A stretch of DNA of 58,073 bases from a phage: the sequence record PZ445420.1; one strand, given 5' to 3'. The notes under the pieces are model-generated. The model had not been told where the DNA came from and did not search any database. It saw only the letters and a list, made by a program, of their open reading frames with translations. Positions 1-58,073 of the stretch are shown one piece after another. The position numbers were made by a program, and so were the translations under genes. Positions within the stretch are counted from its first letter, which is position 1. The number at the start of each line of letters is the position of its first letter.

Positions 1-1599
1 ATGGACTCAATGATTCAGACACCGTCCACTAAGGTAGTATGGAAACCACATCCAGGATCTCAGGTACTGGCACTGAGTTGTCCAGCAGATGAGATTTTAT
101 ATCATGGTACTCGTGGCCCTGGAAAGACCGATGCTCAGTTGATGCGTTTTCGTCGTTATGTTGGTATGGGGTACGGTAAACACTGGCGCGGTATCATTTT
201 TGACCGAGAATACAAAAACTTAGATGACTTAGTTGCAAAGTCACAGCGTTGGTTTCCTGAATTTAATGATGGTTGTAAATTCTTATCTTCCAAGTCAGAT
301 TATAAATGGGTATGGCCTAGTGGCGAAGAACTAATGTTCCGTGTCGCTAAAAAACCTAAGGATTACTGGCTGTACCACGGTCAGGAATTTCCATTTATTG
401 GGTGGAACGAATTAACTAAATATCCTGATAGTGGGCTTTATGAAGCAATGAAGTCCTGTAACCGTACATCCTTTGTTGCAGAAGAAAACCCGATAATTAT
501 TGACGGTGATGTGTATCGGAGAACTGGACGTCTTGTGCTTGTTCAGCCAGACCATGAATACGCAATGCAGTTCATACTGCCACCTTTGCCGTTGCAGATC
601 TTTTCTACGACTAACCCATTTGGGGTTGGACATAACTGGGTCAAGAAATATTTTATTAACTCTTGCCCTCTTGGGTCCATGAAGAAGGAAGTGACAAACG
701 TCTTCAACCCGCGTACACAGAAACGGGAAGACGTAGTTCGAACTCGCTGCCATATATTTGGTTCGTATCGAGAGAACCGCAACTTAACACCTGAGTATGT
801 TGCACAGCTTGTGAACATTGACGATCCCAACCTCCGCATGGCGTGGCTCGGTGGTAGCTGGGATATTACGTCAGGTGGAATGTTCGACGACCTGTGGCGC
901 CAGAATATACATGTGGTCAAACCATTTCCAATACCTGACTCCTGGAGAATTGATAGATCATTTGACTGGGGCTCAAGTAAACCGTTTTCTGTTGGTTGGT
1001 GGGCAAGAAGTGATGGTAGCGATATCGTGTATCCAAATGGGCGTCGTGTACGAACAGTACGAGGTGACTTATTTAGGATCATGGAGTGGTATGGTACTAA
1101 CGGAAAACCGAACGAAGGTTTAAGATTATTGGATTCTGAAATTGCTCGTGGTATCATCGTCAGGGAAATTGAAGCTGGTTTATACGGTCGCGTAGTTCCA
1201 GGCCCTGCTGATAACAGCATTTGGGACGTTAAGGACGGTAACAGTACCGCAGCAACAATGTCTAAGCCAATAACTATCAATGGTCGGTCTTATCCTGGTG
1301 TACAGTGGATTCGAAGTGATAAATCCCCCGGATCTCGTAAAGCAGGTTGGAAACGAATGCGGGAATATTTAGCTGCTTCAATTCCGGATCCTAAGGTTGC
1401 CGCTTTACGTGAAAGACCTTCTATGTTTATTTTTGACAACTGTCATCATTTTATAGATCTTGTTCCAACTCTTGCTAGAGACGAAGATGATCTTGATGAT
1501 GTCGATACTGATTCTGAGGACCACATTGCGGACGAAGCTCGTTATCGCGTAGCCAACGAAGCACGTGGCGGTAGTATCGGTAAGACTGTTGGGACATAA
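1..1599 (+). CDS. terminase large subunit (ATPase-nuclease); ORF starts at window edge, may be 5'-incomplete
   Basis: 532-aa ORF with Walker A-like GTRGPGKT near N-terminus; acidic C-terminal region; directly upstream of portal-sized gene. Confidence 0.75.
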   Translation: MDSMIQTPSTKVVWKPHPGSQVLALSCPADEILYHGTRGPGKTDAQLMRFRRYVGMGYGKHWRGIIFDREYKNLDDLVAKSQRWFPEFNDGCKFLSSKSDYKWVWPSGEELMFRVAKKPKDYWLYHGQEFPFIGWNELTKYPDSGLYEAMKSCNRTSFVAEENPIIIDGDVYRRTGRLVLVQPDHEYAMQFILPPLPLQIFSTTNPFGVGHNWVKKYFINSCPLGSMKKEVTNVFNPRTQKREDVVRTRCHIFGSYRENRNLTPEYVAQLVNIDDPNLRMAWLGGSWDITSGGMFDDLWRQNIHVVKPFPIPDSWRIDRSFDWGSSKPFSVGWWARSDGSDIVYPNGRRVRTVRGDLFRIMEWYGTNGKPNEGLRLLDSEIARGIIVREIEAGLYGRVVPGPADNSIWDVKDGNSTAATMSKPITINGRSYPGVQWIRSDKSPGSRKAGWKRMREYLAASIPDPKVAALRERPSMFIFDNCHHFIDLVPTLARDEDDLDDVDTDSEDHIADEARYRVANEARGGSIGKTVGT

Positions 1600-1611
1600 G
1601 GAGTTTAACAG

Positions 1612-3138
1612 ATGGCCATTTCTTCGGTTCATCCTAAATATTTACAGTTTAGTGCATTATGGTTGAAGATGCGGGACTGTTTTCTTGGAGCTGACCACAT
1701 CAAAGCTCAAGGCACTTTGTATCTTCCACCGACACCTGCTATGCGTTATGACGGTATGAAACCAGGCGAAGATGGCTATATCCGTTACAACGATTATAAA
1801 GAACGTGCAGTGTTCCCGGAGTATGTCGCTGATGCGGTAGTTAATCACAGTGGTATGCTTCATAGTAAGTCAGCTATCATTCAGTTACCTGCTGCAATGG
1901 AACCCCTTCGTCAATCTGCTACCAGCAAGCGCGAAGGTTTAGATCAGCTACTACGCCGCATAAACGAGCTACAGCTACGCGATGGTCGTCTTGGCCTTCT
2001 GTTGGAGCTGCCAGCGGGAAGTACCCGTGATACGTTGCCGTACATCGCAGTATACGAGGCGTTAAGTATACGAAACTGGGACGACGGTGAAGATGATCTT
2101 GGTTCACTTAACCTTAATCTAGTTGTTCTGGATGAGTCCAAAGAAGTAATGGACAAGACTTCATTTGATTGGACTTATAAAGTTCAATATAGAGTTCTTG
2201 TTCTTGGAAGCGCCAATGTAGATGAACCATCAGATAGCGGTTACGTGTATGGGCAGTACATGACAGAAGTGCTTCCTGGTGAAGATGACGAACCAGAAGA
2301 GGTGAGCTCTGACGTTGTAGTCCCTCAGTATAAAGGTACTCCGCTTGAGCAGATACCTTTCGTATTTTGTAACGCTATGGACTTAGTCCCAGAACCAGAT
2401 AAACCACCACTACTTGCATTAGCAAACAGGTGCATTTCCATTTATCAGGGTGAAGCTGATTATCGACAGGCTTTGTTTATGCAGAGCCAGGATACGCTGG
2501 TTGTTCGCGGTGGTATTACGAACAGTGACGTAGTTGATGATAAAGCTCCTGTTCGTGTTGGTGCTGGTGCTCGTATTGATGTATCTCCGGACGGTGATGC
2601 CAAGTACATTGGTACTAATTCACAAGGTTTACCGGAGCAACGTAAAGCACTTGAAGCTGACCATAAAGACGCTCAGACTCGTTCCGGGCATTTAACCAGT
2701 GCAGAAAGTGCTGCTCAAGAGTCTGGTGACGCACTGGAAACACGTCTTATCACTAAAACTGCTTCATTAGTTGGTATTGCTAAGACTGGCGCTGCTGCGT
2801 TAGAAAAAATCCTTCGTATTTGTGCTATATGGATGGGATTAAATCCAGACGAAGTTAAAGTTACACCTAACCTTGACTTCAGCAAAGCTGATATTGAAGG
2901 CCAGGAATTGGTGCAGGTGCAGACTGCCAAGAATCTTGGTGCTCCGTTATGTGCTGAGTCTATGCACAATTGGTTGCAGGATAAGGGAATGACCTCTTTG
3001 ACGTTTGAAGAGGAGATGAAACGGCTTGAGGAGGAGCGCAAAGAATACCCGTTCCTTTTACCTCAAGTTAAAAACGATCAGAACCAAATCCAGCAAACAA
3101 CTGGAGAACAGACGGGGAATGCGAATGCCGCTAAGTAA
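1612..3138 (+). CDS. portal protein
   Basis: 508-aa ORF immediately after terminase, preceded by AAGGAG; size and position typical of portal. Confidence 0.6.
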   Translation: MAISSVHPKYLQFSALWLKMRDCFLGADHIKAQGTLYLPPTPAMRYDGMKPGEDGYIRYNDYKERAVFPEYVADAVVNHSGMLHSKSAIIQLPAAMEPLRQSATSKREGLDQLLRRINELQLRDGRLGLLLELPAGSTRDTLPYIAVYEALSIRNWDDGEDDLGSLNLNLVVLDESKEVMDKTSFDWTYKVQYRVLVLGSANVDEPSDSGYVYGQYMTEVLPGEDDEPEEVSSDVVVPQYKGTPLEQIPFVFCNAMDLVPEPDKPPLLALANRCISIYQGEADYRQALFMQSQDTLVVRGGITNSDVVDDKAPVRVGAGARIDVSPDGDAKYIGTNSQGLPEQRKALEADHKDAQTRSGHLTSAESAAQESGDALETRLITKTASLVGIAKTGAAALEKILRICAIWMGLNPDEVKVTPNLDFSKADIEGQELVQVQTAKNLGAPLCAESMHNWLQDKGMTSLTFEEEMKRLEEERKEYPFLLPQVKNDQNQIQQTTGEQTGNANAAK

Positions 3139-3213
3139 AGGCGTGCAGCGTAAAGCAAAAGCCAAGAGTAAAAAATAGTTGCTTCATTCTTAATGATGTA
3201 TTAGTTTTATAGC

Positions 3214-3240
3214 GCGGTAGAACGGTCTATCGCTCTTTTT
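3214..3240 (+). terminator. candidate rho-independent terminator after portal gene
   Basis: 7-bp stem GCGGTAG/CTATCGC (one G-U pair) with 6-nt loop followed by TCTTTTT. Confidence 0.35.
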
Positions 3241-3241
3241 A

Positions 3242-4147
3242 GTGGAACGGTCCACAATGGAGAATTTTATGAACAAATATCACATTCATCTAGCGGTAGC
3301 TTATTCCGCTGGCTTCTTCCAGTCCATGCCTCGTTTTGGTGCATTGGAACTTGAATATAATTCTGAAGACGAAATCCCGGAAAACGCGCGTGAATATTAT
3401 TCCCAAGAAGGCGATAAGTGGATCCTCACTGGCGTAAAAGGTGGCGGTAAGCAGAATATTGACAGGTTGCAATCCGCACTTGAAAAAGAACGTAACGATC
3501 ATAAAGCGGTCAAGAGTAAGCTAAGTAAGCTGAACGGACGTGATATTGACGAACTCTTGCAGCGCGACGCTGAATATGAAGAGCTTAAACTGCGTGCGGA
3601 TAAAGTTGATGATGAAAAGTTGGAGCAAATCATTAACGTACGAATCCGTAACAAGTTAACTCCGCTTGAGCGTGAACGTGACGAGCTGAAAAACAAACTT
3701 TCTACCTATGAGAAGCAAGTAGAAGAGCTGACCACAAAAGAGAAGAACCGCATCGTTAAGACCGCTCTTAGCAAGGCTGCAATGTCTGCTAAAGTGATCA
3801 CGGAAGCTATTGACGACGTGGAACTGATTGGTTCTCGTTTGTTTGAGCTCACCGAAGACGGTCAGGTTGTAACGCGCGACGGTGTGGGTGTAACTCCGGG
3901 CATTACTCCAGAAATGTGGTTACAGGACATTCAGGATAAGAAACCTCACTGGTTCCCTGGAAACGTCGGCGGTGGTGCTGGTGGCTCACGTACTCCTGGC
4001 GCTGCTGGTAAGAACCCGTGGAGTGCAGAAGGTTGGAACCTTACTGAGCAGGGTAAAATTCTTCGTGAAAATCCTGAAAAAGCAGGCCGTCTGGCAGCCA
4101 TGGTTGGCGTGGACTTGAAGCGTCCAGTACGTCCAGTTAAAAAATAA
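3242..4147 (+). CDS. head scaffolding protein (candidate); start may be 3257 or 3269 (GGAG 6 nt upstream of 3269)
   Basis: Highly charged, predicted helical/coiled-coil protein between portal and major capsid gene; Gly-rich C-terminus. Confidence 0.5.
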   Translation: MERSTMENFMNKYHIHLAVAYSAGFFQSMPRFGALELEYNSEDEIPENAREYYSQEGDKWILTGVKGGGKQNIDRLQSALEKERNDHKAVKSKLSKLNGRDIDELLQRDAEYEELKLRADKVDDEKLEQIINVRIRNKLTPLERERDELKNKLSTYEKQVEELTTKEKNRIVKTALSKAAMSAKVITEAIDDVELIGSRLFELTEDGQVVTRDGVGVTPGITPEMWLQDIQDKKPHWFPGNVGGGAGGSRTPGAAGKNPWSAEGWNLTEQGKILRENPEKAGRLAAMVGVDLKRPVRPVKK

Positions 4148-4156
4148 TAAAATTTG

Positions 4157-4199
4157 TTGACACTCCCTCCGGTTGGTGTTAGTTTTACATCAACCGGAG
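4157..4199 (+). promoter_or_regulatory. TTGACA hexamer plus perfect 9-bp inverted repeat upstream of capsid gene
   Basis: TTGACA at 4157-4162, TAGTTT 17 nt downstream; inverted repeat CTCCGGTTG (4167-4175) / CAACCGGAG (4191-4199). Confidence 0.3.
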
Positions 4200-4285
4200 C
4201 ACGGGCTCCGATCAATCAAGGATTATTGGAGCCTCCCACGGCGGTAGAGTTCCAAAGTAAATAGATTAACTTTGCGGAGACTACC

Positions 4286-5389
4286 ATGTCTAAAATTCTG
4301 TCAGCTCCGATGCTTAATTTGCGAGCTACCAATTCAATTCTTCTGTCTGCTGTTCGTCGTGGTGCGATCACTGAACTTGCAGATGTTATCGTTCCAGAGA
4401 TCTTCGTACCGTATGTGCAGAACCGCACGACTGAAAAGTCTCGACTGATCCAGTCTGGTGCTATTGAGATTTCTGAGCGTCTTAACGCTGCATTGATGGG
4501 TGAAGGTACTACCTTTAACCAGCGTTTCTTCAAAGACCTGGATCGTGACGAAGAAAACGTTTCAAGCGCAAGCGATGCAACCGATTCTACTCCTGGCGGT
4601 ATCAAATCCGGGCGTGAAATTCAGATCCGTCTGTCCCGTAACCATTCATGGGGTTCTGCGGACCTGCTGGACAGCTTGATCTCCCCGGACCCGCTGGATG
4701 CTATCATCAATCTGGTGGCAAGTTACCGTCAGAGCCGTCTGCAACGTGCATTCGTTGCAACTGTAGGCGGTGTGTTTGCTATGAACGCCGCTGCTCCGAC
4801 TGGTTCCGGTGATAAAAAGTCTACTCACGTTCAGAACGATATGACCCACGACATTTCTGGTTCATCCTTCGTTGATGGTGTGACTAACTTCAACCCGGCT
4901 GGTGTTATCCTGGCTGCTGGTACTATGGGTGACTCCCTGAACGAGCTGTCTATGATGATGGTACACAGTGTGGTTTACCAGCGTATGCAGCTTATGAACC
5001 TGATCGACTTCATCCCGGATGCTCGTGCTGAAGTAATGATCCCGACCTACATGGGCCGTGAAGTTATCGTTGATGATATGATGCCTCACGATGGCGGTAA
5101 GTACGAAACCTGGCTGGTTGGTCGTGGTGCATTCCAGTTAGGTGTTGGTTCACCGAAAGTTCCTGTTGAAACTGAACGTAAACCTGCGTCCTACAAAGGT
5201 GGCGGTTCTGAAATCCTGTTCCACCGCTGGGAAAACATCATTCACCCTGTCGGTCACGCATGGGTTGGTACTGCTGCTGAAGGTGGTCCAGATAACGCCG
5301 CTCTCAAGACTGCTACTAACTGGGCTCGTGTATTCCCTGAGCGTAAACAGATTAAGATTGCTCGCCTGATCACTCGCGAACACGCTTAA
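4286..5389 (+). CDS. major capsid protein
   Basis: 367-aa ORF following scaffold-like gene, followed by strong terminators; position and size typical of HK97-fold capsid protein. Confidence 0.7.
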   Translation: MSKILSAPMLNLRATNSILLSAVRRGAITELADVIVPEIFVPYVQNRTTEKSRLIQSGAIEISERLNAALMGEGTTFNQRFFKDLDRDEENVSSASDATDSTPGGIKSGREIQIRLSRNHSWGSADLLDSLISPDPLDAIINLVASYRQSRLQRAFVATVGGVFAMNAAAPTGSGDKKSTHVQNDMTHDISGSSFVDGVTNFNPAGVILAAGTMGDSLNELSMMMVHSVVYQRMQLMNLIDFIPDARAEVMIPTYMGREVIVDDMMPHDGGKYETWLVGRGAFQLGVGSPKVPVETERKPASYKGGGSEILFHRWENIIHPVGHAWVGTAAEGGPDNAALKTATNWARVFPERKQIKIARLITREHA

Positions 5390-5407
5390 TGCTTTAGCCA
5401 TGTAATT

Positions 5408-5436
5408 AAAGGGGCCTATATGGTCCCTTTTTTGTT
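5408..5436 (+). terminator. rho-independent terminator after major capsid gene
   Basis: AAAGGGGCC...GGTCCCTTT hairpin followed by TTTTTT. Confidence 0.55.
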
Positions 5437-5446
5437 AGGAGGAAAC

Positions 5447-5548
5447 ATGCGTTATCAACGTCATTCAAGACATCGTCGTTATGTACGTCATGAACGTCTC
5501 GGTTCAGATGCAACACCTAAAGAGAAGATTGAGACTGTTGAAGTATAA
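5447..5548 (+). CDS. small Arg/His-rich peptide (33 aa, MRYQRHSRHRRYVRHERLGSDATPKEKIETVEV)
   Basis: ATG 7 nt after AGGAGG; bracketed by two terminators; too short for the ORF track. Confidence 0.2.
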   Translation: MRYQRHSRHRRYVRHERLGSDATPKEKIETVEV

Positions 5549-5574
5549 ACGTTAAATTGCTAGATGTTTTAAAG

Positions 5575-5608
5575 GGTGTTACACTTCGCTTGTAACACCT
5601 TTTATTTT
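5575..5608 (+). terminator. rho-independent terminator
   Basis: Perfect 9-bp stem GGTGTTACA/TGTAACACC, 7-nt loop, followed by TTTTATTTT. Confidence 0.65.
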
Positions 5609-5617
5609 GAGGAATGA

Positions 5618-6289
5618 ATGATGAAAGACAAAATCATTGAAGGGCTTCGTAAACTCAACGTTGAGAATGACAATCATTGGACTGCCGATGGCCTGCCTAA
5701 AATTGAAGCATTGAAGTTTACAGTTGGCCCGTCCGTCACGCGAGAAGATGTCAATTCTGTTGCGCCTGGGTTCACTCGTTCAAATCCTGTAATTGAGGAC
5801 GTCGAACATGAAGAAAAGCATGACACTTCCTCATTGCAGGAAACCGAACAGACGGAAGTTGTTGCAGATACCGACAATGCACAATATGAGTCCTTATCTA
5901 AGGCTGAAGCAGATAAGGAAACTGTTAACGGTAAATCGATTGTCACTACGCGAATAGCTTTAGAAGTCAACGTGAGCGATGCAGTTAAAGCAATGCTCAA
6001 AGATATTCCAGATATTGATTTTGACACTGTTTCTGTGGAAGAGCTTAAAGAATATGAAAAAGTTCTTTCGGAACAAGTCAATGCAGACAACCAGATGTTA
6101 TCTGCAATGCACGAACTTGTTGAATCTCGTGCTAAACTGTACGCAAAAGTCAACACTGAAATTGAACGTCGTAAGCCTAAGACCGAGCTGGCTCACACGT
6201 TAGCATCTTTCCGCGATCAGATGGCACAAATCTCACATGTGGTCAATCAGCCACGTATGGTTGTTCGTAACGGTATTCGTACTCGTTAA
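5618..6289 (+). CDS. hypothetical protein (acidic; possible head decoration or accessory)
   Basis: 223-aa ORF in head module; no recognisable motif. Confidence 0.4.
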   Translation: MMKDKIIEGLRKLNVENDNHWTADGLPKIEALKFTVGPSVTREDVNSVAPGFTRSNPVIEDVEHEEKHDTSSLQETEQTEVVADTDNAQYESLSKAEADKETVNGKSIVTTRIALEVNVSDAVKAMLKDIPDIDFDTVSVEELKEYEKVLSEQVNADNQMLSAMHELVESRAKLYAKVNTEIERRKPKTELAHTLASFRDQMAQISHVVNQPRMVVRNGIRTR

Positions 6290-6297
6290 GGTGACAT

Positions 6298-6627
6298 ATG
6301 GTATTTCGAACAGACAAAAAGTTCCTGTTTCATATGATGCAACGTAACAGACGTCGTCGAGATGCCACGTTGAATCCTGTAAGCGGTGTCCTTGGGTGGG
6401 TAACACCGCCCCCGTCGACAGGTGTCATAGATACCGGTTACGCCATGACGTGGCAGAATGGCCAAACACCTTACGTTGTGCAGGTCTTTAAAGATAAAAA
6501 GTTGGTCTCACAGAATCAGTTTGATTTGCAGACCTTCACAATTAACAAATCGTCCGCTGCAAGATACGATATTAAAATTATAAGTGCAGACGGTCAGATT
6601 CTTAATGGCACAATAGATATTGCGTGA
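6298..6627 (+). CDS. hypothetical protein
   Basis: 109-aa ORF, co-oriented, overlaps next gene start. Confidence 0.4.
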   Translation: MVFRTDKKFLFHMMQRNRRRRDATLNPVSGVLGWVTPPPSTGVIDTGYAMTWQNGQTPYVVQVFKDKKLVSQNQFDLQTFTINKSSAARYDIKIISADGQILNGTIDIA

Positions 6628-7138
6628 GGCGCCTATGACTGTAACTATCATTGTCGAAGATGGGTCTTGTGTACCTAATGCAAATAGCTATATTGATGCC
6701 GAATATGCTACGCGGTATTTAGAAGACCGTGGGGTTACTGTCCCGGCGGAAGATAAGTTGAAACCAATGCTTATCAACGCGATGGATTTCATGGAGAGTC
6801 TTAACCGTTATAAGGGTAAGCGCACCAACCAGGATCAGGAGCTACAATTCCCGCGCAGCGGCTTATACAGCGACGGTGTAGAGATTCCAGGTAACACCAT
6901 ACCCGTAGCAATTAAGCGAGCACAGGCCCAACTGGTCGCGGATACGGTGCAGAGCGGTAAGCCGTTATTAAGTAACAGTACCAGTTATGCACTGAAAAAG
7001 CGTATTCTTGGACCGCTGACGCTTGAATATGCAGTTGGTCAGAGTGCTGTATTAGAAAGTGCAACACCACACCCGCGTTTCTGGGCTTTGATTAATGACT
7101 ACCTGCGAAGCTCCAGCTCACAAGGAGTAATGAGATGA
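6620..7138 (+). CDS. head-tail connector/adaptor (candidate)
   Basis: 172-aa ORF; N-terminal NANSYIDAEYATRYL segment resembles gp6-like head-tail adaptor N-termini; position after capsid genes. Confidence 0.4.
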   Translation: MREAPMTVTIIVEDGSCVPNANSYIDAEYATRYLEDRGVTVPAEDKLKPMLINAMDFMESLNRYKGKRTNQDQELQFPRSGLYSDGVEIPGNTIPVAIKRAQAQLVADTVQSGKPLLSNSTSYALKKRILGPLTLEYAVGQSAVLESATPHPRFWALINDYLRSSSSQGVMR

Positions 7139-7509
7139 CAATTGCTTCAGAATTTATTGCAATGGCACATGAGATGTTGAACGACCAAGAAATTGGTTTT
7201 GATGGAACACTCATTGTTAAAGTAAAAGAAGATGGAAGTGAATCAAAGCCTTGGGCTCCGACTTTTAAAGAACAAGAAGTACCACTGCGTTTGTTCTATG
7301 ACGAGCAGTCAAAGACTAATGTAAACGGTAGTATAGTTCTTAAAGGTGAAAAGGTCTTTATCACTTACGAACCAGACGGTATTAGTCTGGAAGATTGCAT
7401 TGGTTTTAAATTTATTGACCACAAAGGGCGCTCGTTCGTCGTTAATGCTGTTGAGCCTATCGGTGCGGGTGGAACTACAATCATTAGTTACGTTAAAGTT
7501 GGTTCCTAA
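7135..7509 (+). CDS. hypothetical head-tail joining protein
   Basis: 124-aa ORF with ATGA overlap to upstream gene, in head-tail joining block. Confidence 0.4.
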   Translation: MTIASEFIAMAHEMLNDQEIGFDGTLIVKVKEDGSESKPWAPTFKEQEVPLRLFYDEQSKTNVNGSIVLKGEKVFITYEPDGISLEDCIGFKFIDHKGRSFVVNAVEPIGAGGTTIISYVKVGS

Positions 7510-7928
7510 TGGCTAAGAAGAGCTTCCGTGATCAGTTTACCAGTGCTCAATTGAGAGCCATGCAAAAAGCCGCAGGTGAGGTAAAACAAAGACTTTATGG
7601 CTTCGTTAGTGCTGTTGTTGATGACACTCCTGTTAAGGACGGTGGATTACGCGGAAGTTGGCAGATACAGAAATCACCCGACCTTATTCAGGACAACCTG
7701 CCGGAAGACCCGTCCGGAGCTGCTACGAAACAAAGATTGTTTACTAAAATAAGATATCTCCCAATCCATCAAGATTGGGATATTTATTTTGGTAACGGTA
7801 AACCTTATGCTCAGAAGATTGAATATGAAGGTTACAGTAAGCAGGCGCCTAACGGGATGTTGCGTAAGAACATCGCAAGAGGTGGACAAGCATTCAGTGG
7901 ATTTAAACTTGGGAGCTTTGATAAATGA
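7509..7928 (+). CDS. hypothetical head-tail joining protein
   Basis: 139-aa ORF, translationally coupled (overlapping start/stop). Confidence 0.4.
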   Translation: MAKKSFRDQFTSAQLRAMQKAAGEVKQRLYGFVSAVVDDTPVKDGGLRGSWQIQKSPDLIQDNLPEDPSGAATKQRLFTKIRYLPIHQDWDIYFGNGKPYAQKIEYEGYSKQAPNGMLRKNIARGGQAFSGFKLGSFDK

Positions 7929-8392
7929 TCCCGTATCCGTTTCATTGGGTCGAAGATACCCTGAAATCACACTTAGTGAATAACTATGCTGAAATGTCAC
8001 ACGCTATGGCGTGGAAGAACTTGACATTTGATGCCAGCGGCTTTAAAGTGTGGTTAAAGATTATCAATACCCCATCCAGTGAAGACCCTGTAACGTTAGG
8101 CCCTTATGGCGATAATGAAATGCGTGGGTTTTTACAGATTGGTATATATTCACAGCTGAATATCGGTATTGAAGAATCTAACGCTGTTCTTGGACATGTG
8201 AGTAAAATCTTTAGTGTACCAAGACAGCTCCAGGCACCGGACGGCTGCATGTTAAGACTGACAAGAAAGACGTTTTCCCAGGGCGGGCAGACGTCAATTG
8301 CAGACTTCACTCGCGGTGGTGTTGAAGGTGTTTGGGATGCTCAATATGTAACAATCTACTGGCTCGCACGTGAGCCTAAACAGAGGATATAA
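7925..8392 (+). CDS. hypothetical tail completion/terminator protein
   Basis: 155-aa ORF immediately upstream of major tail gene. Confidence 0.4.
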   Translation: MIPYPFHWVEDTLKSHLVNNYAEMSHAMAWKNLTFDASGFKVWLKIINTPSSEDPVTLGPYGDNEMRGFLQIGIYSQLNIGIEESNAVLGHVSKIFSVPRQLQAPDGCMLRLTRKTFSQGGQTSIADFTRGGVEGVWDAQYVTIYWLAREPKQRI

Positions 8393-8394
8393 CG

Positions 8395-9573
8395 ATGGCT
8401 GAAGGTTCACGTTATAGTAGCTATTACATCAAAGAACAGACCTCCGGTGTCACTCCGTCTAGCGGAACTCTGAAGGTCTTTCGTGCTACTAAATCGGGTC
8501 TTGATATTAAAGTCGCTACTCTGCAATCTGAAGAAATTCGAGATGACGCGGAAGTGGCGGATTTCCGTCTTGGTGCTCGTCACGTAGAAGGTACAGCAAC
8601 GGGTGAACTGTCTTATGAGACATTTGATGACCTGTTGGGTGGTGCGTTACGTGGTACGTTTGCGGGTGAAGTGCTAACCGCAGGCATCGAGCGCCAATCC
8701 TTTACTTTTATCGACTATAACGCAGATATTACGGACTTCCCATATACCATCTATCGCGGTTGTGAAGTTAACAGTCTTGCAATTACTGTAAGTGCTGAAG
8801 CTATCACCGGCGTGGAATTCGGTATTGTTGGTCGCACAATGGAACAAGCTGCTACCCTGCCGTCTGGTCTAAGTAAAGGTACTCGTACGACTACACCACC
8901 TATGGATGGCTTCTCTGGTAAGCTGGCTATGGGCGATGTATCCGTTGATGTTATTACTGAGATGGCTATTAACCTTGAGAACGGCATCGAGCCTCGCTTT
9001 GTTGTTGGTTCCAAGTTCTCCATTAAGCCAAGCTCTAAACGCCGTCAGATTAGTGGTACACTGACCGCCTACTACGAAGATAACAAACTGCGTAGTAAGT
9101 TCCTGAACGAACAGGAAAGTGACCTGACTATTGACATCCTGGACGGAACTACTGGTGCCGGTTATCGCTTCAGTATGCCTCGTATCAAGATTACGGAAGC
9201 TCCGCGTCCGATCGATGGTGAAGGCGATATTATGCTGAACATGAGCTATACTGGTCTGTTGGATCAGGAAGAAGGTTACAGCATTCGCATTACTAAACTT
9301 CCTCCGATGTCTTTCACGACGGATCTTACCGCAAACAAGACTATCACTAAAGGGCAAACGCTGACCCTTTCTGTTGTGGTTAAAGGTGGTGCAGAACCTT
9401 ATACCTACGTGTGGAAGAAAGGTGGTGTCGTTATTGGAGGTGCTAATCAAGCGACATACACTAAATCTAACGCACAAGAGGTAGATGCTGGTCAGTATGT
9501 ATGTGAAGTAACAGATTCACATGGTCGTACTATACCGAGCACCGCCTGCTTGGTTGCTGTTAACGCTGAGTAA
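8395..9573 (+). CDS. major tail protein with C-terminal Ig-like domain
   Basis: 392-aa ORF upstream of chaperone/tape-measure genes; C-terminal segment (LTLSVVVKGGAEPYTYVWKKGG...GQYVCEVTD) looks like an Ig-like domain; followed by terminator. Confidence 0.6.
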   Translation: MAEGSRYSSYYIKEQTSGVTPSSGTLKVFRATKSGLDIKVATLQSEEIRDDAEVADFRLGARHVEGTATGELSYETFDDLLGGALRGTFAGEVLTAGIERQSFTFIDYNADITDFPYTIYRGCEVNSLAITVSAEAITGVEFGIVGRTMEQAATLPSGLSKGTRTTTPPMDGFSGKLAMGDVSVDVITEMAINLENGIEPRFVVGSKFSIKPSSKRRQISGTLTAYYEDNKLRSKFLNEQESDLTIDILDGTTGAGYRFSMPRIKITEAPRPIDGEGDIMLNMSYTGLLDQEEGYSIRITKLPPMSFTTDLTANKTITKGQTLTLSVVVKGGAEPYTYVWKKGGVVIGGANQATYTKSNAQEVDAGQYVCEVTDSHGRTIPSTACLVAVNAE

Positions 9574-9576
9574 TTA

Positions 9577-9600
9577 AAACGGGGTGTAAACCCCGTTTTA
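9577..9600 (+). terminator. rho-independent terminator after major tail gene
   Basis: AACGGGG/CCCCGTT stem, short loop, T-run. Confidence 0.55.
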
Positions 9601-9613
9601 TTAAGGAACGATT

Positions 9614-10042
9614 ATGTCTTCAGAAAACAAACAAGTATCCACTGAAGTTGCAAAGAAAGCTGTTAGTGCATCTTTCCGTGACTTTAACTTGAAAAAGAAA
9701 TTAGAGAATGCTCCGCTGCTGCATTACCCGCTTGTCTTTCCAGGACAGGGCGATACAGGTCATTGGTTGAAAATTCGCAACCGTCACAGTGAAGAATTTC
9801 GTGAAGCGGATTTAAAAGCGCAGCGTCAGATCAGTGCGCTTGTCGTTGCTAATGGATCTTTTGAAAAGATTGATAAGGACATGCTCGACGATATCAATAT
9901 GCGAGCGTTCTGTAAGTTAGTTGCTTCGTGGAGCTTCGAAGAAGAATGCAGTGAAGACAACCTCATTGAATTCTTTAATAATAACCCGTTTGCGTATGAC
10001 GACATCAATCGTCTGGCAGCGCAAGATTCCCTTTTTTTCTAA
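9614..10042 (+). CDS. tail assembly chaperone (lambda G-like)
   Basis: 142-aa ORF directly upstream of tape measure; ends at a T7 run slippery site. Confidence 0.55.
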   Translation: MSSENKQVSTEVAKKAVSASFRDFNLKKKLENAPLLHYPLVFPGQGDTGHWLKIRNRHSEEFREADLKAQRQISALVVANGSFEKIDKDMLDDINMRAFCKLVASWSFEEECSEDNLIEFFNNNPFAYDDINRLAAQDSLFF

Positions 10043-10425
10043 GATCCCGCGAAAAGCTAATTGATCACTTACTGCTCGAATGGCAATTGCACAGTTGCCC
10101 GCCGGGCAGTAAGACTCCAACGATTAAACATCTCCAGCACGTTAAAAAAGTCACTGGTAAGACTCCCTCCTTACTAGCAAAGTATGAATCCAGCTCCGTA
10201 CCGCACGAACTAAGATACATTTACAAGTTATTTCTTGACTTTTATAATGGTGATAAATTCAGTTACAGCGAATTTAATGCCTGGCAAGATTATATAGGTG
10301 TAGAACTTGATTTTAGAGAGCGTGAACTAATTCGGCAGATTTGTCTTGAACGGCAAGCATTTGATATTAGGCGTCAACGAGAACTTATGCAACACGCTCG
10401 GACCAATAATAAAGGAGGTAAATAA
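9614..10425 (+). CDS. tail assembly chaperone frameshift fusion (lambda GT-like), -1 shift at T_TTT_TTC 10033-10039
   Basis: Heptamer T TTT TTC just before stop of 9614..10042; the -1 frame is open from 10039 to stop at 10423-10425 and matches ORF 10087..10425. Confidence 0.5.
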
Positions 10426-13400
10426 TGGCTGATGCAGCTGACATCGTCATTAGAGTCCGTTCTGAAGGTATTCAGAATGCTGAAACAGCACTGCGACGCT
10501 TGCAAGCGGCAGGTGTAAGAGTTGAGACTGTCAGCTCGCGTATGGAGAATGGTTTTCAACGTGCAGCTACAAGTGCTGACGCATTCCATCAGGCCATTAG
10601 TGCAATCTATACGGTAATGACTGTAACCACACTGACATCCTACGTCGGTGGGCTTGCTAAGTTATCGGATGGGTGGCTGGACGTCACTAACAAACTGGCT
10701 AACGCCAACTCTGCAAACGAGCGGATGGTTGATATCCAAGAGCGTGTGTTTGGTATCGCTCAAAGAACTCGTACGAGCCTGGAAGCTACGTCAACTCTTT
10801 ATGCTCGTATGGAACGTTCACTGAACCAGTACGGTGTGACTGGTAAACAGGTCGCTCAGATCACTGAAACAATTAACAAGGCAATGATTGTTTCTGGTGC
10901 AACCACTGCGGAATCCACTGCTGCTATTATCCAGTTCTCACAGGGTCTGCAATCTGGTGTGCTACGTGGGGACGAATTCCGTTCTGTAATGGAACAGGCT
11001 CCTCGTCTTGGTAAAATGATTGCAGATGGTCTTGGTGTTGGTACTGCTGGTCTTCGCCAGATGGCTAACACTGGGCAGTTGACCGCTGACGTTGTTATTA
11101 ACTCAATTTCTAAAGCTGCATCAACTATTAACGATGAGTTTGCTCGTACGATACCAACGTTCTCGCAACGAATGGAGATCGCGAACAACAACTTAATCAA
11201 ATTCGCGGGAACGTCAACCTCAGTACAAACTGTGGTCAATTCCATGGGTTCTGTGATCGAAACTGCTACAGACCACCTCACCTTGCTGTCTAATACGGCA
11301 ATCGGTGTCGCTGCTATTGTTGGCGGTCGAATGATCACTGCCCTGGCCACACAAATTGCAGCATTCGTCCAGCTCAATGCAATACAGGCAAGTAGCTCGG
11401 CTATAAACATCAAGACTATTGATGGTATCACACGATCCGCAGTAGCTCGCTATAACGAAGCACAAGCAACGTTAGCACAAGTTGCAGCCGAGCGCACCAA
11501 GATTCAGGCAGCATTGCAAGCCAACCAAACATATTATAAAGGTATAGCGACACTCAACGCATACATGCAGAATACGCGGAAGGTACGCGAAGCTACGGAA
11601 GCGGTTGCTATTGCCCAGACTACCATGCAGGCGCGTATGGCTGCCGCGACTGTAGCGTCCCGTGTGCTTACTGTCACCATGACAGGCCTGCGGACGGTAA
11701 TGGGCTTGATGGGTGGACCTGTAGGTGTGGTCACATTGGCTGCTGCCGCATGGTTCATGTGGAGTCAAAACAGTAAACAAGCTGTCCAGGATGCACAGAA
11801 CCTTGCTTCCTCTCAAGAAGATTTAAAGAACAAGTTAAAAGAAACAACTCTTGAACAACAACGAGCTCTTAGTGTCCAGTTGCAACGTGCCGCTATTACG
11901 TTGGACGAACAGATTGCTGCTGAAAACAGAGAGCTGGATGAATTAAAGAACCGTCTTAGTACAGTAAAGCGCTATCAAGATGAAGCAACTGAAGGAACAA
12001 GCGAGTATAACCGACTCACTAAAGACCGTACGGAGTTAGAAGGTGACGTTGCTATTAAGATTGGTGAAATATCCACCCTTGAGCAAAAAGCACAACAGGT
12101 TAAATCTAATTTAACGACTGTACTGAACAATTTAACTGCTGCTGTAATGGGTCATACTGATGCACTCAAAGCGGAAAACGAGCAGTTGTCTATTAACATT
12201 AGTTCCGCTGCCGTTCGTTCACAGGAGGTAGTTAAGGCAATCCAAGCTCAGAATAATGAGTTAGATGTTGCTCAATTAAAGCTGTCTGGACACGCACGAC
12301 AAGCAGCTCAGTTGCAAGACGCTCAACAGAAGTTGGGTAAGGCTTACCAGGCAAACGAAAAATTCATTAAGGGCTATATCAACGGTACTTTAGGTATCGG
12401 TGAGGTATGGGATAATGAAAAACTGGGTCTCAAAGAGTTCCTGGATATGTCCGGTAAGGCCTACGACGCCCAGAAGGCGTTGCAGGACAAGATCAAGAAC
12501 GACCGTAATAGCATCCGTGAAGCTAAAGCCGCAGCCCGTTATGCTGAACAATGGGATAAAGCATATGAACGTGTGGAAGCGCGTGGTGCTACTGGTTTAC
12601 AGCGTCTTAACTTACAGCAACAAGCTGAAGTTCGTGCTATTCGTGATAAAGCTGAACGAGCTAAAGCATCTGAAGAAGAATTACAGAATGCGTTACTGGC
12701 TATCCAACGTAAGTACGATTTGAAACGTGCAGAACTGGCAGAGCAATACAAGCCCGGCGTTGCAATGGTGCGTGCGTACAAAGAAGCTCAACAAGAAATA
12801 AATCAGTTGCTTGAAGCTGGTTTATTGACAGAGCAACAGGCATATACAGCTAGATTAAATCTGCAAGCGGATTATTATACAAAACGTGCGCAGATGCAAT
12901 CCGAACTGAACCCGGCTGGACAAGCTGCCGATCAAGAAGCTGCTGAACTTGCAACACTTAAATCCCAGTATGAAACAGCGATTGAATTAGCTACTGGCAA
13001 AGAAGAGCAACTAACCGCTATCAAAGAGAACTATGAGCGCATACGACACGACATTCAGTTGAAGTACGCTCAGAAGCAGATGCTCGCACAGAACCAGACG
13101 GCAATGGCTTACATTGAAAGTCTGAGCTCTATGGCTGGGTCGATGACCACAATTATGGCGGCTGCTGGCGATGATGCTAGTGGTGCTTACAGGGTTATGT
13201 TTGCACTGTCTAAATCATTCAGTATTGCTCAGTCGATGTTAAGTATCACTACCGCACTGTCGCAGGTGTTAGCAGATCCGACAGCATTGACACCGATGCA
13301 AAAGATGGCCAACTACGCAACTATTGCAGCCGCTGGTGCTAACATTATTTCAACATTGTCCAGTGTCGCTCTTACTGGTATGGCTCACGATGGTATAGCT

Positions 13401-13685
13401 AACGTTCCAGAAGAGGGTACGTGGCTTCTGAATAAAGGTGAACGAGTTCTTAGCCCACAACAGAACGCAGACTTTACTAACTTTATGAAGGGTCAATCAA
13501 ATACTGGCAATAATTCGGGTGGTGGTGTTATCATTAACCAGAACTTTAATATCCAAGGTAACGGTGATGCAGCTTTGAAAAGTGCAGTTGAGCAGGCTGC
13601 AAGAGATGGCGCTCAACAAGGTTATAACATGGTACTCCAAGACTTTGCTAACCGTGGATCTATTAGAAGAATAGCTTTGGGGTAA
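10425..13685 (+). CDS. tail tape measure protein
   Basis: 1086-aa ORF, long helical/coiled-coil Ala/Gln-rich sequence with hydrophobic segments, downstream of chaperone pair. Confidence 0.85.
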   Translation: MADAADIVIRVRSEGIQNAETALRRLQAAGVRVETVSSRMENGFQRAATSADAFHQAISAIYTVMTVTTLTSYVGGLAKLSDGWLDVTNKLANANSANERMVDIQERVFGIAQRTRTSLEATSTLYARMERSLNQYGVTGKQVAQITETINKAMIVSGATTAESTAAIIQFSQGLQSGVLRGDEFRSVMEQAPRLGKMIADGLGVGTAGLRQMANTGQLTADVVINSISKAASTINDEFARTIPTFSQRMEIANNNLIKFAGTSTSVQTVVNSMGSVIETATDHLTLLSNTAIGVAAIVGGRMITALATQIAAFVQLNAIQASSSAINIKTIDGITRSAVARYNEAQATLAQVAAERTKIQAALQANQTYYKGIATLNAYMQNTRKVREATEAVAIAQTTMQARMAAATVASRVLTVTMTGLRTVMGLMGGPVGVVTLAAAAWFMWSQNSKQAVQDAQNLASSQEDLKNKLKETTLEQQRALSVQLQRAAITLDEQIAAENRELDELKNRLSTVKRYQDEATEGTSEYNRLTKDRTELEGDVAIKIGEISTLEQKAQQVKSNLTTVLNNLTAAVMGHTDALKAENEQLSINISSAAVRSQEVVKAIQAQNNELDVAQLKLSGHARQAAQLQDAQQKLGKAYQANEKFIKGYINGTLGIGEVWDNEKLGLKEFLDMSGKAYDAQKALQDKIKNDRNSIREAKAAARYAEQWDKAYERVEARGATGLQRLNLQQQAEVRAIRDKAERAKASEEELQNALLAIQRKYDLKRAELAEQYKPGVAMVRAYKEAQQEINQLLEAGLLTEQQAYTARLNLQADYYTKRAQMQSELNPAGQAADQEAAELATLKSQYETAIELATGKEEQLTAIKENYERIRHDIQLKYAQKQMLAQNQTAMAYIESLSSMAGSMTTIMAAAGDDASGAYRVMFALSKSFSIAQSMLSITTALSQVLADPTALTPMQKMANYATIAAAGANIISTLSSVALTGMAHDGIANVPEEGTWLLNKGERVLSPQQNADFTNFMKGQSNTGNNSGGGVIINQNFNIQGNGDAALKSAVEQAARDGAQQGYNMVLQDFANRGSIRRIALG

Positions 13686-13687
13686 AG

Positions 13688-14278
13688 ATGGCAATATTAA
13701 CCTGGCCCGATGAAATTAGACCTTCCGAGATGGAATGGCATCTAGTATCGAACTCTGTAGAATTTACAAGCCCCTTCAACGGGGCTTCTCAGACTGTGGC
13801 CTACCCAGGATCTAGGTGGGAGGCATCTTTAACTTTCAATAATCTGAATGACTGGGAATCAAGAAAACTGGAATCATTATTAGCTAAACTTGATGGTAAA
13901 TCCGGTCGTATTATGCTTCAAGATTTCGGACGTTGGGGAAGACCATCAATGGGAGCACCTGTGGTCAATGGTGCGAATAACAGTGGGACAACTTTATCTA
14001 CTAAAGGTTGGGATTATGATAAACTTGTTCTACGCGAAGGTGATTATATAACAGTCAATGATGAGTTGAAATTAATAACAGAGGACGCATGGAGCGATTC
14101 CTCTGGTAATGTGATTCTAAGTATTGCCCCAATGCTAAGAAGTATTCCTCCAAATGGCGCAAAGATTGAAACTCAAAATCCACAAGGGACTTTTCGGTTA
14201 TCTGAAAATACTAATGGTGTTAAACGTCAACCGGCTTTTAATAACTCATTTACTTTAAAATTCTCAGAGGCATTCTAA
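13688..14278 (+). CDS. minor tail protein (lambda M-like, candidate)
   Basis: 196-aa ORF right after tape measure; segment W.ASLTF...LESLL resembles lambda gpM as recalled. Confidence 0.45.
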   Translation: MAILTWPDEIRPSEMEWHLVSNSVEFTSPFNGASQTVAYPGSRWEASLTFNNLNDWESRKLESLLAKLDGKSGRIMLQDFGRWGRPSMGAPVVNGANNSGTTLSTKGWDYDKLVLREGDYITVNDELKLITEDAWSDSSGNVILSIAPMLRSIPPNGAKIETQNPQGTFRLSENTNGVKRQPAFNNSFTLKFSEAF

Positions 14279-14862
14279 TGTTATTCAGCCCATTTAGTGA
14301 CGATCTTCTTAGCGCAATGGAGCAGCCAAACGTTAGTTTAGTATTAGCTGCGGAAATACATTTTCCATCCGGCGTGACACGAGTTCATACAGGAACAGGT
14401 ATTGTTATTATCAATGGCCAGACGTTTCTTGGTGTTGGTACACTTGGGGATGTTGGATCTATTACAGAGGAAAACAGCACAAGTTCAAGTACGATGTCTA
14501 TGGCTCTTAGTGGGTTAGATATGAGTCTTGTAGGCGAGACTCTAAATGAAGAAGTTATCGGATCTAGTGTTATCTGTTACATTGCGGTAATGAATGAAGC
14601 CGGTACAATTTCCTCATCTAATGTCTTATTTGAAGGATTTATTACCGACACATCATTACAAGCAGGGCGACAGAACGCATTGAGTTATGTCGTTGCCAAC
14701 GTATTTGAACGTTGGCAACAAGGCTTACCAGATCGTTATACGGATGAAAGTCAACAAAGATTACATCCGGGGGATCGCTTCTTTAGATATGTTGCACAAA
14801 TGGCAGAGCGTTCAATCTATTGGGGAAGTAAAAAAGATGCGCCAGGATTCACATATGAGTAA
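14278..14862 (+). CDS. minor tail protein (lambda L-like, candidate)
   Basis: 194-aa ORF, ATG overlapping upstream stop; gene order M-L-K-J. Confidence 0.45.
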   Translation: MLFSPFSDDLLSAMEQPNVSLVLAAEIHFPSGVTRVHTGTGIVIINGQTFLGVGTLGDVGSITEENSTSSSTMSMALSGLDMSLVGETLNEEVIGSSVICYIAVMNEAGTISSSNVLFEGFITDTSLQAGRQNALSYVVANVFERWQQGLPDRYTDESQQRLHPGDRFFRYVAQMAERSIYWGSKKDAPGFTYE

Positions 14863-15271
14863 AACTCCGGGGTGGCAGACACGTTTATTGACCACGGTAA
14901 AGGAGCTGTCGTCTACTCCTTTTTCTTGGGGTAAAAATGATTGTTGCACGTTTGCCGCAAAGTGTGTCGATGCACAATACGGAACGAATATTTATAGTGA
15001 AATAGTTGGAAAATATAGCACGGAATTAGGAAGTAAGAAATTTACAATTCAGAAAGTTGGTACAACACACCTCCCAGCTTTATTAGATATCTACTTAGGT
15101 GAAAGAATAGAAAAGAATTTTGCACAAAGAGGAGATGTTGTTACATTTGAAGGTGAGCTAGGATTAACTGCCGGTATACTATGGACTGGATTCGTATGGG
15201 CTATGGGACCGAATGGTGTTGTGACATTCCCAATTAATAAGATTAAAATCACAGATGTTTGGAGGGTTTGA
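14855..15271 (+). CDS. tail assembly protein (lambda K-like, NlpC/P60-type Cys; candidate)
   Basis: Internal ATG at 14855 overlapping stop of upstream gene; WGKNDCCTFAAKC motif; ORF track extends it upstream to 14687, probably spurious. Confidence 0.4.
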   Translation: MSKTPGWQTRLLTTVKELSSTPFSWGKNDCCTFAAKCVDAQYGTNIYSEIVGKYSTELGSKKFTIQKVGTTHLPALLDIYLGERIEKNFAQRGDVVTFEGELGLTAGILWTGFVWAMGPNGVVTFPINKIKITDVWRV

Positions 15272-17910
15272 TGCCACCAGCAATAATTGGAGCAGCAATT
15301 ACAATTGGTGCATCTGCTGCGGCAGCGGCGGGATGGATTGCGACAGGTGTAGCTTTAGCTATCGGTATGACCGCAACCGTAGCCGGCGCACTATTAACTA
15401 AGACACCAAATACAAATTTCAATGCTTATAAAGGTCAACAGGAGCGTAAACAAGTATTACGTGCCGCGGCAGCAGCCAGAACTGTCGTATATGGTACAAC
15501 TGTAGCTTCTGGAGTCATGACTTTTGCAGAAGAACAGCCCGGTGACCAAGATGAAGATGAACTTCTCCATATGGCGTTAGTTGTTGCGTCACATCCATTG
15601 GAAGGAATTGGAGATATTTGGCTTGGGGATGACCTTATTCAAACTTTCGAACAATATGTCAGCTGGGAATTTCATAACGACCGTCAAACTGTAGACCCGT
15701 TTATGCGGGACAATTGTCCTTCCTGGAAGGATGATATGATTGGTAAAGGTATTGCTTGGCTTCGTATTAGTTTCAAATTTAACGCTGAAAAATTCCCTTC
15801 TGGTTTACCAAATATCAAACTTCTAAAACGAGGACGACGTGTATATGACCCTAGATCTGGCTATACTGTGTTCAGTGATAACGCGGCATTAGTTATACTG
15901 GATTATTTCCGAACATATTTGAAACGTAGCGACGAACATATTAACTGGGAGCAGTTCAAAGAAGCTGCGAATATATGTGACGAATATGTTTCTAACGCAG
16001 ATGGTTCCACGGAGCGACGCTATAGAATCAATGGAGAATTCGAAGTAGATGAAGCACCTGCTAAAATCCTTGATGCAATGTTGCAGGCTTGCGGCGGGGA
16101 ATTGACATATATAGCCGGTAAGCACGGATTATTGGTCGGTGCATACTATGGTCCAGCAACAATGACTTTGGACGAAAGTTGTATTTCCGGTGATATTAAA
16201 ATCATCCCGGAGACATCCTATAAGGAACGAACTAACACAATCACTGGTACATTCATAGATCCTAAACAGAACTATGTTGAAGCCGACTTCCCTCCTGTTG
16301 TGGTCAAAGAATGGGTGGAAAAAGATGGTACAGAAATAACCCAGGATATGGATTTCCGATTTGTAACAAGCGAATATCAAGCCCAACGTTTATCCAATAT
16401 TATTTTACGTCGCAAACGTGTTGGTCGCACAATTGAAATTCCTTGTAACATGAAAGGTTATAAGTTTCGACCAGGAATGTATGTAAAAGTTACTATTTCT
16501 CAGATTGGAATGAAAAATGTCGAGATGCGAGTAACTAAATGGTCTTTCAACCCTAAAGGTGGAGTAGACATTACTTTACGACAAGATTTCCTGGAAATGT
16601 GGGACGATGCTATCGGTAAACCGATGGACCGCCCAGATCTTGTAGATTTACCAAGTGGCGGTGTTGCTCAACCACAAAATCTACAGTACCAGATTTTGCA
16701 GATCAGCGATGTGGTACAGGGTGTGTTATCCTGGACTAATATGGGGCAAGTGGCGTACAACCGCGTAGCCGTGCGACAGGGCGGTGTAACTATTTGGACC
16801 GCACAAGTCCCAGGACAAAGTGTTAGAGTTACTGGTCTGTTACGTGGTGCGTATACAGCGCACGTCCAAGCTGTGTCACACGGTGGGGCAATATCCCCTG
16901 AGGCTTATCTTGAATTTAATATTCAAGCTCCACCACCACCTTCTTCTGTCGAAGTACAAAACGGTTATTTTTCTTTAACACTTATTCCAAAAATTTCTGA
17001 ACTTACTAGCGTCAGCACTCAGTTCGATTTCTGGACATCAGGTGAAACAAAATTATCATCCACCAATACGGATGTCGTTGAACGAGACGCTACTCGTGAA
17101 GGTATGGGCACTGTATGGCAAAAGAACAATTTGCTCAATGACCACGTTTATTACTGGTATGTTCGCACAATCAATGCCTTCGGATCGTCTTCGTTTGTTG
17201 AAGTGGAAGCCCTGGTATGGGCGGAAACTGGGCAAATCATTGAAATCATGGATAAGGAGTTCCAGGAGACTGAAACTTTCAAAAACCTCATGGAGACTGT
17301 ACAGAAAGTCGACGATGGTGTTACAGAATTGTCTAAAGTTGTAGAAGGTCAAGCCTCCAAGATAGATTCAGTGCAGACTAGCGTTGGCGACGTTGTAGTT
17401 ACAGTTCAACAACAATCGCAAGCATTAGCAGATCTTAATGGTAAACTTTCTGCTCAATGGGGGCAAAAAGTCCAGATTGATAGTAACGGCAACAAATATG
17501 TCGCCGGTATGCAGTTAGGTATAGAAGGTAGCGGAGGTCAATTCCAATCTTATTTCATGGTGAGTGCGGATAACTTTGCTGTTTACAACCCTGTAGCTGG
17601 AGCTGCTCAACTTGCGTTTGCTATTAAAAACGGTCAGGCGTTCTTGAGAGATGGTTTTATTGAAAATGGTTCAATTACAAATGCTAAGATAGGTAATGTG
17701 ATTCAGTCCAATAACTGGAATGGGAACGATCAAGGGTGGGCAATTACAAAAGACGGTTATTGCGTATTTAATAACGTTACCGTCAGAGGGACGGTCGTTG
17801 CTAACGCTGGTCAATTTGGTTTCAACGGAAATGGAGGTATTACAATTGATAGTAATGGTATCCGCGTTCCGTTATCCGGTGGGGGTGTTGTCATAGTAGG
17901 ACGCTGGTGA
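15259..17910 (+). CDS. tail tip / central tail fibre protein (lambda J-like)
   Basis: 883-aa ORF; middle region (YFSLTLIP...FDFWTSGE...YYWYVRTINAFGSSSFVE...KYVAGMQLG) parallels lambda gpJ; Gly/Ala-rich hydrophobic N-terminus. Confidence 0.65.
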   Translation: MEGLMPPAIIGAAITIGASAAAAAGWIATGVALAIGMTATVAGALLTKTPNTNFNAYKGQQERKQVLRAAAAARTVVYGTTVASGVMTFAEEQPGDQDEDELLHMALVVASHPLEGIGDIWLGDDLIQTFEQYVSWEFHNDRQTVDPFMRDNCPSWKDDMIGKGIAWLRISFKFNAEKFPSGLPNIKLLKRGRRVYDPRSGYTVFSDNAALVILDYFRTYLKRSDEHINWEQFKEAANICDEYVSNADGSTERRYRINGEFEVDEAPAKILDAMLQACGGELTYIAGKHGLLVGAYYGPATMTLDESCISGDIKIIPETSYKERTNTITGTFIDPKQNYVEADFPPVVVKEWVEKDGTEITQDMDFRFVTSEYQAQRLSNIILRRKRVGRTIEIPCNMKGYKFRPGMYVKVTISQIGMKNVEMRVTKWSFNPKGGVDITLRQDFLEMWDDAIGKPMDRPDLVDLPSGGVAQPQNLQYQILQISDVVQGVLSWTNMGQVAYNRVAVRQGGVTIWTAQVPGQSVRVTGLLRGAYTAHVQAVSHGGAISPEAYLEFNIQAPPPPSSVEVQNGYFSLTLIPKISELTSVSTQFDFWTSGETKLSSTNTDVVERDATREGMGTVWQKNNLLNDHVYYWYVRTINAFGSSSFVEVEALVWAETGQIIEIMDKEFQETETFKNLMETVQKVDDGVTELSKVVEGQASKIDSVQTSVGDVVVTVQQQSQALADLNGKLSAQWGQKVQIDSNGNKYVAGMQLGIEGSGGQFQSYFMVSADNFAVYNPVAGAAQLAFAIKNGQAFLRDGFIENGSITNAKIGNVIQSNNWNGNDQGWAITKDGYCVFNNVTVRGTVVANAGQFGFNGNGGITIDSNGIRVPLSGGGVVIVGRW

Positions 17911-17921
17911 TCAAATATTAA

Positions 17922-17946
17922 ACGGGGCCGTGATGGCCCCGTTTTT
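17922..17946. terminator. bidirectional rho-independent terminator between convergent genes
   Basis: 8-bp stem ACGGGGCC/GGCCCCGT, 5-nt loop, T-runs on both strands. Confidence 0.6.
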
Positions 17947-18917
17947 CAATACATATTGGGTATAGCTATGAGTGGTGTTGGTACTACAACGTTACGTCCT
18001 GGTATTATCACTTGTCGTCGTGAGTAATTTCCCACTACGCGGTTTCTCGCAGCTCCTACCACATTATCCGCCATTCGAATCCCGTTCATACGAACATGAT
18101 TGTAGCCTCCATTGTTCTCAATAAGCGTACCTGTGTATGCAAGCTGTATTAAGCTGTTACCAATATTTTGCCATCCCGCGCTAAGATCTACTGTTCCGTT
18201 GAATACAAAAGGCTTCTTGACCGTGGAGAATGTAACTTGCCCAGCTCTGTTCGTCATGGTAATACCATTACCGGGCTGTGGGGGAGTGTTGTTAAATATT
18301 ACTAATTCCATTCCAACAGAAGCCGCTACGTCATCGATTCCACCATATGCTGCGTTGCGAACGATAATATTCGAACCATCAAAACCTACTGACACGTTAG
18401 GATCGTTCCAGCGAGCAAACGGAACACCACCAACAGGTAATGGCATACTACCGTTAACCCATACGTACTGGGAATACTGACAAGTCATGAGAAAGGCTGC
18501 GTTGGATATTGCTGTGAAGTCCGTGGAGTTAGCCACAAATAAACCCTCGTTTCGCGTTCCTACAGGTAGCAGTTCCATAACCACACCTGACCATTGCGGC
18601 AATCCCCTATAAGCACCAAGTGCATCTGCTCCACGCAATGTAACTCCACTATCACCGTTTCTTGTCACGGAAGTTACATACATCGGATCAGGGAGTACTA
18701 GAGTCTGGTCAAATACTTCCAATACTTCAACAGGATTAGTCATAACGACAACAACTTGTGATCCTGGTGTCAGAGGTGTATTGATAGTTAAAGTTTTATC
18801 AGATTGACAGCGTTGATTGAAGTTAGCGCAAAAGGACGGGGCGCGTAGTCCTGCTGTTATTTGCATTGCAGGTCTGCCGTCATTGTAGTTTATATAAATA
18901 CCCTCTGGCATAATCAC
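17946..18917 (-). CDS. hypothetical protein encoded antisense within tail module (Gly/Asn/Val/Thr-rich; candidate fibre, receptor-binding or exclusion protein)
   Basis: 323-aa minus-strand ORF between J-like gene and tail fibre gene; composition typical of beta-rich fibre proteins. Confidence 0.5.
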   Translation of the reverse strand: MIMPEGIYINYNDGRPAMQITAGLRAPSFCANFNQRCQSDKTLTINTPLTPGSQVVVVMTNPVEVLEVFDQTLVLPDPMYVTSVTRNGDSGVTLRGADALGAYRGLPQWSGVVMELLPVGTRNEGLFVANSTDFTAISNAAFLMTCQYSQYVWVNGSMPLPVGGVPFARWNDPNVSVGFDGSNIIVRNAAYGGIDDVAASVGMELVIFNNTPPQPGNGITMTNRAGQVTFSTVKKPFVFNGTVDLSAGWQNIGNSLIQLAYTGTLIENNGGYNHVRMNGIRMADNVVGAARNRVVGNYSRRQVIIPGRNVVVPTPLIAIPNMY

Positions 18918-19027
18918 TCCAAATAATGTGGTTAAAGACGATAGATAATATTGTTTTATATTCTAATTTAATTTACCATATTTGTATGCCCTGAAATATC
19001 TATTAATTTTACAGATAAGAGGTAAAA

Positions 19028-20929
19028 ATGACAATTCGTCTATATGGTATCCTAACAGATGGTTTGAATAAACCTATTGTTAATGCAACCGTATCCTTGA
19101 TAGCAAGAAGTAATACACTCATAGTGTTAGGTAGTAGCGAAGCGATATTCCGTACAGATTCTCAAGGTGCATATAATATCACAGTGAACCCAGGGCACTA
19201 TGTAGTTATAGTGGGCCCTCAAGGAAGAGAACCATATAAGGCTGGAGAAATTGTCCTATATGTAGATAGTCCGGATGGGTCACTTAATGGTTATCTTGTT
19301 AATTGGGTGGAAGAAGAACTAACACCAGATGTTATCAAACAAGTTCAACAACTTGTGGCTGCTTCTGAAGAATACTCTTTGCAAGCTGGCCGCTCTGCTG
19401 CGGCAGCAAACGCAGATGCTACGGATGCTCGCAATAGTAAGGCTTCAGCTGCTCAATCCGCTTCGGATGCACTTGTGTATAAAAATGATGCTAAAGCTAG
19501 TGAAGACGCTGCTAGACAAGCACAGGCGGGCGCTTCCGGTTCTGCTAACACTGCATTACAAGCTGTGACCACAATTCAAGGTCTAAAATCTGACGTTGAG
19601 CAGTTAAAAGCAGACACACAGGGTATTAAGAATAGCGCAGTAAGCGAGACGCAAGCAATTAAAGACACTGCTGTGTCCGAAACTACCGCCATAAAAGACG
19701 CCGCTGTGTCCGAAACTACTGCGCTAAAAAATGCTGCTGCTGCTTCCGCTGCACAAGCAAGTAACAGCGCTACCGAAGCGGGACAACAAGCTAGCAATGC
19801 TGCTGGTAGCGCACAAAGCGCGTCTACCGACGCTGGGCGTGCAGAAGTGGCTGCTGGAAAAGCGGAGCAGGTTATTGGGAAAGCTCTATTAAAAGAAAAT
19901 AATTTATCAGATTTAGCAGATCGTGCAGCTGCATGGCTAAATGTTCGTCCTATTGGACCTACCCCTCTTGTGAGTGACCCCGTTAAAGATTATGATGCTG
20001 TAACTAAGCGTTGGGTGGAGAATAGGATTAACACTGATACATCAACACTAAAATCCGATGTGTCAACTCTAAAATCTGACGTTGGTAACTTGAAAACACG
20101 GCAGATTGTGAATACTGATTGGACAGCACAGCGACCGCAGAATCATCAGAACAATTCGACATTCAACTTCGGACTAGGCTATAAATTAATCTCTCAAGGT
20201 ATAGATATTGATGGAAAAACATATGCTGCGTCACTGGAAATGGTGCGGATTAGATCTCACGGAATCGTAAACGCGCGTATTAATGTTGTTAACGCTGCTG
20301 GTGACTCAATATTTTACGATTTTAATGATAAGGGCGAAATTGTAATTCCACCGAGTCAAAATATTAGCGCAAGACGTTTTCGTGTCGCTAACGAAGGAAC
20401 GTCAGCAAGTGATGGTAGATTAAATATGTGGGGGAATAATACTGATCGCTTGGATGTGTTCGAGTTTGGAGTGAGTAATGGTTATATCTTCTATGCTGAG
20501 CGTCGTGCTGATGACTCCCGCGAACTACACGTAAACGGCAACATTACAGGCAACAACATTTCAACAGGGTCTGACCGTGATCTGAAGGATAATATTGAAA
20601 TTATCCACGACGCAATGGGACGCTTGCGCAAGATGTATGGCTACACATATACCCTGAAGTCCGACGGTATGCCGTATGCTGGTGTTATTGCCCAAGAAGT
20701 TATGGAAGCAGTTCCCGAAGCGATTGGTGGAATGATGGTATATAAAGGTGATAGTCGGACAGAAGGCGAGCGATTCCTGACGGTTAACTACAATGCTGTC
20801 GTTGGTCTTCTTGTTCAGGTATGTCGTGAAGCTGACGATCGCATCACTAAACTTGAGACAGAAATTGAAGATCTTAAAAAACTAGTAGCAACGCTCATTA
20901 ACGAGCAACCGGAGCAACTTCTCCCATAA
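19028..20929 (+). CDS. tail fibre protein with C-terminal intramolecular-chaperone (peptidase S74-like) domain
   Basis: 633 aa; Ala/Ser-rich repeats; C-terminal GSDRDLKDNIEII...coiled coil resembles autoproteolytic chaperone domains of phage fibres. Confidence 0.65.
   Translation: MTIRLYGILTDGLNKPIVNATVSLIARSNTLIVLGSSEAIFRTDSQGAYNITVNPGHYVVIVGPQGREPYKAGEIVLYVDSPDGSLNGYLVNWVEEELTPDVIKQVQQLVAASEEYSLQAGRSAAAANADATDARNSKASAAQSASDALVYKNDAKASEDAARQAQAGASGSANTALQAVTTIQGLKSDVEQLKADTQGIKNSAVSETQAIKDTAVSETTAIKDAAVSETTALKNAAAASAAQASNSATEAGQQASNAAGSAQSASTDAGRAEVAAGKAEQVIGKALLKENNLSDLADRAAAWLNVRPIGPTPLVSDPVKDYDAVTKRWVENRINTDTSTLKSDVSTLKSDVGNLKTRQIVNTDWTAQRPQNHQNNSTFNFGLGYKLISQGIDIDGKTYAASLEMVRIRSHGIVNARINVVNAAGDSIFYDFNDKGEIVIPPSQNISARRFRVANEGTSASDGRLNMWGNNTDRLDVFEFGVSNGYIFYAERRADDSRELHVNGNITGNNISTGSDRDLKDNIEIIHDAMGRLRKMYGYTYTLKSDGMPYAGVIAQEVMEAVPEAIGGMMVYKGDSRTEGERFLTVNYNAVVGLLVQVCREADDRITKLETEIEDLKKLVATLINEQPEQLLP
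19637..19735 (+). repeat. 3 x 33-nt in-frame tandem repeat inside tail fibre gene
   Basis: AVSETQAIKDT / AVSETTAIKDA / AVSETTALKNA; units 2 and 3 share GCTGTGTCCGAAACTAC. Confidence 0.8.
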
Positions 20930-20946
20930 CCACATCTAACCTTCGC

Positions 20947-20970
20947 AGCGCGTCTTCGGGCGCGCTTTTT
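20947..20970 (+). terminator. rho-independent terminator after tail fibre gene
   Basis: AGCGCG/CGCGCT stem around TCTTCGGG loop followed by TTTTT. Confidence 0.55.
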
Positions 20971-21099
20971 ATTGGCTGTCAACCCTAATTTACAAAATCT
21001 TTACATATGGATCATTGTAAAGGCCATGTTAAGGGGTATGCTTTATTTCGTAACCAGTTGGTTACATCCGCTTAACAAATCCATATGGAGATTTTCCCT

Positions 21100-21219
21100 A
21101 TGTCTGACATGACTCTTATTCCGAGCGGTTTAGGTGGCGGTTTCGGTGGTGAAGCTGGTGCAGCGGACGTTGGCGGTGGTATCTGTGGCTTAATTGGATA
21201 TCCTGAAATCTGCTTTTAA
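21100..21219 (+). CDS. small Gly-rich Cys-containing peptide (39 aa)
   Basis: ATG with TGGAG upstream; MSDMTLIPSGLGGGFGGEAGAADVGGGICGLIGYPEICF. Confidence 0.25.
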   Translation: MSDMTLIPSGLGGGFGGEAGAADVGGGICGLIGYPEICF

Positions 21220-21379
21220 TGATTTTAAATCCATGGGCTCATTATCTTGTATCATGTCTGTAATGAGTTCAGGTAAACTAACTCAGCAACAAGTTGATAT
21301 TGCACAACGCATTGCTGTAAAGGTCTTAGCTGTGCTAGGCATCCAAGAATCAAATAAAAAACAAGAAAAAGAAGAATAA
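21194..21379 (+). CDS. small hypothetical protein (61 aa), overlaps the Gly-rich peptide ORF in another frame
   Basis: ORF track; hydrophobic centre and Lys/Glu-rich C-terminus; real start may be 21231. Confidence 0.25.
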   Translation: MDILKSAFNDFKSMGSLSCIMSVMSSGKLTQQQVDIAQRIAVKVLAVLGIQESNKKQEKEE

Positions 21380-21449
21380 GCAGAGGCAACGTACGGCATT
21401 TTGGGGCATTTTATTGTGGGCCAGTACAAATGTATTGGCCCACATTTTA

Positions 21450-23423
21450 TTAAGCGGCGTATGCGAGTTTTTCCAGCAATTTTTCCGCTTTAGCTATGTA
21501 CACTTCGTGGTTGAGATCTGGCGGTAACTGGTCAGTGAGTTCCATCATAGGTTTACCCCCTGCTGTCTTACCAACACGACCCCCACTCTTGACTATCAGT
21601 ATTTCAGGTACTTCTTCTTTTGTATAGTACCAGCGAACAACCTTACCTAATGGCTCACTATTCCATGCAGCGCCACCGTTAGCTGTCTTGATACAAACAA
21701 ACTTACGAATGTCCTGACACTCTATGATAGTTTTAGCAATTGGCGTACCGTCACGAAGCAGATTAACAACTGCATCCATAATGATCTCACCTTCTGCGTT
21801 TTTAGCAAGACCTGTCTCTGCGAACCAACCCTTACGTTTGGCTTTACCATCTGCTTTGATTGCGACGTAATTGTTAACGTTTGCAGAGTTAAGACGCAGG
21901 TACTGGTTCAGTTCCATTTCAAAGCCAGTTGTCTCTTCCCACCACTTGATGATATCAGTCATTAATTGCTTCTTAGCTTTGCAAGGTTTAATAACGATAC
22001 CATCCGTATTAGCACTAACGACCTGAATACCATTAAGCTCTAGTGTCTCAATGAGCATAAGTAGAGCTAACTGACCTGTGAGTGTAGTCTGAATAATAAG
22101 GTGCGGTGCATACAGAATAGAGAACGGTGAACCGAACTTACCATAGGAACCGTTGATAACGATCTTAAGAGTTTGTGCGGTCTTATCGTCATGAGCCATC
22201 TTAGCTGCAATACGTCGTTCTACGATCTTAACGAAGATATCTATAAATCGCGGGCCCAGGTGCTCAGGATACAGTTGCTGGTTAATGATACAGATCGGGT
22301 AGTATGACGTTACGTCAGCGTCCCACATCTCTTCATCTTCAGATGGTACAATCTCCATTAACTCTTCGCACGAGTGCAGACCACCGATACCCATGTTGTA
22401 GGTTGTCTGATTGATTGTAAACTTCAAAGAGTTCATTGTAGATGGTTGCTTAATTTTACCATCTTCTGCAACTCTGAAGTAACTGTCGAGCACCACCTGA
22501 AATACAGACTTCATTAGTGGCGTTTGGAAACCTAACCACACTGGAGGATTGTACCTAAAGGTTCTACCGACTTCCACCATCCCTTTCTGTGGTACGAAGC
22601 CCAGCATTTCCTTCATCTCATGACGGATTACAGCTTCTGCAATCTGTGCATCAGATTTAGAGCGAAGATCTACTTTATACTCTTCACTCATAATCTCACG
22701 TAGATGGATCTGTTCTTCCAGCGAGTTAAACAGTGCCATTGTTGTATCGAGGTCGTTAATACAGTAGAAACGCACAATAGCAATCTGTTCCATGGACAGC
22801 GCCCAATGCGGTGGGAACGGTAAGTCCTGGAGCTTCTTCATGTGCATACGGCCACCGTACAGCTTCAGTGAACCGAAGCCAGGAGCTACTTCCTGAACGT
22901 CAATGTGGTCAATCCAAAACTGTTTCACACCAAAACTGTTAAGAATGTCCCACGGAGCCCACTCTTCCTGGATCATCCTGTCACTTGCTTCTTTTAGCTT
23001 GTCGACAGTTAAACCAGCAATGGCAAGGAATGTCATCGTATTATCATAGTTTCTTGAGTTGAAACCAACGGTACGAAAGTTCTTCATTATCCATTCATAT
23101 TTTTCCGTGTCAAGTGTCTGACCGGCAGTCATTTCTAGATAATAAACCTTACCGAACTTAACCCCTTTAAACGCCACAAGAAAATAGTTCTTATAACATT
23201 CGATATCATATACGAATGTTTCTTGTGCAAAATACATCTCCACTAATTCACCGTCTGTCATACGCGGATCGTTAGCTGCAAAACGCATTGCTGCATCAAG
23301 ACCTGGAAGGTAGTCTGGGCGCTCCCATACCCTTTCAACTGGTTGACGTTTTACTTTCTGTTTCTTCTCTTTCTTAGCGGGAGGTAAATCCTCCCAAAAA
23401 AAACCAATAGCATCTTTTCTCAT
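21450..23423 (-). CDS. DNA polymerase, family-B-like with 3'-5' exonuclease motif
   Basis: 657 aa; Exo I-like YDIEC; motif A-like DADVTSYYP; motif B-like KIVINGSYGKFG; motif C variant SANTDG. Confidence 0.6.
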   Translation of the reverse strand: MRKDAIGFFWEDLPPAKKEKKQKVKRQPVERVWERPDYLPGLDAAMRFAANDPRMTDGELVEMYFAQETFVYDIECYKNYFLVAFKGVKFGKVYYLEMTAGQTLDTEKYEWIMKNFRTVGFNSRNYDNTMTFLAIAGLTVDKLKEASDRMIQEEWAPWDILNSFGVKQFWIDHIDVQEVAPGFGSLKLYGGRMHMKKLQDLPFPPHWALSMEQIAIVRFYCINDLDTTMALFNSLEEQIHLREIMSEEYKVDLRSKSDAQIAEAVIRHEMKEMLGFVPQKGMVEVGRTFRYNPPVWLGFQTPLMKSVFQVVLDSYFRVAEDGKIKQPSTMNSLKFTINQTTYNMGIGGLHSCEELMEIVPSEDEEMWDADVTSYYPICIINQQLYPEHLGPRFIDIFVKIVERRIAAKMAHDDKTAQTLKIVINGSYGKFGSPFSILYAPHLIIQTTLTGQLALLMLIETLELNGIQVVSANTDGIVIKPCKAKKQLMTDIIKWWEETTGFEMELNQYLRLNSANVNNYVAIKADGKAKRKGWFAETGLAKNAEGEIIMDAVVNLLRDGTPIAKTIIECQDIRKFVCIKTANGGAAWNSEPLGKVVRWYYTKEEVPEILIVKSGGRVGKTAGGKPMMELTDQLPPDLNHEVYIAKAEKLLEKLAYAA

Positions 23424-24412
23424 AGACGAAATCCTACAATTACCCCACGTAGATTTTCACCATAAAAAATAATAGGAGTTGAAAGACCCCTTTCGTCCTT
23501 TTCATTGAAACGAGAGGCATCCCAGTCCGTTGCAAGTCCTTTCAACTGCATAATAAGATCTATATTATACACGCCAATTGACTTGGATTCACGGAACATT
23601 GCACTAGCACCGTCCAGCTCGTTGTAATGGGTACGCACAACACCATTTTCCATATAAATACGCCCATCGCGTTCACAGAACGGTTTTATTTTCTCTAAGC
23701 AGTTAAAAAGCTCAGTATCAAGCGTATAGACGTTAGACCCCTTTTCTGTACGCTCAATTATCTTGTCAATGTTGGGCCACTTTAATTCCAGCAATTGGGT
23801 ACGCAACCAGCAACCGTCTTCGTAATGAAATGTCATACTGGTATCTGTACATTGAATTCTTACTGGTGGCTTTTTAATGCGCAATAGCTCCTTGATGGCC
23901 ATACGTGGCACAACACAATCTACAGGGAATACAGCGCCGAACCAATACTGTATAATACTAGCGTTGTTGGTCGCGTACATGCTGCCCTGTTTTACCAGCA
24001 CGCCGCAAGACCACGGGCGGGAAGCATCGTCGCTTATAAACGGCGTTACGCGGCTTAAACCGTTGAGAAAAAGCTGACCGTCTATTTCGTGAATTGTTCC
24101 TTCTGGCTCTACGTGTGCAGTTGGTTTCTGAAGAGTATCCACACTGACCTTAAAGCCACCAGACTTAATGCTCAACTTACCGTTCGCTAACATTGTCATC
24201 TGTACAGCTTCGTCACATGCTGCAATAGCCTTGAGCATCGGTTCAGCTTTCGGTGTACAGTCAATGTTCAGTGGTACTGGACTACATAATGAAATAGTTC
24301 CGTTGAACCCGCGCACAGTACCGTCGACAATACGGAAGTGAGTTAAACCTTCCTGGAGTTCTTTCTTAGCTACAGAACCCTGAACAAACTTTAAAGCATC
24401 AAGTAAATCCAT
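23420..24412 (-). CDS. hypothetical protein adjacent to DpdA-like gene
   Basis: 330-aa ORF translationally coupled to polymerase gene; contains SGGF segment; no confident assignment. Confidence 0.4.
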   Translation of the reverse strand: MDLLDALKFVQGSVAKKELQEGLTHFRIVDGTVRGFNGTISLCSPVPLNIDCTPKAEPMLKAIAACDEAVQMTMLANGKLSIKSGGFKVSVDTLQKPTAHVEPEGTIHEIDGQLFLNGLSRVTPFISDDASRPWSCGVLVKQGSMYATNNASIIQYWFGAVFPVDCVVPRMAIKELLRIKKPPVRIQCTDTSMTFHYEDGCWLRTQLLELKWPNIDKIIERTEKGSNVYTLDTELFNCLEKIKPFCERDGRIYMENGVVRTHYNELDGASAMFRESKSIGVYNIDLIMQLKGLATDWDASRFNEKDERGLSTPIIFYGENLRGVIVGFRL

Positions 24413-24420
24413 AAGTAACC

Positions 24421-25374
24421 TTACTCGTCAAATAAATCCTGGAGACGTTCGTTGAACTTCCCATTGTGGTTAGCAAGAATCATAGCGTTGACCACACCAT
24501 ACGCCCATAAATTGTATGCAGCGCGTGATTCGTATATCGTTGAAAGTCGCTCGTATGTGAAACCTGACTCCTCTAAGTAGCGTAGAACGTTATTCTGTTC
24601 TACTTCTGAAAGATTACAGATATGTTGCCCTTGATAGTGACGTGATGGAGACTTTTCGGACACCTGCATTGGACCCCACTTAGGCGTCTCAATAGCACCG
24701 AACGCCGCAGATTGAATCCAGGAGGATGAGTCACAGGAGTACCACGGGTAACGCTCCATAAGTGGGCGGGACGTAATACCAAAGCCATGGACTTTGATCT
24801 TAGCTCGACCACTACCGTCTACAAGGTGTTTATCCCATACCCTGTCTAGCCATACCTGAAGTTGTTGTGTACTCGCTCCAACAAGACCACCGAGAGTGAT
24901 ATATTCATAATTTCGTACATAATGGTCCAGGTATTCAAAAGGTTCACCCGCGTGGAAGCATGGTAAAGGTCTTACACCTCTGGCTTCCATCTCTTCCTGG
25001 TTACGCCATGTTTGAAGTGGATCACCGATACCATCGAGTACGGACGCCATAAGTGAACCATCCTCTACACGAATGATATCTATGTTTCGTTGGATGTAAT
25101 CACAGTATTCTTTAACTGATAACGTAACTCCCAAAGTGTAAGCTGAGAACGCTCCGGAGTCGAGGAATATCTTGGCCCCATCGGCACGCATGGCATCAAC
25201 ATATGATTGCTTTCCAACGTAATGGTAGGACTCAAGAATGTTTGGAATATTCTCGACAACACGTTTTTCTTGTTCGTTGAGTTTGACATAGCGGTTCATT
25301 CCTGGTTTATAGCTGTTCGTATATACGGCAGCCATATAAATCTGAAAGGTATAGTCGATATCTTGTCTGTGCAT
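24421..25374 (-). CDS. dpdA: DpdA-like 7-deazaguanine DNA transglycosylase (TGT-superfamily candidate)
   Basis: 317 aa; FLDSGAFS segment resembles TGT catalytic DSGGFQ region; immediately downstream of folE/queD/queC/queE genes. Confidence 0.45.
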   Translation of the reverse strand: MHRQDIDYTFQIYMAAVYTNSYKPGMNRYVKLNEQEKRVVENIPNILESYHYVGKQSYVDAMRADGAKIFLDSGAFSAYTLGVTLSVKEYCDYIQRNIDIIRVEDGSLMASVLDGIGDPLQTWRNQEEMEARGVRPLPCFHAGEPFEYLDHYVRNYEYITLGGLVGASTQQLQVWLDRVWDKHLVDGSGRAKIKVHGFGITSRPLMERYPWYSCDSSSWIQSAAFGAIETPKWGPMQVSEKSPSRHYQGQHICNLSEVEQNNVLRYLEESGFTYERLSTIYESRAAYNLWAYGVVNAMILANHNGKFNERLQDLFDE

Positions 25375-25443
25375 TGTTCACCTAACAAATAAGCGCCCGT
25401 AGGCGCTTATTATATTAAAGATAATGTATGATTCGCAAATCAG

Positions 25444-26079
25444 TTACTTTTTACACGCTTCAAGAAATTCCCGACGCCATGTGTCACCAGTTACATCAGG
25501 TAATACACAATCGCCCAATGCAGTACGCCCACGGAATGCTTTAGTAACGGTTGAGCTTCCACACACTTGTTTAACACCGCGCGACTCCATGCACATATGT
25601 TTTGCATCGATGTAAACACATACAGCTTTCGGGTCTAAGTGTTCTACGATAGCATCCGCAATCTGGTTAGTCAGACGCTCCTGAACTTGCAAACGACGGC
25701 TAAAAGCATCAACCACGCGAGACAGTTTACTAAGACCCACGATGCGACCGTTAGGAACATACCCCACGACAGCGTGACCGATAATAGGAGCCATATGATG
25801 CTCACAATGGCTATAAACTGGAATATCGCGAACGATAACCATTTCATCGCAGTTTTCCCCACCATCTTCAAATGTCTTGAACAGAGATGCAATATCAGTA
25901 TTGTAACCACCGAACCACGTCTCAAATGCTTTAGCAACACGTTCAGGTGTTTCTTCTAACCCTGGACGAAGAGGACCAAAATCATTTTCTTCAATCTGAC
26001 GAAGGATATTTTCAATGTGTTGCGCAATAACAAATTTATTCATGGTTTGCAGTTTCCTTGTGTGGTCAATTATTTGCAA
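25444..26079 (-). CDS. folE: GTP cyclohydrolase I
   Basis: 211 aa with VYSHCEHHMAP and GLSKLSRVVD motifs typical of FolE. Confidence 0.8.
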   Translation of the reverse strand: MQIIDHTRKLQTMNKFVIAQHIENILRQIEENDFGPLRPGLEETPERVAKAFETWFGGYNTDIASLFKTFEDGGENCDEMVIVRDIPVYSHCEHHMAPIIGHAVVGYVPNGRIVGLSKLSRVVDAFSRRLQVQERLTNQIADAIVEHLDPKAVCVYIDAKHMCMESRGVKQVCGSSTVTKAFRGRTALGDCVLPDVTGDTWRREFLEACKK

Positions 26080-26582
26080 TAGTTAACATGGCATTTGGAC
26101 GTTTCTTCAATGGTGCATTCTACAAGTTGAACACCATGTTCGTCAAGCAGTTGCGGACCAATTACGTTTACCATGTATGCAGCCAGGTTTTCCGCGGTTG
26201 GGTTGAATGGTAAAGCTACCAATGAGCCTAAGAAATGCTCATGGTCTTCATGTTCCAGAGGACAACTCGGGCGACTTGCTGCAATTTTCAAAGCGTCAAT
26301 CAAATTATCACGACTCCAATGCAGGAATTTATGATCCCAGTTATCTTCCAACCACTGGCAAAGCGTAGTTTTAACCACACTAAAGTCGATAACGCGACCT
26401 ACGTCGTCCAGTTGCTTAAGGGCCGCAAATTCAGCTTCGTCCATGACTTTATAAGGGACTTTTGGCGCAACCTTAAAGTGAAACTTATAGTTGTGCCCGT
26501 GCAGGTGGCGGCACTTACTCTCATGCCCAACTACACGGTGGCCAGCGCAAATTTCATGCGAACGGATTACTTCGTAGCTCAT
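26070..26582 (-). CDS. queD: 6-carboxy-5,6,7,8-tetrahydropterin synthase (QueD/PTPS family)
   Basis: 170 aa; CAGHRVVGHESKCRHLHGHNY zinc/catalytic motif typical of QueD. Confidence 0.75.
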   Translation of the reverse strand: MSYEVIRSHEICAGHRVVGHESKCRHLHGHNYKFHFKVAPKVPYKVMDEAEFAALKQLDDVGRVIDFSVVKTTLCQWLEDNWDHKFLHWSRDNLIDALKIAASRPSCPLEHEDHEHFLGSLVALPFNPTAENLAAYMVNVIGPQLLDEHGVQLVECTIEETSKCHVNYCK

Positions 26583-26827
26583 TCTGCCACCTCATAAGTC
26601 TGGGCAAAAATATCAGGTTTACACGGGTAATGCTCACCATTTACTCCTCGTATAATCCAGTCACCATTGGACGCTGTCATGACCCCTTCTAGAGTATTAA
26701 TTAATAAATTGTCGCCCATAACATGACAATCCCGCGACCCACTATTACAGAAATCGTATACTTCCTGCGTATTCAATCCAGTCCATTGAACAGCTTCAAT
26801 CACGACCGGCTTTTTACGGAATCTCAT
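26579..26827 (-). CDS. hypothetical protein
   Basis: 82-aa ORF coupled within deazaguanine cluster. Confidence 0.4.
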   Translation of the reverse strand: MRFRKKPVVIEAVQWTGLNTQEVYDFCNSGSRDCHVMGDNLLINTLEGVMTASNGDWIIRGVNGEHYPCKPDIFAQTYEVAE

Positions 26828-27228
26828 TGGGATTTCTCCACTTCAATAGCTGCTTTAATATCACGCAGTGCGCGAATTTCATGGTGCAGATAACCAGTAT
26901 CTTCTTCCACGTTTTCCGCAGCAACGCGCTCCAGGATAGTGATCAACGAATCAACGTGCGTTGACATCATATCCGCAAGGTTGGGATGACCTTTATAAAT
27001 GTCGTTCCCACTAATGCGATTATACAACGCAGCGGACGCTGATTGGTACTCCGGCCAGTCGTTAGCAATAAAAATCCCTTCGGTGACACCGCGCCCTTCA
27101 GCAACCCGCCCAAGGACAACGATGTCAGTCAGGTCTTCAATAGTCTCACGCTGGTCACGAGTGAGGTACTTTTTGACGTCATCGTTCTTAAGAACTAAGT
27201 AACGATGCTCGAAGCGTTTATCCTTCAT
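26824..27228 (-). CDS. hypothetical protein (134 aa from internal ATG of ORF 26824..27288)
   Basis: Start chosen to minimise overlap with upstream gene. Confidence 0.4.
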   Translation of the reverse strand: MKDKRFEHRYLVLKNDDVKKYLTRDQRETIEDLTDIVVLGRVAEGRGVTEGIFIANDWPEYQSASAALYNRISGNDIYKGHPNLADMMSTHVDSLITILERVAAENVEEDTGYLHHEIRALRDIKAAIEVEKSQ

Positions 27229-27487
27229 TTTCTTTCTCCATAAATTCACGGTATTTACGAACGCACTCGTCTTTACTACGGGACGCAAAACAGCGCCAAC
27301 CGTTGTCCAGCTTGTACGACCAGTAGAACGCGCCGAAACGTTTCTTCATCCGCTTAGTTACACAGACGCTCTGTTTCAGCATTGGGTTTTGAGACTTGAT
27401 AAAGGCAGCACGTTCAGCGGCAGGTAACATCTCATAGGCTTCCTTCTGCATACTGGCGTACACCGTTTCACGGAAATTCATCTTCAT
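27218..27487 (-). CDS. hypothetical protein
   Basis: 89-aa ORF inside deazaguanine cluster. Confidence 0.4.
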   Translation of the reverse strand: MKMNFRETVYASMQKEAYEMLPAAERAAFIKSQNPMLKQSVCVTKRMKKRFGAFYWSYKLDNGWRCFASRSKDECVRKYREFMEKENEG

Positions 27488-27521
27488 AAGAAGCTCCTGG
27501 ACGTCCTTGTCCGGTTGTTAG

Positions 27522-28937
27522 TTACTGTTCATCCAGATAGGTAATTACCTCTGGCGCACCATTAATACTAAATGCAGTCCGGCGCATCATGCAAGGGCCA
27601 CAAGTACCGCAATGCAAATCCCCGTTACGGTAACAGCTCCAGGTGTGCTCCAACGGGGCCCCTAAACGCAGACCTGTAGCGACAATTTCGTGCTTCATTA
27701 AGTTACCTACTGGCATAAGCACTTCAACGCGCTTACCGTCGCCTACAGCGAACGGTAACACTTGATTAAAGCGATTAATGAACTCAGGCTCATTGTCGGG
27801 GTAGGCTCCAGCTTCTTCTAGGTTGTTACCAAGAACAATATAGTCGAAACCGTTAGCTTCTGCGTATGCAGTAGCAACAGAAAGCATCACAAGGTTACGA
27901 GCTGGAACCCATTCATGCGCGAACTCAGCGCCTTCTTCACCGCCAGCAATTGTAGCATCTTGATCAAATAATGGGCTATCTTTCTTATCGTAGATCGGAA
28001 TTGGAAATTCAATTAATGGAACCCCCATCACCTCCGCAATCTTACGAATAGCGTACAGCTCATTAGTTTCTGCACGACAACCATATTGGAAGTTAATCAG
28101 AGTAACATCTAGACCATTGGACTTACATATCTGAGCTGCTACTGTGCTGTCCATACCACCACTGGCGACAACTAACGCACGTTGAGTCTGCTTATTTGGA
28201 ATAAGATCAACTTCATTGCATACATCAGTCGATGTGACCACATTACACGAATAAGGCTTCAGCATCTGCTTAATAGCACGGGTTGGTAGCATGTCTTCCT
28301 GGCTGGCGAAATACATACCAGTATCAGTCTTACCAATCCAGATTGGACGGTAATTACATGCTGCAAACACATACCCAGGAAGTGAATCGTGCGTTGCAAG
28401 GATTGCGTAACTTCCTTTCAACTTGCGAATAACTTCATGAAATACGTTATAAAGGTAATCTGAATCAGACAGACACGTTTCATCCGCTGAAAGTGTGCAT
28501 TCCGCTAACTGTTCAACAATCGCAGCACTATCAATTTTAGTCTGTAGTGCATAGGTACGAAGGTCTTTATCGTTCGCAATAGTACCGTTATGAACAATAG
28601 TCCAACCATCCATATGATACGGTTGCTGGTCCCACTCGTTCTTGTCAACGACCCACTCTGTAGTCGGTTCAGCACGAGCGTTACCAATCATTGTGAAGCT
28701 ACCAATAGCTCCAGCATGAGATACAATGCACCCAACTTTGACAGGACGTTCCAGTGATGTTTCCTTACCGACACTAACAATACGTTGCGGGTGCATACTG
28801 TGGTCACCATGCGTAAAGCGTACACCAAGACCATCACGACCACGCTTGATACTAGCTTTAATAAGATCACCAACATCGTTACGGATAATTTCACGTTCAG
28901 GTTGGCCATTAGTAATAACACCAAAGATGGAGCACAT
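27522..28937 (-). CDS. queC: glutamine amidotransferase (class II) fused to QueC-like 7-cyano-7-deazaguanine synthase (Gat-QueC)
   Basis: N-terminus MCSIFGV (Ntn class-II GATase, as in AsnB); C-terminal PP-loop SGGMDS and Cys cluster C...CGTCGPC typical of QueC. Confidence 0.75.
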   Translation of the reverse strand: MCSIFGVITNGQPEREIIRNDVGDLIKASIKRGRDGLGVRFTHGDHSMHPQRIVSVGKETSLERPVKVGCIVSHAGAIGSFTMIGNARAEPTTEWVVDKNEWDQQPYHMDGWTIVHNGTIANDKDLRTYALQTKIDSAAIVEQLAECTLSADETCLSDSDYLYNVFHEVIRKLKGSYAILATHDSLPGYVFAACNYRPIWIGKTDTGMYFASQEDMLPTRAIKQMLKPYSCNVVTSTDVCNEVDLIPNKQTQRALVVASGGMDSTVAAQICKSNGLDVTLINFQYGCRAETNELYAIRKIAEVMGVPLIEFPIPIYDKKDSPLFDQDATIAGGEEGAEFAHEWVPARNLVMLSVATAYAEANGFDYIVLGNNLEEAGAYPDNEPEFINRFNQVLPFAVGDGKRVEVLMPVGNLMKHEIVATGLRLGAPLEHTWSCYRNGDLHCGTCGPCMMRRTAFSINGAPEVITYLDEQ

Positions 28938-28938
28938 A

Positions 28939-29697
28939 TTATTTACCTTCTTTAACCATTTCAATTTCACGCTCAACGGATGCAATAATATCGTTGAGGT
29001 CTTCCAGTAAGTCTTTATGACCGCGCTCACCCGCACACAGCACTTTCTTCAGTGCATGTTGCATGGGCCCACTGGTTACATTGAATGCTTTAATTACGTC
29101 GTACACGTCAACCCACACATCAATTTCAATCGGGCTACCGTTAATGTCATGTGATTCAAAACTTTTGATTTTGCGCATATATTTATTCGGACGTGGAGCT
29201 TTAATATCCTGGATGCAATCCTTATTAACAAACGCTTCATTAACGAATAGTTCCGGCTCGCCTTCTTTGTCACGATCAACTTTAAAGACGCTCGCAAGTA
29301 CATCTTCCATGATACCAGCTAATTTTTCAGAAGAAGTTTTATGATTTTTAACCACCTCTTCCACTTCTTCCGCTTTCTGTGTCCCGCTAACAGAAGGACT
29401 AATGCGCCATTTGTAAAGCGCATTACGCGGAGGCGTTACATGCGTGTTGTAGACTGTCTTTAAGTTCATAAGATCATTTCCATCCATACCTTCAACAAAG
29501 ACAGTGAGTGCGGGACTGCTATCGTTCAGAACATCTACTAAATATCCTTCTCGAATTACAGATGCAAGAGCTGCATGGGACGCCGCTTGAGAAACTGTGG
29601 TCACATAATGTTTTACAAATCCGTCTTCATCAAACAGACACTGGTTTAACACATTTTCTGGAACAATTTGACCGAGTAATTGAATATGCTTATTCAT
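28939..29697 (-). CDS. hypothetical protein (252 aa) between queE and gat-queC
   Basis: ORF with stop adjacent to gat-queC start; no recognisable catalytic motif. Confidence 0.45.
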   Translation of the reverse strand: MNKHIQLLGQIVPENVLNQCLFDEDGFVKHYVTTVSQAASHAALASVIREGYLVDVLNDSSPALTVFVEGMDGNDLMNLKTVYNTHVTPPRNALYKWRISPSVSGTQKAEEVEEVVKNHKTSSEKLAGIMEDVLASVFKVDRDKEGEPELFVNEAFVNKDCIQDIKAPRPNKYMRKIKSFESHDINGSPIEIDVWVDVYDVIKAFNVTSGPMQHALKKVLCAGERGHKDLLEDLNDIIASVEREIEMVKEGK

Positions 29698-29814
29698 AAC
29701 GATTTACCTTATTAGTTGAACATACCGTGTCTTTTAGCGCGTTGACCGTCACCAGCATAATGATCATTAGCCGCAGCAATCATCCACGCGTTTTTGAATA
29801 TGTATAACTTCACT

Positions 29815-30069
29815 TTACACCTTAGTTAACGTCTGAGTCCAGTCTAGACCTTCAAGATCAACTTTTGCAATCTTCTCGTAATAACCAGCATCAATATCAG
29901 GAACCCAGCGACCATACTCCACATTACAACATATTGGATCGTCTTCGTAACCCATCACAGTTCCGTTTTTATCACAGGCAAGATAGGTGACCCAATTTGG
30001 AACTGTTAAGTTAATACCATGAAACTTAACAACTTTATTAGTTTTAAACAGAGCTTTTACACGCATCAC
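29815..30069 (-). CDS. hypothetical protein
   Basis: 84-aa ORF overlapping queE stop. Confidence 0.4.
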   Translation of the reverse strand: MMRVKALFKTNKVVKFHGINLTVPNWVTYLACDKNGTVMGYEDDPICCNVEYGRWVPDIDAGYYEKIAKVDLEGLDWTQTLTKV

Positions 30070-30854
30070 TCTACACCTAAATATTTGTGAATCTGCAACT
30101 GCACGATGTAATTATGCTTCATTGCGTATTTAACAACAGCTTGAGCGTTTGCTTTGTTAGCAACGTCATCTTGTTCATCCATAGGTTGAAGATAAATCTT
30201 ACCTTTAAAGTGTACAGGTGGACGTGCGATAAATGGTGTCGCACGGTGATCCAGTGCCTGCAACGGTAATCCATCTTCCTCGTTGACGTTTCCACTTTTC
30301 ATTACATATTTGAAAGCATTCGCTCGGGCGGAAACGCTAGGGTGAACCTTTGCTGCCTTAGGACTACATACTACCACACAGTTATAGTTGAGTTCACGCG
30401 GGATAGGCATAGTTCCGTTAGTTTCGACCTGTACGCGATAACCTTTCATATCAATAAGGTAATTGATAAAATTAGCAACTTCAGGTTGACGGAAAGGTTC
30501 GCCGCCAGTAATGACAACTAATTTAGTCTTAGCTTCACCAGTAACACGGACAATCTCTTGCCAAATATCCCTGTGGTTCATCCTCTTACGATTGGACGTG
30601 TAGTTTGTGTCACACCCTGGGCATTGCAGATTACAACCAGCTAATCGAACAAATACGGCAGGTTGACCACAAAATGGGCCTTCGCCTTGAATGGTATGAA
30701 AAATGGAATGCACGTCAAGAATACCACGTTCACGAACTAGCTTCTCAGGTTCCTGAGTATTAATAATTTTCATATGATTTCCAAATTTGACTTGAGCCCA
30801 GTGGTGGGCGATAATGGCTTGTGCAAACATTTGAACCTCGGGGTAAGATAACAA
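30066..30854 (-). CDS. queE: 7-carboxy-7-deazaguanine synthase (radical SAM)
   Basis: 262 aa; CNLQCPGC (CX3CX2C radical-SAM cluster motif); cluster context. Confidence 0.75.
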   Translation of the reverse strand: MLSYPEVQMFAQAIIAHHWAQVKFGNHMKIINTQEPEKLVRERGILDVHSIFHTIQGEGPFCGQPAVFVRLAGCNLQCPGCDTNYTSNRKRMNHRDIWQEIVRVTGEAKTKLVVITGGEPFRQPEVANFINYLIDMKGYRVQVETNGTMPIPRELNYNCVVVCSPKAAKVHPSVSARANAFKYVMKSGNVNEEDGLPLQALDHRATPFIARPPVHFKGKIYLQPMDEQDDVANKANAQAVVKYAMKHNYIVQLQIHKYLGVE

Positions 30855-30898
30855 AGGGGCAGTAAATGCCCCTTCTGAGTTTCCGAAGTATCTACAGA

Positions 30899-31723
30899 TT
30901 ACTCTGCAGTTTTCTGAGACGGAATTTCTACGTTAGCGGCCGCTTGTGCAATATTAGCAGGTACTGGAACGGATACGCGACCAGTAATGCCCATGTATTT
31001 TTTCCAGCGAGCATATTCCGCTTTAACGTTCGCTTCGTTCAGGCCTTTGTCCAGTGCAACAGGCAGAACGTAGCTGATCGGCGCAGTCTGACCCAGCTCC
31101 AGGGTGACAGCGTCAAAGATATCCCATGCAGCACGGCACAGAGTACCGACACCAGGCTTACGAATACCGTTCTGTTCAGGCTCTTTCTTAGCTTCGCGTT
31201 CTGCTGCTTTACGAGCGCGCTCTTCGTCCTGCAGACGTTTCTTCTCAGCGCGTTGTGCGTCACGTTGCGCTTTTTCAGCGGCCTTAGTGGCTTCGCGGGC
31301 AGCGGATACACGACCTTTAACATCTTTCAGAGTGGATTCAATGGAGGAAACCAGATCTTCAGATGCTGCAACGGCAGTTTTCAGCTGATCGTTGTCTTTA
31401 ACTTTACGTGCTGCCGCTTTAACAGCTTTCAGACCTTCTTTAGCGGTCTTCAGTTGAGCGGTAACTACGCCTTCAACTGCTTTAACTTCGTCCAGCAATG
31501 AACCTTCGTTCAGGGTCGCGAACTGTTCTTTAACAGCGGACACAGCACCTTCGATCACATTGTAACCGGCAGTGGCTTCGTTCAATGCGGCGTCAACTTT
31601 AGCCTGCAATTCACGTGCTGCTTTTTCTTCAGCTTCACGTTTTTTCTTTGCTTCAGCTTCTTTTGCTGCTTTCTTTGCAGCTTCTTCTGCTTCCAGTTGT
31701 TCTGGAGTTTTCTCTTTAGCCAT
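30899..31723 (-). CDS. hypothetical protein with Lys/Ala/Glu-rich low-complexity N-terminal two-thirds and globular C-terminal domain
   Basis: 274-aa ORF; strong compositional bias; opposite-strand ORFs here are artefacts of this bias. Confidence 0.5.
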   Translation of the reverse strand: MAKEKTPEQLEAEEAAKKAAKEAEAKKKREAEEKAARELQAKVDAALNEATAGYNVIEGAVSAVKEQFATLNEGSLLDEVKAVEGVVTAQLKTAKEGLKAVKAAARKVKDNDQLKTAVAASEDLVSSIESTLKDVKGRVSAAREATKAAEKAQRDAQRAEKKRLQDEERARKAAEREAKKEPEQNGIRKPGVGTLCRAAWDIFDAVTLELGQTAPISYVLPVALDKGLNEANVKAEYARWKKYMGITGRVSVPVPANIAQAAANVEIPSQKTAE

Positions 31724-31819
31724 GATTTAAATCCTCACAGTGTGGTTATTGGTTGTGAACTACGTTTTAAGTGGTTGCACTATAACCCCTCTAAAAGAAC
31801 TATGCAATATTTTAGTTAA

Positions 31820-32542
31820 TTAATTTAAGCCACGTTCCTTTACCCAGACCCCTAATGTATTACTTGATGTATTACGCTTCACACCTTGTGCCTCTAAACG
31901 ATCCATTATTTGTTTTCTGAGCTGTAGGATTTCCTTCTTGTCACGAGGTTCACCAGCTTCTTTCCACATTTCGTCAGCAACAGCGAAAATAATATCGCGA
32001 GTGCCGGCTGTACGCGACGTTGCGGCACGTTTTTCGCTTGCCAGTGTGCTAGTACCTTGCCGCTCTCTTGTCGGTGTCCATGCCCCTTGTATGCCCATAT
32101 TTGTTTGTACGGTTGGGCCGTCAATGATGGTGGATTCCAATGAACTATCATTCCGTACTTGAATATTAGGCTCCTCCCCCAAATCTGGAACAGAGCTACC
32201 TTCGCGGTACATGCACTCACCCTCTTTATTACTAGCAATTGCCCAGTCCGCTTGTTCAGCCACATCCGCATCTATTACTGTCTCCGGTATTTCATTTAAA
32301 AAGTAATGGATGATCTTACTGATCATTTTCTTTGGATATAAAGCACCTTGCTTATTACCCGTTAAGTTGATGTACAAAAGTTGCATTTGCACATCATCAA
32401 ACTCTTTATGCAGTTCTTCAACTTCTAACGGAAGAACTACAGAACTTTCGCTACAGCATAGAATTCCATACTCGTGAAGACGTTGGAAGTTTGGATGCTT
32501 AGCTAATATCTGCATCCGATCATAATCAATTAAGACGTACAT
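31820..32542 (-). CDS. hypothetical protein
   Basis: 240-aa ORF downstream of helicase gene. Confidence 0.45.
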   Translation of the reverse strand: MYVLIDYDRMQILAKHPNFQRLHEYGILCCSESSVVLPLEVEELHKEFDDVQMQLLYINLTGNKQGALYPKKMISKIIHYFLNEIPETVIDADVAEQADWAIASNKEGECMYREGSSVPDLGEEPNIQVRNDSSLESTIIDGPTVQTNMGIQGAWTPTRERQGTSTLASEKRAATSRTAGTRDIIFAVADEMWKEAGEPRDKKEILQLRKQIMDRLEAQGVKRNTSSNTLGVWVKERGLN

Positions 32543-32562
32543 GTTAGTCCTTCCAATTAAAA

Positions 32563-34566
32563 TTAAAACGGTATGTCGTCATCAAAATCTGGTGGTAGTT
32601 CTTTACCGTTACCAGTAAGAATAGGTTGATTAGACGTAGAATGCAATACCGTCGTACGGGAATCAGTCTGCTCATCTTCATCAAACTTATTCGTATAATT
32701 TCCACCAAACTGGGACAGACCATTCATTGCTGCAATTTGTACGACCGGACGTTCGTTTGTTGCTTCTTTCTTACCGAACTCACTACCGTCATAACAACTA
32801 TTCAACACTTCAGGAAACTTACCCTTCAAGTTGACATAAATGTGCGTCGGTACACGAAGCTGACTGACCACATTGAGGGCTTCGTCAATGTTAGCTGGGA
32901 TTGCCAGGCTACAATGTTCGCGCCACCAGTTACGCGCTTTCTTACCTGCAAAACCAGTGTGGAACAGGCAGATGTATTGTTGAATAGTTTGTGAGCCACA
33001 AAGATAATCAACACGAAGTGTTGGTGGTTTAGAACGGTCACCTCTGTTCTCGTGACGATAGTAACTCACCATATCAACTTTCAGCACTTCGGTAACTGGT
33101 AAATCATTCTTGATAATAGCTTTCGTACTTGCACTCGCCATTAGTTTCTTCTCAAAAGTAAACTCATGACCGCAATAACCAGCACGACACGCTTTATTAT
33201 TTGTGATGGTATAACCTAATCCTTGAAGATAGAGTATTTCTTCATGTGACATGCTGCTTGTGTCGAATGGTTTTAACCCACCACAGAAGCGAACTGACGC
33301 ATGGTTCCATGTTTTACATATTGGGCATTCCTTAACAGGTGCAGCGGATTTTCCTTTCTGCCCTGGACGCTTAGGAATGACAGGGTCATTAATAGGACCA
33401 AGACGTCTTGTGTTACCTGCATAATCCAATACAAGACAGTTCTGTTTATGCGAAGCAGAGATAGCTTGCAAACGACCCTCTGTTGTGGTCAAATCAAAAC
33501 CATCTGCATAATCAGGTCGTGTACCACGTCCAAGCATCTGAACCCACAAACGGGAAGATTGAGATGGTCGCATACCAATTATCAAGTCAAGGCCCGGATG
33601 GTCAAAACCTGTCGTCAATACGTTGTTGTTCGCTATTGCCTGCAAACGACCAGCTTTAAAGTCAATAAGATACTGGTCACGCAATGCTTTCGGTGTATCA
33701 CCAGTTACAACTTCGCAACTAATACCGCGATCATTAAGATAGTCTTTTACATCCTTTGCATGGTCCACACCAGCACAAAAGATAAGCCAACTCATCCTAT
33801 TCTCTTCTTCCGCAATACTAATCGCATCATCTAACAAATGACGTGTTACATCAGGGTCGTTTACAACTTTCTGAAGTTCACTTTCAATGAACTCACCGCC
33901 TCGAGTATGAACACCACTTACATCATACTCTTTCTTTGTTTTACGTGGTACTAACGGAACCAGATAACCTTCATCAATAAACCAGTTGAAGCACTCTACG
34001 GTACACGCGTTAAATACGATTTCATCAAATAAAGCGTTAGGCGCATAATCATCTTTGATAATAGAACCAAAACCAAGACGCCAACTTGTAGCAGTAAGAC
34101 CGATAATCTTTAGATATGGATTCTTTTCACGAATGTGCGCAAAGAATTTCTGATAACTTGTTTGTTGATTTGGACTAATAAGGTCACATTCGTCAACTAT
34201 AATAATATCAACGTCCTCAAAGTATTTAGCTTGTTTTGCAACAGACTGAATACCCGCGAACGTTATCATTGCGTTCTTATCTTTGCGGCCCATACCAGCA
34301 CTGTAAATACCAGTCGGTGCTTCAGGCCACAGCTTCTTAAATTTATCGTGGTTCTGGTCTATCAATTCTTTTACGTGAGTAATTACCATCATGCGGGTAC
34401 TACCCCAATTATCGTGAATTGTCTTTAATAGACCAGCAATTACAAGGGACTTACCAGTCCCCGTAGGCAACAAGATAACAGGATTTCCTGACTTTTCACC
34501 ATGCTTGATGAAATAGCGCAATGTACTATTTACAGCTTCTTGCTGATAATCACGTAGTTTGAACAT
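32563..34566 (-). CDS. SF2 DNA helicase (DEAD/DExD-box-like) with C-terminal DFDDDIPF tail
   Basis: 667 aa; Walker A LPTGTGKS, DECD box, LTAT motif III; Cys-rich segment CPICKTWNHASVRFC; last 8 residues DFDDDIPF. Confidence 0.8.
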   Translation of the reverse strand: MFKLRDYQQEAVNSTLRYFIKHGEKSGNPVILLPTGTGKSLVIAGLLKTIHDNWGSTRMMVITHVKELIDQNHDKFKKLWPEAPTGIYSAGMGRKDKNAMITFAGIQSVAKQAKYFEDVDIIIVDECDLISPNQQTSYQKFFAHIREKNPYLKIIGLTATSWRLGFGSIIKDDYAPNALFDEIVFNACTVECFNWFIDEGYLVPLVPRKTKKEYDVSGVHTRGGEFIESELQKVVNDPDVTRHLLDDAISIAEEENRMSWLIFCAGVDHAKDVKDYLNDRGISCEVVTGDTPKALRDQYLIDFKAGRLQAIANNNVLTTGFDHPGLDLIIGMRPSQSSRLWVQMLGRGTRPDYADGFDLTTTEGRLQAISASHKQNCLVLDYAGNTRRLGPINDPVIPKRPGQKGKSAAPVKECPICKTWNHASVRFCGGLKPFDTSSMSHEEILYLQGLGYTITNNKACRAGYCGHEFTFEKKLMASASTKAIIKNDLPVTEVLKVDMVSYYRHENRGDRSKPPTLRVDYLCGSQTIQQYICLFHTGFAGKKARNWWREHCSLAIPANIDEALNVVSQLRVPTHIYVNLKGKFPEVLNSCYDGSEFGKKEATNERPVVQIAAMNGLSQFGGNYTNKFDEDEQTDSRTTVLHSTSNQPILTGNGKELPPDFDDDIPF

Positions 34567-35517
34567 TTACTCACCGTAATAATCTGCTGCTTCGTATTGA
34601 CCACATGCTGCCATCTGGTCTTCCTTCGTTAATACACCTTCAGTTCCATCCGTGATGTATGCAGTAGCAGAAGCTACTTTGATTGCGCATCTCCAGGTTC
34701 CATCTTCAAGCGGATAAGAATGCTTACAGGTGCGGCAGTTAACTTCAGGCATTTTGTTGTTATGGCACACTGCTTTGTGGTCACACCATTTGCATTTATA
34801 GTAAGATTTACTTTCATTGATCTTAGGTGGTGGGCATTCTGCCAGTGCAATTACAAACCCACGGTCTTTGTAGCGTTCTGCGGTTTCTTTATCAAACGGT
34901 ACAAGCTCTGCCCAAATCTCGTCCGTGTTCTTATTAACTGCAATATAAAGAGCGGCTGGGAGTCCATAATACAACATGTATTCCTGCATCTGAACATAGT
35001 GCTCCCATTTGGATTCCATCACACCATTAACGACAAGTTTCTTGAACGAATCGTTATTGTGCGTTTTCATCTCCGTCAAGATTGGTGTAGAAGGTTGTGG
35101 CATGTCGGGGCAACCAATGACAATACCATCTATCGCGGAGCCAAAGTGCCCGTTGAGATAGCTAACTCGATACTGGCTGCCATTTTCGTCTTGTTGGATG
35201 ACTTGCATACCGGCAGTAAGTAATAAGGCCACGAAGCGACCTTCTTCAAGATGCCCGCGATTGAATAGACGTAAGGTTTTACCGTTAAAGTGTGGTTTTG
35301 TTGCCCATCGCCATCCGTAGAAGATTGCTCTGCTACACTCTTGCCCGATAAGACTAATCCCAAGATGCGAACGGAATCCGCCATCTCCCTCTCGGTATGC
35401 GTCTTCAATATGCGGTAATACTTTTCCGAGCCATACTCTGTAAGCGGATCCTTGATCTCGTTCAATACAGTCATTGAATAACTCCATTGTCTTAGTAGCA
35501 GGATAAAAATGTGGCAT
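34567..35517 (-). CDS. PD-(D/E)XK-type nuclease with C-terminal 4-Cys cluster (Cas4/DUF2800-like exonuclease, candidate)
   Basis: 316 aa; C-terminal CKWCDHKAVC...CRTCKHSYP...C cluster; sits in helicase-nuclease-SSB-Sak4 module. Confidence 0.45.
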   Translation of the reverse strand: MPHFYPATKTMELFNDCIERDQGSAYRVWLGKVLPHIEDAYREGDGGFRSHLGISLIGQECSRAIFYGWRWATKPHFNGKTLRLFNRGHLEEGRFVALLLTAGMQVIQQDENGSQYRVSYLNGHFGSAIDGIVIGCPDMPQPSTPILTEMKTHNNDSFKKLVVNGVMESKWEHYVQMQEYMLYYGLPAALYIAVNKNTDEIWAELVPFDKETAERYKDRGFVIALAECPPPKINESKSYYKCKWCDHKAVCHNNKMPEVNCRTCKHSYPLEDGTWRCAIKVASATAYITDGTEGVLTKEDQMAACGQYEAADYYGE

Positions 35518-35579
35518 ATCATAATCCTATATAGAAAAATAAAGCTCCCGGAGGAGCTTTATTATAACATGATTTTTAA

Positions 35580-36500
35580 TTACTGTGCAGCGTCATCGCC
35601 TTCAGTGGAACGTTTCCACGGTGGAGTCTTGGTCTGAGCTGCTTTAGCGATATCGTCCTGGACTTCAGGTTCTGCATGGTTAGCAGTACCAGTGTTCTGA
35701 GCTTGAGTTTGCGGTTGCTCTGCTCCAGGCTGTACCTGCTGAGTTGCCCAGTTAGGCTGCTGTGTGGTTTGTTGCTGCGGCTGCTGCGCACCAGTAGCCC
35801 ACGGTTGAGATTGCGCCGCACTGTTAAAATCAACTGTTCCAGACTGCTGCTGTTGCTGTACCGGCTGCTGCGGCTGTTGTTGCTGCTGCGGTTGCTGGAA
35901 CCCCTGAGTCTGAGGTTGTTGCTGCTGTTGCTGCGGCTGCTGCCCAAATGCGCCCGGGAAACCCTGCTGCTGCGGCTGCTGTTGTTGCTGAGCACCACCG
36001 AACGCACCGCCACCAAATGCCGGGGATTGTGCTGCCGCTGCCGGAGTTGATTTAGGCAGGTTAGCCATATCCGCCTTAGTTGCGTATACAACACCTTCCA
36101 TGTTATCAATTGCTTGATAAATCTGAGGTTCGTTGTTTGGCTCATAGCCAGGTTGCTGACGAACTTTCACTTTCAGGTTAAACGGAATACCGTGCAGTTG
36201 TTCAGTATCGTTCCAAACTGGAACTTTAACAGCACGGGACAGCTCTGCCAGTTCTTCCATTGCAATCTGTACAGCAACAGGGTTCGCGTTCTTGACGTTG
36301 TAACCGCCAAACATCACACGACCAGCAAAATCACCCTGCATAATCTTAAACTGAAGATTCAGACGCGCACCGCCTGGAGTTTTAGTCGGTTTGATTTCAG
36401 AGTTTACGATCTGAACAACATACCAACCAGCGGGCATCAAGCTGTTGTGTTGACGCTCTGCGTGCTGTCCAGCGTTAAATTGTATTCCTAAACCGGCCAT
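35580..36500 (-). CDS. SSB-like protein (DUF2815-type candidate) with Gln/Pro-rich low-complexity C-terminal region
   Basis: 306 aa, adjacent to Sak4-like ATPase gene; long QQQ/QQP tract. Confidence 0.4.
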   Translation of the reverse strand: MAGLGIQFNAGQHAERQHNSLMPAGWYVVQIVNSEIKPTKTPGGARLNLQFKIMQGDFAGRVMFGGYNVKNANPVAVQIAMEELAELSRAVKVPVWNDTEQLHGIPFNLKVKVRQQPGYEPNNEPQIYQAIDNMEGVVYATKADMANLPKSTPAAAAQSPAFGGGAFGGAQQQQQPQQQGFPGAFGQQPQQQQQQPQTQGFQQPQQQQQPQQPVQQQQQSGTVDFNSAAQSQPWATGAQQPQQQTTQQPNWATQQVQPGAEQPQTQAQNTGTANHAEPEVQDDIAKAAQTKTPPWKRSTEGDDAAQ

Positions 36501-37246
36501 TATTGTACCCCTTTGATTTTGTTAATGATTGCACCGAGATGTGGATATTCCATCTGTTCTAACGAACCAGAACGATCTTTACATACATTTGACAGATCTG
36601 GTCTTGTCAGCAGATAACGAAAATCTACTTGAGTATTTTGGTCTTTACCAACACTAATCTTGAACACTTCGTCAAAAAAGTATGGTAATTCTGGACCTAA
36701 TTTTGCACCAGGCATAGAAGGACCATAAGACGTAATACCTGTCAGCTCATCCTTGTTACGGGACATTTTAGCTGCCATATACACGTTAAGTCCAGGAATA
36801 TCTCGAAAAGCACGAACCAAAGTTTGCATCTTCTCAATGAGATCCCCATAAGCCTGACGCGGATCCTTCACAGTACGCTTCGCATTGTTAAGGCACTTTT
36901 CAGCAATCTCAGTAAGTGAATCCAGCGCAAGAGACTGAAAGCGCGGTAAACCATCTTCACATACAGGGTTGTTTGCAGGGTTAGTCGCCCAAACATAAGC
37001 CTGCTCCACATCCTGGATATTTTCAACCGTGATGGTTGGAATATCGTAACAGATATCTGGTCTGTTTTCACCAAACACACGAGCAATGTTATTCGGTGTT
37101 AAAGACAAAAGCCCAGACTCTGCAGAAATCAGCAACGGTCTTGGAAGAGTTGCTGTAAGCATGGTCTTACCCATACCGGATTCACCATACACAAGCATCT
37201 TGACACCAGTGTCCAAAACTGCCTGCGCGGTAGTTGTAAATTGCAT
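36500..37246 (-). CDS. Sak4-like RecA-core ATPase (recombination/annealing)
   Basis: 248 aa; Walker A GESGMGKT near N-terminus; size and neighbourhood typical of Sak4. Confidence 0.55.
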   Translation of the reverse strand: MQFTTTAQAVLDTGVKMLVYGESGMGKTMLTATLPRPLLISAESGLLSLTPNNIARVFGENRPDICYDIPTITVENIQDVEQAYVWATNPANNPVCEDGLPRFQSLALDSLTEIAEKCLNNAKRTVKDPRQAYGDLIEKMQTLVRAFRDIPGLNVYMAAKMSRNKDELTGITSYGPSMPGAKLGPELPYFFDEVFKISVGKDQNTQVDFRYLLTRPDLSNVCKDRSGSLEQMEYPHLGAIINKIKGVQ

Positions 37247-37310
37247 AAGTTGTTCCTTGTGTGGTTACGGTTGCAATACTAGGACCTAATTAACTTGAAT
37301 GCAAACGTGA

Positions 37311-38255
37311 TTATTCACTAATATCTGTTGGATCACGGAAACTTTGATGCGTAGGAATACGCAATTTGTCTTTCATACCGTGAGCAAAGAATTTCCATTT
37401 AGAAATCTTCCCAATGAATTCATCAGGATGCTCAAAATAATATTTACGTTCTTCGTGCGTAAGACGACCAGCACCTACACGCATCTCTTGCCCGACTTCA
37501 ATAAGATCTTCAAGACCTTCTGGTACTGTGAGCACACGTACATCAAATGAGCCGACCATACCATTTGGAACCATATTAGCTTGATGGCTTGAACGATAAG
37601 TCTGCCCTAACTCATTAATCTGGGCTTCATTCTCATTGGTGCAACCTTCGATAATACGAATGATCTCACCTTCACCATCAGTGAAACGTTTAATGCGGAG
37701 ATAACCGCCTTCACGCTGCGTACTACGGCCCCATTTATATTTCGCTTCAAGGTCACGAATAATAACACCTTCGTATCCCATATCGAGCCAAATATTTTCC
37801 CACTCCAGGAGTTCTTGTTCGTTGTTCACCACATACAACGGCACAAGTTTCACGTCCATCAACTCGCCGTTAGCGTGGCATTCGTCCACGTACTTCTTGA
37901 GCATATTATAACGCTCTTTGTACGGTAGATGTGCAACATTCGGTTCGCACAAATCGAACACATGCCACGTCCAAACGTATTCACCTTCGATTTTAGATGT
38001 TGCACTACTTGTCTTACGACATAAGTCAAAGTCCGTCTCATCCCCAACGGCAAGCTCACCGTCCATACCATCATAAATGGGAGATGCAAATACCTTTGCG
38101 ACCTGCTTATTTGCAAAAGATTTAAGACTTCGTCCAACAAGCTCCCCAAACGGTTTCATCCCACGAACGCCGTCAATTTTAGGCATAATACCTACGGGAT
38201 ATTTCTGTTTAGCTGAATCCCAATCTGTTGCTAGATAAGGTTTAAATCGAGCCAT
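37311..38255 (-). CDS. ATP-dependent DNA ligase
   Basis: 314 aa; adenylation motif I KIDGVRG (KxDGxR). Confidence 0.7.
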   Translation of the reverse strand: MARFKPYLATDWDSAKQKYPVGIMPKIDGVRGMKPFGELVGRSLKSFANKQVAKVFASPIYDGMDGELAVGDETDFDLCRKTSSATSKIEGEYVWTWHVFDLCEPNVAHLPYKERYNMLKKYVDECHANGELMDVKLVPLYVVNNEQELLEWENIWLDMGYEGVIIRDLEAKYKWGRSTQREGGYLRIKRFTDGEGEIIRIIEGCTNENEAQINELGQTYRSSHQANMVPNGMVGSFDVRVLTVPEGLEDLIEVGQEMRVGAGRLTHEERKYYFEHPDEFIGKISKWKFFAHGMKDKLRIPTHQSFRDPTDISE

Positions 38256-38832
38256 TGAAATTTACCTTTGTGTGTTCCCGAACAAGAAGTTTTAACTTCC
38301 TAACCCAAGATTGCTGTTTCTCAATGTTAGCTTTCTTCGGTTTAGGAATAATGGATTTTGCTGTAGCTACTTTTAATTTATCGTAGTCCATGCGACGTCT
38401 ACCTGTTCGCATGTGCATACCCGCAATTTCATCACACTTGTCTTGTGCAAGACTACGGGAATCCATCCTACCTGAATGACCTTTAACATGACGGAACTGG
38501 AAACTAAGTCTATTCTCAACGATAGTATCCATGAACCATTTATATACTTGCTGCTCTTCTCCTCTCGGTGGACGTTTACCTTCGAACATATGGATAGCTG
38601 CTTTGCAATCCGTCTGGAACAATATAACGTCGTTTGTGTAGATAAGTCCAGCCTCTATACCGTGATATAAACCGTTAGCTACTGCAATACATTCAACTAC
38701 GGTATTATCTGTGTGACCATGTGCAGGGCCACCAAAAGCCTTCTTACCCCGTTTGGAGGCTACCCAAATCCCATAGCCTCCACATTTAGTACGGTGACAA
38801 AACGACGCATCCGATATTATTGTGATGAGCAT
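38242..38832 (-). CDS. ribonuclease H-like protein
   Basis: 196 aa; IISDASF...VECIAVANGL...LFQTDCKAAI...KGHSGRMDSRSLAQDKCDEIA pattern resembles RNase HI D-E-D-H/D arrangement. Confidence 0.5.
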   Translation of the reverse strand: MLITIISDASFCHRTKCGGYGIWVASKRGKKAFGGPAHGHTDNTVVECIAVANGLYHGIEAGLIYTNDVILFQTDCKAAIHMFEGKRPPRGEEQQVYKWFMDTIVENRLSFQFRHVKGHSGRMDSRSLAQDKCDEIAGMHMRTGRRRMDYDKLKVATAKSIIPKPKKANIEKQQSWVRKLKLLVREHTKVNFNGSI

Positions 38833-39324
38833 TTAACCCTTCTTAACAGCGATCTTAACCTGTGGAGAACCTGGAGTTGTGGTCACACATTCGTCAAAGA
38901 TCGCCAACTGTTCAGCTGTGAGCTTACGATATGCAGCCACACGGAGTTCTACTTTAGTTTCAGTAACTTCGTTGACATCCACACCAGCTTCAACAAGGTC
39001 TGGCAGAATCTGACTAAAGATTGCCTTATCGACTTTACGCGTATAAGGTTGAGTAACAACAAGATCATCACCTGTATCAAGTTTAATCTTGTTAGTATTT
39101 TCGTTAAGACCATCAGGAAAGAAGACGCTGACCACACTTTGGCGCAGTGCGCGTTCTTGCGCTTGTACTTTGGCCAATTCTTCTTTCTTAGAATACCACT
39201 TGTAAAGGAGCTCGTACTTCTGCTCTTCAGTTAAGTTCATTTCTGGTAGCTGGACCATGTTATTGCCCTCGTTGTTTGCTAACAGTGGTATAATACTTAG
39301 AATTAAATTCCTTGTAAATACCAC
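38833..39324 (-). CDS. hypothetical protein
   Basis: 163-aa ORF; real start may be internal (MVQLPEMN). Confidence 0.4.
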   Translation of the reverse strand: MVFTRNLILSIIPLLANNEGNNMVQLPEMNLTEEQKYELLYKWYSKKEELAKVQAQERALRQSVVSVFFPDGLNENTNKIKLDTGDDLVVTQPYTRKVDKAIFSQILPDLVEAGVDVNEVTETKVELRVAAYRKLTAEQLAIFDECVTTTPGSPQVKIAVKKG

Positions 39325-39333
39325 TAAATATGA

Positions 39334-39852
39334 TTACAACTTACCAGTAGAACCAAAACCTCCGCGGCCTGTTTCTTCTACAATACCAGAAACAATGCGC
39401 GTACGAACCAACTCCACAAGACGTGCCTGTGCAATACGTTCGCCAACCTGGACTGTATAAGGTTCACAAGAGTCGTTATGTAAACGTATCTTCAACTCAT
39501 CACGGTAATCATGATCAATGATACCAGTACAGTTACCTAAACGAATCCCGTGTTTAAATCCGTGACCGCTACGTGAATAAACTTCCAGGCCGTAACCATG
39601 AGGGATCTGTAGCTTAATACCCGTGCTGAACGTATACGCACGACCTGCATAGATAGTTACTGGCTTTGGTTCATCCGCATAGATATCAAAGCACATAGAA
39701 CCTGGAGTGGCAAATCGCGGCATTTGAGCAGTGTCCGTAAGGAGCTCCACGATTAGCTGTTGCACAGCGCCATCTTGAACCGCAATAGTACCTTTGACAG
39801 TTACATCTTTGATAATATTAGACATATCGTCTTTGTTAGTCATGTTTTTCAC
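39334..39852 (-). CDS. dut: dUTP diphosphatase
   Basis: 172 aa; C-terminal motif GRGGFGSTG plus RSG motif typical of trimeric dUTPases. Confidence 0.8.
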   Translation of the reverse strand: MKNMTNKDDMSNIIKDVTVKGTIAVQDGAVQQLIVELLTDTAQMPRFATPGSMCFDIYADEPKPVTIYAGRAYTFSTGIKLQIPHGYGLEVYSRSGHGFKHGIRLGNCTGIIDHDYRDELKIRLHNDSCEPYTVQVGERIAQARLVELVRTRIVSGIVEETGRGGFGSTGKL

Positions 39853-39991
39853 TCTCTTTATCAGACAGACGTTGTTCCCACTGTTGCTTTAACTGATAAT
39901 AACGATAAGCGTCCTCACCAGTTTCAGCTTCCCGTTGCATACGTTCACACCATTGAACAGGACTTTCCTCACAGCTCACTTCTTACACCTC

Positions 39992-40468
39992 CTAAGCGTG
40001 GCCGTTTCTCTTGATATATTCATAAGCATGTGATTTAAAGATCATGCGAAAATCCTCCAGGGATATTTCACATCTTGGAGGATCTTCTTTGTGATGTTTC
40101 GCTTCATCAGCGAAAAGCATGATAGGGTTCATATACAGGACTACGCGCCAGGGCTTTTTATTCTGACGGTACATAAGAACTGGAAACTTGTCTGCTTCCA
40201 ATGCACTCTTAACACACTGTGTCCACCATGTGTTAATTGATAACTGTTCCTGTCGTTTGACTTCCACCGCATAGAAACAGGTATTTGTAATGTCACAACC
40301 ACCTACAGCACTCTGATTTTGGTTACGTTGTGCTATGGGCTTTTCTGGATAAGTCATTCCAAGAGCGGCGTAAACTTCTTCGTAGATATCATTAAAGAAT
40401 TTGCAGATCTCACGCTCACCTGTTTGACCTTTAGTACGAGGATTAGCTCCCATGTTATAAATCTCCAT
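39992..40468 (-). CDS. PD-(D/E)XK-like nuclease (possible Holliday junction resolvase)
   Basis: 158 aa; GGCDI ... YAVEVKR arrangement resembles D...E-x-K nuclease core. Confidence 0.35.
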   Translation of the reverse strand: MEIYNMGANPRTKGQTGEREICKFFNDIYEEVYAALGMTYPEKPIAQRNQNQSAVGGCDITNTCFYAVEVKRQEQLSINTWWTQCVKSALEADKFPVLMYRQNKKPWRVVLYMNPIMLFADEAKHHKEDPPRCEISLEDFRMIFKSHAYEYIKRNGHA

Positions 40469-40478
40469 TCAAAAAATA

Positions 40479-40498
40479 GGGGGTACACAAGTACCCCC
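40479..40498 (-). terminator. hairpin/terminator immediately upstream of gene 39992..40468
   Basis: 8-bp stem GGGGGTAC/GTACCCCC with ACAA loop; on minus strand followed by TATTTTTTG. Confidence 0.45.
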
Positions 40499-40639
40499 GA
40501 AAGCGAAGCATATAATAGATAATAACATGTCAGCGAGAGGCAGCCTTCGAAAAGGGGTAATCTACCAACCACTCTCGCAAATAATGTTAACCTGTTTACG
40601 TGTTTGATTACAATACACGAATTCGTCAGAATTCACAGG

Positions 40640-40915
40640 TCATACCGTACATTTTTGCCAATGGCCCATAGAAAATGACAGCGAAGTACAGACAACTTCC
40701 AGCCCGTTATCGTCACGTACCACTGGCAAAGCTAGGCCGCTGCGGGCGTTATGTACAGTGCGGTGTACTCTATACACAGAGTTATGCGTAAAGCGCCGCG
40801 TGTTCGCGTTTGTGCAGCGTAATAACGCTCCGATATGTACAAGTGGAGCAGGCATAGTGAAGCCTATCATTAAATCCTTCTCTTTCTTATTAGGCTGGCG
40901 TACAGTTACATTCAT
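40640..40915 (-). CDS. hypothetical protein
   Basis: 91-aa ORF; ATGA start/stop overlap with upstream HTH ORF. Confidence 0.35.
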   Translation of the reverse strand: MNVTVRQPNKKEKDLMIGFTMPAPLVHIGALLRCTNANTRRFTHNSVYRVHRTVHNARSGLALPVVRDDNGLEVVCTSLSFSMGHWQKCTV

Positions 40916-41091
40916 TGTGTCGTCCCCTCATTTAAAGATTCCAGGCGCTCACCTAACAAAATGAGCGATTTAATTTGATGCGGTTTCTTACCAAGATGTT
41001 CAGCAATGTGGTTATAAGTAAAACCTTTCTCCCGCATACGATAAGCAGTAATAGCGGCATTGCGATTGCGGATATCGGTTTTCTTAGACAT
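40912..41091 (-). CDS. small helix-turn-helix DNA-binding protein (59 aa, MSKKTDIRNRNAAITAYRMREKGFTYNHIAEHLGKKPHQIKSLILLGERLESLNEGTTQ)
   Basis: Hand-translated; below ORF-track length cut-off; HTH-like segment FTYNHIAEHLGKKPHQIKSL. Confidence 0.35.
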   Translation of the reverse strand: MSKKTDIRNRNAAITAYRMREKGFTYNHIAEHLGKKPHQIKSLILLGERLESLNEGTTQ

Positions 41092-41156
41092 AATTAATTC
41101 CCTTGTTTACCTGCAAATAATATAACATGTGAAAAGAGTTGAATACTATGACCACA

Positions 41157-41357
41157 TTATTTATCTTTTACCTCCAGCTCCAGCTCTATGACATTCAAGA
41201 TTACAAGACCAGTCCAACAGTTCTGTTCACGAATCAGTTGTTCAACTTCACGGATGGTCTCAATGCGTATATCTGGCATAGTAACTTCTACATTACCGAA
41301 TCCCTGCTGGGATTGGTCTTTCACGAAGTGGTAGCTGACCATAAATTTTCTAGCCAT
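41157..41357 (-). CDS. hypothetical protein, paralogous to C-terminal domain of 42851..43414
   Basis: 66 aa; shares RKFMVSY...GFGNV...MPD...EVE...ILNVIELE pattern. Confidence 0.4.
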   Translation of the reverse strand: MARKFMVSYHFVKDQSQQGFGNVEVTMPDIRIETIREVEQLIREQNCWTGLVILNVIELELEVKDK

Positions 41358-41686
41358 TATTTTATTGCCTTAGTGAAATCTAAATTATTCAACTTATGGG
41401 CGAGCTTGGAAATAGCTTCATCATAGCCATCGTAATTACATTTAAGGTTCGCCATTTCAATGATAAGCTGAGCCATTTCACCTGCACATGCAAACGCACG
41501 AACGTTAGCAGCAAGTTCGTTCTGTTTCCGCGCATACGCATCCGCGTTGAAGTCATTTACATGGTCTTCCATACTGAACACAACCTGAGCGATAGCGCCA
41601 TGTTGAGGGGCGCTGATGCTGACATGGTTGTCCGCCCAACCTTCTTCAACTGTCCATTCTCCTGTACTACCATGAAATCTAGCCAT
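41357..41686 (-). CDS. hypothetical protein
   Basis: 109-aa co-oriented ORF. Confidence 0.4.
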   Translation of the reverse strand: MARFHGSTGEWTVEEGWADNHVSISAPQHGAIAQVVFSMEDHVNDFNADAYARKQNELAANVRAFACAGEMAQLIIEMANLKCNYDGYDEAISKLAHKLNNLDFTKAIK

Positions 41687-41771
41687 TCTTAGTCTCCTTA
41701 AAGGCTTTTAATACTTGCAATAAATATAACAGGCCCTGGTTAGGATTGTAAACAACAGGGCCACTTTATAT

Positions 41772-42263
41772 TCATTCTAATCTTTGTAAACCTTTATAAT
41801 TAATTTTTAATTCACACCACCAATCTGGTGCTAAATACTGACCAAGTGTATTCTTTTCCCAACCTCGATCAATTAATAAATTTAAAACTTCAGGTTTTAA
41901 CTTAGACGCAATTCTTTTCGGTACAAGTACGGTATATACATAATAGCAACCTTTATCTGTTTCGTTCCATCTTAGCAAACCAAGACGACAAAGTCGTCCA
42001 AGAATTCCGTTTGAGGGCCTGTTAAACGCTACACACAAATCAGTCATCACTAATTCTGAAGAAATAAGGTTGATAAGCTGAAGATCTTCCTCTAATCTCC
42101 ACTTTAAACCGGCATTACAACCATTACAATTTTCAGGTAAGTTACCGGCGTGCTTTACATAACGTTTAGCTTGATGTTGCTGGAATTTATTCCAGTTCTT
42201 CTCTTCTTTATCCATTTGTAGCACCCCTATTGGCCGACTATCAAGATGTGATTTAAAGCTCAT
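41772..42263 (-). CDS. hypothetical protein (Cys-containing)
   Basis: 163-aa ORF. Confidence 0.4.
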   Translation of the reverse strand: MSFKSHLDSRPIGVLQMDKEEKNWNKFQQHQAKRYVKHAGNLPENCNGCNAGLKWRLEEDLQLINLISSELVMTDLCVAFNRPSNGILGRLCRLGLLRWNETDKGCYYVYTVLVPKRIASKLKPEVLNLLIDRGWEKNTLGQYLAPDWWCELKINYKGLQRLE

Positions 42264-42407
42264 TACAACCCTTAACGAAATCTTTCGTCTAATTGAGATT
42301 CAGGAACGATACGAACTTTGGGCATCGTATGCACTTCATTTCCTTGTCGTAGTTTGAGCGGAAAGTATAAGGCTTCCATCCTAACACCTTGTATATTTTG
42401 CTGGGCA

Positions 42408-42644
42408 TTAGTGTAGATTCTCTTTAGGTTGTTCTTCGCTCGTCATAAGGTGAGCTAATACGCTACATGTGTTTGATTTCTGCCAGGCTTTCTCAATTTC
42501 ATCTAACGAGGATTCTGGTTTACATATGCGGTAGGCTTCTATAAAGGAATTCTGGGCTGCTTCAATGATTGCCAGAGACGCTAACACTCTTTCGTCTAGC
42601 ATCATCATTTCTTCACGTTTATTACACATATTATTTCTCCTCAA
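42408..42644 (-). CDS. hypothetical protein
   Basis: 78-aa ORF coupled to next gene. Confidence 0.35.
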   Translation of the reverse strand: MRRNNMCNKREEMMMLDERVLASLAIIEAAQNSFIEAYRICKPESSLDEIEKAWQKSNTCSVLAHLMTSEEQPKENLH

Positions 42645-42850
42645 TGTTTATCAGAAATTATACCTAGTTTATCTTCAATTATTTCAATTCGTGTGAATAA
42701 TCTATCAATATACTCGGACTTAGTATCTTCATCTATACGATGTGATTGATTAGAACCGCAATTCGGACAGATGTACTGGTTAGTCAACACTTCCCTCTGA
42801 GAAGGTCGATCCATACCAGCTTCGCATTCATCGCAGTATATAAAGGCCAT
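42641..42850 (-). CDS. small zinc-ribbon protein (CxxC...CxxC)
   Basis: 69 aa; CDEC...CPNCG. Confidence 0.4.
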   Translation of the reverse strand: MAFIYCDECEAGMDRPSQREVLTNQYICPNCGSNQSHRIDEDTKSEYIDRLFTRIEIIEDKLGIISDKH

Positions 42851-43414
42851 TTATTTCTCCAATTCAATAATGTTTAGAATAATCACCTTATCAACTTCAA
42901 TCTGTCCCTTGATTATTTTTTCAACTTCTTGAATTGACTCCATACTAACATCTGGCATAATCATACTTACATTTCCAAAACCTGGAGTAAGTAAACCAGC
43001 TTTACTAAAGCTATAAGACACCATGAATTTTCTACGGTTTTCGGTGACTTGCTCAGTCTGTTCACACTGGTTACATTGATCTCCCATAAATACAGGATCC
43101 TTTTCTGTTTCGTTAATACATTGGATAAGTTGATGTATAGTTACATCAACATAAATGTCACTACCCTGAAGCTCTTCTACGAATTGATCTTCGCAACGAA
43201 TCGGATTGTGCATAGTGCCAATTTCATAAACTTGAACATGAGGGATAAGTGGTAATAAATATATTCTTACCAGTTTTATCAGAATTTGGTGTGGATCCCT
43301 TTCATCTAAACCGATATTGTTATCCTCGCAAAAATAATCAACAATATCACCATCACCGAAACCAAACTTACTTGCTAAACTTGCAGCAAGAAGCCTTATA
43401 ACATTACCCTTCAT
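42851..43414 (-). CDS. hypothetical protein with C-terminal domain paralogous to 41157..41357
   Basis: 187 aa. Confidence 0.4.
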   Translation of the reverse strand: MKGNVIRLLAASLASKFGFGDGDIVDYFCEDNNIGLDERDPHQILIKLVRIYLLPLIPHVQVYEIGTMHNPIRCEDQFVEELQGSDIYVDVTIHQLIQCINETEKDPVFMGDQCNQCEQTEQVTENRRKFMVSYSFSKAGLLTPGFGNVSMIMPDVSMESIQEVEKIIKGQIEVDKVIILNIIELEK

Positions 43415-43428
43415 TTAAGCACCCCGAG

Positions 43429-43626
43429 TCAAAAGAACGTACCAGTAAGCACATACAACACAGCGTCGCGCAGTGTTGGTAACAAAGGTGAGCAGTTAGG
43501 AACGCTGTAGAATTTACGTGATCCCACTTTAACACTCACTATTGTAATAGAACGTTTATTGCGCTCTACTGCGTAGAGACCACCACCGAGACGACGGACT
43601 TTATATAGAGATTGATGCTTTTGCAT
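43429..43626 (-). CDS. hypothetical protein
   Basis: 65-aa ORF. Confidence 0.3.
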   Translation of the reverse strand: MQKHQSLYKVRRLGGGLYAVERNKRSITIVSVKVGSRKFYSVPNCSPLLPTLRDAVLYVLTGTFF

Positions 43627-43643
43627 GTTTTAACTCCTTTCTT

Positions 43644-43922
43644 TCATTTGCTGACACGTATGGCTCTACCTGTTAAGAAGGTGTATCCACAGTGCCGCAT
43701 TAAGTCACGTTCTTCTATTACACTTCGTAACTGGCGTGACAGCGTTTCATAGTAAGGACGGGCCTCGTTCTTACTAATAGCTAAAGCATAGGCGAACAGT
43801 TGCTCCGAGTCAATACGATTAGACTTGATTCTTTTGATTGCCTGCTCAATTCCTGGGAACTCTTCATCCTGGTATAGAGCACCGTACACAATTTTGATAG
43901 CTGCTAGATTGTAACTGGACAT
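43644..43922 (-). CDS. hypothetical protein
   Basis: 92-aa ORF. Confidence 0.35.
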   Translation of the reverse strand: MSSYNLAAIKIVYGALYQDEEFPGIEQAIKRIKSNRIDSEQLFAYALAISKNEARPYYETLSRQLRSVIEERDLMRHCGYTFLTGRAIRVSK

Positions 43923-44020
43923 TTAACCCTCGGACGTAAAATAATTCTTGATACCTATTGCATTCCTAAGGAAATGCTCTATAGTATGTATTATACAGTT
44001 TGTAAGCGGAGGAACACAAA

Positions 44021-44251
44021 ATGACTCACCAAGATCTTATAAAAAGAAACATCAGAACTGCAATGAACAAATCAGAGGAATTCTCACACAACTGTACTGA
44101 TGGCACTCATAAAATTAAATATGAATATATGGGATCCTCAACTGTGGTTACATTTGAGAAAGATGAGTATCACGTTGGAGATTTTTCAACACCAGATTAT
44201 GACGAGATGTTTGAATATGTTGCATGTGGGTTCTTAAAGTTACACGAATAA
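44021..44251 (+). CDS. hypothetical protein, lone plus-strand gene inside minus-strand block
   Basis: 76-aa ORF with GGAGG RBS, followed by bidirectional terminator. Confidence 0.4.
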   Translation: MTHQDLIKRNIRTAMNKSEEFSHNCTDGTHKIKYEYMGSSTVVTFEKDEYHVGDFSTPDYDEMFEYVACGFLKLHE

Positions 44252-44254
44252 TAT

Positions 44255-44281
44255 AATGGGCGCATATAGCGCCCATTTTTA
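44255..44281. terminator. bidirectional rho-independent terminator
   Basis: Perfect 9-bp stem AATGGGCGC/GCGCCCATT with ATATA loop, T-run on + strand and A/T run upstream. Confidence 0.6.
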
Positions 44282-46828
44282 TAACTTAATGACTTCGTTC
44301 ATTCTCTCAATGTCTACCAAATAACATTTCATTCTTGGTGGTACAAAATCAGGACCGAATAAACTTGAGAAGTCCATGGGTCTCATTTCGGCAAGAACTT
44401 CCATAGACATCAGACCATAAATTGTATTGTCTATGACCTGCAATATGTTGTCGTTTCTTGTCTGCTTGAATGCTTTAAATTGCCTACAATAAGTGCATAA
44501 ATCACTCCGTGTGACTATAAATGAGTCCTTAAACATTGGGAACCGTTTATACACGTAAGCCTTTACCTCCCCATCCAAGAACTTCTTGATAGAGTTGAGC
44601 ATTATTTTCTCACGACTTGTACTGTCCGTAGAACCGATTTGCCCACTGTTACGCTTCTCTAAGAAACGCTCGTTACCCTGATCGATAAATGACTCAGCCC
44701 AACGATAATGTTCCATAGTAACAACTGGTCGTTCACTGTTATCCGCAACAGCAAGAAGAGAAGCTATACGCAATACCTTCAACGCTTTCCTTGTGTACAT
44801 CTGACGAATTACTTCGTCTTGCACCTGCTCACCATCATTGCCGCTGTTCAGGAACTTCGCAACAACATTATCAAGATTATCAAAAGCTTCGTGTACCTCT
44901 GCTTCCATTTCAACATAGCATGGAGCAGTCCCTGACATAATACGCACAGCTTGTTTATAGATAGCTCCAATAGTGCGTAGAATTGCTTCTGGATATTCCA
45001 GGAGCATACTTTTATTCATCAACGGTCTGTCAGCTGTACATTCCCATGCGATAATACGGGACATGAAGCCACTCGACATCATGCGGTCATCAACGTTCCC
45101 GTAAAATTCATCCGGTGTCGTTTCACCTGCAAAACTATACGCCTTGACCTTACCGCCAGCAGTCGTATTATCTTTACTAGAGTGCTTTGAACCACCAGAG
45201 AAAGCATAGAAATGCCCCTTGTCATAAAGGGAAAGCATTTCATCCATAATGTCTTTAGCTTTACCGACTTCCATCTTACCGTTACGGAAAAACGCACCGA
45301 CTTCAGTCTTATAGTTAATGGATGAGCCACAAGACATAATGGACGTATCCATTATAACGTCCTTGCGCAATGCAGCATCAGACGCATAGGTACTTGTATC
45401 CAGGACACGTTCAATACCAAATATCTGCTGTCCATCTTGACCGCCATAATTGGATACTTGAGAAAGAATAGTTTCAATGTTAGAGCGAAACGCTTCTTTA
45501 CCAATACCAGAACGTGCAATTAATACAAAGTAGTTATTCAGACCGCTTCGTGTGACTGTGTTCCACGCTTTACCGCACATACCACTAAATAAAGCAAGAG
45601 CAGACAAAATACTAATGTCTTTAATAGGCAACAGGCTCGCTTTATACATATTACGTGCAACCTCGCCCATAAAGCCCGGAGGCCAAGCGAGACCGTCCGC
45701 CTGCTCTTCAGTGTAATTACCATCTGTGGTCAACACTTCTTCAGGTGGGCGTTCTGGTGTAGTTGCTTGACGTAGTTTTTCAGTGCGCTCTATAGCTGCA
45801 TTAACGTTATTCTGAACTATCTGCATAAGTCCCATAGATTTAACATGGGCATCATAGCGATAGTTGCGAATCATTCTATCCAGGTGATACGGACGTTTAA
45901 TTTTTTCACCAGGCAGACGACGGGAATCATCGTAACGACTACTCATTGGTGAATACATGAACAGACGTCTTACCTGGAAATTGTACTTACTCTTAAAGCA
46001 AAGAAAGTCAATTAATGCAAACTCTGCTTCAGACTGAGAAGGGAAACAACGTTCGCCAATAGAAGTATCAACTTCTTCAGCTCTCCAACGACCTTCCCAT
46101 AGCTGCTTAAACAATGTTCCGTTTTCTTGTTCGCACAACTGAATGTAGACATCCTGGTCTTCCATTGCATATGGGTCGTTACTAAAATCTTCTTCAGTAA
46201 GTTCCAGCATTTGGAAGCCATCAGACTCATTAATCTCACTCATCTCAGACATAAGTTGATGAATGAGATTAGCAATATACCCTTCGCTTTCACTGCCTGG
46301 AGCACCAGACACAGTGCGCGGAGTAATATCCCAGTGATCACCTGTACAAATAATGAAGCGATATTGTGAATACACTTCCACACCATCACGGCGCTTACCA
46401 GCCTGAGGGATGGAATAAATCCATGTATGCAGCCCATCTCCACTTCTGGAAATTTCCGTATAACTATGGAACGATTCAACAATTTTCTTATATCGCTCAC
46501 CAGCGACTTTCTTTTCCATTTCAGACATGGTGTCTTTAATATCCATGTCTATACAACAGAACGGGTCACTTGGAAGTAAATAGAAACCTAAACGCAGGTT
46601 ATGACCGATTTCATTATAGTAACGAACACAACGTTCAGCATCTTCAAAAGACATTAATAAATGCAGGTTAGACGGTTTCTTATCATTACCATCTTTACGA
46701 AGTGGGACCATATCCCCTAAATCATCGTCCCATACATAAGGTTGTTTTTCTGATGATGTACCTGGATGGAAACCGCAGACAGCCCACTGTTCGTATTGTT
46801 TAATTTCTTGAGGAAAAAGTTCCAGCAT
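44279..46828 (-). CDS. DNA primase-polymerase (AEP/PrimPol-type N-terminal domain) with large C-terminal domain
   Basis: 849 aa; CCIDMDIKD (DxD) and SGDGLHTWIY (sGxGxH) motifs typical of PrimPol domains. Confidence 0.55.
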   Translation of the reverse strand: MLELFPQEIKQYEQWAVCGFHPGTSSEKQPYVWDDDLGDMVPLRKDGNDKKPSNLHLLMSFEDAERCVRYYNEIGHNLRLGFYLLPSDPFCCIDMDIKDTMSEMEKKVAGERYKKIVESFHSYTEISRSGDGLHTWIYSIPQAGKRRDGVEVYSQYRFIICTGDHWDITPRTVSGAPGSESEGYIANLIHQLMSEMSEINESDGFQMLELTEEDFSNDPYAMEDQDVYIQLCEQENGTLFKQLWEGRWRAEEVDTSIGERCFPSQSEAEFALIDFLCFKSKYNFQVRRLFMYSPMSSRYDDSRRLPGEKIKRPYHLDRMIRNYRYDAHVKSMGLMQIVQNNVNAAIERTEKLRQATTPERPPEEVLTTDGNYTEEQADGLAWPPGFMGEVARNMYKASLLPIKDISILSALALFSGMCGKAWNTVTRSGLNNYFVLIARSGIGKEAFRSNIETILSQVSNYGGQDGQQIFGIERVLDTSTYASDAALRKDVIMDTSIMSCGSSINYKTEVGAFFRNGKMEVGKAKDIMDEMLSLYDKGHFYAFSGGSKHSSKDNTTAGGKVKAYSFAGETTPDEFYGNVDDRMMSSGFMSRIIAWECTADRPLMNKSMLLEYPEAILRTIGAIYKQAVRIMSGTAPCYVEMEAEVHEAFDNLDNVVAKFLNSGNDGEQVQDEVIRQMYTRKALKVLRIASLLAVADNSERPVVTMEHYRWAESFIDQGNERFLEKRNSGQIGSTDSTSREKIMLNSIKKFLDGEVKAYVYKRFPMFKDSFIVTRSDLCTYCRQFKAFKQTRNDNILQVIDNTIYGLMSMEVLAEMRPMDFSSLFGPDFVPPRMKCYLVDIERMNEVIKL

Positions 46829-46837
46829 GTTATTACC

Positions 46838-47074
46838 TTAAAACGTAGCGGGATTAATTTCAAATAACGAACGTGATGGTACAACATCAAAGTTGACATC
46901 TACCAGCTTAAAAGAATTCGTGTAAACACACCATGTACCGACTTTTTCATTAAAGACGGGCTTGTCATTATTAAATGCGTACACGCAACCATCAGAATCT
47001 GTTGCAATATATCTTGTGTCTTTTGGTACTTCTACATCTGAACCATAATAGTGAACGGTAATTAAATCTGACAT
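46838..47074 (-). CDS. hypothetical protein
   Basis: 78-aa ORF with GGAG RBS. Confidence 0.35.
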   Translation of the reverse strand: MSDLITVHYYGSDVEVPKDTRYIATDSDGCVYAFNNDKPVFNEKVGTWCVYTNSFKLVDVNFDVVPSRSLFEINPATF

Positions 47075-47106
47075 GTTATTCTCCTACGATCCATTAGGAC
47101 ACACAT

Positions 47107-47144
47107 AGTATATACTGATGGATCGCAGGGGGCTAACCCCCTGC
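47107..47144. promoter_or_regulatory. intergenic 10-bp perfect palindrome AGTATATACT plus GC hairpin GCAGGGGG-CTAA-CCCCCTGC
   Basis: Direct reading; lies between two minus-strand genes. Confidence 0.35.
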
Positions 47145-47147
47145 AAA

Positions 47148-47546
47148 TTATGGTACTAAGACCCAACGACAGGTGATAGGTTTACACGTTACTTGTTCTT
47201 TAGAGATAGTAATTCTATCCTTGAACATTATTCTCGGATAAAAATACTTCATGTAATTATCCGAATCTGTTTTACATTGTGCATTCAATATGCGAGAGCT
47301 GACAACAAATTTTAAATCCGCCCAATCCTCCATAGAATCAGAAAAAGATAAAATACGCCCATTTCCACGGACTTTAGCCGTTGACTCAACTGGTAGCCTG
47401 TGGTTAATATCACACGGTAAGTCTAAACCAACTAATCGCCCTTTGATTAATTTATCTACATTAAAAGAACCAATTTCCAAAGTATGGATATTCTGACCTT
47501 TAATTGGTTCTTCAAATTTAACATCAACAACGAGTTTGACTAACAT
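47148..47546 (-). CDS. hypothetical protein
   Basis: 132-aa ORF. Confidence 0.35.
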   Translation of the reverse strand: MLVKLVVDVKFEEPIKGQNIHTLEIGSFNVDKLIKGRLVGLDLPCDINHRLPVESTAKVRGNGRILSFSDSMEDWADLKFVVSSRILNAQCKTDSDNYMKYFYPRIMFKDRITISKEQVTCKPITCRWVLVP

Positions 47547-47561
47547 ATATTACCTTCACAA

Positions 47562-47831
47562 TCACCAGAAAATTTCTACACTTTCAGTATCCATCTGACT
47601 CAATGGTTGCTTATATGAGATTGTATATCCAAATGATACCAGTTGTTCAGTCACCTTTCTCATTACAGGTCGTGCATTAGGGCTACCAATTTCACTATAT
47701 GGCTTTTCAAATAATTTAATATGATCCCTGCCATCTAGAGACGCTTTAGTAATCCATTTATCCAAATCATCAAGGTATGCACTGGTATCCAAGTTTTCAC
47801 TATTTGTACGAGCTTCTTGTGCTGTGATCAT
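47562..47831 (-). CDS. hypothetical protein
   Basis: 89-aa ORF. Confidence 0.35.
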   Translation of the reverse strand: MITAQEARTNSENLDTSAYLDDLDKWITKASLDGRDHIKLFEKPYSEIGSPNARPVMRKVTEQLVSFGYTISYKQPLSQMDTESVEIFW

Positions 47832-47833
47832 AA

Positions 47834-48049
47834 TTATTGCTCCATAGCTTGTTTGATCAATGCGTCATGGATAAGTTTCGCAGTAGACGCGTTCCACAGT
47901 TGTTCATCTGTCTGAACTTCCTGGTTCCATTGCTTATCAAATAATCCTTCTTCATACGCGTCTTTAATACGCTTGCATAAAGTAAGGATGTCGGTCTGAA
48001 GAATATCAATTTCTTCTTGAGTTAACGGAGTCTGGCGTTCTTTACTCAT
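47834..48049 (-). CDS. hypothetical protein (internal start of ORF 47834..48157)
   Basis: 72 aa from MSKERQ start avoids overlap with upstream gene. Confidence 0.3.
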   Translation of the reverse strand: MSKERQTPLTQEEIDILQTDILTLCKRIKDAYEEGLFDKQWNQEVQTDEQLWNASTAKLIHDALIKQAMEQ

Positions 48050-48428
48050 CCTTATCACCTTCTTTATTCTGTTGACCACATTGAGGCTTCCATTCTCCGA
48101 GGAATTCGCGCTTATAGTCGCCTTTGCGCATACGCTCGAACCATTCAGTGTGGTCATGAGGATTGTCGCTTACTTTATAGTCTATATTAACACACGTTTC
48201 TTTGAAGTCCATGCCTTCAAGATCTACGTTATAGCAGATGTCGATTTCAATACCTGGCTCGGTCAATACCCAAAAACCATCGCCGTCGATACATTCACAC
48301 CACTGAGGTTCATTCTCGAACGCAGTTAAAGTACCGCCCTCGTCGACCGCAAGGTACTTCGCCCACACTGGAACAAAGAACACTTCACCGAAGTATCGCA
48401 CAGCCTTCTGAGTAAGATTAATTTGCAT
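48042..48428 (-). CDS. hypothetical protein (internal start of ORF 48042..48461)
   Basis: 128 aa. Confidence 0.35.
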   Translation of the reverse strand: MQINLTQKAVRYFGEVFFVPVWAKYLAVDEGGTLTAFENEPQWCECIDGDGFWVLTEPGIEIDICYNVDLEGMDFKETCVNIDYKVSDNPHDHTEWFERMRKGDYKREFLGEWKPQCGQQNKEGDKDE

Positions 48429-48771
48429 CTTCACCTCCCGATACCAGTTCCAAAGTCTCACGAAGTAGACGCTCGAGCTTCGATTTATTTTTGATAAGCT
48501 GATATTGCCGATCCACTACAAGCGCCTTCTGACGGTTACGCATAAGGTATTCGAACGCACTTTGAATATCTTCGACTTTACCTTCGTAGCCTAAAGCCTT
48601 CGCAACGTGCGACATACGATGCAGCAAGAAGTTCGTCGAGTCCATAACGTCCATCGCATTGACAATAGCGTCAAGTAAATCCGGATTTGTATTCGGGTCC
48701 AGCTGTTTAGCCTGTTCAAGAAGACGCACCTTTGCTTTATATAAAGACGAATTGCTTATTGTTTGCATCAC
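48418..48771 (-). CDS. hypothetical protein
   Basis: 117-aa ORF. Confidence 0.35.
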   Translation of the reverse strand: MMQTISNSSLYKAKVRLLEQAKQLDPNTNPDLLDAIVNAMDVMDSTNFLLHRMSHVAKALGYEGKVEDIQSAFEYLMRNRQKALVVDRQYQLIKNKSKLERLLRETLELVSGGEDAN

Positions 48772-49037
48772 TTCCTCCAGATATCACGCGATTCTTTAAT
48801 ACGGATATTGTACCGTATAAGTTGTTGCGTAATTTTATGCAGGTCATCGAGATGCTTCCTTAAACGAAGCCGTTTCTTGATAGCCCACAAGTTCTTCATA
48901 TTCGTTTCTTTGAGCTCCTCCCTTAAATACAATGAAAAGTCAGTCTGGTGATCCAAGATAAATTGAATACGCATCAAAGTATCCGACTCACGATAATCTG
49001 GATACCACTTAGGAAGCAGATCTTGTTTGTCAATCAT
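48768..49037 (-). CDS. hypothetical protein (internal start of ORF 48768..49262)
   Basis: 89 aa from MIDKQ start. Confidence 0.3.
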   Translation of the reverse strand: MIDKQDLLPKWYPDYRESDTLMRIQFILDHQTDFSLYLREELKETNMKNLWAIKKRLRLRKHLDDLHKITQQLIRYNIRIKESRDIWRK

Positions 49038-49038
49038 C

Positions 49039-49659
49039 TCACGCTCCGAACTGATCAATGTATTCAATGAGTTCTTGCAATTCTTGCTGTAATTGCACAT
49101 TACCACTATTATTCGTCTGAAGTCTAACGAGGCGTTCCTTGATATGTGTAATGTGGTTAGCACCCACTCGACGCTTCTGTACATCACACCAGTGAACAAC
49201 ACCATCTTCAATATATGCACGACGCGCTTTACCACGCGGGTATCGCAACGGCCGAACTTCACACTTATCGTCCACCCACTTAAAGCCCAGGATCATAACA
49301 GCGTTACCTTCCGTATCAGGACACACGTCAAAACAACTGTTGAACCCTTTACTGCGCATGTACTTGTCGAGCGGAATCACACAATCCACCTCTAACAACC
49401 AGTACCCGAAGTAAATGTCAACAGTGAACATCATCCCCAGCATCGGAGCCGACCAGCACATATACATCCGCCCGTCATCCAACTTCTTGACCGCATTCGG
49501 CCGCAACACGAGGCCAGCCGCCTTCCACGCTTTGACCACATTACTTAGGCTGTCGTTATGCTGTTCTAATATGGCTACCGCTTTGGCGTACATTTCTTCG
49601 TCATAATCGAACATTTCCTGTACGTGTGCGTGCGTTATTTCAATATTACGATTCCGCAT
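49039..49659 (-). CDS. hypothetical protein, first gene of leftward block after non-coding region
   Basis: 206-aa ORF. Confidence 0.4.
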   Translation of the reverse strand: MRNRNIEITHAHVQEMFDYDEEMYAKAVAILEQHNDSLSNVVKAWKAAGLVLRPNAVKKLDDGRMYMCWSAPMLGMMFTVDIYFGYWLLEVDCVIPLDKYMRSKGFNSCFDVCPDTEGNAVMILGFKWVDDKCEVRPLRYPRGKARRAYIEDGVVHWCDVQKRRVGANHITHIKERLVRLQTNNSGNVQLQQELQELIEYIDQFGA

Positions 49660-49827
49660 AACCTCACCCTCGATAATAATAAATCGACTGATTTTGAAAT
49701 TCAGTTGCCAAGTTTTAATTTATGCGAAGTTTTTGCTATTTGCAATTGTGACATTTTGCGGTGTTTGTATGTGCAATGTTTTTGCTTTTGCAAAAATTAC
49801 AGCAGTCTGAAGGTGAGAAATTGTACA

Positions 49828-49966
49828 TTTATAAAGATCGGTGAAAAAATGCACAATTTATAAAGGCCCCGTAATACATAAAACGGCGAAGCGAAGTGTA
49901 TGAAAAATAAGGGAAAATTTTGAGGGTTTGGGGGAACGTGTGAATTTATAAATTTTATAAAGGGGT
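49828..49966. repeat. four copies of TTTATAAA(G) in AT-rich non-coding region
   Basis: TTTATAAAG at 49828, 49857 and 49955 plus TTTATAAA at 49945; adjacent GGGGTC x2 and CA-rich tract. Confidence 0.6.
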
Positions 49967-50611
49967 CTCGTAGGGGTCGTCAGTAGACAACTCAAAAACA
50001 AAAAATCTTTATACAATTTATATAAATACACACATACACACATTTTTTACCTTATTTTTCATGCACTTACCTCCTTTCATTTCGTATATTAAGCGTTAAT
50101 ACATGAGCAATATAACATATATTTGTTGCGCAACGACTGTGTGTTTTCTAACCAATCGAAAGATTGCTTTATATACGTCCGCGCGTCTAACACAAAAGAA
50201 AAGTAGATTGCAAGCGATTTTTGCTGAGGTAACTCTCGAAGTGAAAGCGATTTGCGAGTTTGAAATTTTGTAGCCCGAAAACGATTCTATTTTATGGTAT
50301 AAATGTCGGATTTTTCGGTGAAAGGTGGCTTTTCGGTGAGGTTGGGTGGCTGGGATCGGGGTAACGGGTAGCCCATAAAGCGAAAATAGCCGCGAAAACG
50401 GGGCACGCAGCGCGATTAAACGGTTGGATCGGTGCAAGGGTGGCGGTGAGGGGCGAAAATGCCGCAAAATCGCGTACAGGGAAGCAGGGAGCGGATCGCT
50501 GTAAGGGCGTATAAGGCGACTGAATTGGAGTCAATGGTAATGTACGGAAGAGGGATTCAGGTTCTTAGAGCGCGAATGGTGGAGTTACGGGTGAGGAATA
50601 TGTGGTCAGCA

Positions 50612-50635
50612 GGGTGGGGCGGGAGGTGGTGCGGG
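50612..50635 (+). other. G-quadruplex-capable motif (GGG-T-GGGG-C-GGG-N9-GGG) in purine-rich non-coding tract
   Basis: Direct reading; the + strand between about 50280 and 50640 is strongly G/A-rich. Confidence 0.3.
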
Positions 50636-50648
50636 TACAAAAACGAAA

Positions 50649-50675
50649 GCGCCCCGTTGGACTTCAACAGGGCGC
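50649..50675 (-). terminator. rho-independent terminator downstream of gene 50699..50956
   Basis: GCGCCC/GGGCGC stem with 15-nt loop; on minus strand followed by TTTCGTTTTTG. Confidence 0.45.
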
Positions 50676-50698
50676 GGATTGTAAAATGGTTTTAGAAG

Positions 50699-50956
50699 TT
50701 ATTTACAAGTTAATAATACCGCCCAGGTATTATCTGGAAGCGTACCAATTCCGCGGATTTTCAACTGGAGCGACTGGTGCTGCATGTTGTAGTTGTCTAG
50801 TAACTCCTGGGCCGCGGCAGCGGCGTTTGCTTCACTGTTGAGAGCGTAGTCGTTACTCGTTACCGCGCACATACCGAGGCCAACTGCTTTGAAGCGCAAA
50901 CCTTTGGATTGAGTCGGTGCGAGTGCTTTGACATGGATAGCTTGCATATTATTCAT
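50699..50956 (-). CDS. hypothetical protein
   Basis: 85-aa ORF. Confidence 0.35.
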   Translation of the reverse strand: MNNMQAIHVKALAPTQSKGLRFKAVGLGMCAVTSNDYALNSEANAAAAAQELLDNYNMQHQSLQLKIRGIGTLPDNTWAVLLTCK

Positions 50957-50976
50957 CTCCGTTACAATTTGAAAGG

Positions 50977-51234
50977 TTAGCAGTTTTTTAACAGGTTGAT
51001 GAAGCCCACCAGCGTGGACGCTGTTGCAACAAGGCGGCCCATAGTGTGTAGTTCCGCGTGAACTTTACCGTCGTCAAATACAGTTAAATAAACGTTAAGA
51101 CCATTGCAACGGACGCGATATTTGCGCGAGTTATTATTGAAAGTTTCTAATTCCGCAGTGATAGTCGCAAGGTTGGCTATACGTTTTCCAATAATGCGGC
51201 GAGTGATAGTGGACTGGTTTAATACTGTAGACAT
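50977..51234 (-). CDS. hypothetical protein, RIIGKR-motif family (paralog of 52137..52442)
   Basis: 85 aa; shares S-x-S-x-IT-[RK]-RIIGKR segment. Confidence 0.4.
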   Translation of the reverse strand: MSTVLNQSTITRRIIGKRIANLATITAELETFNNNSRKYRVRCNGLNVYLTVFDDGKVHAELHTMGRLVATASTLVGFINLLKNC

Positions 51235-51256
51235 AATAATTTCCTCAGTTAACTAT

Positions 51257-51295
51257 GCGGATTGCATATTATTGCCCACTGTTACTATGGGCAAT
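51257..51295. promoter_or_regulatory. conserved motif GCGGATTGC plus palindrome ATTGCCCA-N9-TGGGCAAT upstream of minus-strand gene
   Basis: Same architecture recurs at 52086-52120. Confidence 0.4.
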
Positions 51296-51316
51296 GTATA
51301 TGTCACTCAGCGATAA

Positions 51317-51535
51317 TTACTCCGGTAAAATTACAGTGACGTTAATATTTGCAATGCGAGCGCACTCGCGGAAACCTTTTACATAAGCATCCATTTCGTC
51401 ATAGGATGCGAATGTCACGTCCGGGACTGGTCCGTTGTTAATATTCACGCAATATTCGTGTTCATCCAGGTCAACCCAGCAATTCAGAACGATAGTTTCC
51501 ATATTATTTGCCCTCCGTATAATACAGACCCGCAA
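51317..51535 (-). CDS. hypothetical protein
   Basis: 72-aa ORF. Confidence 0.35.
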   Translation of the reverse strand: MRVCIIRRANNMETIVLNCWVDLDEHEYCVNINNGPVPDVTFASYDEMDAYVKGFRECARIANINVTVILPE

Positions 51536-51580
51536 CTATTGGAGCTCCGAACACCAAGAAAGCTAATAAATAGAACATAA

Positions 51581-52060
51581 TTAGTTACCACCTTTATTGT
51601 TGAGCCCGTTGAATTTACGCCATGCGTAGAATTCAATCGTTGCATTATTAATATTCCAACCATTAGCTTTCGCAAGGTCACGGACGTTACCAATAGTTGG
51701 CACACTATTAGGCAACATATTATCCAGGGCATTCCAAACGTCTGCGCATTTACCTTTAATTGGGCGGCGGACCCCGTTGCGCGTTTCGCTGCGCGTTTTA
51801 CCTTTGACGGGAGCGACCGGAGCTGGTTGTGTGGTCACTTCCACGACAGTCGCTTTATCAGCTTCAACCAGATCGTTAGCTGCCTTATTAACTGCGCTTT
51901 CGCTGAACCAGTAGCGGCCACCGTCTTCCAGCGGCTCCTGGTGAATAAAGCTATTTGCTGTCGCTGTGTCTACATCCAGAACCTTTTTCAAGGCACGGCG
52001 AGCGTTAGACATATTGGTGAAAAAGCGAGCATCTTTTGCTACGCGAGTGATAGTAACCAT
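51581..52060 (-). CDS. hypothetical protein (start at second ATG; GGAGA 7 nt upstream)
   Basis: about 159 aa; ORF track gives 51581..52075. Confidence 0.4.
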   Translation of the reverse strand: MVTITRVAKDARFFTNMSNARRALKKVLDVDTATANSFIHQEPLEDGGRYWFSESAVNKAANDLVEADKATVVEVTTQPAPVAPVKGKTRSETRNGVRRPIKGKCADVWNALDNMLPNSVPTIGNVRDLAKANGWNINNATIEFYAWRKFNGLNNKGGN

Positions 52061-52085
52061 TGTGAATATCTCCATGTTGTTCTAG

Positions 52086-52120
52086 CGGATTGCTAGTGGG
52101 AGCCCACTGTGACAATGGGC
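52086..52120. promoter_or_regulatory. second copy of GCGGATTGC plus GCCCA-N9-TGGGC palindrome
   Basis: GCGGATTGC 52086-52094; GCCCACTGTGACAATGGGC 52102-52120; overlapping AGTGGG/CCCACT hairpin. Confidence 0.4.
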
Positions 52121-52136
52121 AACCATTAGCACGCTA

Positions 52137-52442
52137 TTATTGTTGAATAGCTTTAGCTATCATTGTAATGAAGCAGAACACAGACCAAAGGCTATTCGCT
52201 TGGCATACTGGGCGACCATACATTACGCTATAAGAGCTGACATTGCCGTCCTCGTTAATGCGAATATATAACGCGGTGCTGGAATATTTTTCGTTGCCCG
52301 GGAGCATTACCAGATACTCGTCGAAATCCCAATCCCCGTCAACTTTTTCCGCAGTAAGGCCCAGTTGGTGCAGGCGCTTGCCAATAATGCGCTTAGTAAT
52401 TTGAGATTGGGACATGGAACGCGGTAAGTAGATAATGGACAT
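52137..52442 (-). CDS. hypothetical protein, RIIGKR-motif family (paralog of 50977..51234)
   Basis: 101 aa from internal ATG (MSIIYLP) with GGAGA RBS; ORF track extends to 52559. Confidence 0.4.
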   Translation of the reverse strand: MSIIYLPRSMSQSQITKRIIGKRLHQLGLTAEKVDGDWDFDEYLVMLPGNEKYSSTALYIRINEDGNVSSYSVMYGRPVCQANSLWSVFCFITMIAKAIQQ

Positions 52443-52630
52443 AATGCAATCTCCCTTCGGGTGAGGCGGGCGCGGAACCCGTGTCCCGCTTAAAAACCCC
52501 CTTAACCCTACGCAGTTATAGTATGACAACAGGGTATCAGATGCAACTATTATCTGCATTATTTTAGAACTTTTTTAGTTGTGTTTCATAATAATAACAT
52601 CCGGGACTATACGGTAGATGGTGTGCCGGA

Positions 52631-52696
52631 AATACCAGGTAGCGCGAGCGTGCTGAAAATACCAGGTAACAGCACGCGCCGAACATACCAGGTAGC
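52631..52696. repeat. three direct repeats ATACCAGGTA(A/G)C spaced 26-28 bp
   Basis: Copies at about 52631, 52659, 52685 in non-coding region. Confidence 0.6.
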
Positions 52697-52825
52697 ACAT
52701 ACATAGACAGCACATAGTGGGCAGGTGGATAGTAACAGATGCAATTATACTGGACAGTACAGTATAGTCATGTAATAGATAGCACACTAATCAAATAAAA
52801 AATAATAACGCGTGTAACAATAAAC

Positions 52826-52900
52826 AACGTTATAGTAGAGCGCGCAACAGTCACATGACGTAACAATCACCTCACTGACGATCACGGGACGTTATAGTAA
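52826..52900. repeat. two direct repeats ACGTTATAGTA about 61 bp apart
   Basis: Direct reading of non-coding region. Confidence 0.45.
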
Positions 52901-53047
52901 CGCCGCGGGGCGGCTCTTAGATCTCTGCCAAGGATTCATCGTTTGTAGATTATCTCGTCACTAGACACTTTATATCCTCACCTCACCTGTCCTATATTGT
53001 TCGTATAAAGTTAATTCCGTATGTAAATACTCGAGAGGAGATCTGTT

Positions 53048-53335
53048 ATGTTCGTTCTGGCTTTCAGTAGTGCAATATGGCTAGGTATCAACTGGATCCT
53101 TGCAATTATATTAGGTCTTGTGATCTGGTATGTACCGTTCATGCGTTACGCTGTTATCATTTCGCTTGTATATTTAGTTGTTAAACATTTCTTCGTATGG
53201 TGTGTATGCAATCCACAAGCTGCAAACATCAAACGTAACAAAGCAAACTTCTTTAGTGTACTTATTTTAGGTTCACTAATTGTGTACGCATGGCTGCTCG
53301 GTGCGGAGAACTTAGGCTGGTTCACGTTGCCTTAA
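53048..53335 (+). CDS. small integral membrane protein (three predicted TM segments)
   Basis: 95 aa, very hydrophobic; GAGGAG RBS; first gene of rightward block. Confidence 0.45.
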   Translation: MFVLAFSSAIWLGINWILAIILGLVIWYVPFMRYAVIISLVYLVVKHFFVWCVCNPQAANIKRNKANFFSVLILGSLIVYAWLLGAENLGWFTLP

Positions 53336-53420
53336 TGTGGTCACTATTTGTTGCGGCCGGCTATGTTAATCAACTTGCGTATCCTGTTATAGTTATTCCG
53401 TTAACGTTAAAGGGGTCTAT

Positions 53421-53786
53421 ATGAACGAGAATATAGTTAAAGCCTGGTCTATGCTGAGGCCACAGTTGAAAGACGATCGCATCGCTTTTACTTTGTGCCC
53501 GAATAATGATTATCGCCGACAGCTCGAAGAAGTGTTGCGCGAAGATCCTGAATTCGTTCGCTGTGTGCAACTGTCGCGCGAGTCATCTGTGGTGCAGTTT
53601 GATCGTTTCCATCTTCGTTTGGTTGCTCATCGCAGAGACTCGTATGAAGACACTGTTATTCGTACGAGCGGCTTTCATTGTGATATTGCCATTCTTGACT
53701 GCGAATTAAGTATTGAGCAGAAACAGGACTTATATAATCTCGCTCGTGAACGTCATGGTGAACTATTAATTGTGGAAGTGCAATAA
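53421..53786 (+). CDS. hypothetical protein
   Basis: 121-aa ORF. Confidence 0.4.
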   Translation: MNENIVKAWSMLRPQLKDDRIAFTLCPNNDYRRQLEEVLREDPEFVRCVQLSRESSVVQFDRFHLRLVAHRRDSYEDTVIRTSGFHCDIAILDCELSIEQKQDLYNLARERHGELLIVEVQ

Positions 53787-54124
53787 TGGCTAAAGATATC
53801 GTTATTCCGAAAATGTATTGCCAGCTTCGTGATACTTTATTACAAAGCGGTTGGATTATTAGTCATAGTGACGTGAATGACACATATCTTGTTCTTATAC
53901 CACCTGACGGGACGATATCCTGCATCCTGCATTATATGCCCGAAGCGACGACGGTTTATCCGAACGGGTCGTTCTTACTTCGTTTACGCTCCGATACATG
54001 GAAGATCCAGACGGATACCTGTGCAATTGACGAGAATACCAGTAAAGAATTTATTCGCAAGCTGACTCAGCTGAATAAAATCTATGAGCATGTTAAATTT
54101 GATTTGTTTAAGGAAGTCTTCTAA
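53786..54124 (+). CDS. hypothetical protein
   Basis: 112-aa ORF, ATG overlapping upstream stop. Confidence 0.4.
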   Translation: MAKDIVIPKMYCQLRDTLLQSGWIISHSDVNDTYLVLIPPDGTISCILHYMPEATTVYPNGSFLLRLRSDTWKIQTDTCAIDENTSKEFIRKLTQLNKIYEHVKFDLFKEVF

Positions 54125-54564
54125 TGCTTACTATGAAAGATCCAATTAACCACATCACTCAACCAAATATCATGGCTTGTATTCCGACATGTCTGGCTAT
54201 GTTGACAAGTAAAGATCCTGTTGACGTAGATAGAGAGTTTACTCCTCTTTACAATGAATGTTTACTGGATGTCGCCAGTTATCTATACCGTTACAATATC
54301 TTTGCTCAACCTCACCTGACTGCTGGTATTCATCAAATCCGACCTGGGCGCTTGTATCTTGCGACTGTACCCTCTTTGCAGTTACCTGGACTTTTCCATC
54401 AGATCATTATTGACGCTCGCTTCGGTGATGTTAAGGTATACGACCCATGTAAAGGTCTGCAAGGGAAACAATACTATTCCTATGACCACGTTGCAGAGGG
54501 TAACGATCTGGCGTATCCTCTGCGGTCTTTCCTGATTGATTACGAAATTATATTGCCGGGGTGA
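54124..54564 (+). CDS. hypothetical protein with conserved-looking Cys/His/Asp (possible cysteine peptidase-like)
   Basis: 146 aa; NIMACIPTCLAML ... FHQIIIDARF; assignment speculative. Confidence 0.3.
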   Translation: MLTMKDPINHITQPNIMACIPTCLAMLTSKDPVDVDREFTPLYNECLLDVASYLYRYNIFAQPHLTAGIHQIRPGRLYLATVPSLQLPGLFHQIIIDARFGDVKVYDPCKGLQGKQYYSYDHVAEGNDLAYPLRSFLIDYEIILPG

Positions 54565-54567
54565 TTT

Positions 54568-54921
54568 ATGGGCTTGCAACGTTTTGACAATGCAGAACTC
54601 GCGTGTGAATTTGCAAAGCGCAAGTTTGCTAAAACAGGTACGCCGCGATGCGTACACGCGGCTATTGGGCAAAATGGGGCAAAGTATTGGTACGTTGGTA
54701 CAGTAGCTCAGATCAAGCGAAGATTCGCGACTACGCCCGAAATGCGCCGGCTTGGGTCCCCTACACTTGTGCGAAACAGGCAATTGGATAAAGAGGAAAT
54801 TTATCAATTTCTTAGGAATTACACTGGTAAAGAGAATAGATTTCAGGTTGCAGCGAAAGAGTTTAATATCGGTCTTTCCACTGCTTATAAAATTTATCAC
54901 ATATATGGGCGTTTAATATGA
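54568..54921 (+). CDS. hypothetical protein
   Basis: 117-aa ORF; overlaps next gene. Confidence 0.4.
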   Translation: MGLQRFDNAELACEFAKRKFAKTGTPRCVHAAIGQNGAKYWYVGTVAQIKRRFATTPEMRRLGSPTLVRNRQLDKEEIYQFLRNYTGKENRFQVAAKEFNIGLSTAYKIYHIYGRLI

Positions 54922-55412
54922 CCGCAATTGCTTATCGTAATGGTATATTGGCAGTAGATCGTCAGGTTACATGGGGTAATATTGCAACAACTACGAATAA
55001 AGTTCATACTGTTGATATCCCAGGAATTGGACTGTGCCTTGTTGCAATGTCTGGTAAACTACGTCCTGTAGATGATATTGTAGAACATCTAAAAACTACC
55101 TCGCGAGGACGTAAAGAGCCTTTCTCTGATTTAATTCCGGATTCACGTTATGGTATTGCGGTGACGCAGGAACGTGTCGTGTATCCCATCTACGGCGATG
55201 GTAAATTGGGTCTACCAGACACTAATGAATTTATTGCGGAAGGTAGCGCGTTTGAGTTCTTGATGGGTACAATGGCGGCAGGTTGCGGAGCAGAAGAGGC
55301 TGTAAGATTGGCCTGTCATTACTGCGATAGCTGTGGTCAGGGTGTTGACTTCTATGACGTAGCTTATACTCTTAAGATGGCTCAGTGTACAGACGAGGAG
55401 GAACCATTTTGA
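54918..55412 (+). CDS. HslV-like / proteasome beta-type Ntn-hydrolase peptidase homolog
   Basis: 164 aa; N-terminus MTAIAYRNGILAVDRQVTWGN...NK parallels E. coli HslV [25 protein letters not shown]...KK (Thr after Met, D-x-Q-x-T-x-GN, Lys about 30); later IAEGSA parallels IAIGSG. Confidence 0.55.
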   Translation: MTAIAYRNGILAVDRQVTWGNIATTTNKVHTVDIPGIGLCLVAMSGKLRPVDDIVEHLKTTSRGRKEPFSDLIPDSRYGIAVTQERVVYPIYGDGKLGLPDTNEFIAEGSAFEFLMGTMAAGCGAEEAVRLACHYCDSCGQGVDFYDVAYTLKMAQCTDEEEPF

Positions 55413-55600
55413 AGAAGCCTAAGACTGGTCTGTTCCTTTGTATTGGTGGACCTTTTGACGGTAAGCGTATACGCTTAACAACATCGGATCTATATCCAAG
55501 TTCCTCCGTTTTCTCTGTTCCATCCTATAAAAATGGTGAGAAGGGGAAATACGTTTGGAATGATGAAATTCGAAATAGTGTAATCTGGAGAACATCATGA
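55409..55600 (+). CDS. hypothetical protein (TTG start 7 nt after GAGGAGG; ORF track gives 55385..55600)
   Basis: about 63 aa; start overlaps stop of HslV-like gene. Confidence 0.3.
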   Translation: MKKPKTGLFLCIGGPFDGKRIRLTTSDLYPSSSVFSVPSYKNGEKGKYVWNDEIRNSVIWRTS

Positions 55601-55824
55601 GTGATCCTTCTGACGCACAATTAGCGGCTGCAAGAGTGTATATGCGCGGAGCTGCCGCTGAGATTGAGGCCTTGCCACAATTCGAGAAGCACGTACAGCA
55701 ACTTGAAGATAAATTCAAGGCTCTTAAAGACTTAGGGGATAACAAGGACGCCATAGCATTTCTTTTTGCTCTTCAATACTTTGTCATGGGGTCTGATGAG
55801 AAACTATGTTCCTTAGAAGAATAA
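55597..55824 (+). CDS. hypothetical protein
   Basis: 75-aa ORF. Confidence 0.35.
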   Translation: MSDPSDAQLAAARVYMRGAAAEIEALPQFEKHVQQLEDKFKALKDLGDNKDAIAFLFALQYFVMGSDEKLCSLEE

Positions 55825-56306
55825 TTGGTATTGTTGCACCTTGGATACCACTTGTCATAATTGTTATTCTAGCCAACTGGGCTTATGACAATGCCATAGA
55901 ATCAGCTAGAAAGGAGGGTTTCGATGCCGGTGTGTCGTACCAAAAAGAAACTCAGAAAGCGGTTGATTTCGAGGAGGAGAAACGAAGAGCGTATGAGAAA
56001 GATACTATCGAACGTCAGTACAGATCTCGTATTGAATCTTTGGTTGCCGATCTTAATAATTATCGCGCTACTAATGACAGGTTGCACAACGAAATCGCAA
56101 CCGTCCGTAAGTACCTCGGTGACGCTACCGGCCCTCAGCCCGACAGCAAGACAACCGCCCAGATCGCCCGTGTGCTCACCGAGCTGTATTCAGAAAGCGT
56201 CACAGAATACAGACAAGTGGCAGAAGAGGCTGAAAAGTATCGTATTGCCGGCGAGCAGTGCGAACTACAATATGATGCAATGCGAAATCCGCGTAAAGCA
56301 AATTGA
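55806..56306 (+). CDS. i-spanin (Rz-like)
   Basis: 166 aa; N-terminal TM segment IIGIVAPWIPLVIIVILANWAY then charged coiled-coil; o-spanin-like ORF in +1 frame. Confidence 0.6.
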   Translation: MFLRRIIGIVAPWIPLVIIVILANWAYDNAIESARKEGFDAGVSYQKETQKAVDFEEEKRRAYEKDTIERQYRSRIESLVADLNNYRATNDRLHNEIATVRKYLGDATGPQPDSKTTAQIARVLTELYSESVTEYRQVAEEAEKYRIAGEQCELQYDAMRNPRKAN

Positions 56307-56337
56307 TAAACTGCAAAGTCCTTGTCGGGTTGCGTAA
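55993..56337 (+). CDS. o-spanin (Rz1-like lipoprotein) overlapping i-spanin gene
   Basis: Alternate frame; signal-like MRKIL...LPILIIIALLMTGC with lipobox Cys (codon 56083-56085) followed by Pro/Ser-rich segment. Confidence 0.55.
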   Translation: MRKILSNVSTDLVLNLWLPILIIIALLMTGCTTKSQPSVSTSVTLPALSPTARQPPRSPVCSPSCIQKASQNTDKWQKRLKSIVLPASSANYNMMQCEIRVKQIDKLQSPCRVA

Positions 56338-56428
56338 CTAAACGTTCAATCTTAATTGCACATAATTGATTGTGTACATCTGATAATTCAACTATGCTCT
56401 ATTCGGTTTAACTGAATGGAGCTTTTTT

Positions 56429-56863
56429 ATGACTGTGCAACCACGAGGCATTCGGAATAACAATCCAGGAAATATTCGTTGGGGTGATAATTGGAAAGGT
56501 CTTGTTCCTGAAGACAAACGGACTGATCGTTCTTTCTGTCAATTTATCGATGTAAAATACGGTATTCGCGCTATTGCGCGTATTCTACTAAACTACCGCA
56601 ACCGCGAAGGAATGAAAGGTGTCGGAAATAAAGGGATTGACACTGTACGGGAGATTATTTCGCGCTGGGCTCCGCCGAATGAAAATAACACTGAAGCCTA
56701 TATTCAATCTGTGTCTAAGGCTTGTGGTGTTGGTGCAGAACAGCCGATTTCATTGACCGATGATAAAATCATGCTTGCAATCGTGAAAGCGATTATCAAA
56801 CATGAGAACGGTGTGCAACCTTATTCTGATGAAGTTTTGCTCGCGGGTATTCACATGGCATAG
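56429..56863 (+). CDS. hypothetical protein in lysis cluster (possible endolysin; no catalytic motif recognised)
   Basis: 144 aa; N-terminal RNNNPGNIR motif; between spanins and holin-like gene. Confidence 0.3.
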   Translation: MTVQPRGIRNNNPGNIRWGDNWKGLVPEDKRTDRSFCQFIDVKYGIRAIARILLNYRNREGMKGVGNKGIDTVREIISRWAPPNENNTEAYIQSVSKACGVGAEQPISLTDDKIMLAIVKAIIKHENGVQPYSDEVLLAGIHMA

Positions 56864-56876
56864 TAAGAGGTTATAA

Positions 56877-57185
56877 GTGTCGCCGAACTGGGATTGGAAT
56901 ATAGTTTTTATTCTCACTGCCATTGCGATGGTAGGGGGTTCCCTTGGCTACGCTGCAAGAACCCATGATGCTAAAGAAAGGTTCAGACTGAGCTCCTTCA
57001 TTCAAGAGGGTGCTTTTTCTGCATTCTTTGGTTTCTTGATAGGTGTAATTAACGTGGAACATGGTGTCTCACTGGGGCTCAGTGGGGCGTTCATAGGCGT
57101 GTTATCTTGGTCAGGATCAAGAACAATGCTGAAGTTTCTACGGAGAAAAACGGAAGCATGTGACCGAGAAAAGGAAAGAGGCTGA
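56877..57185 (+). CDS. holin candidate (three TM segments, basic C-terminus)
   Basis: 102 aa; non-ATG start; hydrophobic segments then RRKTEACDREKERG tail. Confidence 0.4.
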   Translation: MSPNWDWNIVFILTAIAMVGGSLGYAARTHDAKERFRLSSFIQEGAFSAFFGFLIGVINVEHGVSLGLSGAFIGVLSWSGSRTMLKFLRRKTEACDREKERG

Positions 57186-57187
57186 TT

Positions 57188-57424
57188 ATGCGTCACTTCA
57201 TCAAAGATCTTCTTATATTGTGTAAGAAACCGCGATTGCTTTTCATCTATATGATGATTGGACTTGCACAAATTGGAGTCAGTGCTATCGCCATTGATCA
57301 GATGCACAAGAGACACAGGGTAAATGTGCAACCTTTGACGCCACCTGCTTATGTGGTCAACAAGGTCGAACAAATGAGACAAGACATCCAGGAGATAATG
57401 TACATTCCTAAAACAGAAATGTAG
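57188..57424 (+). CDS. small membrane protein (antiholin or lysis accessory candidate)
   Basis: 78 aa; one TM segment LLFIYMMIGLAQIGVSAIAI. Confidence 0.3.
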   Translation: MRHFIKDLLILCKKPRLLFIYMMIGLAQIGVSAIAIDQMHKRHRVNVQPLTPPAYVVNKVEQMRQDIQEIMYIPKTEM

Positions 57425-57439
57425 ATTGGTTTATAAGTA

Positions 57440-57478
57440 AAGCCCGCTCCTTGAATTTATATCGAGCGGGCTTTTTAT
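57440..57478 (+). terminator. rho-independent terminator after lysis cluster
   Basis: Perfect stem AAGCCCGCTC/GAGCGGGCTT with 14-nt loop followed by TTTTATT. Confidence 0.6.
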
Positions 57479-57506
57479 TGACATTTACTATAACCCTTGC
57501 AATTAA
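57478..57506 (+). promoter_or_regulatory. candidate sigma70-like promoter (TTGACA -35; weak -10)
   Basis: TTGACA at 57478-57483; AATTAA/ATTAAT 17-18 nt downstream; upstream of final ORF. Confidence 0.25.
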
Positions 57507-57553
57507 TTAATCCACCGCTTATATTCGTGTCAAGAATCGACAGGAGTAACGTT

Positions 57554-58073
57554 ATGGTAAAGCCTATCCTACCTTGGACACGTAGCATTGAATACGAAGC
57601 CGATCTCACTAAAGAAGAGATGGCTATACGTGACTCTGTCGTTGAAGAATATCTGTTCGATTATGATTGGGTTAATGCGTGTAAACGTGTAGGCATGAGC
57701 TCCGCAATGGCGTTTGATTATGCTAAACGTTTTCAGGATGATAGCTATTGCCAAAGACGAATTAAAGAACTTCAACAGCAGAAAGCAAGAAGTGCTGAAC
57801 GTGACCGTAAATACGAAATAGAACAAGAGCGCCAGCGCATCATTGAAGGTCTTAGATTTGAATCCACTTATCGTGGCCCTGGATCTTCTCAAGCTGCTCG
57901 TGTTGCTGCATATAAACAATTATGTAGTATCTTTGGATTTGAAGCTCCTAAGCAACAGAAGATGGATGTTGGTGTATCTACTGGTGTTATGCTGGTTCCT
58001 ATGGTTGGTTCTATGGACGATTGGGAAAAAGTTGCTGGGGAGTCTCAGACTAAGCTGCAAGAGGATACTTTAA
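57554..58073 (+). CDS. 3'-truncated ORF running off window end; candidate terminase small subunit by position
   Basis: ATG at 57554 with AGGAG RBS; open to last base (not in ORF track for lack of stop); assumes genome wraps to terL at position 1. Confidence 0.3.
   Translation, partial: MVKPILPWTRSIEYEADLTKEEMAIRDSVVEEYLFDYDWVNACKRVGMSSAMAFDYAKRFQDDSYCQRRIKELQQQKARSAERDRKYEIEQERQRIIEGLRFESTYRGPGSSQAARVAAYKQLCSIFGFEAPKQQKMDVGVSTGVMLVPMVGSMDDWEKVAGESQTKLQEDTL

Follow-up and report, generated by a model that had tools for sequence, protein, structure and literature searches.

The closest solved relative of the protein described here is the receptor-binding protein (RBP) of phage Oekolampad (Bas18), whose complex with Shigella LptDE was captured by cryo-EM in the structures 9RPT, 9RPW and 9RQI (Dunbar et al., PNAS 2025, PMC12685063). 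The Oekolampad RBP can be purified as a soluble protein and binds the extracellular face of LptDE. From outside the cell, it reaches deep into the lumen of LptD, with ~1,700 square angstroms buried, makes contacts to LptD loops 3-5 and 11, where its Gln299 bonds to loop 4, and is bound to an open state of the translocon. Either of two LptD substitutions, Y671N or D352Y, is sufficient to abolish both RBP binding and infection, and the part of the RBP that faces the phage is disordered in the maps (PMC12685063). LptD-targeting RBPs share a fold of two β-sandwiches with distal loops (PMC13035648, PMC12685063); an arrangement in which a conserved base sits on J and variable loops are distal has been proposed from models (Black et al., PMC13035648).

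A "bona fide RBP module" downstream of gpJ is common to Bas01, Bas02, Bas14, Bas18, Bas19, Bas20 and Bas25, and lptD mutations block all seven phages that carry it (Maffei et al., 2021, PMC8594841). In the same study, Oekolampad/Bas18, FritzHoffmann/Bas20 and VogelGryff/Bas25 were found experimentally to depend on LptD, and lptD mutations in resistant hosts identified LptD as the terminal receptor of ChristophMerian (Bas19, MZ501057), a Nonagvirus whose nearest relative is SP8 (96.3%).

The Drexlerviridae phage Rtp also carries a gene of this family, rtp44, which follows the J homologue rtp43 in antisense orientation; a hairpin is present in the spacer between the two. In Rtp, rtp44 is preceded by the gene for Rtp45, a lipoprotein of 76 aa, which binds LptD at the periplasmic face and prevents the RBP from binding. 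The FhuA-binding pb5 of T5, considered together with the exclusion lipoprotein Llp, resembles the LptD family in being a separate monomeric RBP at the tip of the central fiber, with loops that bind an outer-membrane β-barrel, and in both the pb5 and the Oekolampad complexes the RBP is disordered on the side towards the phage. T5 differs from the LptD type in its receptor and in its exclusion, which is achieved by allostery rather than steric displacement. The C-terminal domain of λ GpJ and the LamB/TolC-type J extensions likewise mediate terminal receptor recognition at the central fiber tip, but there the specificity determinant is part of J, not a separate protein.

A predicted LptD-type RBP gene in a Nonagvirus

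The window, i.e., the whole 58,073-nt stretch of phage DNA analyzed here (PZ445420.1), has a GC content of 0.4348 and belongs to a Nonagvirus (Queuovirinae) with SP8 as its best DNA match (96.5%). Features of the locus are collected in Table 1. Between positions 1 and 20929, a single non-nested gene lies on the minus strand, all other minus-strand ORFs being nested inside plus-strand genes; the annotation of the related phage VogelGryff has the same arrangement of strands. The first-pass annotation had drawn attention to this gene as the only one on the minus strand of the rightward block, which holds for this region once nested ORFs are set aside, and had located it between a J-like tip gene and a tail fiber gene, an assignment that the Pfam domains of both neighbors confirm.

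Table 1. Coordinates of the RBP gene and its surroundings in the window.
Feature	Coordinates	Strand	Remarks
J-like tail-tip (central fiber) gene	15271..17910	+	879 aa; Phage_Tail_Tip, Ig_J_second, PHROG 31 "central tail fiber J"
Last ~50 codons of J, cassette-specific tail	17758..17910	+	Co-inherited with LptD-type RBP
GC-rich hairpin	17920..17944		AAACGGGGCC-GTGAT-GGCCCCGTTT, flanked by A-run and T-run; probable bidirectional intrinsic terminator
RBP gene, predicted LptD-binding type (DUF6453)	17946..18911	-	ATG 18909-18911, TGA 17946-17948, 321 aa
Divergent intergenic region, AT-rich	18912..19027		116 nt; RBS of the RBP gene (GGAG 18917-18920) and of the fiber gene, presumed promoters
Lateral tail fiber gene	19028..20929	+	phage_tail_N, Peptidase_S74 (intramolecular chaperone); outside the RBP cassette

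The gene had initially been described as 323 codons long. An ORF of that length is indeed present at 17946..18917 when counted from a GTG at 18917, but this GTG is not a likely start. Because GGAG at 18920-18917 precedes ATG 18911, and because a Met start at this point is common to every homologue, the RBP gene is likely to span 17946..18911 and to encode 321 aa, in a length of 966 bp that includes the stop codon. The start of J was revised in a similar way: GGAGG lies 5 nt before ATG 15271 and the alignment with VogelGryff J begins at residue 5, so J probably starts at this ATG and not at TTG 15259, the start called by the ORF finder. A plus-strand ORF at 18112..18480 (122 aa) was rejected as a shadow of the conserved minus-strand RBP frame.

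The protein encoded at 17946..18911 matches Pfam DUF6453 with an E-value of 1.4e-130 and 435.3 bits, against a curated cut-off of 25 bits, over profile positions 1-290 of 291; it also matches PHROG 1265 in a PHROG profile search. A PDB sequence search with a threshold of E <= 0.01 returned the 9RPT family only (chain C of 9RPT/9RPW/9RQI, E 9e-162, residues 2-321 aligned to 2-321) and no homology to pb5, whose resemblance to the window RBP is functional only. Identity to the Oekolampad protein (bas18_0025) is 75.4% without a gap, 79 of the 321 residues being different; it is 67% for FritzHoffmann (Bas20), 66% for VogelGryff (Bas25) and 33% for Rtp44 (E 7e-42). The protein is rich in Val (11.8%), Gly (10.3%), Asn (9.7%) and Thr (7.2%), as was noted at the outset, and its Gly, Asn and Val contents exceed those of the other structural proteins.

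Genes of this family are recognized by a length of ~930-970 bp and a position directly downstream of a gpJ homologue. A comparison of the locus among related phages, which had been proposed as a check, finds an RBP-family gene in the equivalent slot directly after J in Bas18, Bas20, Bas25, Rtp, JL1 and SA126VB. The Oekolampad locus is built like that of the window: it has a 321-aa DUF6453 protein encoded antisense between J-like and lateral fiber genes, a hairpin in the J-RBP spacer and a J C-terminal tail of the equivalent type. The two differ in their background, a Dhillonvirus with a 1148-aa J as compared to a Nonagvirus with an 879-aa J, and in the lipoprotein gene bas18_0026, which lies directly upstream of the Oekolampad RBP gene and has no counterpart in the window.

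Full-length homology, the Pfam score, the size and slot of the gene and the J tail all place the window protein in the LptD-targeting RBP family. The antisense gene thus very probably encodes the terminal RBP of a small siphovirus, predicted to be docked on the J tail and to insert its loops into LptD. The initial suggestion of a β-rich receptor-binding protein that determines host range is borne out by the DUF6453 and 9RPT homologies.

Conserved base and variable loops

Within the family, the N-terminal 30 residues and a C-terminal PxxIPNMY motif are most conserved, and the residues that differ most between the window RBP and the solved Oekolampad homologue are 237-247 and 299-309. This distribution suggests that the conserved base docks on the J tail and that the variable distal loops meet the receptor. 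By homology with the LptD-binding family, a monomeric β-sandwich RBP would attach non-covalently to the C-terminal tail of J via its conserved N-/C-terminal base, and its variable distal loops would enter, from the cell exterior, the lumen of LptD, the outer-membrane LPS translocon of the LptDE complex; the phage would thereby be committed to adsorb irreversibly and to eject its DNA.

The same pattern of substitutions could be taken to mean that an RBP of the same fold now uses another outer-membrane receptor in place of LptD. The 79 differences to the solved homologue cluster in the two loops and include a known LptD contact position, residue 299, which is Gln in Oekolampad and Arg in the window RBP; moreover, family members are present in Klebsiella phages and in Citrobacter and Intestinirhabdus prophages. 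Yet more distant members, at 66-67% identity and, among Rtp-like proteins, at 33-39%, are found in phages shown or predicted to need LptD, and the RBP allele matches LptD specificity without exception (Maffei et al., PMC8594841). We consider a change of receptor very unlikely. R299 and the altered 237-247 loop may instead mean that the binding mode of the window RBP to LptD differs in detail.

Database labels point in another direction. PHROG 1265 is labeled "membrane protein" and assigned to the moron category, JL1 gp40 is labeled a membrane protein, and the gene is antisense, with an upstream region and a terminator of its own. These features would fit a moron or membrane protein expressed apart from the virion genes and acting in exclusion or host takeover, and a moron-like or exclusion function was indeed among the first proposals. 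The protein itself contradicts this: it has a polar N-terminus, MPEGIYINYNDGR, and lacks a signal peptide, a lipobox and a hydrophobic segment, the maximum Kyte-Doolittle mean over 19 residues being 1.14. Its homologue is soluble when purified and binds LptDE from the extracellular face (PMC12685063), and in its prophage relatives the tail operon includes the gene, with J on one side and a fiber gene on the other. Exclusion is the task of a separate lipoprotein of the Rtp45 family, which the window lacks. Membership in the DUF6453 RBP family thus leaves a moron function hardly credible and takes the exclusion function away from this gene.

For an LptD-type RBP family, the labels "hypothetical protein," "membrane protein" and PHROG "moron" are out of date and misleading; RefSeq records of JL1 gp40, EK99P-1 and slur05 carry an outdated label of the "membrane protein" type. 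Host attributions in public records call for similar caution. Near-identical coliphage-type RBP or exclusion genes are filed under Aeromonas phage SD04, seven "Campylobacter" phage records and a Nitratidesulfovibrio contig, and a 257-bp contig of Dyella japonica holds a coliphage-type RBP or exclusion gene that is 98% identical. The presence of these genes under such unlikely hosts looks like contamination or misattribution.

An exchangeable cassette that includes the end of J

The C-terminal tail of J follows the RBP type. A pattern of the form ...FGFxG...I...G.xVxLxxGGxVxVGxW ends J in the window and in Bas18, Bas20, Bas25, JL1 and Rtp, and is absent in Bas17, which is of the FhuA type, and in Bas21. 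Elsewhere, window J is only ~21-40% identical to Dhillonvirus J, yet its tail is like those of Oekolampad, JL1, Rtp and FritzHoffmann. The boundary of the cassette inside the J gene is set by comparing KarlBarth (Bas17, FhuA type) with Oekolampad (LptD type): identity between their J proteins is 96.5% over residues 1-1099 and falls to 19% for the final ~50. The J of GottfriedDienst (Bas21), in which specificity is encoded in a C-terminal J extension, diverges from window J over the last ~30 residues. From this co-variation, we infer that the last ~50 J codons encode the docking site for the RBP. These ~50 codons and the RBP gene, with the hairpin that lies between them, form one exchangeable host-range cassette.

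Other cassettes occupy the same place. The FhuA-type cassette of KarlBarth resembles that of the window in its slot after J, in the J tail exchanged along with it and in a hairpin between convergent genes. In contrast to the window, a pair of unrelated genes (100 and 224 aa) runs co-directionally there, and the sole antisense gene encodes a 72-aa lipoprotein. Proteomics of the Dhillonvirus EE09 detected the 224-aa protein of the FhuA-type slot in virions; it belongs to another family than the window RBP and offers an analogy only. In GottfriedDienst, J is longer and the antisense slot holds only a 77-aa lipoprotein gene.

On its other side, the cassette borders on the divergent intergenic region, which is 100% identical to that of FritzHoffmann, as compared to 67% for the RBP and 62% for J; the first ~80 nt are conserved in VogelGryff. 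Full identity here, despite an RBP identity of 67%, marks this stretch as a putative conserved control region and sets a sharp recombination boundary of the cassette at the RBP start. A promoter scan was at chance level, with 9 sites against 9.0 expected, and did not identify the promoter of the RBP gene; among its matches is one 10/12 σ70-like site on the minus strand (19034->19006).

Since the RBP gene shares this divergent region with the lateral fiber gene, it might be asked whether its product is an assembly factor or chaperone for the neighboring fiber and not a component of the virion, in line with the fiber-accessory role that the first-pass annotation had also entertained. The lateral fiber, however, has an intramolecular chaperone of its own, Peptidase_S74, and in Rtp the lateral fiber gene is 3 kb away. 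The RBP gene varies in step with the J tail rather than with the fiber: FritzHoffmann has an identical fiber and intergenic region but a 67% identical RBP. We give a chaperone role next to no credence; by homology to the LptD-binding family, the protein would be the terminal RBP of the central tail fiber rather than an accessory of the lateral one. A terminator-like site follows the fiber gene at 20947-20966.

A conserved hairpin between convergent genes

The J and RBP genes converge, with 35 nt between their stop codons (17908-17910 and 17946-17948, respectively), and the GC-rich hairpin fills most of this spacer. It had been reported as a perfect 8-bp hairpin with T-runs on both strands; the hairpin and the T-rich tails are there, but the stem has 10 pairs, A-U pairs included, of which the 8 correspond to the G+C-rich core plus one pair. 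The tails are five T on the plus strand and TTTAATATTT on the minus strand. The two strands fold with -19.6 and -20.1 kcal/mol, with z-scores of -2.2 and -3.3. Searches of the whole window with Rfam at the gathering threshold and with ARAGORN found no RNA genes.

Much stronger evidence than such scan statistics comes from the conservation of the hairpin across related loci. The J-RBP spacer measures 20-35 nt in 11 of 11 LptD-type loci, each with a GC hairpin that has an A-run on one side and a T-run on the other. The stems differ by clade: CGGGGC(C) in Queuovirinae, GGGGCC in Dhillonvirus and GCCCC in Rtp. GottfriedDienst, with another cassette in the slot, has a hairpin with the stem CCCCTC at the equivalent site, and the annotation of SA126VB places terminators on both strands at the J-RBP spacer. 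Because the site is kept while the stems differ between clades, the hairpin is better explained as a conserved bidirectional terminator than as a chance palindrome. The bidirectional terminator proposed at first is thus plausible, and this element probably ends both convergent transcripts, that of the J operon and that of the RBP gene.

A cassette without a recognizable exclusion lipoprotein

A complete LptD module comprises the RBP and an Rtp45-type lipoprotein, and the window has only the first of the two. Tblastn with Rtp45, JL1 gp39 and Bas21_0021 returned nothing below E 0.1 in the window, and for the first two queries nothing below E 0.5. The 116 nt between the RBP and fiber genes, where an Rtp45 or SE-Oeko lipoprotein gene would precede the RBP gene, hold no ORF. 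Strict and relaxed lipobox scans of ORFs of 35-200 aa in the whole window picked up only a spanin-like ORF at 55993..56337, in the lysis region. This ORF (55993 or 56032..56337) lies out of frame inside ORF 55806..56306, an o-spanin-in-i-spanin arrangement.

The window is not alone in this respect. No Rtp45-type gene lies beside the RBP gene in SA126VB, VogelGryff, FritzHoffmann and two Queuovirinae contigs from IMG/VR, and none is present within 6 kb in the prophage-type loci. A 2026 preprint describes RBPs as "frequently" accompanied by accessory proteins; in the literature on LptD-type RBPs, we found no discussion of the absence of an exclusion gene from Queuovirinae loci. It is conceivable, although we lean against it, that RBP cassettes of Queuovirinae (this phage, FritzHoffmann, VogelGryff, SA126VB and SP8-like phages) and of prophages that have no recognizable exclusion lipoprotein do without receptor blocking, or else use a factor of an unrecognized kind encoded elsewhere. 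Leaving the receptor unblocked could be tolerated if the RBP recognizes LptDE only in a state that is rare, open and probably active.

Homologues of the LptD exclusion lipoprotein (E ~1e-7, 32-41% identity) also turn up outside siphophages, in ~77-kb phiEco32-like podoviruses (Kuravirus). In phiEco32 (NC_010324.1), the homologue lies at 4968-5249, among early genes beside tRNA-Arg, and no RBP gene is annotated near it in the 10-kb stretch viewed. Its presence may hint that LptD matters to Kuravirus phages as well.

Orientation of the RBP gene

In the first-pass annotation, antisense and hence independent transcription was taken as the sign of an accessory, moron-like gene. This does not hold across the family. 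In ~70 IMG/VR loci of the prophage type, the DUF6453 gene, at 52-55% identity, is co-directional with a ~1,060-aa J gene and follows it by a few bases, within the tail operon; an S74-chaperone fiber gene and then an integrase gene come next. Homologues in Citrobacter and Intestinirhabdus genomes fall in the same range of identity (52-55%). Because these prophage relatives carry the RBP gene co-directionally after J, antisense transcription is not essential to RBP function.

In Dhillonvirus and Drexlerviridae, the RBP gene is the second of an antisense pair, the first encoding an Rtp45-family lipoprotein of 73-76 aa; cassettes of the FhuA and J-extension types have no antisense gene other than that for the small lipoprotein. 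The simplest reading, we infer, is that the antisense unit is basically the transcription unit of the exclusion gene, with the RBP gene riding behind it in the LptD cassette. Queuovirinae would have kept the RBP gene alone, and the antisense orientation of the window RBP gene is most readily taken as a relic of an operon of exclusion lipoprotein plus RBP whose first gene is missing here. The exclusion-free reading of the Queuovirinae cassettes would likewise make this orientation a remnant of such a lost operon.

Implications

The function, receptor and structure of this RBP family are already published, and placing the window gene in it adds no new biology. Recognizing such a gene makes the receptor of a phage predictable from sequence, knowledge that already exists for the family. 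LptD is essential and highly constrained, which makes the phages that use it attractive for therapy and troublesome as laboratory contaminants. A cassette free of the exclusion gene, such as the one in this Nonagvirus appears to be, would provide a clean natural test case for the need of receptor blocking in LptD-targeting phages.

Follow-up and report, generated by a model that had tools for sequence, protein, structure and literature searches.

The DNA analysed here (the window) is a 58,073-nt stretch from a Nonagvirus phage (9g-like; ~94% nucleotide identity over positions 21000-26000), which carries on its minus strand the genes for a 317-aa DpdA1, a 330-aa protein and a 657-aa DNA polymerase, in that order of transcription (Table 1). 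A preliminary description, made from the sequence alone, had placed the 330-aa reading frame directly downstream of the transglycosylase gene and had proposed a stop/start overlap with the polymerase gene. Both features are borne out: the frame runs intact from ATG to TGA at 23420-24412, the gap between the DpdA stop and its start measures 8 nt, and its stop codon shares an ATGA with the polymerase start, with an AGGA resembling a Shine-Dalgarno sequence lying 8 nt ahead of it. The coupling of the two genes through ATGA is absent in three of the related loci (L005, from phage SE1, L012 and L013), where 0.2-0.55 kb lie between them.

Table 1. Genes and sequence features discussed in the text, in coordinates of the window.
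Feature	Position	Strand	Remarks
Family-B DNA polymerase, 657 aa	21450..23423	minus	PHROG 1252 DNA polymerase, E 2.4e-228; putative main clamp client
Polymerase N-terminal candidate docking module, residues 1-45	23289..23423	minus	DAIGFFWED, Lys/Pro-rich linker, then W..PDYLPGL
DAIGFFWED motif, polymerase residues 4-12	23388-23414	minus	putative clamp-binding motif
Polymerase candidate clamp-docking peptide			MRKDAIGFFWEDL
Stop/start overlap ATGA, clamp gene/polymerase gene	23420..23423	minus	translational coupling
Beta-type (DnaN-like, three-domain) sliding clamp gene, 330 aa	23420..24412	minus	ORF ATG to TGA
SGGF, clamp residues 84-87	24152..24163	minus	beta-hairpin turn of clamp domain I; model strands 80-84 and 87-91
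DpdA1 (DNA guanine transglycosylase), 317 aa	24421..25374	minus	PHROG 887 queuine tRNA-ribosyltransferase, E 1e-98
DpdA C-terminal tail LQDLFDE	24424..24444	minus	Q[E/D]LF candidate clamp-binding motif; putative partner, the clamp
DpdA candidate clamp-docking peptide			NHNGKFNERLQDLFDE
DpdA LGGLVG	24877-24894	minus	
DpdA LDSGAF	25147-25164	minus	
SF2 helicase C-terminal DFDDDIPF	32566..32589	minus	on the ORF at 32563..34566; copies the tip of the SSB C-terminus of E. coli

Sequence comparison assigns the 330-aa protein to a named family. Residues 2-330 align with positions 11-365 of the 368-position profile of PHROG 947, 'DNA polymerase processivity factor' (E 4.6e-82), and the protein is 100% identical to its JenP2 counterpart and 98-100% identical to those of JenK1 and ESCO3. 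Equivalent genes in 9g, JenP1, JenP2, JenK1 and SE1 are labelled DNA polymerase processivity factor, replicative clamp or DNA polymerase beta subunit; the 9g version, gp02, is annotated 'replicative clamp'. The protein had been described as unknown, a label that these annotations and the identical JenP2 copy make untenable. The clamp label is thus already public in sister phages, where it is homology-based, and it is ordinary rather than new; its value is minor, in that it removes the 'unknown' tag and settles which of the adjacent genes is DpdA. A biochemical study of this clamp family was not found in the literature searched.

The relationship to cellular clamps is distant. The protein scores 25.5 bits against TIGR00663 dnaN (E 5.8e-6), below the cut-off of 137.65, and a search for the Pfam DNA_pol3_beta domains returned none at E <= 1, which together mark it as a very divergent relative. 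A profile built from 49 clamp homologues retrieved seven distinct beta clamps from the PDB (E 5e-6 to 2e-4), the next match being an FKBP at a chance-level E of 0.86, and hhalign paired the phage protein with E. coli DnaN at 88% probability. In that alignment phage R132 falls on R152, ATNN on ATDG(HRL) and W212-P213, before the linker between domains II and III, on F241-P242; for domain III the sequences of the phage clamp and E. coli beta gave no alignment. The C-terminus, GFRL against PMRL in E. coli, keeps the hydrophobic-R-L ending. Within the phage family R132, T148 and W212-P213 are invariant, and the chain ends in [MF]-R-[LVI]. These are signature positions of the hydrophobic cleft that beta clamps have between domains II and III, bordered by the C-terminal residues, for client peptides of the QL[S/D]LF type; candidate ligands of this kind occur on the polymerase and on DpdA. 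On this profile evidence the protein is a divergent homologue of cellular DnaN rather than its equivalog, with a homology detectable by profile only.

The predicted structure agrees. The AlphaFold2 (AF2) model (pLDDT 92.8, pTM 0.86) consists of three repeats of a beta-alpha-beta-beta-beta pattern, and the best 50 Foldseek matches were all DnaN (prob 1.00, TMq 0.73-0.82, ~370-390 alignment columns). The three tandem domains of the same topology in one chain are the arrangement of the DnaN superfamily, whose chains measure ~330-390 aa, as opposed to the two-domain chains and trimers of PCNA and T4 gp45. The clamp fold and the homology are shown here; by extension from fold and family, the protein would form a head-to-tail dimeric closed ring around duplex DNA. 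The preliminary description had weighed a second transglycosylase-like subunit, a DNA-binding partner and a polymerase accessory factor, and had proposed a profile and structure search to tell a TIM-barrel TGT fold from a clamp-like one; that search came down on the side of the clamp (PHROG 947, DnaN in Foldseek). Profile, predicted structure and synteny together uphold the accessory-factor option; a second transglycosylase and ambiguity over the true DpdA are rejected.

Gene order ties the clamp to the polymerase. The two genes adjoin in the present phage and in 12 annotated phages, in keeping with the assignment to PHROG 947, and clamp-then-polymerase order is kept in Ab26, RcSpartan, Siara and six further phages, also where DpdA is lacking (Ab26, RcSpartan, Siara, Langgrundblatt1, Pavpe01, AB_SZL7, Kharn and Axy20). 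Because the pair persists without DpdA, the clamp belongs to the polymerase. Clamp diversity was sampled here from annotated phages, and scans with the Ab26- and RcSpartan-type clamps returned close relatives only.

The polymerase, which the PolB/Pol II models of Pfam and NCBIfam match weakly, begins with a conserved candidate docking module. The pattern D[AS][IL]G[LF]FW.D lies 4-6 residues after the start methionine in 65 of the 67 distinct polymerases compared, and the two exceptions end in ALSFF and SASLF at their C-termini. Distant polymerases of the Lokivirus, Xanthomonas and Sphingomonas type carry MFFDD or MSLFD at the N-terminus together with a C-terminal QDLFD or a chain end of SSLFD or VMFF, so that polymerase termini in this group always bear [LFM]F motifs. 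In four loci (L058, L074, L087 and L088) PolB has been replaced by a family-A polymerase, on which the N-terminal module is kept. DAIGFFWED resembles both QLGLF of E. coli Pol II and the beta-clamp-binding consensus QL[S/D]LF (PMC11417375). We conclude that the 330-aa ORF very probably encodes a phage beta (DnaN)-type sliding clamp that would tether the adjacent polymerase. It would be co-produced with the family-B enzyme through the ATGA coupling and would most likely hold it to the template through the N-terminal DAIGFFWED peptide, which would make phage DNA synthesis processive; the docking of the peptide in a cleft and the effect on processivity are expected by analogy with the clamp family.

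Among known systems, the closest is the 9g gp02/JenP2 homologue, a sister Nonagvirus's copy of this very gene, with an identical DpdA-clamp-PolB gene order and nothing material to separate the two. Bacterial DnaN (e.g. PDB 3q4j, 7azd and 2awa) has, judging from the model, the same full-length three-domain fold, and its clients carry short terminal [LF]F peptides, such as that of E. coli Pol II, similar to those of the phage polymerases. The phage clamp differs from DnaN in sequence (~14-18% identity, and scores under the Pfam and TIGRFAM thresholds), in length (330 rather than 366 aa) and in its partner, which is Pol III for E. coli DnaN but a family-B polymerase, or in relatives a family-A one, for the phage protein, with no cognate loader encoded. 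Phage T4 encodes its own processivity ring, gp45, to which its family-B polymerase binds through a terminal peptide. Both gp45 and PCNA do the job proposed for the phage clamp, but they are two-domain trimers served by an AAA+ loader (gp44/62 and RFC, respectively), whereas the phage clamp has three domains and no loader gene was found with it.

The upstream neighbour is the real DpdA. The preliminary description had held that either ORF could be the true enzyme, but it is the 317-aa protein that matches PHROG 887, carries LDSGAF and LGGLVG, which we take to be TGT-type motifs (the DSG[GA]F substrate loop and GGLxVG), and has a predicted fold like that of archaeosine transglycosylases: the core of its AF2 model is a TIM barrel, matched best in the PDB by the archaeosine tRNA-guanine transglycosylase ArcTGT (1iq8 and 1j2b, prob 0.98-0.99). 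A search of the PDB with the DpdA1 sequence gave no meaningful matches. The model is good for residues 10-215 only; pLDDT is <50 throughout the last third of the chain and its tail, for which a shallow alignment (71-87% identity) is the probable reason. Activity of 9g-type DpdA1 has been demonstrated experimentally (PMC6884629).

That poorly modelled end carries a motif of its own. Across 70 distinct DpdA sequences, L314 is conserved in 100%, F315 in 97% and Q312 in 76%; about 12 hypervariable columns with indels precede the tail, and the chain ends at the phenylalanine in 60 of the 70. Metagenomic sequences follow the same pattern, with 119 of 120 DpdA cluster representatives ending in [QR][ED]L[FY]. 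The gene order DpdA, clamp, polymerase on one strand was found in 78 of 80 IMG/VR loci, whose clamps are 39-100% identical, and in the annotated phages BcepGomr, RHEph04, Yong-L2-223 and Baskent_P4_1. Conversely, the tail is absent from five DpdAs that have no adjoining clamp gene, all of which adjoin a ParB-like gene (four annotated as such, and Qyrzula gene 1 assigned via its relatives). When the present phage and the fetched clamp loci were searched with an HMM built from five ParB-like phage proteins, a query of limited sensitivity, no ParB/DpdB-like ORF appeared at E <= 1.

These observations bear on an extension of the clamp reading, which would leave the identity of the protein as it stands: the clamp may be a hub with two clients that also tethers DpdA1 through its C-terminal Q[E/D]LF tail, with guanine-to-7-deazaguanine exchange tracking the new duplex behind the fork. 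We regard this as a genuine but minority possibility, and it is equally tentative that the clamp would fill the role that DpdB plays for bacterial DpdA. The conserved gene order speaks for such a tether, as does the near-invariant tail, which closes the chain behind a hypervariable, indel-rich linker and agrees with the QL[S/D]LF consensus in its three final positions (PMC11417375). It is also nearly identical to polymerase C-termini in clamp phages that lack DpdA (terminal SSLFD, RQDLFDA and RPDLFDD), and it is retained beside either PolB or PolA, which argues for a partner other than the polymerase core. Bacterial DpdA depends on DpdB, a ParB-like ATPase (PMC10164549), and DpdA1 phages reach higher replacement of G, 0.1-30% against <0.1% for bDpdA and DpdA2 (PMC10516641).

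Several points weigh against the tether. In E. coli lacking the phage clamp, 9g DpdA together with Gat-QueC still modified 9-18% of plasmid G (PMC6884629), so that the chemistry can proceed without this clamp, although the host beta clamp was present. The correlation of tail and clamp comes from a single clade, DpdA1, and counts as a single event in evolution; the tail reads QxLF and not QLxLF; its strict terminal position recalls SSB-type acidic-Phe tails, whose binding partners are different; and the adjacency of the genes may reflect no more than a common early or replication operon. The likeness to DpdB, a proposed DNA-encircling accessory that the DpdA transglycosylase needs (PMC10164549), is relevant to the two-client proposal only, and fold and energy requirement are unrelated, DpdB being a ParB/NTPase and the phage clamp a passive beta clamp. 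The DpdA literature searched made no mention of a clamp or processivity factor.

Still, the conserved, clamp-docking-like tail of DpdA suggests a link between replication and DNA hypermodification. Were the tail to dock on the clamp, it would offer a simple mechanism for efficient, replication-coupled modification of up to ~30% of G (PMC10516641, PMC10164549). A more elaborate scheme appears doubtful: in DpdA1 phages (the Queuovirinae and relatives) the clamp would be a landing pad common to the polymerase, through its N-terminal G[LF]FW, and to DpdA1, through Q[E/D]LF, would replace DpdB, and would be loaded by the host with the help of SSB-tail mimics on the helicase or the clamp. If true, base hypermodification would be physically coupled to the replication fork.

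A loose [LFM]F scan of all ORF termini in the present phage gave several chance matches. The only replication proteins among the matches were the polymerase, DpdA and the helicase, the last trivially, as its first residues are MF. The matches of two other ORFs, one tail-chaperone-like with SLFF at its end and one of 65 aa with a terminal TFF, were put down to chance.

How the clamp reaches DNA is a separate matter. PHROG and Pfam searches of the replication-module ORFs, and the 9g annotation, revealed no RFC, DnaX or gp44-like protein; the ATPase-like or uncharacterized ORFs of the module are a Sak4-like AAA_24 protein, the SF2 helicase, a primase/DUF3987 protein and three members of unknown-function PHROGs. 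As no phage clamp loader is recognisable, loading of the clamp would presumably fall to the host DnaX complex or proceed without a dedicated loader. The SSB-like tail of the helicase is possibly relevant to clamp loading or to replisome coupling. Such tails recur in related phages, where helicases, small ORFs or even the clamp bear them; the clamps with such a tail, DDIPF, are those of Ab26- and RcSpartan-type phages. The polymerase N-terminal module, shared by two unrelated polymerase families, and these SSB-tail mimics would together provide a compact system in which to study how phages build a replisome out of host components and short linear motifs.

The missing loader could also be read as a sign that the clamp fold serves another role, as a decoy for host clamp-binding proteins, a redirector of host Pol III or the clamp loader, or an open, self-loading processivity factor like herpesvirus UL42 or UL44. 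The pocket signature residues partly shared with E. coli beta would suit such a role, as would the DDIPF tail of the Ab26- and RcSpartan-type clamps, which suggests contact with host SSB-interacting proteins. We consider it very improbable, given the deep and tight synteny with the phage polymerase, often with translational coupling, the terminal [LF]F motifs of the polymerases, which track the clamp across polymerase families, and the complete three-domain architecture typical of ring-forming beta clamps.

Lastly, the proposal that the 330-aa ORF encodes another transglycosylase-like subunit, or is itself the true DpdA, and that SGGF is its TGT-type active-site loop, draws on that tetrapeptide and on adjacency to dpdA and nothing else, and we dismiss it with near certainty, since the protein has an all-beta/alpha clamp fold without a TIM barrel and no TGT or DpdA family match in Pfam, PHROGs or NCBIfam, its homologues adjoin polymerases in phages that have no deazaguanine genes, and the real motifs lie in the upstream ORF. 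The SGGF segment is indeed present, but its reading as reminiscent of a TGT active-site loop does not survive. It forms a hairpin turn, aligned with RSGRSRF of E. coli beta (the SGxxxF hairpin of DnaN), and only SGxF is conserved in the clamp family: S84, G85 and F87 are kept, and G, K, A or S occupies position 86. In the TGT motif an Asp precedes SGGF, whereas here the preceding residue is Lys (KSGGF). A given tetrapeptide such as SGGF arises in ~0.5% of shuffles of the protein, and this one had been picked post hoc; its likeness to TGT is a coincidence.

The 330-aa ORF encodes a divergent, phage-encoded sliding clamp of the DnaN type that most likely serves the adjacent polymerase. A Pfam search of the protein gave no match. 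It matched PHROG 947 ('DNA polymerase processivity factor') over its full length (E 4.6e-82) and NCBIfam TIGR00663 (dnaN) weakly (E 5.8e-6; 25.5 bits, with a cut-off of 137.65 bits), and several of its 568 homologues in a large protein database were named at source as 'DNA polymerase III sliding clamp (beta) subunit'. A PDB search with the profile of 49 aligned homologues recovered seven distinct sequences, all bacterial beta clamps (E 5e-6 to 2e-4), and hhalign against E. coli DnaN (88% probability) paired R132 with R152, ATNN with ATDG(HRL) and W212-P213 with F241-P242; the C-terminus reads GFRL, compared with PMRL in E. coli beta. An AlphaFold2 model built from the same alignment (pLDDT 92.8, pTM 0.86) repeats the clamp-domain pattern three times, and its best 50 Foldseek matches in the PDB are DnaN clamps throughout (probability 1.00, TMq 0.73-0.82, alignments of ~370-390 columns). 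We consider the predicted fold, a three-domain beta-type clamp, settled. Among the options raised in the preliminary description, these searches bear out a clamp-like polymerase accessory factor and dispose of a second transglycosylase-like subunit: a TIM barrel is ruled out by the model and by the 50 DnaN matches, as is a two-domain chain of the PCNA/gp45 kind.

The clamp identity was already known, and the gene product itself holds nothing new. Positions 21000-26000 share ~94% nucleotide identity with Nonagvirus SE1, JenP1, JenP2, JenK1 and 9g (Queuovirinae), and RefSeq labels 9g gp02, flanked by gp01 (DNA polymerase) and gp03 (queuine tRNA-ribosyltransferase), as 'DNA polymerase processivity factor; replicative clamp'. 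Because the JenP2 counterpart is 100% identical and 9g gp02 carries this label, the protein was not the unknown it had been called, and some GenBank records still list it as 'hypothetical'. The stop/start overlap with the polymerase gene and the position directly downstream of the putative transglycosylase gene, on the same strand across an 8-nt gap, are as originally described, and the polymerase ATG has an AGGA 8 nt ahead of it. Three comparison loci from close relatives show a gap of 0.2-0.55 kb from clamp to polymerase gene and no ATGA overlap (L005, Salmonella phage SE1, 7993-8547; L012 and L013, 7993-8181), so this translational coupling is not fixed in the genus.

Table. Features of the window and of comparison loci (L-numbers; relatives or other phages, in their own coordinates)
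Feature	Position	Strand	Remarks
330-aa clamp ORF	23420..24412	-	ATG to TGA
657-aa polymerase ORF	21450..23423	-	ATG overlaps clamp TGA as ATGA
N-terminal module of window polymerase	23289-23423	-	compared with L058, L074, L087, L088
317-aa ORF (DpdA)	24421..25374	-	stop 8 nt before clamp ATG
Three small ORFs (82, 154, 89 aa)	26579-27487	-	between QueD and Gat-QueC
Gat-QueC ORF as listed	27522-29036	-	GTG start, 504 aa
Three conserved proteins, 240-274 aa	31820-32542, 30899-31723, 28939-29697	all -	in or beside deazaguanine and replication modules
SF2 DNA helicase	32563..34566	-	C-terminal tail at 32566-32589
Family-A polymerases with retained module	L058:8393-10438, L074:8650-10698, L087:6392-8389, L088:6371-8383		

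Clamp homologues occur in 320 phage records. Where deazaguanine genes are lacking, the clamp gene still directly precedes the polymerase gene and usually follows a helicase, such pairs being found in Ab26, RcSpartan, Siara, Langgrundblatt1, Pavpe01, AB_SZL7, Kharn and Axy20; because the clamp adjoins the polymerase even in these phages, we assign it as a polymerase accessory. In the closest clade, sampled as 80 IMG/VR loci with clamps 39-100% identical, 78 have DpdA upstream in the same orientation and 74 a family-B polymerase downstream, and the DpdA-clamp-polymerase order recurs in BcepGomr, RHEph04, Yong-L2-223 and Baskent_P4_1.

The SGGF segment of the clamp (residues 84-87; 24152-24163) had been likened to a TGT-type active-site loop. 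The tetrapeptide is indeed present, but it lies in the turn that joins strands 80-84 and 87-91 in the AlphaFold2 model, corresponds in the alignment to E. coli beta RSGRSRF, and is preceded by Lys, whereas the TGT loop, DSGGFQ, has Asp; within it, the family conserves only S84, G85 and F87. Nor is there ambiguity as to which of the two ORFs is DpdA, a choice previously left open. The upstream 317-aa ORF contains LDSGAF (residues 71-76) and LGGLVG (161-166), matches PHROG 887, queuine tRNA-ribosyltransferase (E 1e-98), and has a core modelled as a TIM barrel, with the archaeosine tRNA-guanine transglycosylases 1iq8 and 1j2b as best PDB matches (probability 0.98-0.99 but a weak E of 3e-3). It is DpdA1 of the 9g type, a DNA guanine transglycosylase with DNA-modifying activity demonstrated in E. 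coli (PMC6884629).

The interest lies in three by-products of the analysis: a conserved tail on DpdA1, a putative N-terminal docking module that is independent of polymerase type, and mimics of the SSB tail. Read from sequence, these suggest a replisome wired by motifs, which may include the DNA-hypermodifying enzyme DpdA1. Nearly all distinct polymerases of the clamp loci (65/67) carry the N-terminal motif M(x)1-3 R x D[AS][IL]G[LF]FW x D, 4-6 residues from Met; a variable linker rich in Lys and Pro leads from it to W..PDYLPGL. The exceptions, from Ab26 and RcSpartan, end in ALSFF and SASLF, and more distant clamp-linked polymerases begin with MFFDD or MSLFD and have C-termini with a final SSLFD or VMFF, or with ..RQDLFDA.. 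or ..RPDLFDD... These terminal motifs resemble bacterial clamp-binding motifs, such as the QLGLF C-terminus of E. coli Pol II; the bacterial consensus is QL[S/D]LF (PMC11417375). Downstream of the clamp, L058, L074, Yong-L2-223 and Baskent_P4_1 have a polymerase of family A (Pfam DNA_pol_A, E 1e-59 to 1e-71) that begins with the same module as the window PolB, retained over ~45 aa as MR.DA.G.FWED, a basic linker and W..P.YLP.L; the window PolB and the L058 PolA are significantly similar in residues 1-57 alone (BLASTP E 3e-8). This swap is the strongest point for the module as a binding element: since it stays while the catalytic core is exchanged, it is best explained as the part that docks onto a conserved neighbour, most obviously the clamp, which the polymerase probably binds through the conserved motif; the helicase would be the alternative partner.

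The last positions of DpdA, across 70 distinct sequences from these loci, read Q (76%), E/D, L (100%) and F (97%) after ~12 hypervariable columns with indels, and 60 chains end exactly at F; 119 of 120 further metagenome cluster representatives end in [QR][ED]L[FY], either exactly or with two residues added. As a sequence pattern, this tail (RLQDLFDE in the window) has the hallmarks of a short linear motif placed at the C-terminus. It agrees with the bacterial consensus at the final three positions, is almost the same as the C-tails of the distant clamp-linked polymerases (QDLFD, SSLFD), and is kept beside PolB and PolA alike. Five DpdAs with no clamp gene within a few kilobases (Qyrzula, Typha, phiSM, phiFN37 and Sonali; L089-L093) have unrelated C-termini lacking Q[E/D]LF, and a ParB-like gene adjoins all five, upstream or downstream (Qyrzula gene 1 via annotation of relatives), whereas no ParB-like ORF was detectable in the window or the clamp loci. 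Two possible DpdA partners thus show a complementary distribution; bacterial DpdA requires the ParB-like ATPase DpdB, modelled as encircling DNA (PMC10164549). Both this distribution and the near-invariant, clamp-binding-like tail would fit use of the sliding clamp by DpdA1 as a DNA-bound platform, which we consider possible rather than probable. The tail-clamp association amounts to one clade and one evolutionary event, the DpdA model gives no usable information past residue 216, and in E. coli lacking the phage clamp 9g DpdA and Gat-QueC together modify 9-18% of the G in a plasmid (PMC6884629), so that the tail would at most improve targeting or also use the host beta clamp. The open-access papers on DpdA that were read make no mention of a clamp. 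In L117 (Achromobacter phage vB_Ade_ART), five genes lie between DpdA and clamp, DpdA ends in ..KQMELLG (LL, not LF) and MGRFDAIGLFWED is retained on the polymerase; the locus may represent a natural variant whose DpdA tail is decaying.

No RFC, DnaX or gp44-like protein was found in the 9g annotation or among the replication-module ORFs of the window. The helicase ends in ..ELPPDFDDDIPF, identical at 11 of the last 12 residues to the E. coli SSB tail, ..EPPMDFDDDIPF. The terminal DDIPF recurs in related phages on helicases (Siara), on the clamp itself (Ab26- and RcSpartan-type phages, with clamps of 387-409 aa) and on small ORFs, one directly downstream of the helicase gene in Yong-L2-223 and the other separating helicase from clamp in Kharn. 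The SSB tip binds, among other partners, the clamp-loader subunit chi, making recruitment of the host loader a plausible, if speculative, route to clamp loading. The tip is a docking peptide for many partners (PMC5872125), and the helicase tail might alternatively bind the phage Sak4 or serve helicase-polymerase coupling as in T7; in HK620, the cognate SSB stimulates Sak4 (PMC5928155).

Gat-QueC as listed is longer than 9g gp06 (471 aa). An internal start gives MCSIFGV.., with the N-terminal Cys that characterises class-II glutamine amidotransferases, so translation probably begins at codon 34 of the ORF as listed, an ATG. The three small ORFs between QueD and Gat-QueC have no counterpart in 9g, where gp05 (QueD) is directly followed by gp06; SE1 and JenP1 likewise differ here from the window through insertions, the 5-kb query matching in 3-4 pieces that span 7.1-7.7 kb. 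The three 240-274-aa proteins gave no Pfam match and fall only in PHROGs of unknown function (7864, 11298, 18443), one of the three proteins being loosely annotated in 9g as 'similar to ATPases'.

Follow-up and report, generated by a model that had tools for sequence, protein, structure and literature searches.

Results

A RadD-like helicase gene and its C-terminal extension

The DNA analysed here is the whole stretch of the phage record PZ445420.1 (58,073 nt; hereafter the window). The gene under study lies on its minus strand and can be divided as follows:

32563..34566 (-): helicase open reading frame, 667 aa
32563..32565 (-): helicase stop codon, TAA
32566..32589 (-): SSB-Ct-type acidic tip DFDDDIPF with a free C-terminal Phe, identical to the end of E. 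coli SSB
32590..32718 (-): predicted disordered tether between body and tip, residues 617-659 (AlphaFold2)
32719..34566 (-): folded RadD-like SF2 helicase body, residues 1-616 (Pfam, PDB and Foldseek matches)

An earlier note on this DNA had described the product as an SF2 phage helicase, which is confirmed by its Pfam domains (ResIII, DEAD and Helicase_C) and by its matches to RadD; megablast places the phage itself among the 9g-like Nonagvirus. By tblastn, the encoded protein is at least 99 % identical in 17 related Nonagvirus records, megablast giving 100 % coverage at 94-96 % nucleotide identity, and its 90 % cluster comprises 205 members. The body carries a Walker A motif (PTGTGKS, residues 34-40), motif II (DECD, 125-128), and four zinc-ribbon cysteines (C414, C417, C428, and C465) that are invariant in the homologue alignment. 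A PDB search retrieved RadD (6jde/7r7j) at an E value of 8e-65, the next family reaching only 1e-14, and identity to E. coli RadD amounts to 37 % over 431 aa. Furthermore, Foldseek aligned the predicted structure to RadD over ~640 columns (E 3.5e-35). The hallmarks of the RadD family, i.e. an SF2 core with RadD-specific similarity and the full-length architecture, are both present, and judged by alignment and predicted structure the phage helicase is homologous to E. coli RadD over its entire length, including the zinc ribbon and the C-terminal domain. In the AlphaFold2 model, residues 1-616 are folded and followed by a disordered tether of ~45 residues and then the tip. Neither a Pfam SSB domain in the helicase nor a phmmer match to E. 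coli SSB over the helicase loci was found, and the predicted fold is RadD-like rather than the OB fold of bacterial SSB; by these domain and fold predictions, the helicase is not a member of the canonical OB-fold SSBs.

The tip is identical to that of E. coli SSB

The helicase ends with ...ELPPDFDDDIPF-stop, of which DFDDDIPF represents the last eight residues (660-667); on the minus strand, positions 32563-32589 read GAT TTT GAT GAC GAC ATA CCG TTT TAA (D F D D D I P F stop), with GKELPPDFDDDIPF as a tail peptide. Since the translated E. coli K-12 ssb gene yields a product ending with ...EPPMDFDDDIPF, the identity of the eight residues to the SSB tip, as claimed in the earlier note, holds when both genes are translated, and a Pro-Pro preceding the tip is common to both proteins as well. 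The tail displays the properties of an SSB-Ct: an extreme C-terminal Pro-Phe with a free carboxylate, TAA following directly after DDDIPF, and an acidic run with a hydrophobic residue at position -6 (D-F-D-D-D-I-P-F).

Given the amino-acid composition of the window, the chance of finding the exact 8-mer at one of ~80 C-termini is 2.3e-9, and that of the loose motif [DE]3[ILV]PF is 4e-5; the helicase is the only ORF of the window that ends with such a tip. A chance origin was rejected on the basis of the 2.3e-9 expectation and the retention of the tip across homologues, and a sequencing error at the C-terminus was likewise rejected, as the 17 Nonagvirus records, the 205-member cluster, and the tips of homologues agree. 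Compared with the 3' end of host ssb, the 24 nt encoding the tip show three differences, all synonymous, a stretch too short to judge recent copying. A literature search covering phage helicases with DDDIPF or SSB-Ct, RadD-like phage proteins, and Queuovirinae helicases retrieved no description of this tail; we thus found no earlier report of it on a RadD-like phage helicase, while SSB-like tips on phage proteins are already known.

Conservation of the tip and variability of the linker

Of the 120 top-ranking homologues, with identities as low as 44 %, approximately 116 terminate with an acidic [IV]PF end, whereas the 30 residues before it are hypervariable. Across 166 distinct tail-bearing homologues, the terminal Phe is present in 99 %, Pro at -1 in 100 %, and Ile or Val at -2 in 96 %, preceded by Asp or Glu at -3 (88 %), -4 (92 %), and -5 (78 %). 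The resemblance reaches beyond this core: helicases ending with DDDIPF have Phe, Met, or Leu at -6 (35, 22, and 12 %), Asp at -7 (54 %), and Pro at -9 (25 %), and canonical phage SSBs with the same end have Phe or Met at -6 (65 and 13 %), Asp at -7 (65 %), and Pro at -9 (44 %). The extended helicase motif P-x-D-[FML]-DDDIPF hence parallels the tails of phage SSBs. The family linker, measured between the conserved G598 and the tip, is 35 aa long at the median (5-95 %: 21-64) and is rich in A, P, T, V, D, S, and E, with the top residue at no position exceeding 19 %; pLDDT in the AlphaFold2 model stays below 50 across residues 617-667. As in SSB, a retained tip follows a disordered, unconserved linker.

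The proposal that the tail is an SSB-type docking motif therefore stood up to analysis in three respects: the tip is kept, the linker is variable and predicted to be disordered, and the extended motif fits SSB tails. Its retention throughout a large family of phage helicases makes the tip most likely a genuine docking signal. It is well supported by the alignments and models that the last 8-10 residues behave as a selected SSB-Ct-type docking peptide, and its predicted docking onto proteins that recognise the SSB tip is well supported, too.

The tail had also been taken to suggest an enterobacterial host. The host was correctly named, but the tail is not diagnostic of it, as D[FL]DDDIPF ends are also found on helicases of Pseudomonas and Sphingomonas phages, while the helicase tail of the E. 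coli Seuratvirus WildeMaa reads DDPDYVPF. All hosts identified for phages of this helicase family are Proteobacteria, and the single LPF tip in the family belongs to the Acinetobacter phage HD01.

Other carriers of the tip

Basal relatives of the helicase lack the tail, and a small four-Cys protein ending with ..DEIPF is encoded directly downstream instead. Among the related loci, 53 have only the tail, 20 only the small protein, three neither, and none both (Fisher p 1.6e-15, a statistic that ignores phylogeny). An [IVL]PF end occurs in 50 of 52 small-protein representatives, their tips being less acidic, and the small-protein gene of the relatives is translationally coupled. A likely role can now be assigned to this uncharacterised and often unannotated family (phrog_23504). 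In Septimatrevirus-type phages, a third protein bears the tip, namely the sliding clamp, which ends with ..DDIPF in 111 of 120 cluster representatives and in SCUT-S4 has a 17-aa extension ending with NYEDDIPF. The polymerase and clamp genes of the window are:

21450..23423 (-): phage DNA polymerase (9g gp01 annotation), which T7 suggests as a candidate phage-encoded receptor
23420..24412 (-): clamp-like processivity factor without tip (24 % identity, E 5e-27, to the SCUT-S4 clamp)

The label "clamp" rests on database-record annotation; Pfam searches with the phage clamp, the polymerase, the nuclease, and the product encoded downstream of the helicase returned nothing usable. DDDIPF also occurs on many other phage proteins, including DUF669, DUF3127, and an AAA_25 ATPase, and every carrier in the examined phages is a protein of replication or recombination. 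Thus, the tip is retained while its carrier switches between helicase, small protein, and clamp.

That such a C-terminus serves as a degradation tag, or persists as a selectively neutral remnant, is hardly credible. An SSB C-terminus of the ..DDLPF type is reported to be associated with ClpXP recognition in Streptococcus mutans (PMC5143411), but no such degron is known from E. coli, and the deep conservation, the SSB-like extended motif, and the three carriers point to a specific binding function.

Neighbouring genes and the phage's own SSB

The helicase gene belongs to a conserved module, in which the following genes adjoin it:

34567..35517 (-): Cas4/RecB-like exonuclease, upstream neighbour (9g annotation: exonuclease with Cas4 domain)
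35580..36500 (-): DUF669-type phage SSB of 306 aa with a Q-rich linker (Pfam DUF669)
35616-35624 (-): PPW motif near the C-terminus of the DUF669 SSB
36500..37246 (-): Sak4-like RecA-family annealase, candidate phage-encoded receptor (Pfam AAA_24)

The Cas4-like exonuclease accompanies the helicase in nearly all of 80 related loci. The DUF669 SSB of the window ends with ..TPPWKRSTEGDDAAQ and has no DDDIPF tip; in related loci, all 59 DUF669 SSBs possess a PPW-like motif within the last 16 aa, and an [ILV]PF end was found in none of the 59. In the annotation of 9g, a close relative, a clamp and a separate primase/helicase are present, but a clamp loader is not.

Discussion

SSB-interacting proteins read the SSB C-terminus through a hydrophobic, basic-rimmed pocket. 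We tentatively favour, with a probability of roughly 40 %, that the helicase tail is an SSB-Ct-type docking peptide on a flexible tether, which would work in trans on such pockets of the host. The acidic run and the Ile-Pro-Phe with its free carboxylate, presented at the end of a ~45-residue tether on a RadD-like recombination helicase, would insert in trans into the pocket by which SSB-interacting proteins recognise the host SSB C-terminus, thereby coupling the helicase to an SSB-tip-reading partner. Together with Sak4, the DUF669 SSB, and the Cas4-like nuclease, the helicase would act on branched recombination or replication intermediates, and because the phage's own SSB lacks the tip, it could provide the hub signal missing from phage-SSB-coated DNA. 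The leading candidate receptors would be host SSB partners, for instance PriA or the chi subunit of the clamp loader, the latter because of the clamp without a loader in the 9g annotation. A precedent is the host-like C-tip of a phage SSB-like protein, which was proposed to engage host ExoI (bioRxiv 10.64898/2026.04.29.721553). We infer the binding, its action in trans, and the identity of the receptor; the motif identity, conservation, disordered tether, RadD homology, and carrier exchange behind it are the observations described above.

Two observations count against a host receptor. First, Seuratvirus phages share the same E. coli host, yet their tail reads DDPDYVPF; because of this tail and of the less acidic tips of the small proteins, exact mimicry of the host tip is not required, and a phage receptor that co-evolves with the tip would explain this equally well or better. 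Second, helicase, small protein, and clamp are all natural partners of a phage DNA polymerase, as in T7. A phage-encoded receptor is accordingly a live alternative, even if we regard it as rather unlikely: the tip would link helicase, small protein, or clamp with Sak4 or the DNA polymerase of the phage, and the likeness to host SSB would follow from a phage receptor also using the host SSB tip. Besides the variation of the tip among phages with one host and the three carriers being plausible polymerase partners, this is favoured by phage HK620, in which the six C-terminal residues of the cognate SSB, NDYPPF, are required by Sak4 (PMC5928155); the Seuratvirus DPDYVPF is similar to them. However, the phage's own SSB tail (PPW) is unlike the helicase tail, in contrast to T7, the extended motif stays close to the bacterial SSB-Ct consensus, and a receptor pocket was identified in no phage protein.

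A bolder version of docking on host SSB-tip pockets would regard the tip as a portable, obligatory "SSB-Ct cassette" of a widespread phage replication-recombination module whose DUF669 SSB is devoid of it, carried alternately by the helicase, the small four-Cys protein, or the clamp, and plugging into one receptor of the host SSB tip. Such a scenario is distinctly unlikely. If true, its most interesting form would have chi as the receptor, allowing a phage replisome that has a clamp and no loader of its own to borrow that of the host.

The helicase's own RadD-type pocket represents another live alternative, to which we assign a low probability. Here, the tail would bind the SSB-Ct pocket of the helicase itself, in cis or between molecules, and either act as the activating peptide, which in the case of E. 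coli RadD comes from SSB, or gate that pocket. E. coli RadD indeed binds SSB-Ct with a KD of about 5 µM, and its ATPase is raised about 3-fold by SSB or the peptide alone (PMC10238739). Parts of this pocket are kept in the phage family, with F19 invariant, L46 occurring as F or L, I121 and I155 retained, and a basic residue at K153, which corresponds to R145, in 120 of 121 sequences; a translationally coupled small ..IPF protein, as found in relatives, would moreover suit a stoichiometric activator. Against this, the equivalents of R21 and R49, which are essential in RadD, are non-basic in the phage homologues, where D/E is frequent and N/G/S/T also occurs, with an alignment that is uncertain owing to insertions adjoining both positions. 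AlphaFold2 single-chain models of the window helicase and of P0105, a natural variant with a 7-residue linker, gave the tip a pLDDT of 33-43 and no sign of docking in cis, which is weak evidence. Conservation of the pocket is the same whether a locus has the tail, the small protein, or no tip, so that covariation between pocket and tail does not discriminate, and the presence of the tip on a clamp fits self-regulation awkwardly.

The earlier note also raised the possibility that the tail competes with host SSB, as a decoy for its partners; this could, for instance, blunt host nucleases or SSB-reading defence systems. We consider it very unlikely, as every host SSB tetramer has four tails, which would outnumber that of the helicase, and rivalry with thousands of host tails seems the least likely use of such a peptide. 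A tether on a DNA-bound enzyme rather suggests local recruitment than titration, and the restriction of the tip to replication or recombination proteins argues in the same direction. A link to defence nevertheless exists, as phage SSB-like proteins were connected to the triggering of DRT10 (bioRxiv 10.64898/2026.04.29.721553), and the Seuratvirus helicase Heli22, a member of the same helicase family, sets off Retron-Eco11. A term search of the Retron-Eco11 paper for the C-terminal tail and SSB retrieved no account of a helicase tail; the tip may help to explain the triggering of the retron by helicases of this family.

SSB tips are the central signal by which bacteria recruit genome-maintenance proteins, and they have been proposed as a target for antibiotics. 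In the phages studied here, this signal is under strong selection and carried by a homologue of RadD, a protein that itself reads it. The tail offers an eight-residue experimental handle in phages of E. coli K-12, such as the BASEL phages FritzHoffmann and WildeMaa, which could reveal the SSB partner still needed by a phage with a non-canonical SSB, and whether a built-in SSB peptide switches on RadD-type enzymes.

Comparison with known systems

The closest counterpart of the tip is the E. coli SSB-Ct (MDFDDDIPF), with which the helicase shares the last 8 residues, their location at the extreme C-terminus, and a variable disordered linker in front of them; the extended consensus P-x-D-[FML]-D-D-D-I-P-F is common to the helicase and bacterial SSB-Cts. 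The carriers differ, the helicase being an SF2 enzyme without OB fold that presumably displays one tail per molecule instead of four per tetramer, and so do the linkers, that of the helicase being A/P/T/V/D/S/E-rich and that of E. coli SSB visibly G/Q/P-rich. With the E. coli DNA-repair ATPase RadD (YejH), itself of the SF2 type, the helicase shares two RecA-like domains, the zinc ribbon, and the C-terminal domain. However, RadD ends with ..RLAHELRG and has no acidic tail, acting as the SSB-Ct receptor, whereas the phage helicase carries the ligand and appears to lack two (R21, R49) of the three essential pocket arginines (R21/R49/R145).

In phage T7, the gp4 tail (..DTDF) and the matching gp2.5 tail bind the T7 DNA polymerase. 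The gp4 helicase-primase is thus, like our helicase, a phage helicase with an acidic, SSB-like tail and a terminal Phe, and this SSB-tail-like end is used for protein docking (PMC12339929). Yet gp4 is a hexameric SF4 replicative helicase with a tail that matches the phage's own SSB, while the window helicase is a RadD-like SF2 enzyme with a tail that matches host SSB, the phage SSB having PPW; neither the tail identity with the own SSB nor the SF4 helicase-primase carrier that define the T7 arrangement is found here. HK620 possesses the same type of module, with Sak4 beside a distant SSB homologue and a short C-terminal aromatic motif that recruits a partner. There, the motif is of the PPF/PPW type and resides on the SSB, whereas in the window PPW is located on the DUF669 SSB and DDDIPF on the helicase. 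Finally, Bas52_0087, the trigger of DRT10, resembles the helicase as a phage protein with the C-tip of E. coli SSB (FDDDIPF) and proposed partners of the ExoI type, but is SSB-like with two predicted OB folds, whereas in the window it is a helicase that carries the tip.

Identity of the helicase terminus

The final codons of the helicase gene on the minus strand (32563-32589), GAT TTT GAT GAC GAC ATA CCG TTT TAA, specify DFDDDIPF followed by the stop.

32563-34566, minus strand: helicase ORF, 667 aa, terminus DFDDDIPF-stop

The earlier note's claim that this ending is the E. coli SSB C-terminal motif was borne out by translation of the K-12 ssb gene, whose product terminates in ...EPPMDFDDDIPF: the final eight residues are identical, and Pro-Pro before them is common to both proteins. 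Given the amino-acid composition of the window and its ~80 C-termini, the chance of the exact 8-mer is 2.3e-9 and that of the loose motif [DE]3[ILV]PF 4e-5, and no further ORF across the window has such a terminus. The window represents a 9g-like Nonagvirus of E. coli, whose helicase gene shares 94-96% nucleotide identity with 17 phage records; the protein with its tail is present in these records and in a 205-member cluster. This recurrence rules out an artefact and, together with the uniqueness in the window and the low chance probabilities, confirms the terminus. The enterobacterial host deduced from the tail was likewise right (E. coli), but by coincidence rather than logic, since Pseudomonas and Sphingomonas phages bear the same tip and the tail is thus no guide to the host. 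The sole further acidic xPF C-terminus within the window belongs to the following ORF.

54891-55412, plus strand: 173-aa ORF, phrog_1040 'peptidase HslV family', C-terminus ..CTDEEEPF

Anatomy and conservation of the tail

AlphaFold2 folds the helicase through residue 616, with residues 617-667 at pLDDT <50. A disordered tether of ~45 residues capped by the tip is predicted, the same linker-plus-tip layout as in bacterial SSB, although the helicase itself is no SSB. An acidic [IV]PF terminus occurs in ~116/120 best homologues (identity down to 44%), preceded by 30 hypervariable residues. Across 166 distinct tail-bearing helicases, counting back from the last residue, F0 is conserved in 99%, P-1 in 100% and I/V-2 in 96%, and D/E occupies -3, -4 and -5 in 88%, 92% and 78%, while in the linker (21-64 residues, 5-95% range; A/P/T/V/D/S/E-rich) the top residue reaches at most 19% at every position. 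Helicases ending in DDDIPF carry F/M/L at -6 (69%), D at -7 (54%) and P at -9 (25%), compared with F/M 78%, D 65% and P 44% in canonical phage SSBs of the same ending; as judged from these profiles, the SSB likeness of the tail reaches past DDDIPF.

Six homologues (P0058, P0076, P0101, P0106, P0053, L016) contain a second, internal DDDIPF ~20-25 residues upstream of the terminal copy, suggesting tandem duplication of the tip. A minority of tails ends in LPF instead of IPF (L023, L025, L027, L046, L059, P0082, and L211, the helicase of Acinetobacter phage HD01, ..GEDDLPF). By every sequence criterion checked, the motif belongs to the SSB-Ct class, and the tail, a selected short linear motif of this type, is a real and strongly selected feature. 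In the wider family (11,376 representatives after 50% clustering, E<=1e-30), the tip is found on only ~23-25 of the best 150.

A RadD homologue bearing the ligand of RadD

The helicase has the Pfam domains ResIII, DEAD and Helicase_C, and E. coli RadD is its nearest solved structure by sequence (E 8e-65, next family 1e-14; 37% identity over 431 residues). In a structure search with its AlphaFold2 model (mean pLDDT 84), crystal structures of RadD aligned over ~640 columns at E 3.5e-35, leading every other fold by some 20 orders of magnitude, and the four zinc-ribbon cysteines are invariant in the family. Sequence and predicted fold thus place the helicase in the RadD family. E. coli RadD reads the SSB tip (KD ~5 uM) in a hydrophobic pocket with R21, R49 and R145 at its rim, and its ATPase rises ~3-fold with SSB or with the peptide alone (PMC10238739). 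Whereas RadD ends in ..RLAHELRG without an acidic tail, its phage homologue has one: a homologue of an SSB-tip receptor itself bears the ligand.

This biochemistry makes self-regulation attractive, in which the tip would occupy the helicase's own RadD-type pocket. However, that pocket appears to be kept only partly, since the phage family aligns non-basic residues with R21 and R49, each of them indispensable to RadD, and in the AlphaFold2 models of the window helicase and of a natural variant with a 7-residue linker (P0105) the tip is not docked in cis; we therefore consider self-regulation improbable.

Among longer homologues, P0031 (995 aa) has precomputed Pfam intein/homing-endonuclease domains (PF05204, PF05203, PF14528). 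In further long representatives (P0174, P0177, P0178 and others, 800-1583 aa), which have no domain annotation, the profile matches in at least two separated stretches, suggesting inserted sequence.

Alternative carriers of the tip

Among 80 related viral loci, the helicase has the tail in 53 and lacks it in 23. Directly after 20 of these 23, often overlapping the helicase stop codon, lies a gene for a small protein of 61-84 aa with four conserved Cys (CxxC...C...PP...GC..W..[DE][IV]PF-stop), which is absent from all tail-bearing loci and from the window. Tail and small protein do not coincide at any of these loci (Fisher p 1.6e-15, uncorrected for phylogeny).

L040, L043, L044, L047, L048, L055, L058, L060, L061: small protein directly downstream of helicase
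L066-L071, L075-L077, L079, L081, L085, L087: small protein directly downstream of helicase
L213 about 1634-1838; L210:3233-3448: small protein

The family (61-93 aa) corresponds to phrog_23504, to which no function is assigned and for which no Pfam match was found; [IVL]PF ends 50/52 cluster representatives (consensus ..H/W-x-D-E-I-P-F). In Vibrio phage VpKK5 its gene is orf25, whereas the record of Stenotrophomonas phage ply2008005c leaves it without annotation; one JGI record labels a member 'RecR'. At L057 (about 3712-4123), the tail-less helicase is separated from its small ..LPF protein by an inserted HNH-endonuclease-like ORF. A parallel may exist in T4, where a small accessory gene, uvsW.1, comes after UvsW. 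In a neighbour-joining tree, the small-protein arrangement forms a basal grade and the tail-bearing helicases one large derived clade plus a single outlier, so that the simplest history would be a single transfer of the tip from small protein to helicase, followed by retention.

Pseudomonas phage SCUT-S4 (Septimatrevirus) has neither helicase tail nor small protein; the only annotated tip-bearing protein of its 42.9-kb genome is a clamp-like processivity factor.

L086:7851-8993: SCUT-S4 clamp-like factor, 17-residue extension ending NYEDDIPF

An appended ..[DE]DDIPF tip occurs in 111/120 cluster representatives of this family (P0323-P0442), position -6 again being aromatic or hydrophobic; 8 of the 111 end in DNFPPF. 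The window's clamp homologue (23420-24412) has no extension. Phage proteins of many kinds commonly bear a DDDIPF tip: canonical SSBs account for only 58/121 sampled viral ORFs ending DDDIPF-TAA, and among the remainder are an AAA_25/KaiC-like ATPase, one DUF3127 and one DUF669 protein and many without Pfam match.

L090:3-1106; L136:11414-11752; L142:3106-3570: ORFs ending in DDDIPF other than canonical SSBs
L122, L123, L128, L131, L132, L139, L140, L144, L201-L204: phrog_1811 proteins on viral contigs

The phrog_1811 proteins (73-76 aa, MRDLF..KYEAEI..GEHPQF.., DDDIPF terminus) have no SSB-like domain and may be free-standing tip carriers.

The phage SSB and its neighbourhood

The helicase is the last gene of a conserved module of four, after a Sak4-like annealase, a DUF669 SSB and a Cas4/RecB-like nuclease.

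35580-36500, minus strand: DUF669 SSB gene, long Q-rich low-complexity linker before PPW motif
35616-35624, minus strand: PPW motif, few residues from the C-terminus

A PPW-like motif lies within the last 16 residues of the phage SSB at 59/59 related loci, and an [ILV]PF terminus at 0/59. This motif is comparable to the NDYPPF tail of the HK620 SSB, which HK620 Sak4 needs (PMC5928155). Adjoining the module (24421-31000, minus strand) are 7-deazaguanine (queuosine/archaeosine-type) DNA-modification genes, a set typical of Queuovirinae.

30066-30854, minus strand: QueE-like radical SAM gene (9g annotation)
27522-29036, minus strand: 504-aa ORF, aminotransferase in 9g annotation, QueC at same position in MiCath
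24421-25374, minus strand: tRNA-ribosyltransferase-like gene (9g annotation)

Possible receptors of the tip

Since the tip is kept on three carriers, sits on a disordered tether and shows the complete SSB-Ct consensus, we judge a docking function close to certain (probability about 0.85). As to the probable receptor, we rank first a contact in trans with one of the proteins whose usual ligand is the host SSB tip, host SSB partners being favoured at somewhat below even odds: the helicase motif follows the bacterial consensus and not that of the phage SSB, DNA coated by phage SSB presents no such tip, DDDIPF recurs on diverse phage proteins, and for a phage SSB-like protein whose C-tip resembles that of the host, engagement of ExoI was recently proposed (bioRxiv 10.64898/2026.04.29.721553). 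The chi subunit is an attractive candidate, as a clamp but no clamp loader is annotated in the close relative 9g. Molecular mimicry of the host SSB tip, as the earlier note proposed, is plausible as a hypothesis. Nearly as good, if unlikely when taken singly, is a receptor encoded by the phage itself, as in T7, whose polymerase is bound by helicase and SSB alike through their acidic Phe-terminated tails (PMC12339929): helicase, small protein and clamp are all natural polymerase partners, and in Seuratvirus phages, which share the E. coli host, the tail diverges to DDPDYVPF. Decoy and degron readings of the tail are minor possibilities.

Comparison with known systems

No published description of this helicase tail was found in our literature search. 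The Retron-Eco11 study expressed a 658-aa Seuratvirus helicase of the same family as trigger, and a search of that paper for the terms 'C-terminal tail' and 'SSB' yielded no description of a helicase tail. New here are the RadD connection and the clade-wide conservation of the tail, as well as two findings on the tip, which changes carrier between helicase, small protein and clamp and is absent from the phage SSB. A known parallel, T7 gp4, belongs to another helicase superfamily, and its tail matches that of the phage SSB, whereas the tail of the RadD-like helicase matches host SSB instead.

Follow-up and report, generated by a model that had tools for sequence, protein, structure and literature searches.

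A family of small beta-beta-alpha-beta phage proteins, two members of which came together through recombination in phage ChristophMerian

Introduction

Why does one phage genome carry the same small domain twice, once as a protein of its own and once as the C-terminus of a larger protein? This question is raised by positions 41,157 to 43,414 of a phage DNA of 58,073 nucleotides (record PZ445420.1; this whole stretch is called the window below). A preliminary description attributed the two copies to an old duplication kept under selection, and suggested a host-interaction or inhibitor domain. Papers on Bas19 (BASEL-based) or on Queuovirinae describe whole-phage phenotypes only, with no gene-level data for either gene.

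Results

Similarity between the two proteins

Both ORFs are present on the minus strand in phage ChristophMerian (Bas19):

41157..41357, minus strand: ORF of the 66-aa stand-alone family member (bas19_0052), 100% match to the ChristophMerian protein
42851..43414, minus strand: ORF of the 187-aa protein, with two modules (the N module and the C-terminal family module) on either side of a disordered linker

Using BLASTP, residues 3-60 of the 66-aa protein were aligned with residues 128-186 of the 187-aa protein, with 31 identical residues out of 59 (53%), 71% positives and a single one-residue gap (58.2 bits, E = 3e-17). The shared domain of about 60 residues that had been described is thus confirmed, and the motif quoted for it (RKFMVSY..GFGNV..MPD..E.I.EVE..ILN(I/V)IELE) is exactly the aligned part. 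The Smith-Waterman score of 138 is also far above the shuffled controls proposed in the preliminary description (z of about 24; n = 2000, either partner shuffled; mean 28, SD 4.6, maximum 54).

As had been noted, the two copies differ at the nucleotide level. The DNA of the module is 56% identical between the two genes (97/174), third codon positions are 38% identical, and synonymous differences reach a proportion of 0.93, i.e. saturation, with a pN of 0.32. Purifying selection acts on both genes: dN/dS is 0.14 between the 66-aa gene and two orthologues (L011 and L012), 0.12 between the N-terminal part of the 187-aa gene and its Seuratvirus homologue, and 0.32 between the 187-aa gene and that of phage FritzHoffmann. 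Judged by their sequences, the 66-aa protein and the C-terminal module are therefore anciently diverged homologues belonging to one family.

A previously undescribed protein family

In an exhaustive HMMER search, 89 of 1.84 billion representatives matched at E ≤ 1e-3. Two of them look spurious, being repeat proteins matched in many short stretches, and the related clusters number about 87. The module is C-terminal in seven longer members (98-178 aa) and N-terminal in one (P0107), a few others bear short extensions, and nearly all the other matches are 56-75 aa long. These phage proteins of about 60 residues, with a beta-beta-alpha-beta order, form a previously undescribed family, which occurs mostly as stand-alone products of early or accessory gene blocks in phages.

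The profile alignment proposed earlier gave a clear answer for both proteins. Against a family profile built from 78 members, the E value is 3.6e-29 for the 66-aa protein and 1.3e-20 to 1.6e-20 for the 187-aa protein or its C module; as this alignment included both query sequences, independent support comes from the pairwise E value and the exhaustive matches. Y9, G19, G21 and N55 are conserved in at least 92% of the family and N22 in 85%, the five frequencies spanning 85-99%. All five are found in the 66-aa protein and have equivalents in the 187-aa protein, so that both carry the family signature of a strand-1 Tyr, a G-x-G-N opening strand 2 and a strand-3 Asn. The family has a median pI of 5.3 and a median net charge of -2.

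Both proteins were searched against Pfam, PHROGs, NCBIfam and PADLOC, the 78 family members against Pfam and PHROGs, and two profiles against the PDB sequences, in each case with no meaningful match. Weak matches to DUF3091, CRR7, DUF167 and OST-HTH, each in one member and below the cut-off where scored, were rejected as noise. In another fusion, the module is joined to a crAss001_48 domain (E = 1.8e-17). Weaker evidence points to a fusion with a DUF551-like stretch (E = 0.005, under the Pfam cut-off) and, from the sequences of other fusions, to N-termini that are Cys-rich and resemble zinc ribbons.

Family members were found in phages of widely different hosts and also in a CPR bacterium. Elsewhere, the module lies in early regions by ERF/Gam, by a D5-type primase or in arrays of small ORFs. 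A motif scan turned up no more than two true members among genomes, while viral contigs yielded none. Two members lie as orphan genes in ordinary neighbourhoods of bacterial chromosomes, which would suit a housekeeping partner no less than a role specific to phages.

Predicted fold

Structure prediction, also proposed in the preliminary description, gave the same strand-strand-helix-strand order in both AF2 models. The 66-aa protein is predicted with a pLDDT of 90.5 as a beta hairpin (residues 3-13 and 17-27), a helix (32-46) and a strand (50-58), ending with a short acidic/lysine tail. The model of the 187-aa protein, whose input alignment contained a few misaligned rows, has a pLDDT of 76.8, with residues 104-124 below 50.

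Strands 1 and 3 show conserved hydrophobic residues on both faces, as deduced solely from the alternation of residues within the predicted strands. Since a single helix covers one face only, the helix-free face (around L6, S8, F20, N22, V52, L54 and I56) is most likely an interface for self-association, as a dimer, or for a partner. The hairpin tip (residues 13-18) and the loop from the helix to strand 3 (residues 45-50) are the most variable parts and both sit at one end of the fold, which makes them candidate specificity determinants. A ligand site would explain the invariant G-x-G-N, Tyr and Asn equally well.

The 187-aa protein as a fusion

Three parts can be distinguished in the 187-aa protein:

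43100..43414, minus strand: N module, an alpha/beta domain (residues 1-105), found as a stand-alone protein elsewhere
43043..43099, minus strand: linker (residues 106-124, DPVFMGDQCNQCEQTEQVT), predicted disordered from the pLDDT below 50 at residues 104-124
42857..43033, minus strand: C-terminal family module (residues 128-186), from its homology to the 66-aa protein and the family profile

The N module alone constitutes a protein of 107-112 aa in Seuratvirus phages, in Wifcevirus (FEC19-like) phages and in one Yersinia ruckeri record; the N part is 74-82% identical to stand-alone proteins of 108 aa. On the other side, the 73-aa protein of ESCO3 aligns over its residues 9-73 with residues 117-187, including a CEQ motif, so that the C-terminal part of the linker corresponds to the N-terminal extension of this 73-aa stand-alone form. 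The C module gene and the ESCO3 gene also share their 3' ends, with 88.6% identity over the last 44 nt of the former. The 187-aa protein is therefore a recombinational fusion between a 105-residue module of the Seuratvirus/Wifcevirus type, a disordered linker and the 73-aa Nonagvirus form. It is 97.9% identical to its counterpart in FritzHoffmann and 95.7% in SE1. We also looked for the C module adjacent to the stand-alone N module, as in a Rosetta-stone relationship; it is absent in SA80RD and FEC19, and the one candidate, a 25-codon match at E = 0.037, is noise.

A hypervariable slot following the N4 gp8-like gene

A gene located 14 nt upstream of the 187-aa gene bounds the variable slot on its 5' side; it lies within a block of small genes with terminator-like hairpins on either side:

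43429..43626, minus strand: N4 gp8-like gene, 65 aa (PF25713 N4_GP8, E = 1.2e-17, 64.7 bits for a cut-off of 25)
44255..44277, minus strand: terminator-like hairpin upstream of the small-gene block, immediately past the primase gene (9 pairs, 6 GC; consensus match only)
40479..40498, minus strand: terminator-like hairpin at the end of the minus-strand small-gene block (8 pairs, 6 GC, T-rich tail; consensus match only)

A promoter scan gave as many hits as in shuffled sequence. The gp8-like gene is conserved at the same position in L001, L002, L015-L017, L026 and L029-L034. The slot that follows it is empty in 9g. JenK1 and BRET have an unrelated gene of 73 aa there, ESCO3 and 19 metagenomic contigs a 73-aa member of the family, and ChristophMerian, Bas20 and SE1 the 187-aa fusion. 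Like ESCO3, JenP2 has the stand-alone 73-aa form. Phages differing in slot content nevertheless have flanks more than 93% identical. An obligatory coupling of the module to the gp8-like gene is ruled out by counterexamples in both directions, with the module present without this gene in L011, L012 and L014, and the gene present without the module in 9g, JenK1 and BRET.

Origin of the 66-aa copy

The 66-aa gene, whose start overlaps the stop of the 109-aa gene upstream (TAATG), belongs to a segment that the closest relatives lack:

41117..42314: 1.2-kb cassette specific to ChristophMerian, with the 66-aa, 109-aa and 163-aa genes, delimited by homology breakpoints
42289..42408, minus strand: remnant (39 codons) of a 'ZPR1 zinc finger' gene truncated by the cassette, from comparison with relatives

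Homology with FritzHoffmann ends at position 41116 of the window and restarts at position 42315, and the site is filled in FritzHoffmann by a 180-bp stretch within the zinc-finger gene. FritzHoffmann and SE1, the closest relatives, both lack the cassette and have an intact zinc-finger gene at the site; an intact 102-aa version is also found in L026 and L029-L034. More generally, FritzHoffmann-type and ESCO3-type genomes have no such cassette, and a blastn search of positions 41100-42330 against 50,697 phage records gave no match. The gene order 109-aa, 66-aa, 59-aa and 91-aa recurs on the metagenomic contig L025. The 59-aa HTH-like gene was considered as an Aca-like gene linked to the 66-aa gene and rejected, as it is part of the conserved core of this gene block in all relatives and has no specific link to the module.

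The preliminary description had interpreted the pair as an old duplication under selection. Its ancient divergence and purifying selection hold, whereas a duplication within the genome does not. A tandem or dispersed duplication inside the phage lineage, with both copies kept by selection, would fit two copies that are 53% identical, 1.5 kb apart, on the same strand and in one transcription block, but it would have to accommodate a 66-aa gene carried by a cassette that the nearest relatives lack. In addition, the dS between this gene and the single-copy resident gene of L014, a distant Queuovirinae-like lineage, is only 0.26, while that of the flanking genes of ChristophMerian and L014 ranges from 0.7 up to saturation, a contrast that indicates a lateral acquisition of the 66-aa gene. 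A paralogue-pair test further found that the two copies are not mutual closest relatives: the 66-aa protein is 77-85% identical to the L011, L012 and L014 proteins vs. 53% to the C module of the 187-aa protein, and this C module resembles the L011 (63%) and L014 (56%) proteins at least as much as the 66-aa protein. Such a duplication is therefore very unlikely.

A scan with the family profile found one copy or none per scanned stretch in 20 out of 21 related Queuovirinae (Nonagvirus-type) loci, the exception being L025, a 2.8-kb contig which carries the 66-aa gene and ends before the slot for the 187-aa gene. The absence of the cassette from relatives, the contrast in dS and these copy numbers show that two family members came together through recombination. 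The 66-aa copy was imported on the 1.2-kb cassette from another Queuovirinae-like lineage, and the pair consists of two xenologous family members rather than of an in-place duplication.

Discussion

The reading that we prefer combines this anatomy, the fusion and the import with a role as a small dimeric protein-binding accessory module, and we give it, taken as a whole, about an even chance of being right. The module would be a non-enzymatic, mostly acidic protein-protein interaction unit. Alone, it would act as a small dimeric binder and, as a C-terminal fusion, it would dimerise or tether other small accessory modules. The attachment of the module to different partners in the other fusions would suit a general adaptor. 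Stoichiometric binding would then likely serve a dispensable role in host take-over or counter-defence. The host-interaction or inhibitor domain of the preliminary description would be a plausible reading of the context, i.e. a hypervariable accessory slot beside a homologue of the N4 gp8-like replication inhibitor; the search of defence-related families that had been proposed returned nothing (PADLOC and PHROGs, 0 matches each).

Two further readings can be considered. The first one, which is possible but clearly the less favoured reading, is an inhibitor whose conserved sheet face would bind one conserved bacterial protein (a component of replication, transcription or immunity), the two copies covering two targets or target variants and the N-terminal partners being add-ons. 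However, a single target would need to be nearly universal, as the family spans very different phage hosts and a CPR bacterium, known inhibitor families give no match, and the two-copy state is no rule among the related loci scanned. The second one, rather improbable, makes the family a new class of modular adaptors for counter-defence or host take-over, in which the conserved sheet face would form homo- or heterodimers and the variable tip, made of the hairpin loop and the loop from the helix to strand 3, would set the target. The imported 66-aa protein might then bind the C module carried by the 187-aa protein and so regulate or redirect the effector module at that protein's N-terminus, or it might instead broaden the target range. 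If this were true, ChristophMerian would hold a built-in two-component system assembled by recombination.

Returning to the preferred protein-binding module, its fold similarity to eL20 and archaeal LX (L18Ae) deserves attention, as it could suggest an RNA-binding module acting on the ribosome or on RNA. The alignments, however, reach about 5-19% identity only. The two proteins have no Pfam match at E ≤ 1, none of the 78 members matched Ribosomal_L18A at E ≤ 0.01, and the PDB search with family profiles found no eL20/LX chain. Unlike eL20/LX and other rRNA-binding proteins, which are basic, the phage family is acidic and lies outside any ribosomal context, and PurS and PaaB fit the same simple topology almost as well. 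Bacteria are not known to have an eL20/LX site. A ribosomal or RNA-binding role is therefore scarcely probable, and the likeness most likely reflects a shared simple fold only. The chances are slimmer still for a Dmd-like antitoxin neutralising a host toxin or an abortive-infection RNase. T4 Dmd, the phage p56 Ung inhibitor and T7 Gp2 are comparable small inhibitors with an alpha+beta mini-fold, to which the phage family appears to have no sequence relationship. Finally, chance similarity or non-coding ORFs, for which nothing speaks except the small size of the ORFs, have a negligible probability given the shuffle z value, the dN/dS values of 0.12-0.32, the many related clusters and the confident fold.

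A family missed by current domain libraries is now defined, with clear boundaries and a confidently predicted fold. If the module is an anti-defence protein or a binder of host factors, a modular scaffold is added to that repertoire; if not, the family is still a tidy example of mosaic evolution. It illustrates how accessory early genes are assembled in a well-used model phage (BASEL Bas19), where two modules that are separate proteins in sister genera became fused at one recombination hot spot and a second member was imported by a cassette. Natural comparators exist, namely Bas20, which lacks the 66-aa gene, and, outside the BASEL set, ESCO3 and JenP2 (73-aa form), 9g (empty slot), and JenK1 and BRET (unrelated occupant), so that the function of the module is directly testable.

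The locus also resembles the slots for morons or anti-defence genes in the early regions of lytic phages. The same pattern of variable occupancy is seen after the gp8-like gene, and the second copy of the module likewise arrived from elsewhere, on the cassette. A difference is that no occupant matches a known family in PADLOC or PHROGs. N4 gp8 is itself a small early protein encoded in the same transcription block; its sequence is unrelated to that of the module and the adjacency is optional, but in Nonagviruses a family member lies directly after it.

Two diverged copies of one module

The 66-aa product matches bas19_0052, a 'hypothetical protein' of Escherichia phage ChristophMerian, at 100% identity, and the closest relatives of the window are the Nonagvirus FritzHoffmann (Bas20, 95–97% DNA identity) and SE1, the next-nearest being JenK1, JenP1, JenP2, 9g, BRET and others. 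These Nonagvirus relatives are Queuovirinae siphoviruses whose DNA is modified with 7-deazaguanine (PMC8594841). The 66-aa and 187-aa ORFs both belong to a minus-strand block of small genes, located between the primase gene (44279–46828) and the PD-(D/E)XK and dUTPase genes and flanked on each side by a terminator-like hairpin (two in total). The following features are concerned:

41157–41357, minus strand: 66-aa protein
41357–41686, minus strand: 109-aa cassette gene
41772–42263, minus strand: 163-aa cassette gene
42289–42408, minus strand: remnant (39 codons) of a 'ZPR1 zinc finger' gene, truncated by the cassette
42641–42850, minus strand: 69-aa protein, directly downstream of the 187-aa gene
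42851–43414, minus strand: 187-aa protein
43429–43626, minus strand: 65-aa gp8-like ORF, directly upstream of the 187-aa gene
43644–43922, minus strand: 92-aa gene

Over the whole window, the GC skew (2-kb bins) is positive to about 18 kb, near zero from 18 to 22 kb, negative between about 22 and 50 kb and positive once more after that, in agreement with gene blocks on opposite strands.

The preliminary description had reported a pattern common to the 66-aa product and the C-terminal part of the 187-aa product, with divergence at the nucleotide level, and both observations hold. Residues 3–60 of the former align with residues 128–186 of the latter at 53% identity (BLASTP, E = 3e-17), with a Smith-Waterman score of 138 that is far above shuffled controls (mean 28, sd 4.6, maximum 54), i.e. 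a z of about 24. The aligned codons of the two genes share 56% DNA identity (38% at third positions) and synonymous differences are saturated (pS 0.93, pN 0.32). The dN/dS was 0.14 when the 66-aa gene was compared with two Queuovirinae-like loci (L011/L012). For the 187-aa gene it was 0.12 over the N part, with Seuratvirus SA80RD as partner, and 0.32 in comparison with FritzHoffmann. Both ORFs are genuine genes under purifying selection.

Origin of the 66-aa copy

Homology to FritzHoffmann ends at position 41116 and restarts at 42315. In between, a 1.2-kb cassette carrying the 66-aa, 109-aa and 163-aa genes replaces a 180-bp stretch within the FritzHoffmann 'ZPR1 zinc finger' gene, which is intact (102 aa) in FritzHoffmann, ESCO3 and metagenomic relatives. 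A blastn search with the cassette (41100–42330) gave no match in 50,697 phage records, and the cassette was found again, in the same gene order, on one 2.8-kb metagenomic contig (L025).

The 66-aa gene shares 82–91% DNA identity with the single-copy gene of three Queuovirinae-like loci (L011, L012 and L014), versus only 59–74% for their flanking genes. Between the window and L014, dS is 0.26 for this gene; it reaches 0.70 in an HTH-like gene, 2.5 in the 91-aa gene and 3.5 in the 92-aa gene, with saturation in the genes for PD-(D/E)XK and primase. The 66-aa protein is 77–85% identical to its orthologues in these three loci versus 53% to the 187-aa C module. The C module, in turn, resembles the L011 (63%) and L014 (56%) proteins more than it does the 66-aa protein. 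In the stretch examined, a scan of related Queuovirinae (Nonagvirus-type) loci with the family profile found one copy or none in 20 out of 21; the exception, L025, has the 66-aa gene and stops before the 187-aa slot.

These comparisons indicate that the 66-aa copy was imported. A duplication in place, proposed initially from the resemblance of the two copies as old and kept under selection, is therefore unlikely: selection is borne out (dN/dS 0.12–0.32), but the cassette import and the dS of 0.26 speak against an origin in place. From the copy counts across related loci, together with the cassette and dS evidence, the pair thus consists of two members of the family that mosaic recombination has brought together. 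Taken as a whole, we consider this anatomy and evolution of the pair very probable.

As for the other cassette genes, the 109-aa product matches LOH1CR12 (Pfam 'Tumour suppressor protein') above the gathering score (26.3 vs. 24.7 bits, E = 8.5e-6), and the same stretch gives weak matches to DUF2730 and to the seryl-tRNA synthetase N-terminal domain. For the 163-aa product, PHROG matches are no more than weak (phrog_10107, E = 6e-5), and Pfam, NCBIfam and PADLOC give none.

The 187-aa fusion and its variable slot

Residues 1–105 of the 187-aa protein (N module) are 74–82% identical to 108-aa stand-alone proteins of Seuratvirus-sized (about 60-kb) contigs. Their identity is about 60% with the 107-aa proteins that FEC19-like Wifcevirus phages encode and 49% with a protein from Yersinia ruckeri. 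Residues 117–187 match residues 9–73 of the 73-aa protein that stands alone in ESCO3/JenP2 (45%, E = 6e-18), with a common CEQ motif that is now part of the 187-aa linker. The 3'-terminal 44 nt of the 187-aa gene and of the ESCO3 73-aa gene are 88.6% identical and, on the other side, homology to ESCO3 picks up from the first codons into the gp8-like gene. Among Nonagviruses with flanks more than 93% identical, the content of the slot that follows the gp8-like gene varies.

Occupants of the slot following the gp8-like gene
None: 9g (gp8-like ORF present, unannotated)
Unrelated 73-aa gene: JenK1 (L016, 1439–1660), BRET (L017, 1659–1880)
73-aa gene of the family: ESCO3 and 19 metagenomic contigs
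Fusion gene: the window, Bas20, SE1 and the loci L018, L019 and L026–L028

The JenK1/BRET protein matches neither the family profile nor Pfam; of equal length (73 aa) to the family form, it is one more occupant of this hot spot. Seuratvirus SA80RD has the N module alone in the corresponding region after the primase. Given this variability and this location, the fusion is best explained by recombination between phages with an N-module gene and phages with a C-module gene in the same slot.

Several neighbouring genes deserve mention. The 65-aa ORF is clearly homologous to gp8, the DNA-replication inhibitor of bacteriophage N4 (PF25713, E = 1.2e-17, 64.7 bits for a cut-off of 25); the ORF is labelled just hypothetical in relatives and unannotated in 9g (L015, 1248–1445). 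The 69-aa protein has two CxxC pairs in a zinc-ribbon pattern and matches phrog_9414 (E = 9e-24); its gene is present in fusion-type and BRET genomes and absent from ESCO3-type genomes. The 92-aa product is called 'putative cysteine protease' in relatives (phrog_17339, 'protease'; a calpain domain is cited for 9g), an annotation that looks unreliable, with no Pfam support (best matches E > 0.02).

An undescribed module family

Neither protein has a match in Pfam, PHROGs, NCBIfam, PADLOC or PDB sequences, and papers using Bas19 hold no gene-level information on these genes. An exhaustive search of 1.84 billion cluster representatives, with a profile from seven close sequences, returned 89 proteins with E ≤ 1e-3; a pair of long repeat proteins among them, with many short matched stretches, look spurious. 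Almost all the remaining members are stand-alone proteins of 56–75 aa. The module is at the very C-terminus of seven longer members (98–178 aa) and N-terminal in one (P0107). Fusion partners include a crAss001_48 domain (E = 1.8e-17) and, more weakly, a DUF551-like stretch (E = 0.005, under Pfam's cut-off) and Cys-rich, zinc-ribbon-like N-termini judged from the sequences. Scanned one by one against Pfam and PHROGs, 78 members gave no consistent match, and a deeper family profile found no relative in the PDB. Absent from the domain libraries searched, the module defines a new, undescribed family.

Family members sit in early regions of phages: adjoining ERF/Gam and replication genes (L007), within arrays of small ORFs (L008) or close to a D5-type primase (L010). 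They also occur in Salmonella phage genomes of 42–43 kb, in Escherichia and Pseudomonas phage genomes of the 150-kb class and in Klebsiella phages. Two orphan members lie in ordinary bacterial chromosomal neighbourhoods, with no phage genes nearby:

L006, 8001–8216: on a 1.7-Mb contig, flanked by a TP_methylase gene and glycoside hydrolases
L021, 4845–5060: in a WWE3 (candidate division) MAG, adjoining TsaD/TsaE, upstream of Mrr-type nuclease and GyrA genes

Predicted structure and possible mode of action

AlphaFold2 predicted for the 66-aa protein (38-row alignment; pLDDT 90.5, pTM 0.72) two strands (3–13 and 17–27), a helix (32–46) and a third strand (50–58). The 187-aa model (pLDDT 76.8, from an alignment with a few rows locally misaligned) has an alpha/beta N module (1–103), a stretch with pLDDT < 50 (104–124) and the same strand-strand-helix-strand module (128–184). 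In a structure search with the full-length 187-aa model, the C module brings back the same matches as the 66-aa model, and the N module has no convincing match. BFVD gave the JenP2 73-aa protein (TM 0.85), the other matches being phage proteins that are uncharacterised. We read the fold match to eL20/LX as shared simple topology, not as homology, because profiles give no signal, the family carries the opposite charge and bacteria are not known to have an eL20 site.

Among 78 members, Y9 (92%), G19 (97%), G21 (99%), N22 (85%) and N55 (94%) are conserved, as are hydrophobic positions 5, 6, 7, 11, 20, 23, 25, 27, 51–54, 56, 57 and 59. The least conserved, indel-rich segments are the hairpin tip (residues 13–18) and the loop ahead of strand 3 (residues 45–50), which the topology would place together at one end of the domain. 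The two window copies, too, diverge most in these segments, which plausibly form a specificity surface.

The module has no catalytic signature and no cofactor motif. In fusions, it nearly always forms the C-terminus, preceded by a flexible linker, and the small modules to which it is joined are unrelated. We tentatively suggest that it may act as a small dimerising binder or adaptor serving dispensable host-take-over or counter-defence functions, a reading we hold at somewhat below even chances. The main rival, in which the conserved face would bind a conserved host protein directly, we find less probable. For small proteins that are mostly acidic across the family (median pI 5.3, net charge −2), an RNA- or ribosome-binding role is unlikely. 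A role as a Dmd-like antitoxin is unlikely too.

The window pair fits a familiar kind, that of early accessory genes which occupy a hypervariable slot and are shuffled among related phages; it differs in that the module family itself is missing from the libraries searched. To a specialist, the pair would be unsurprising unless a function were found. The finding is nevertheless clean and testable, as the sequenced Nonagviruses include natural variants: Bas20 lacks the 66-aa gene, ESCO3/JenP2 have the module as a stand-alone protein, the slot of 9g is empty and that of JenK1/BRET is taken by an unrelated gene.
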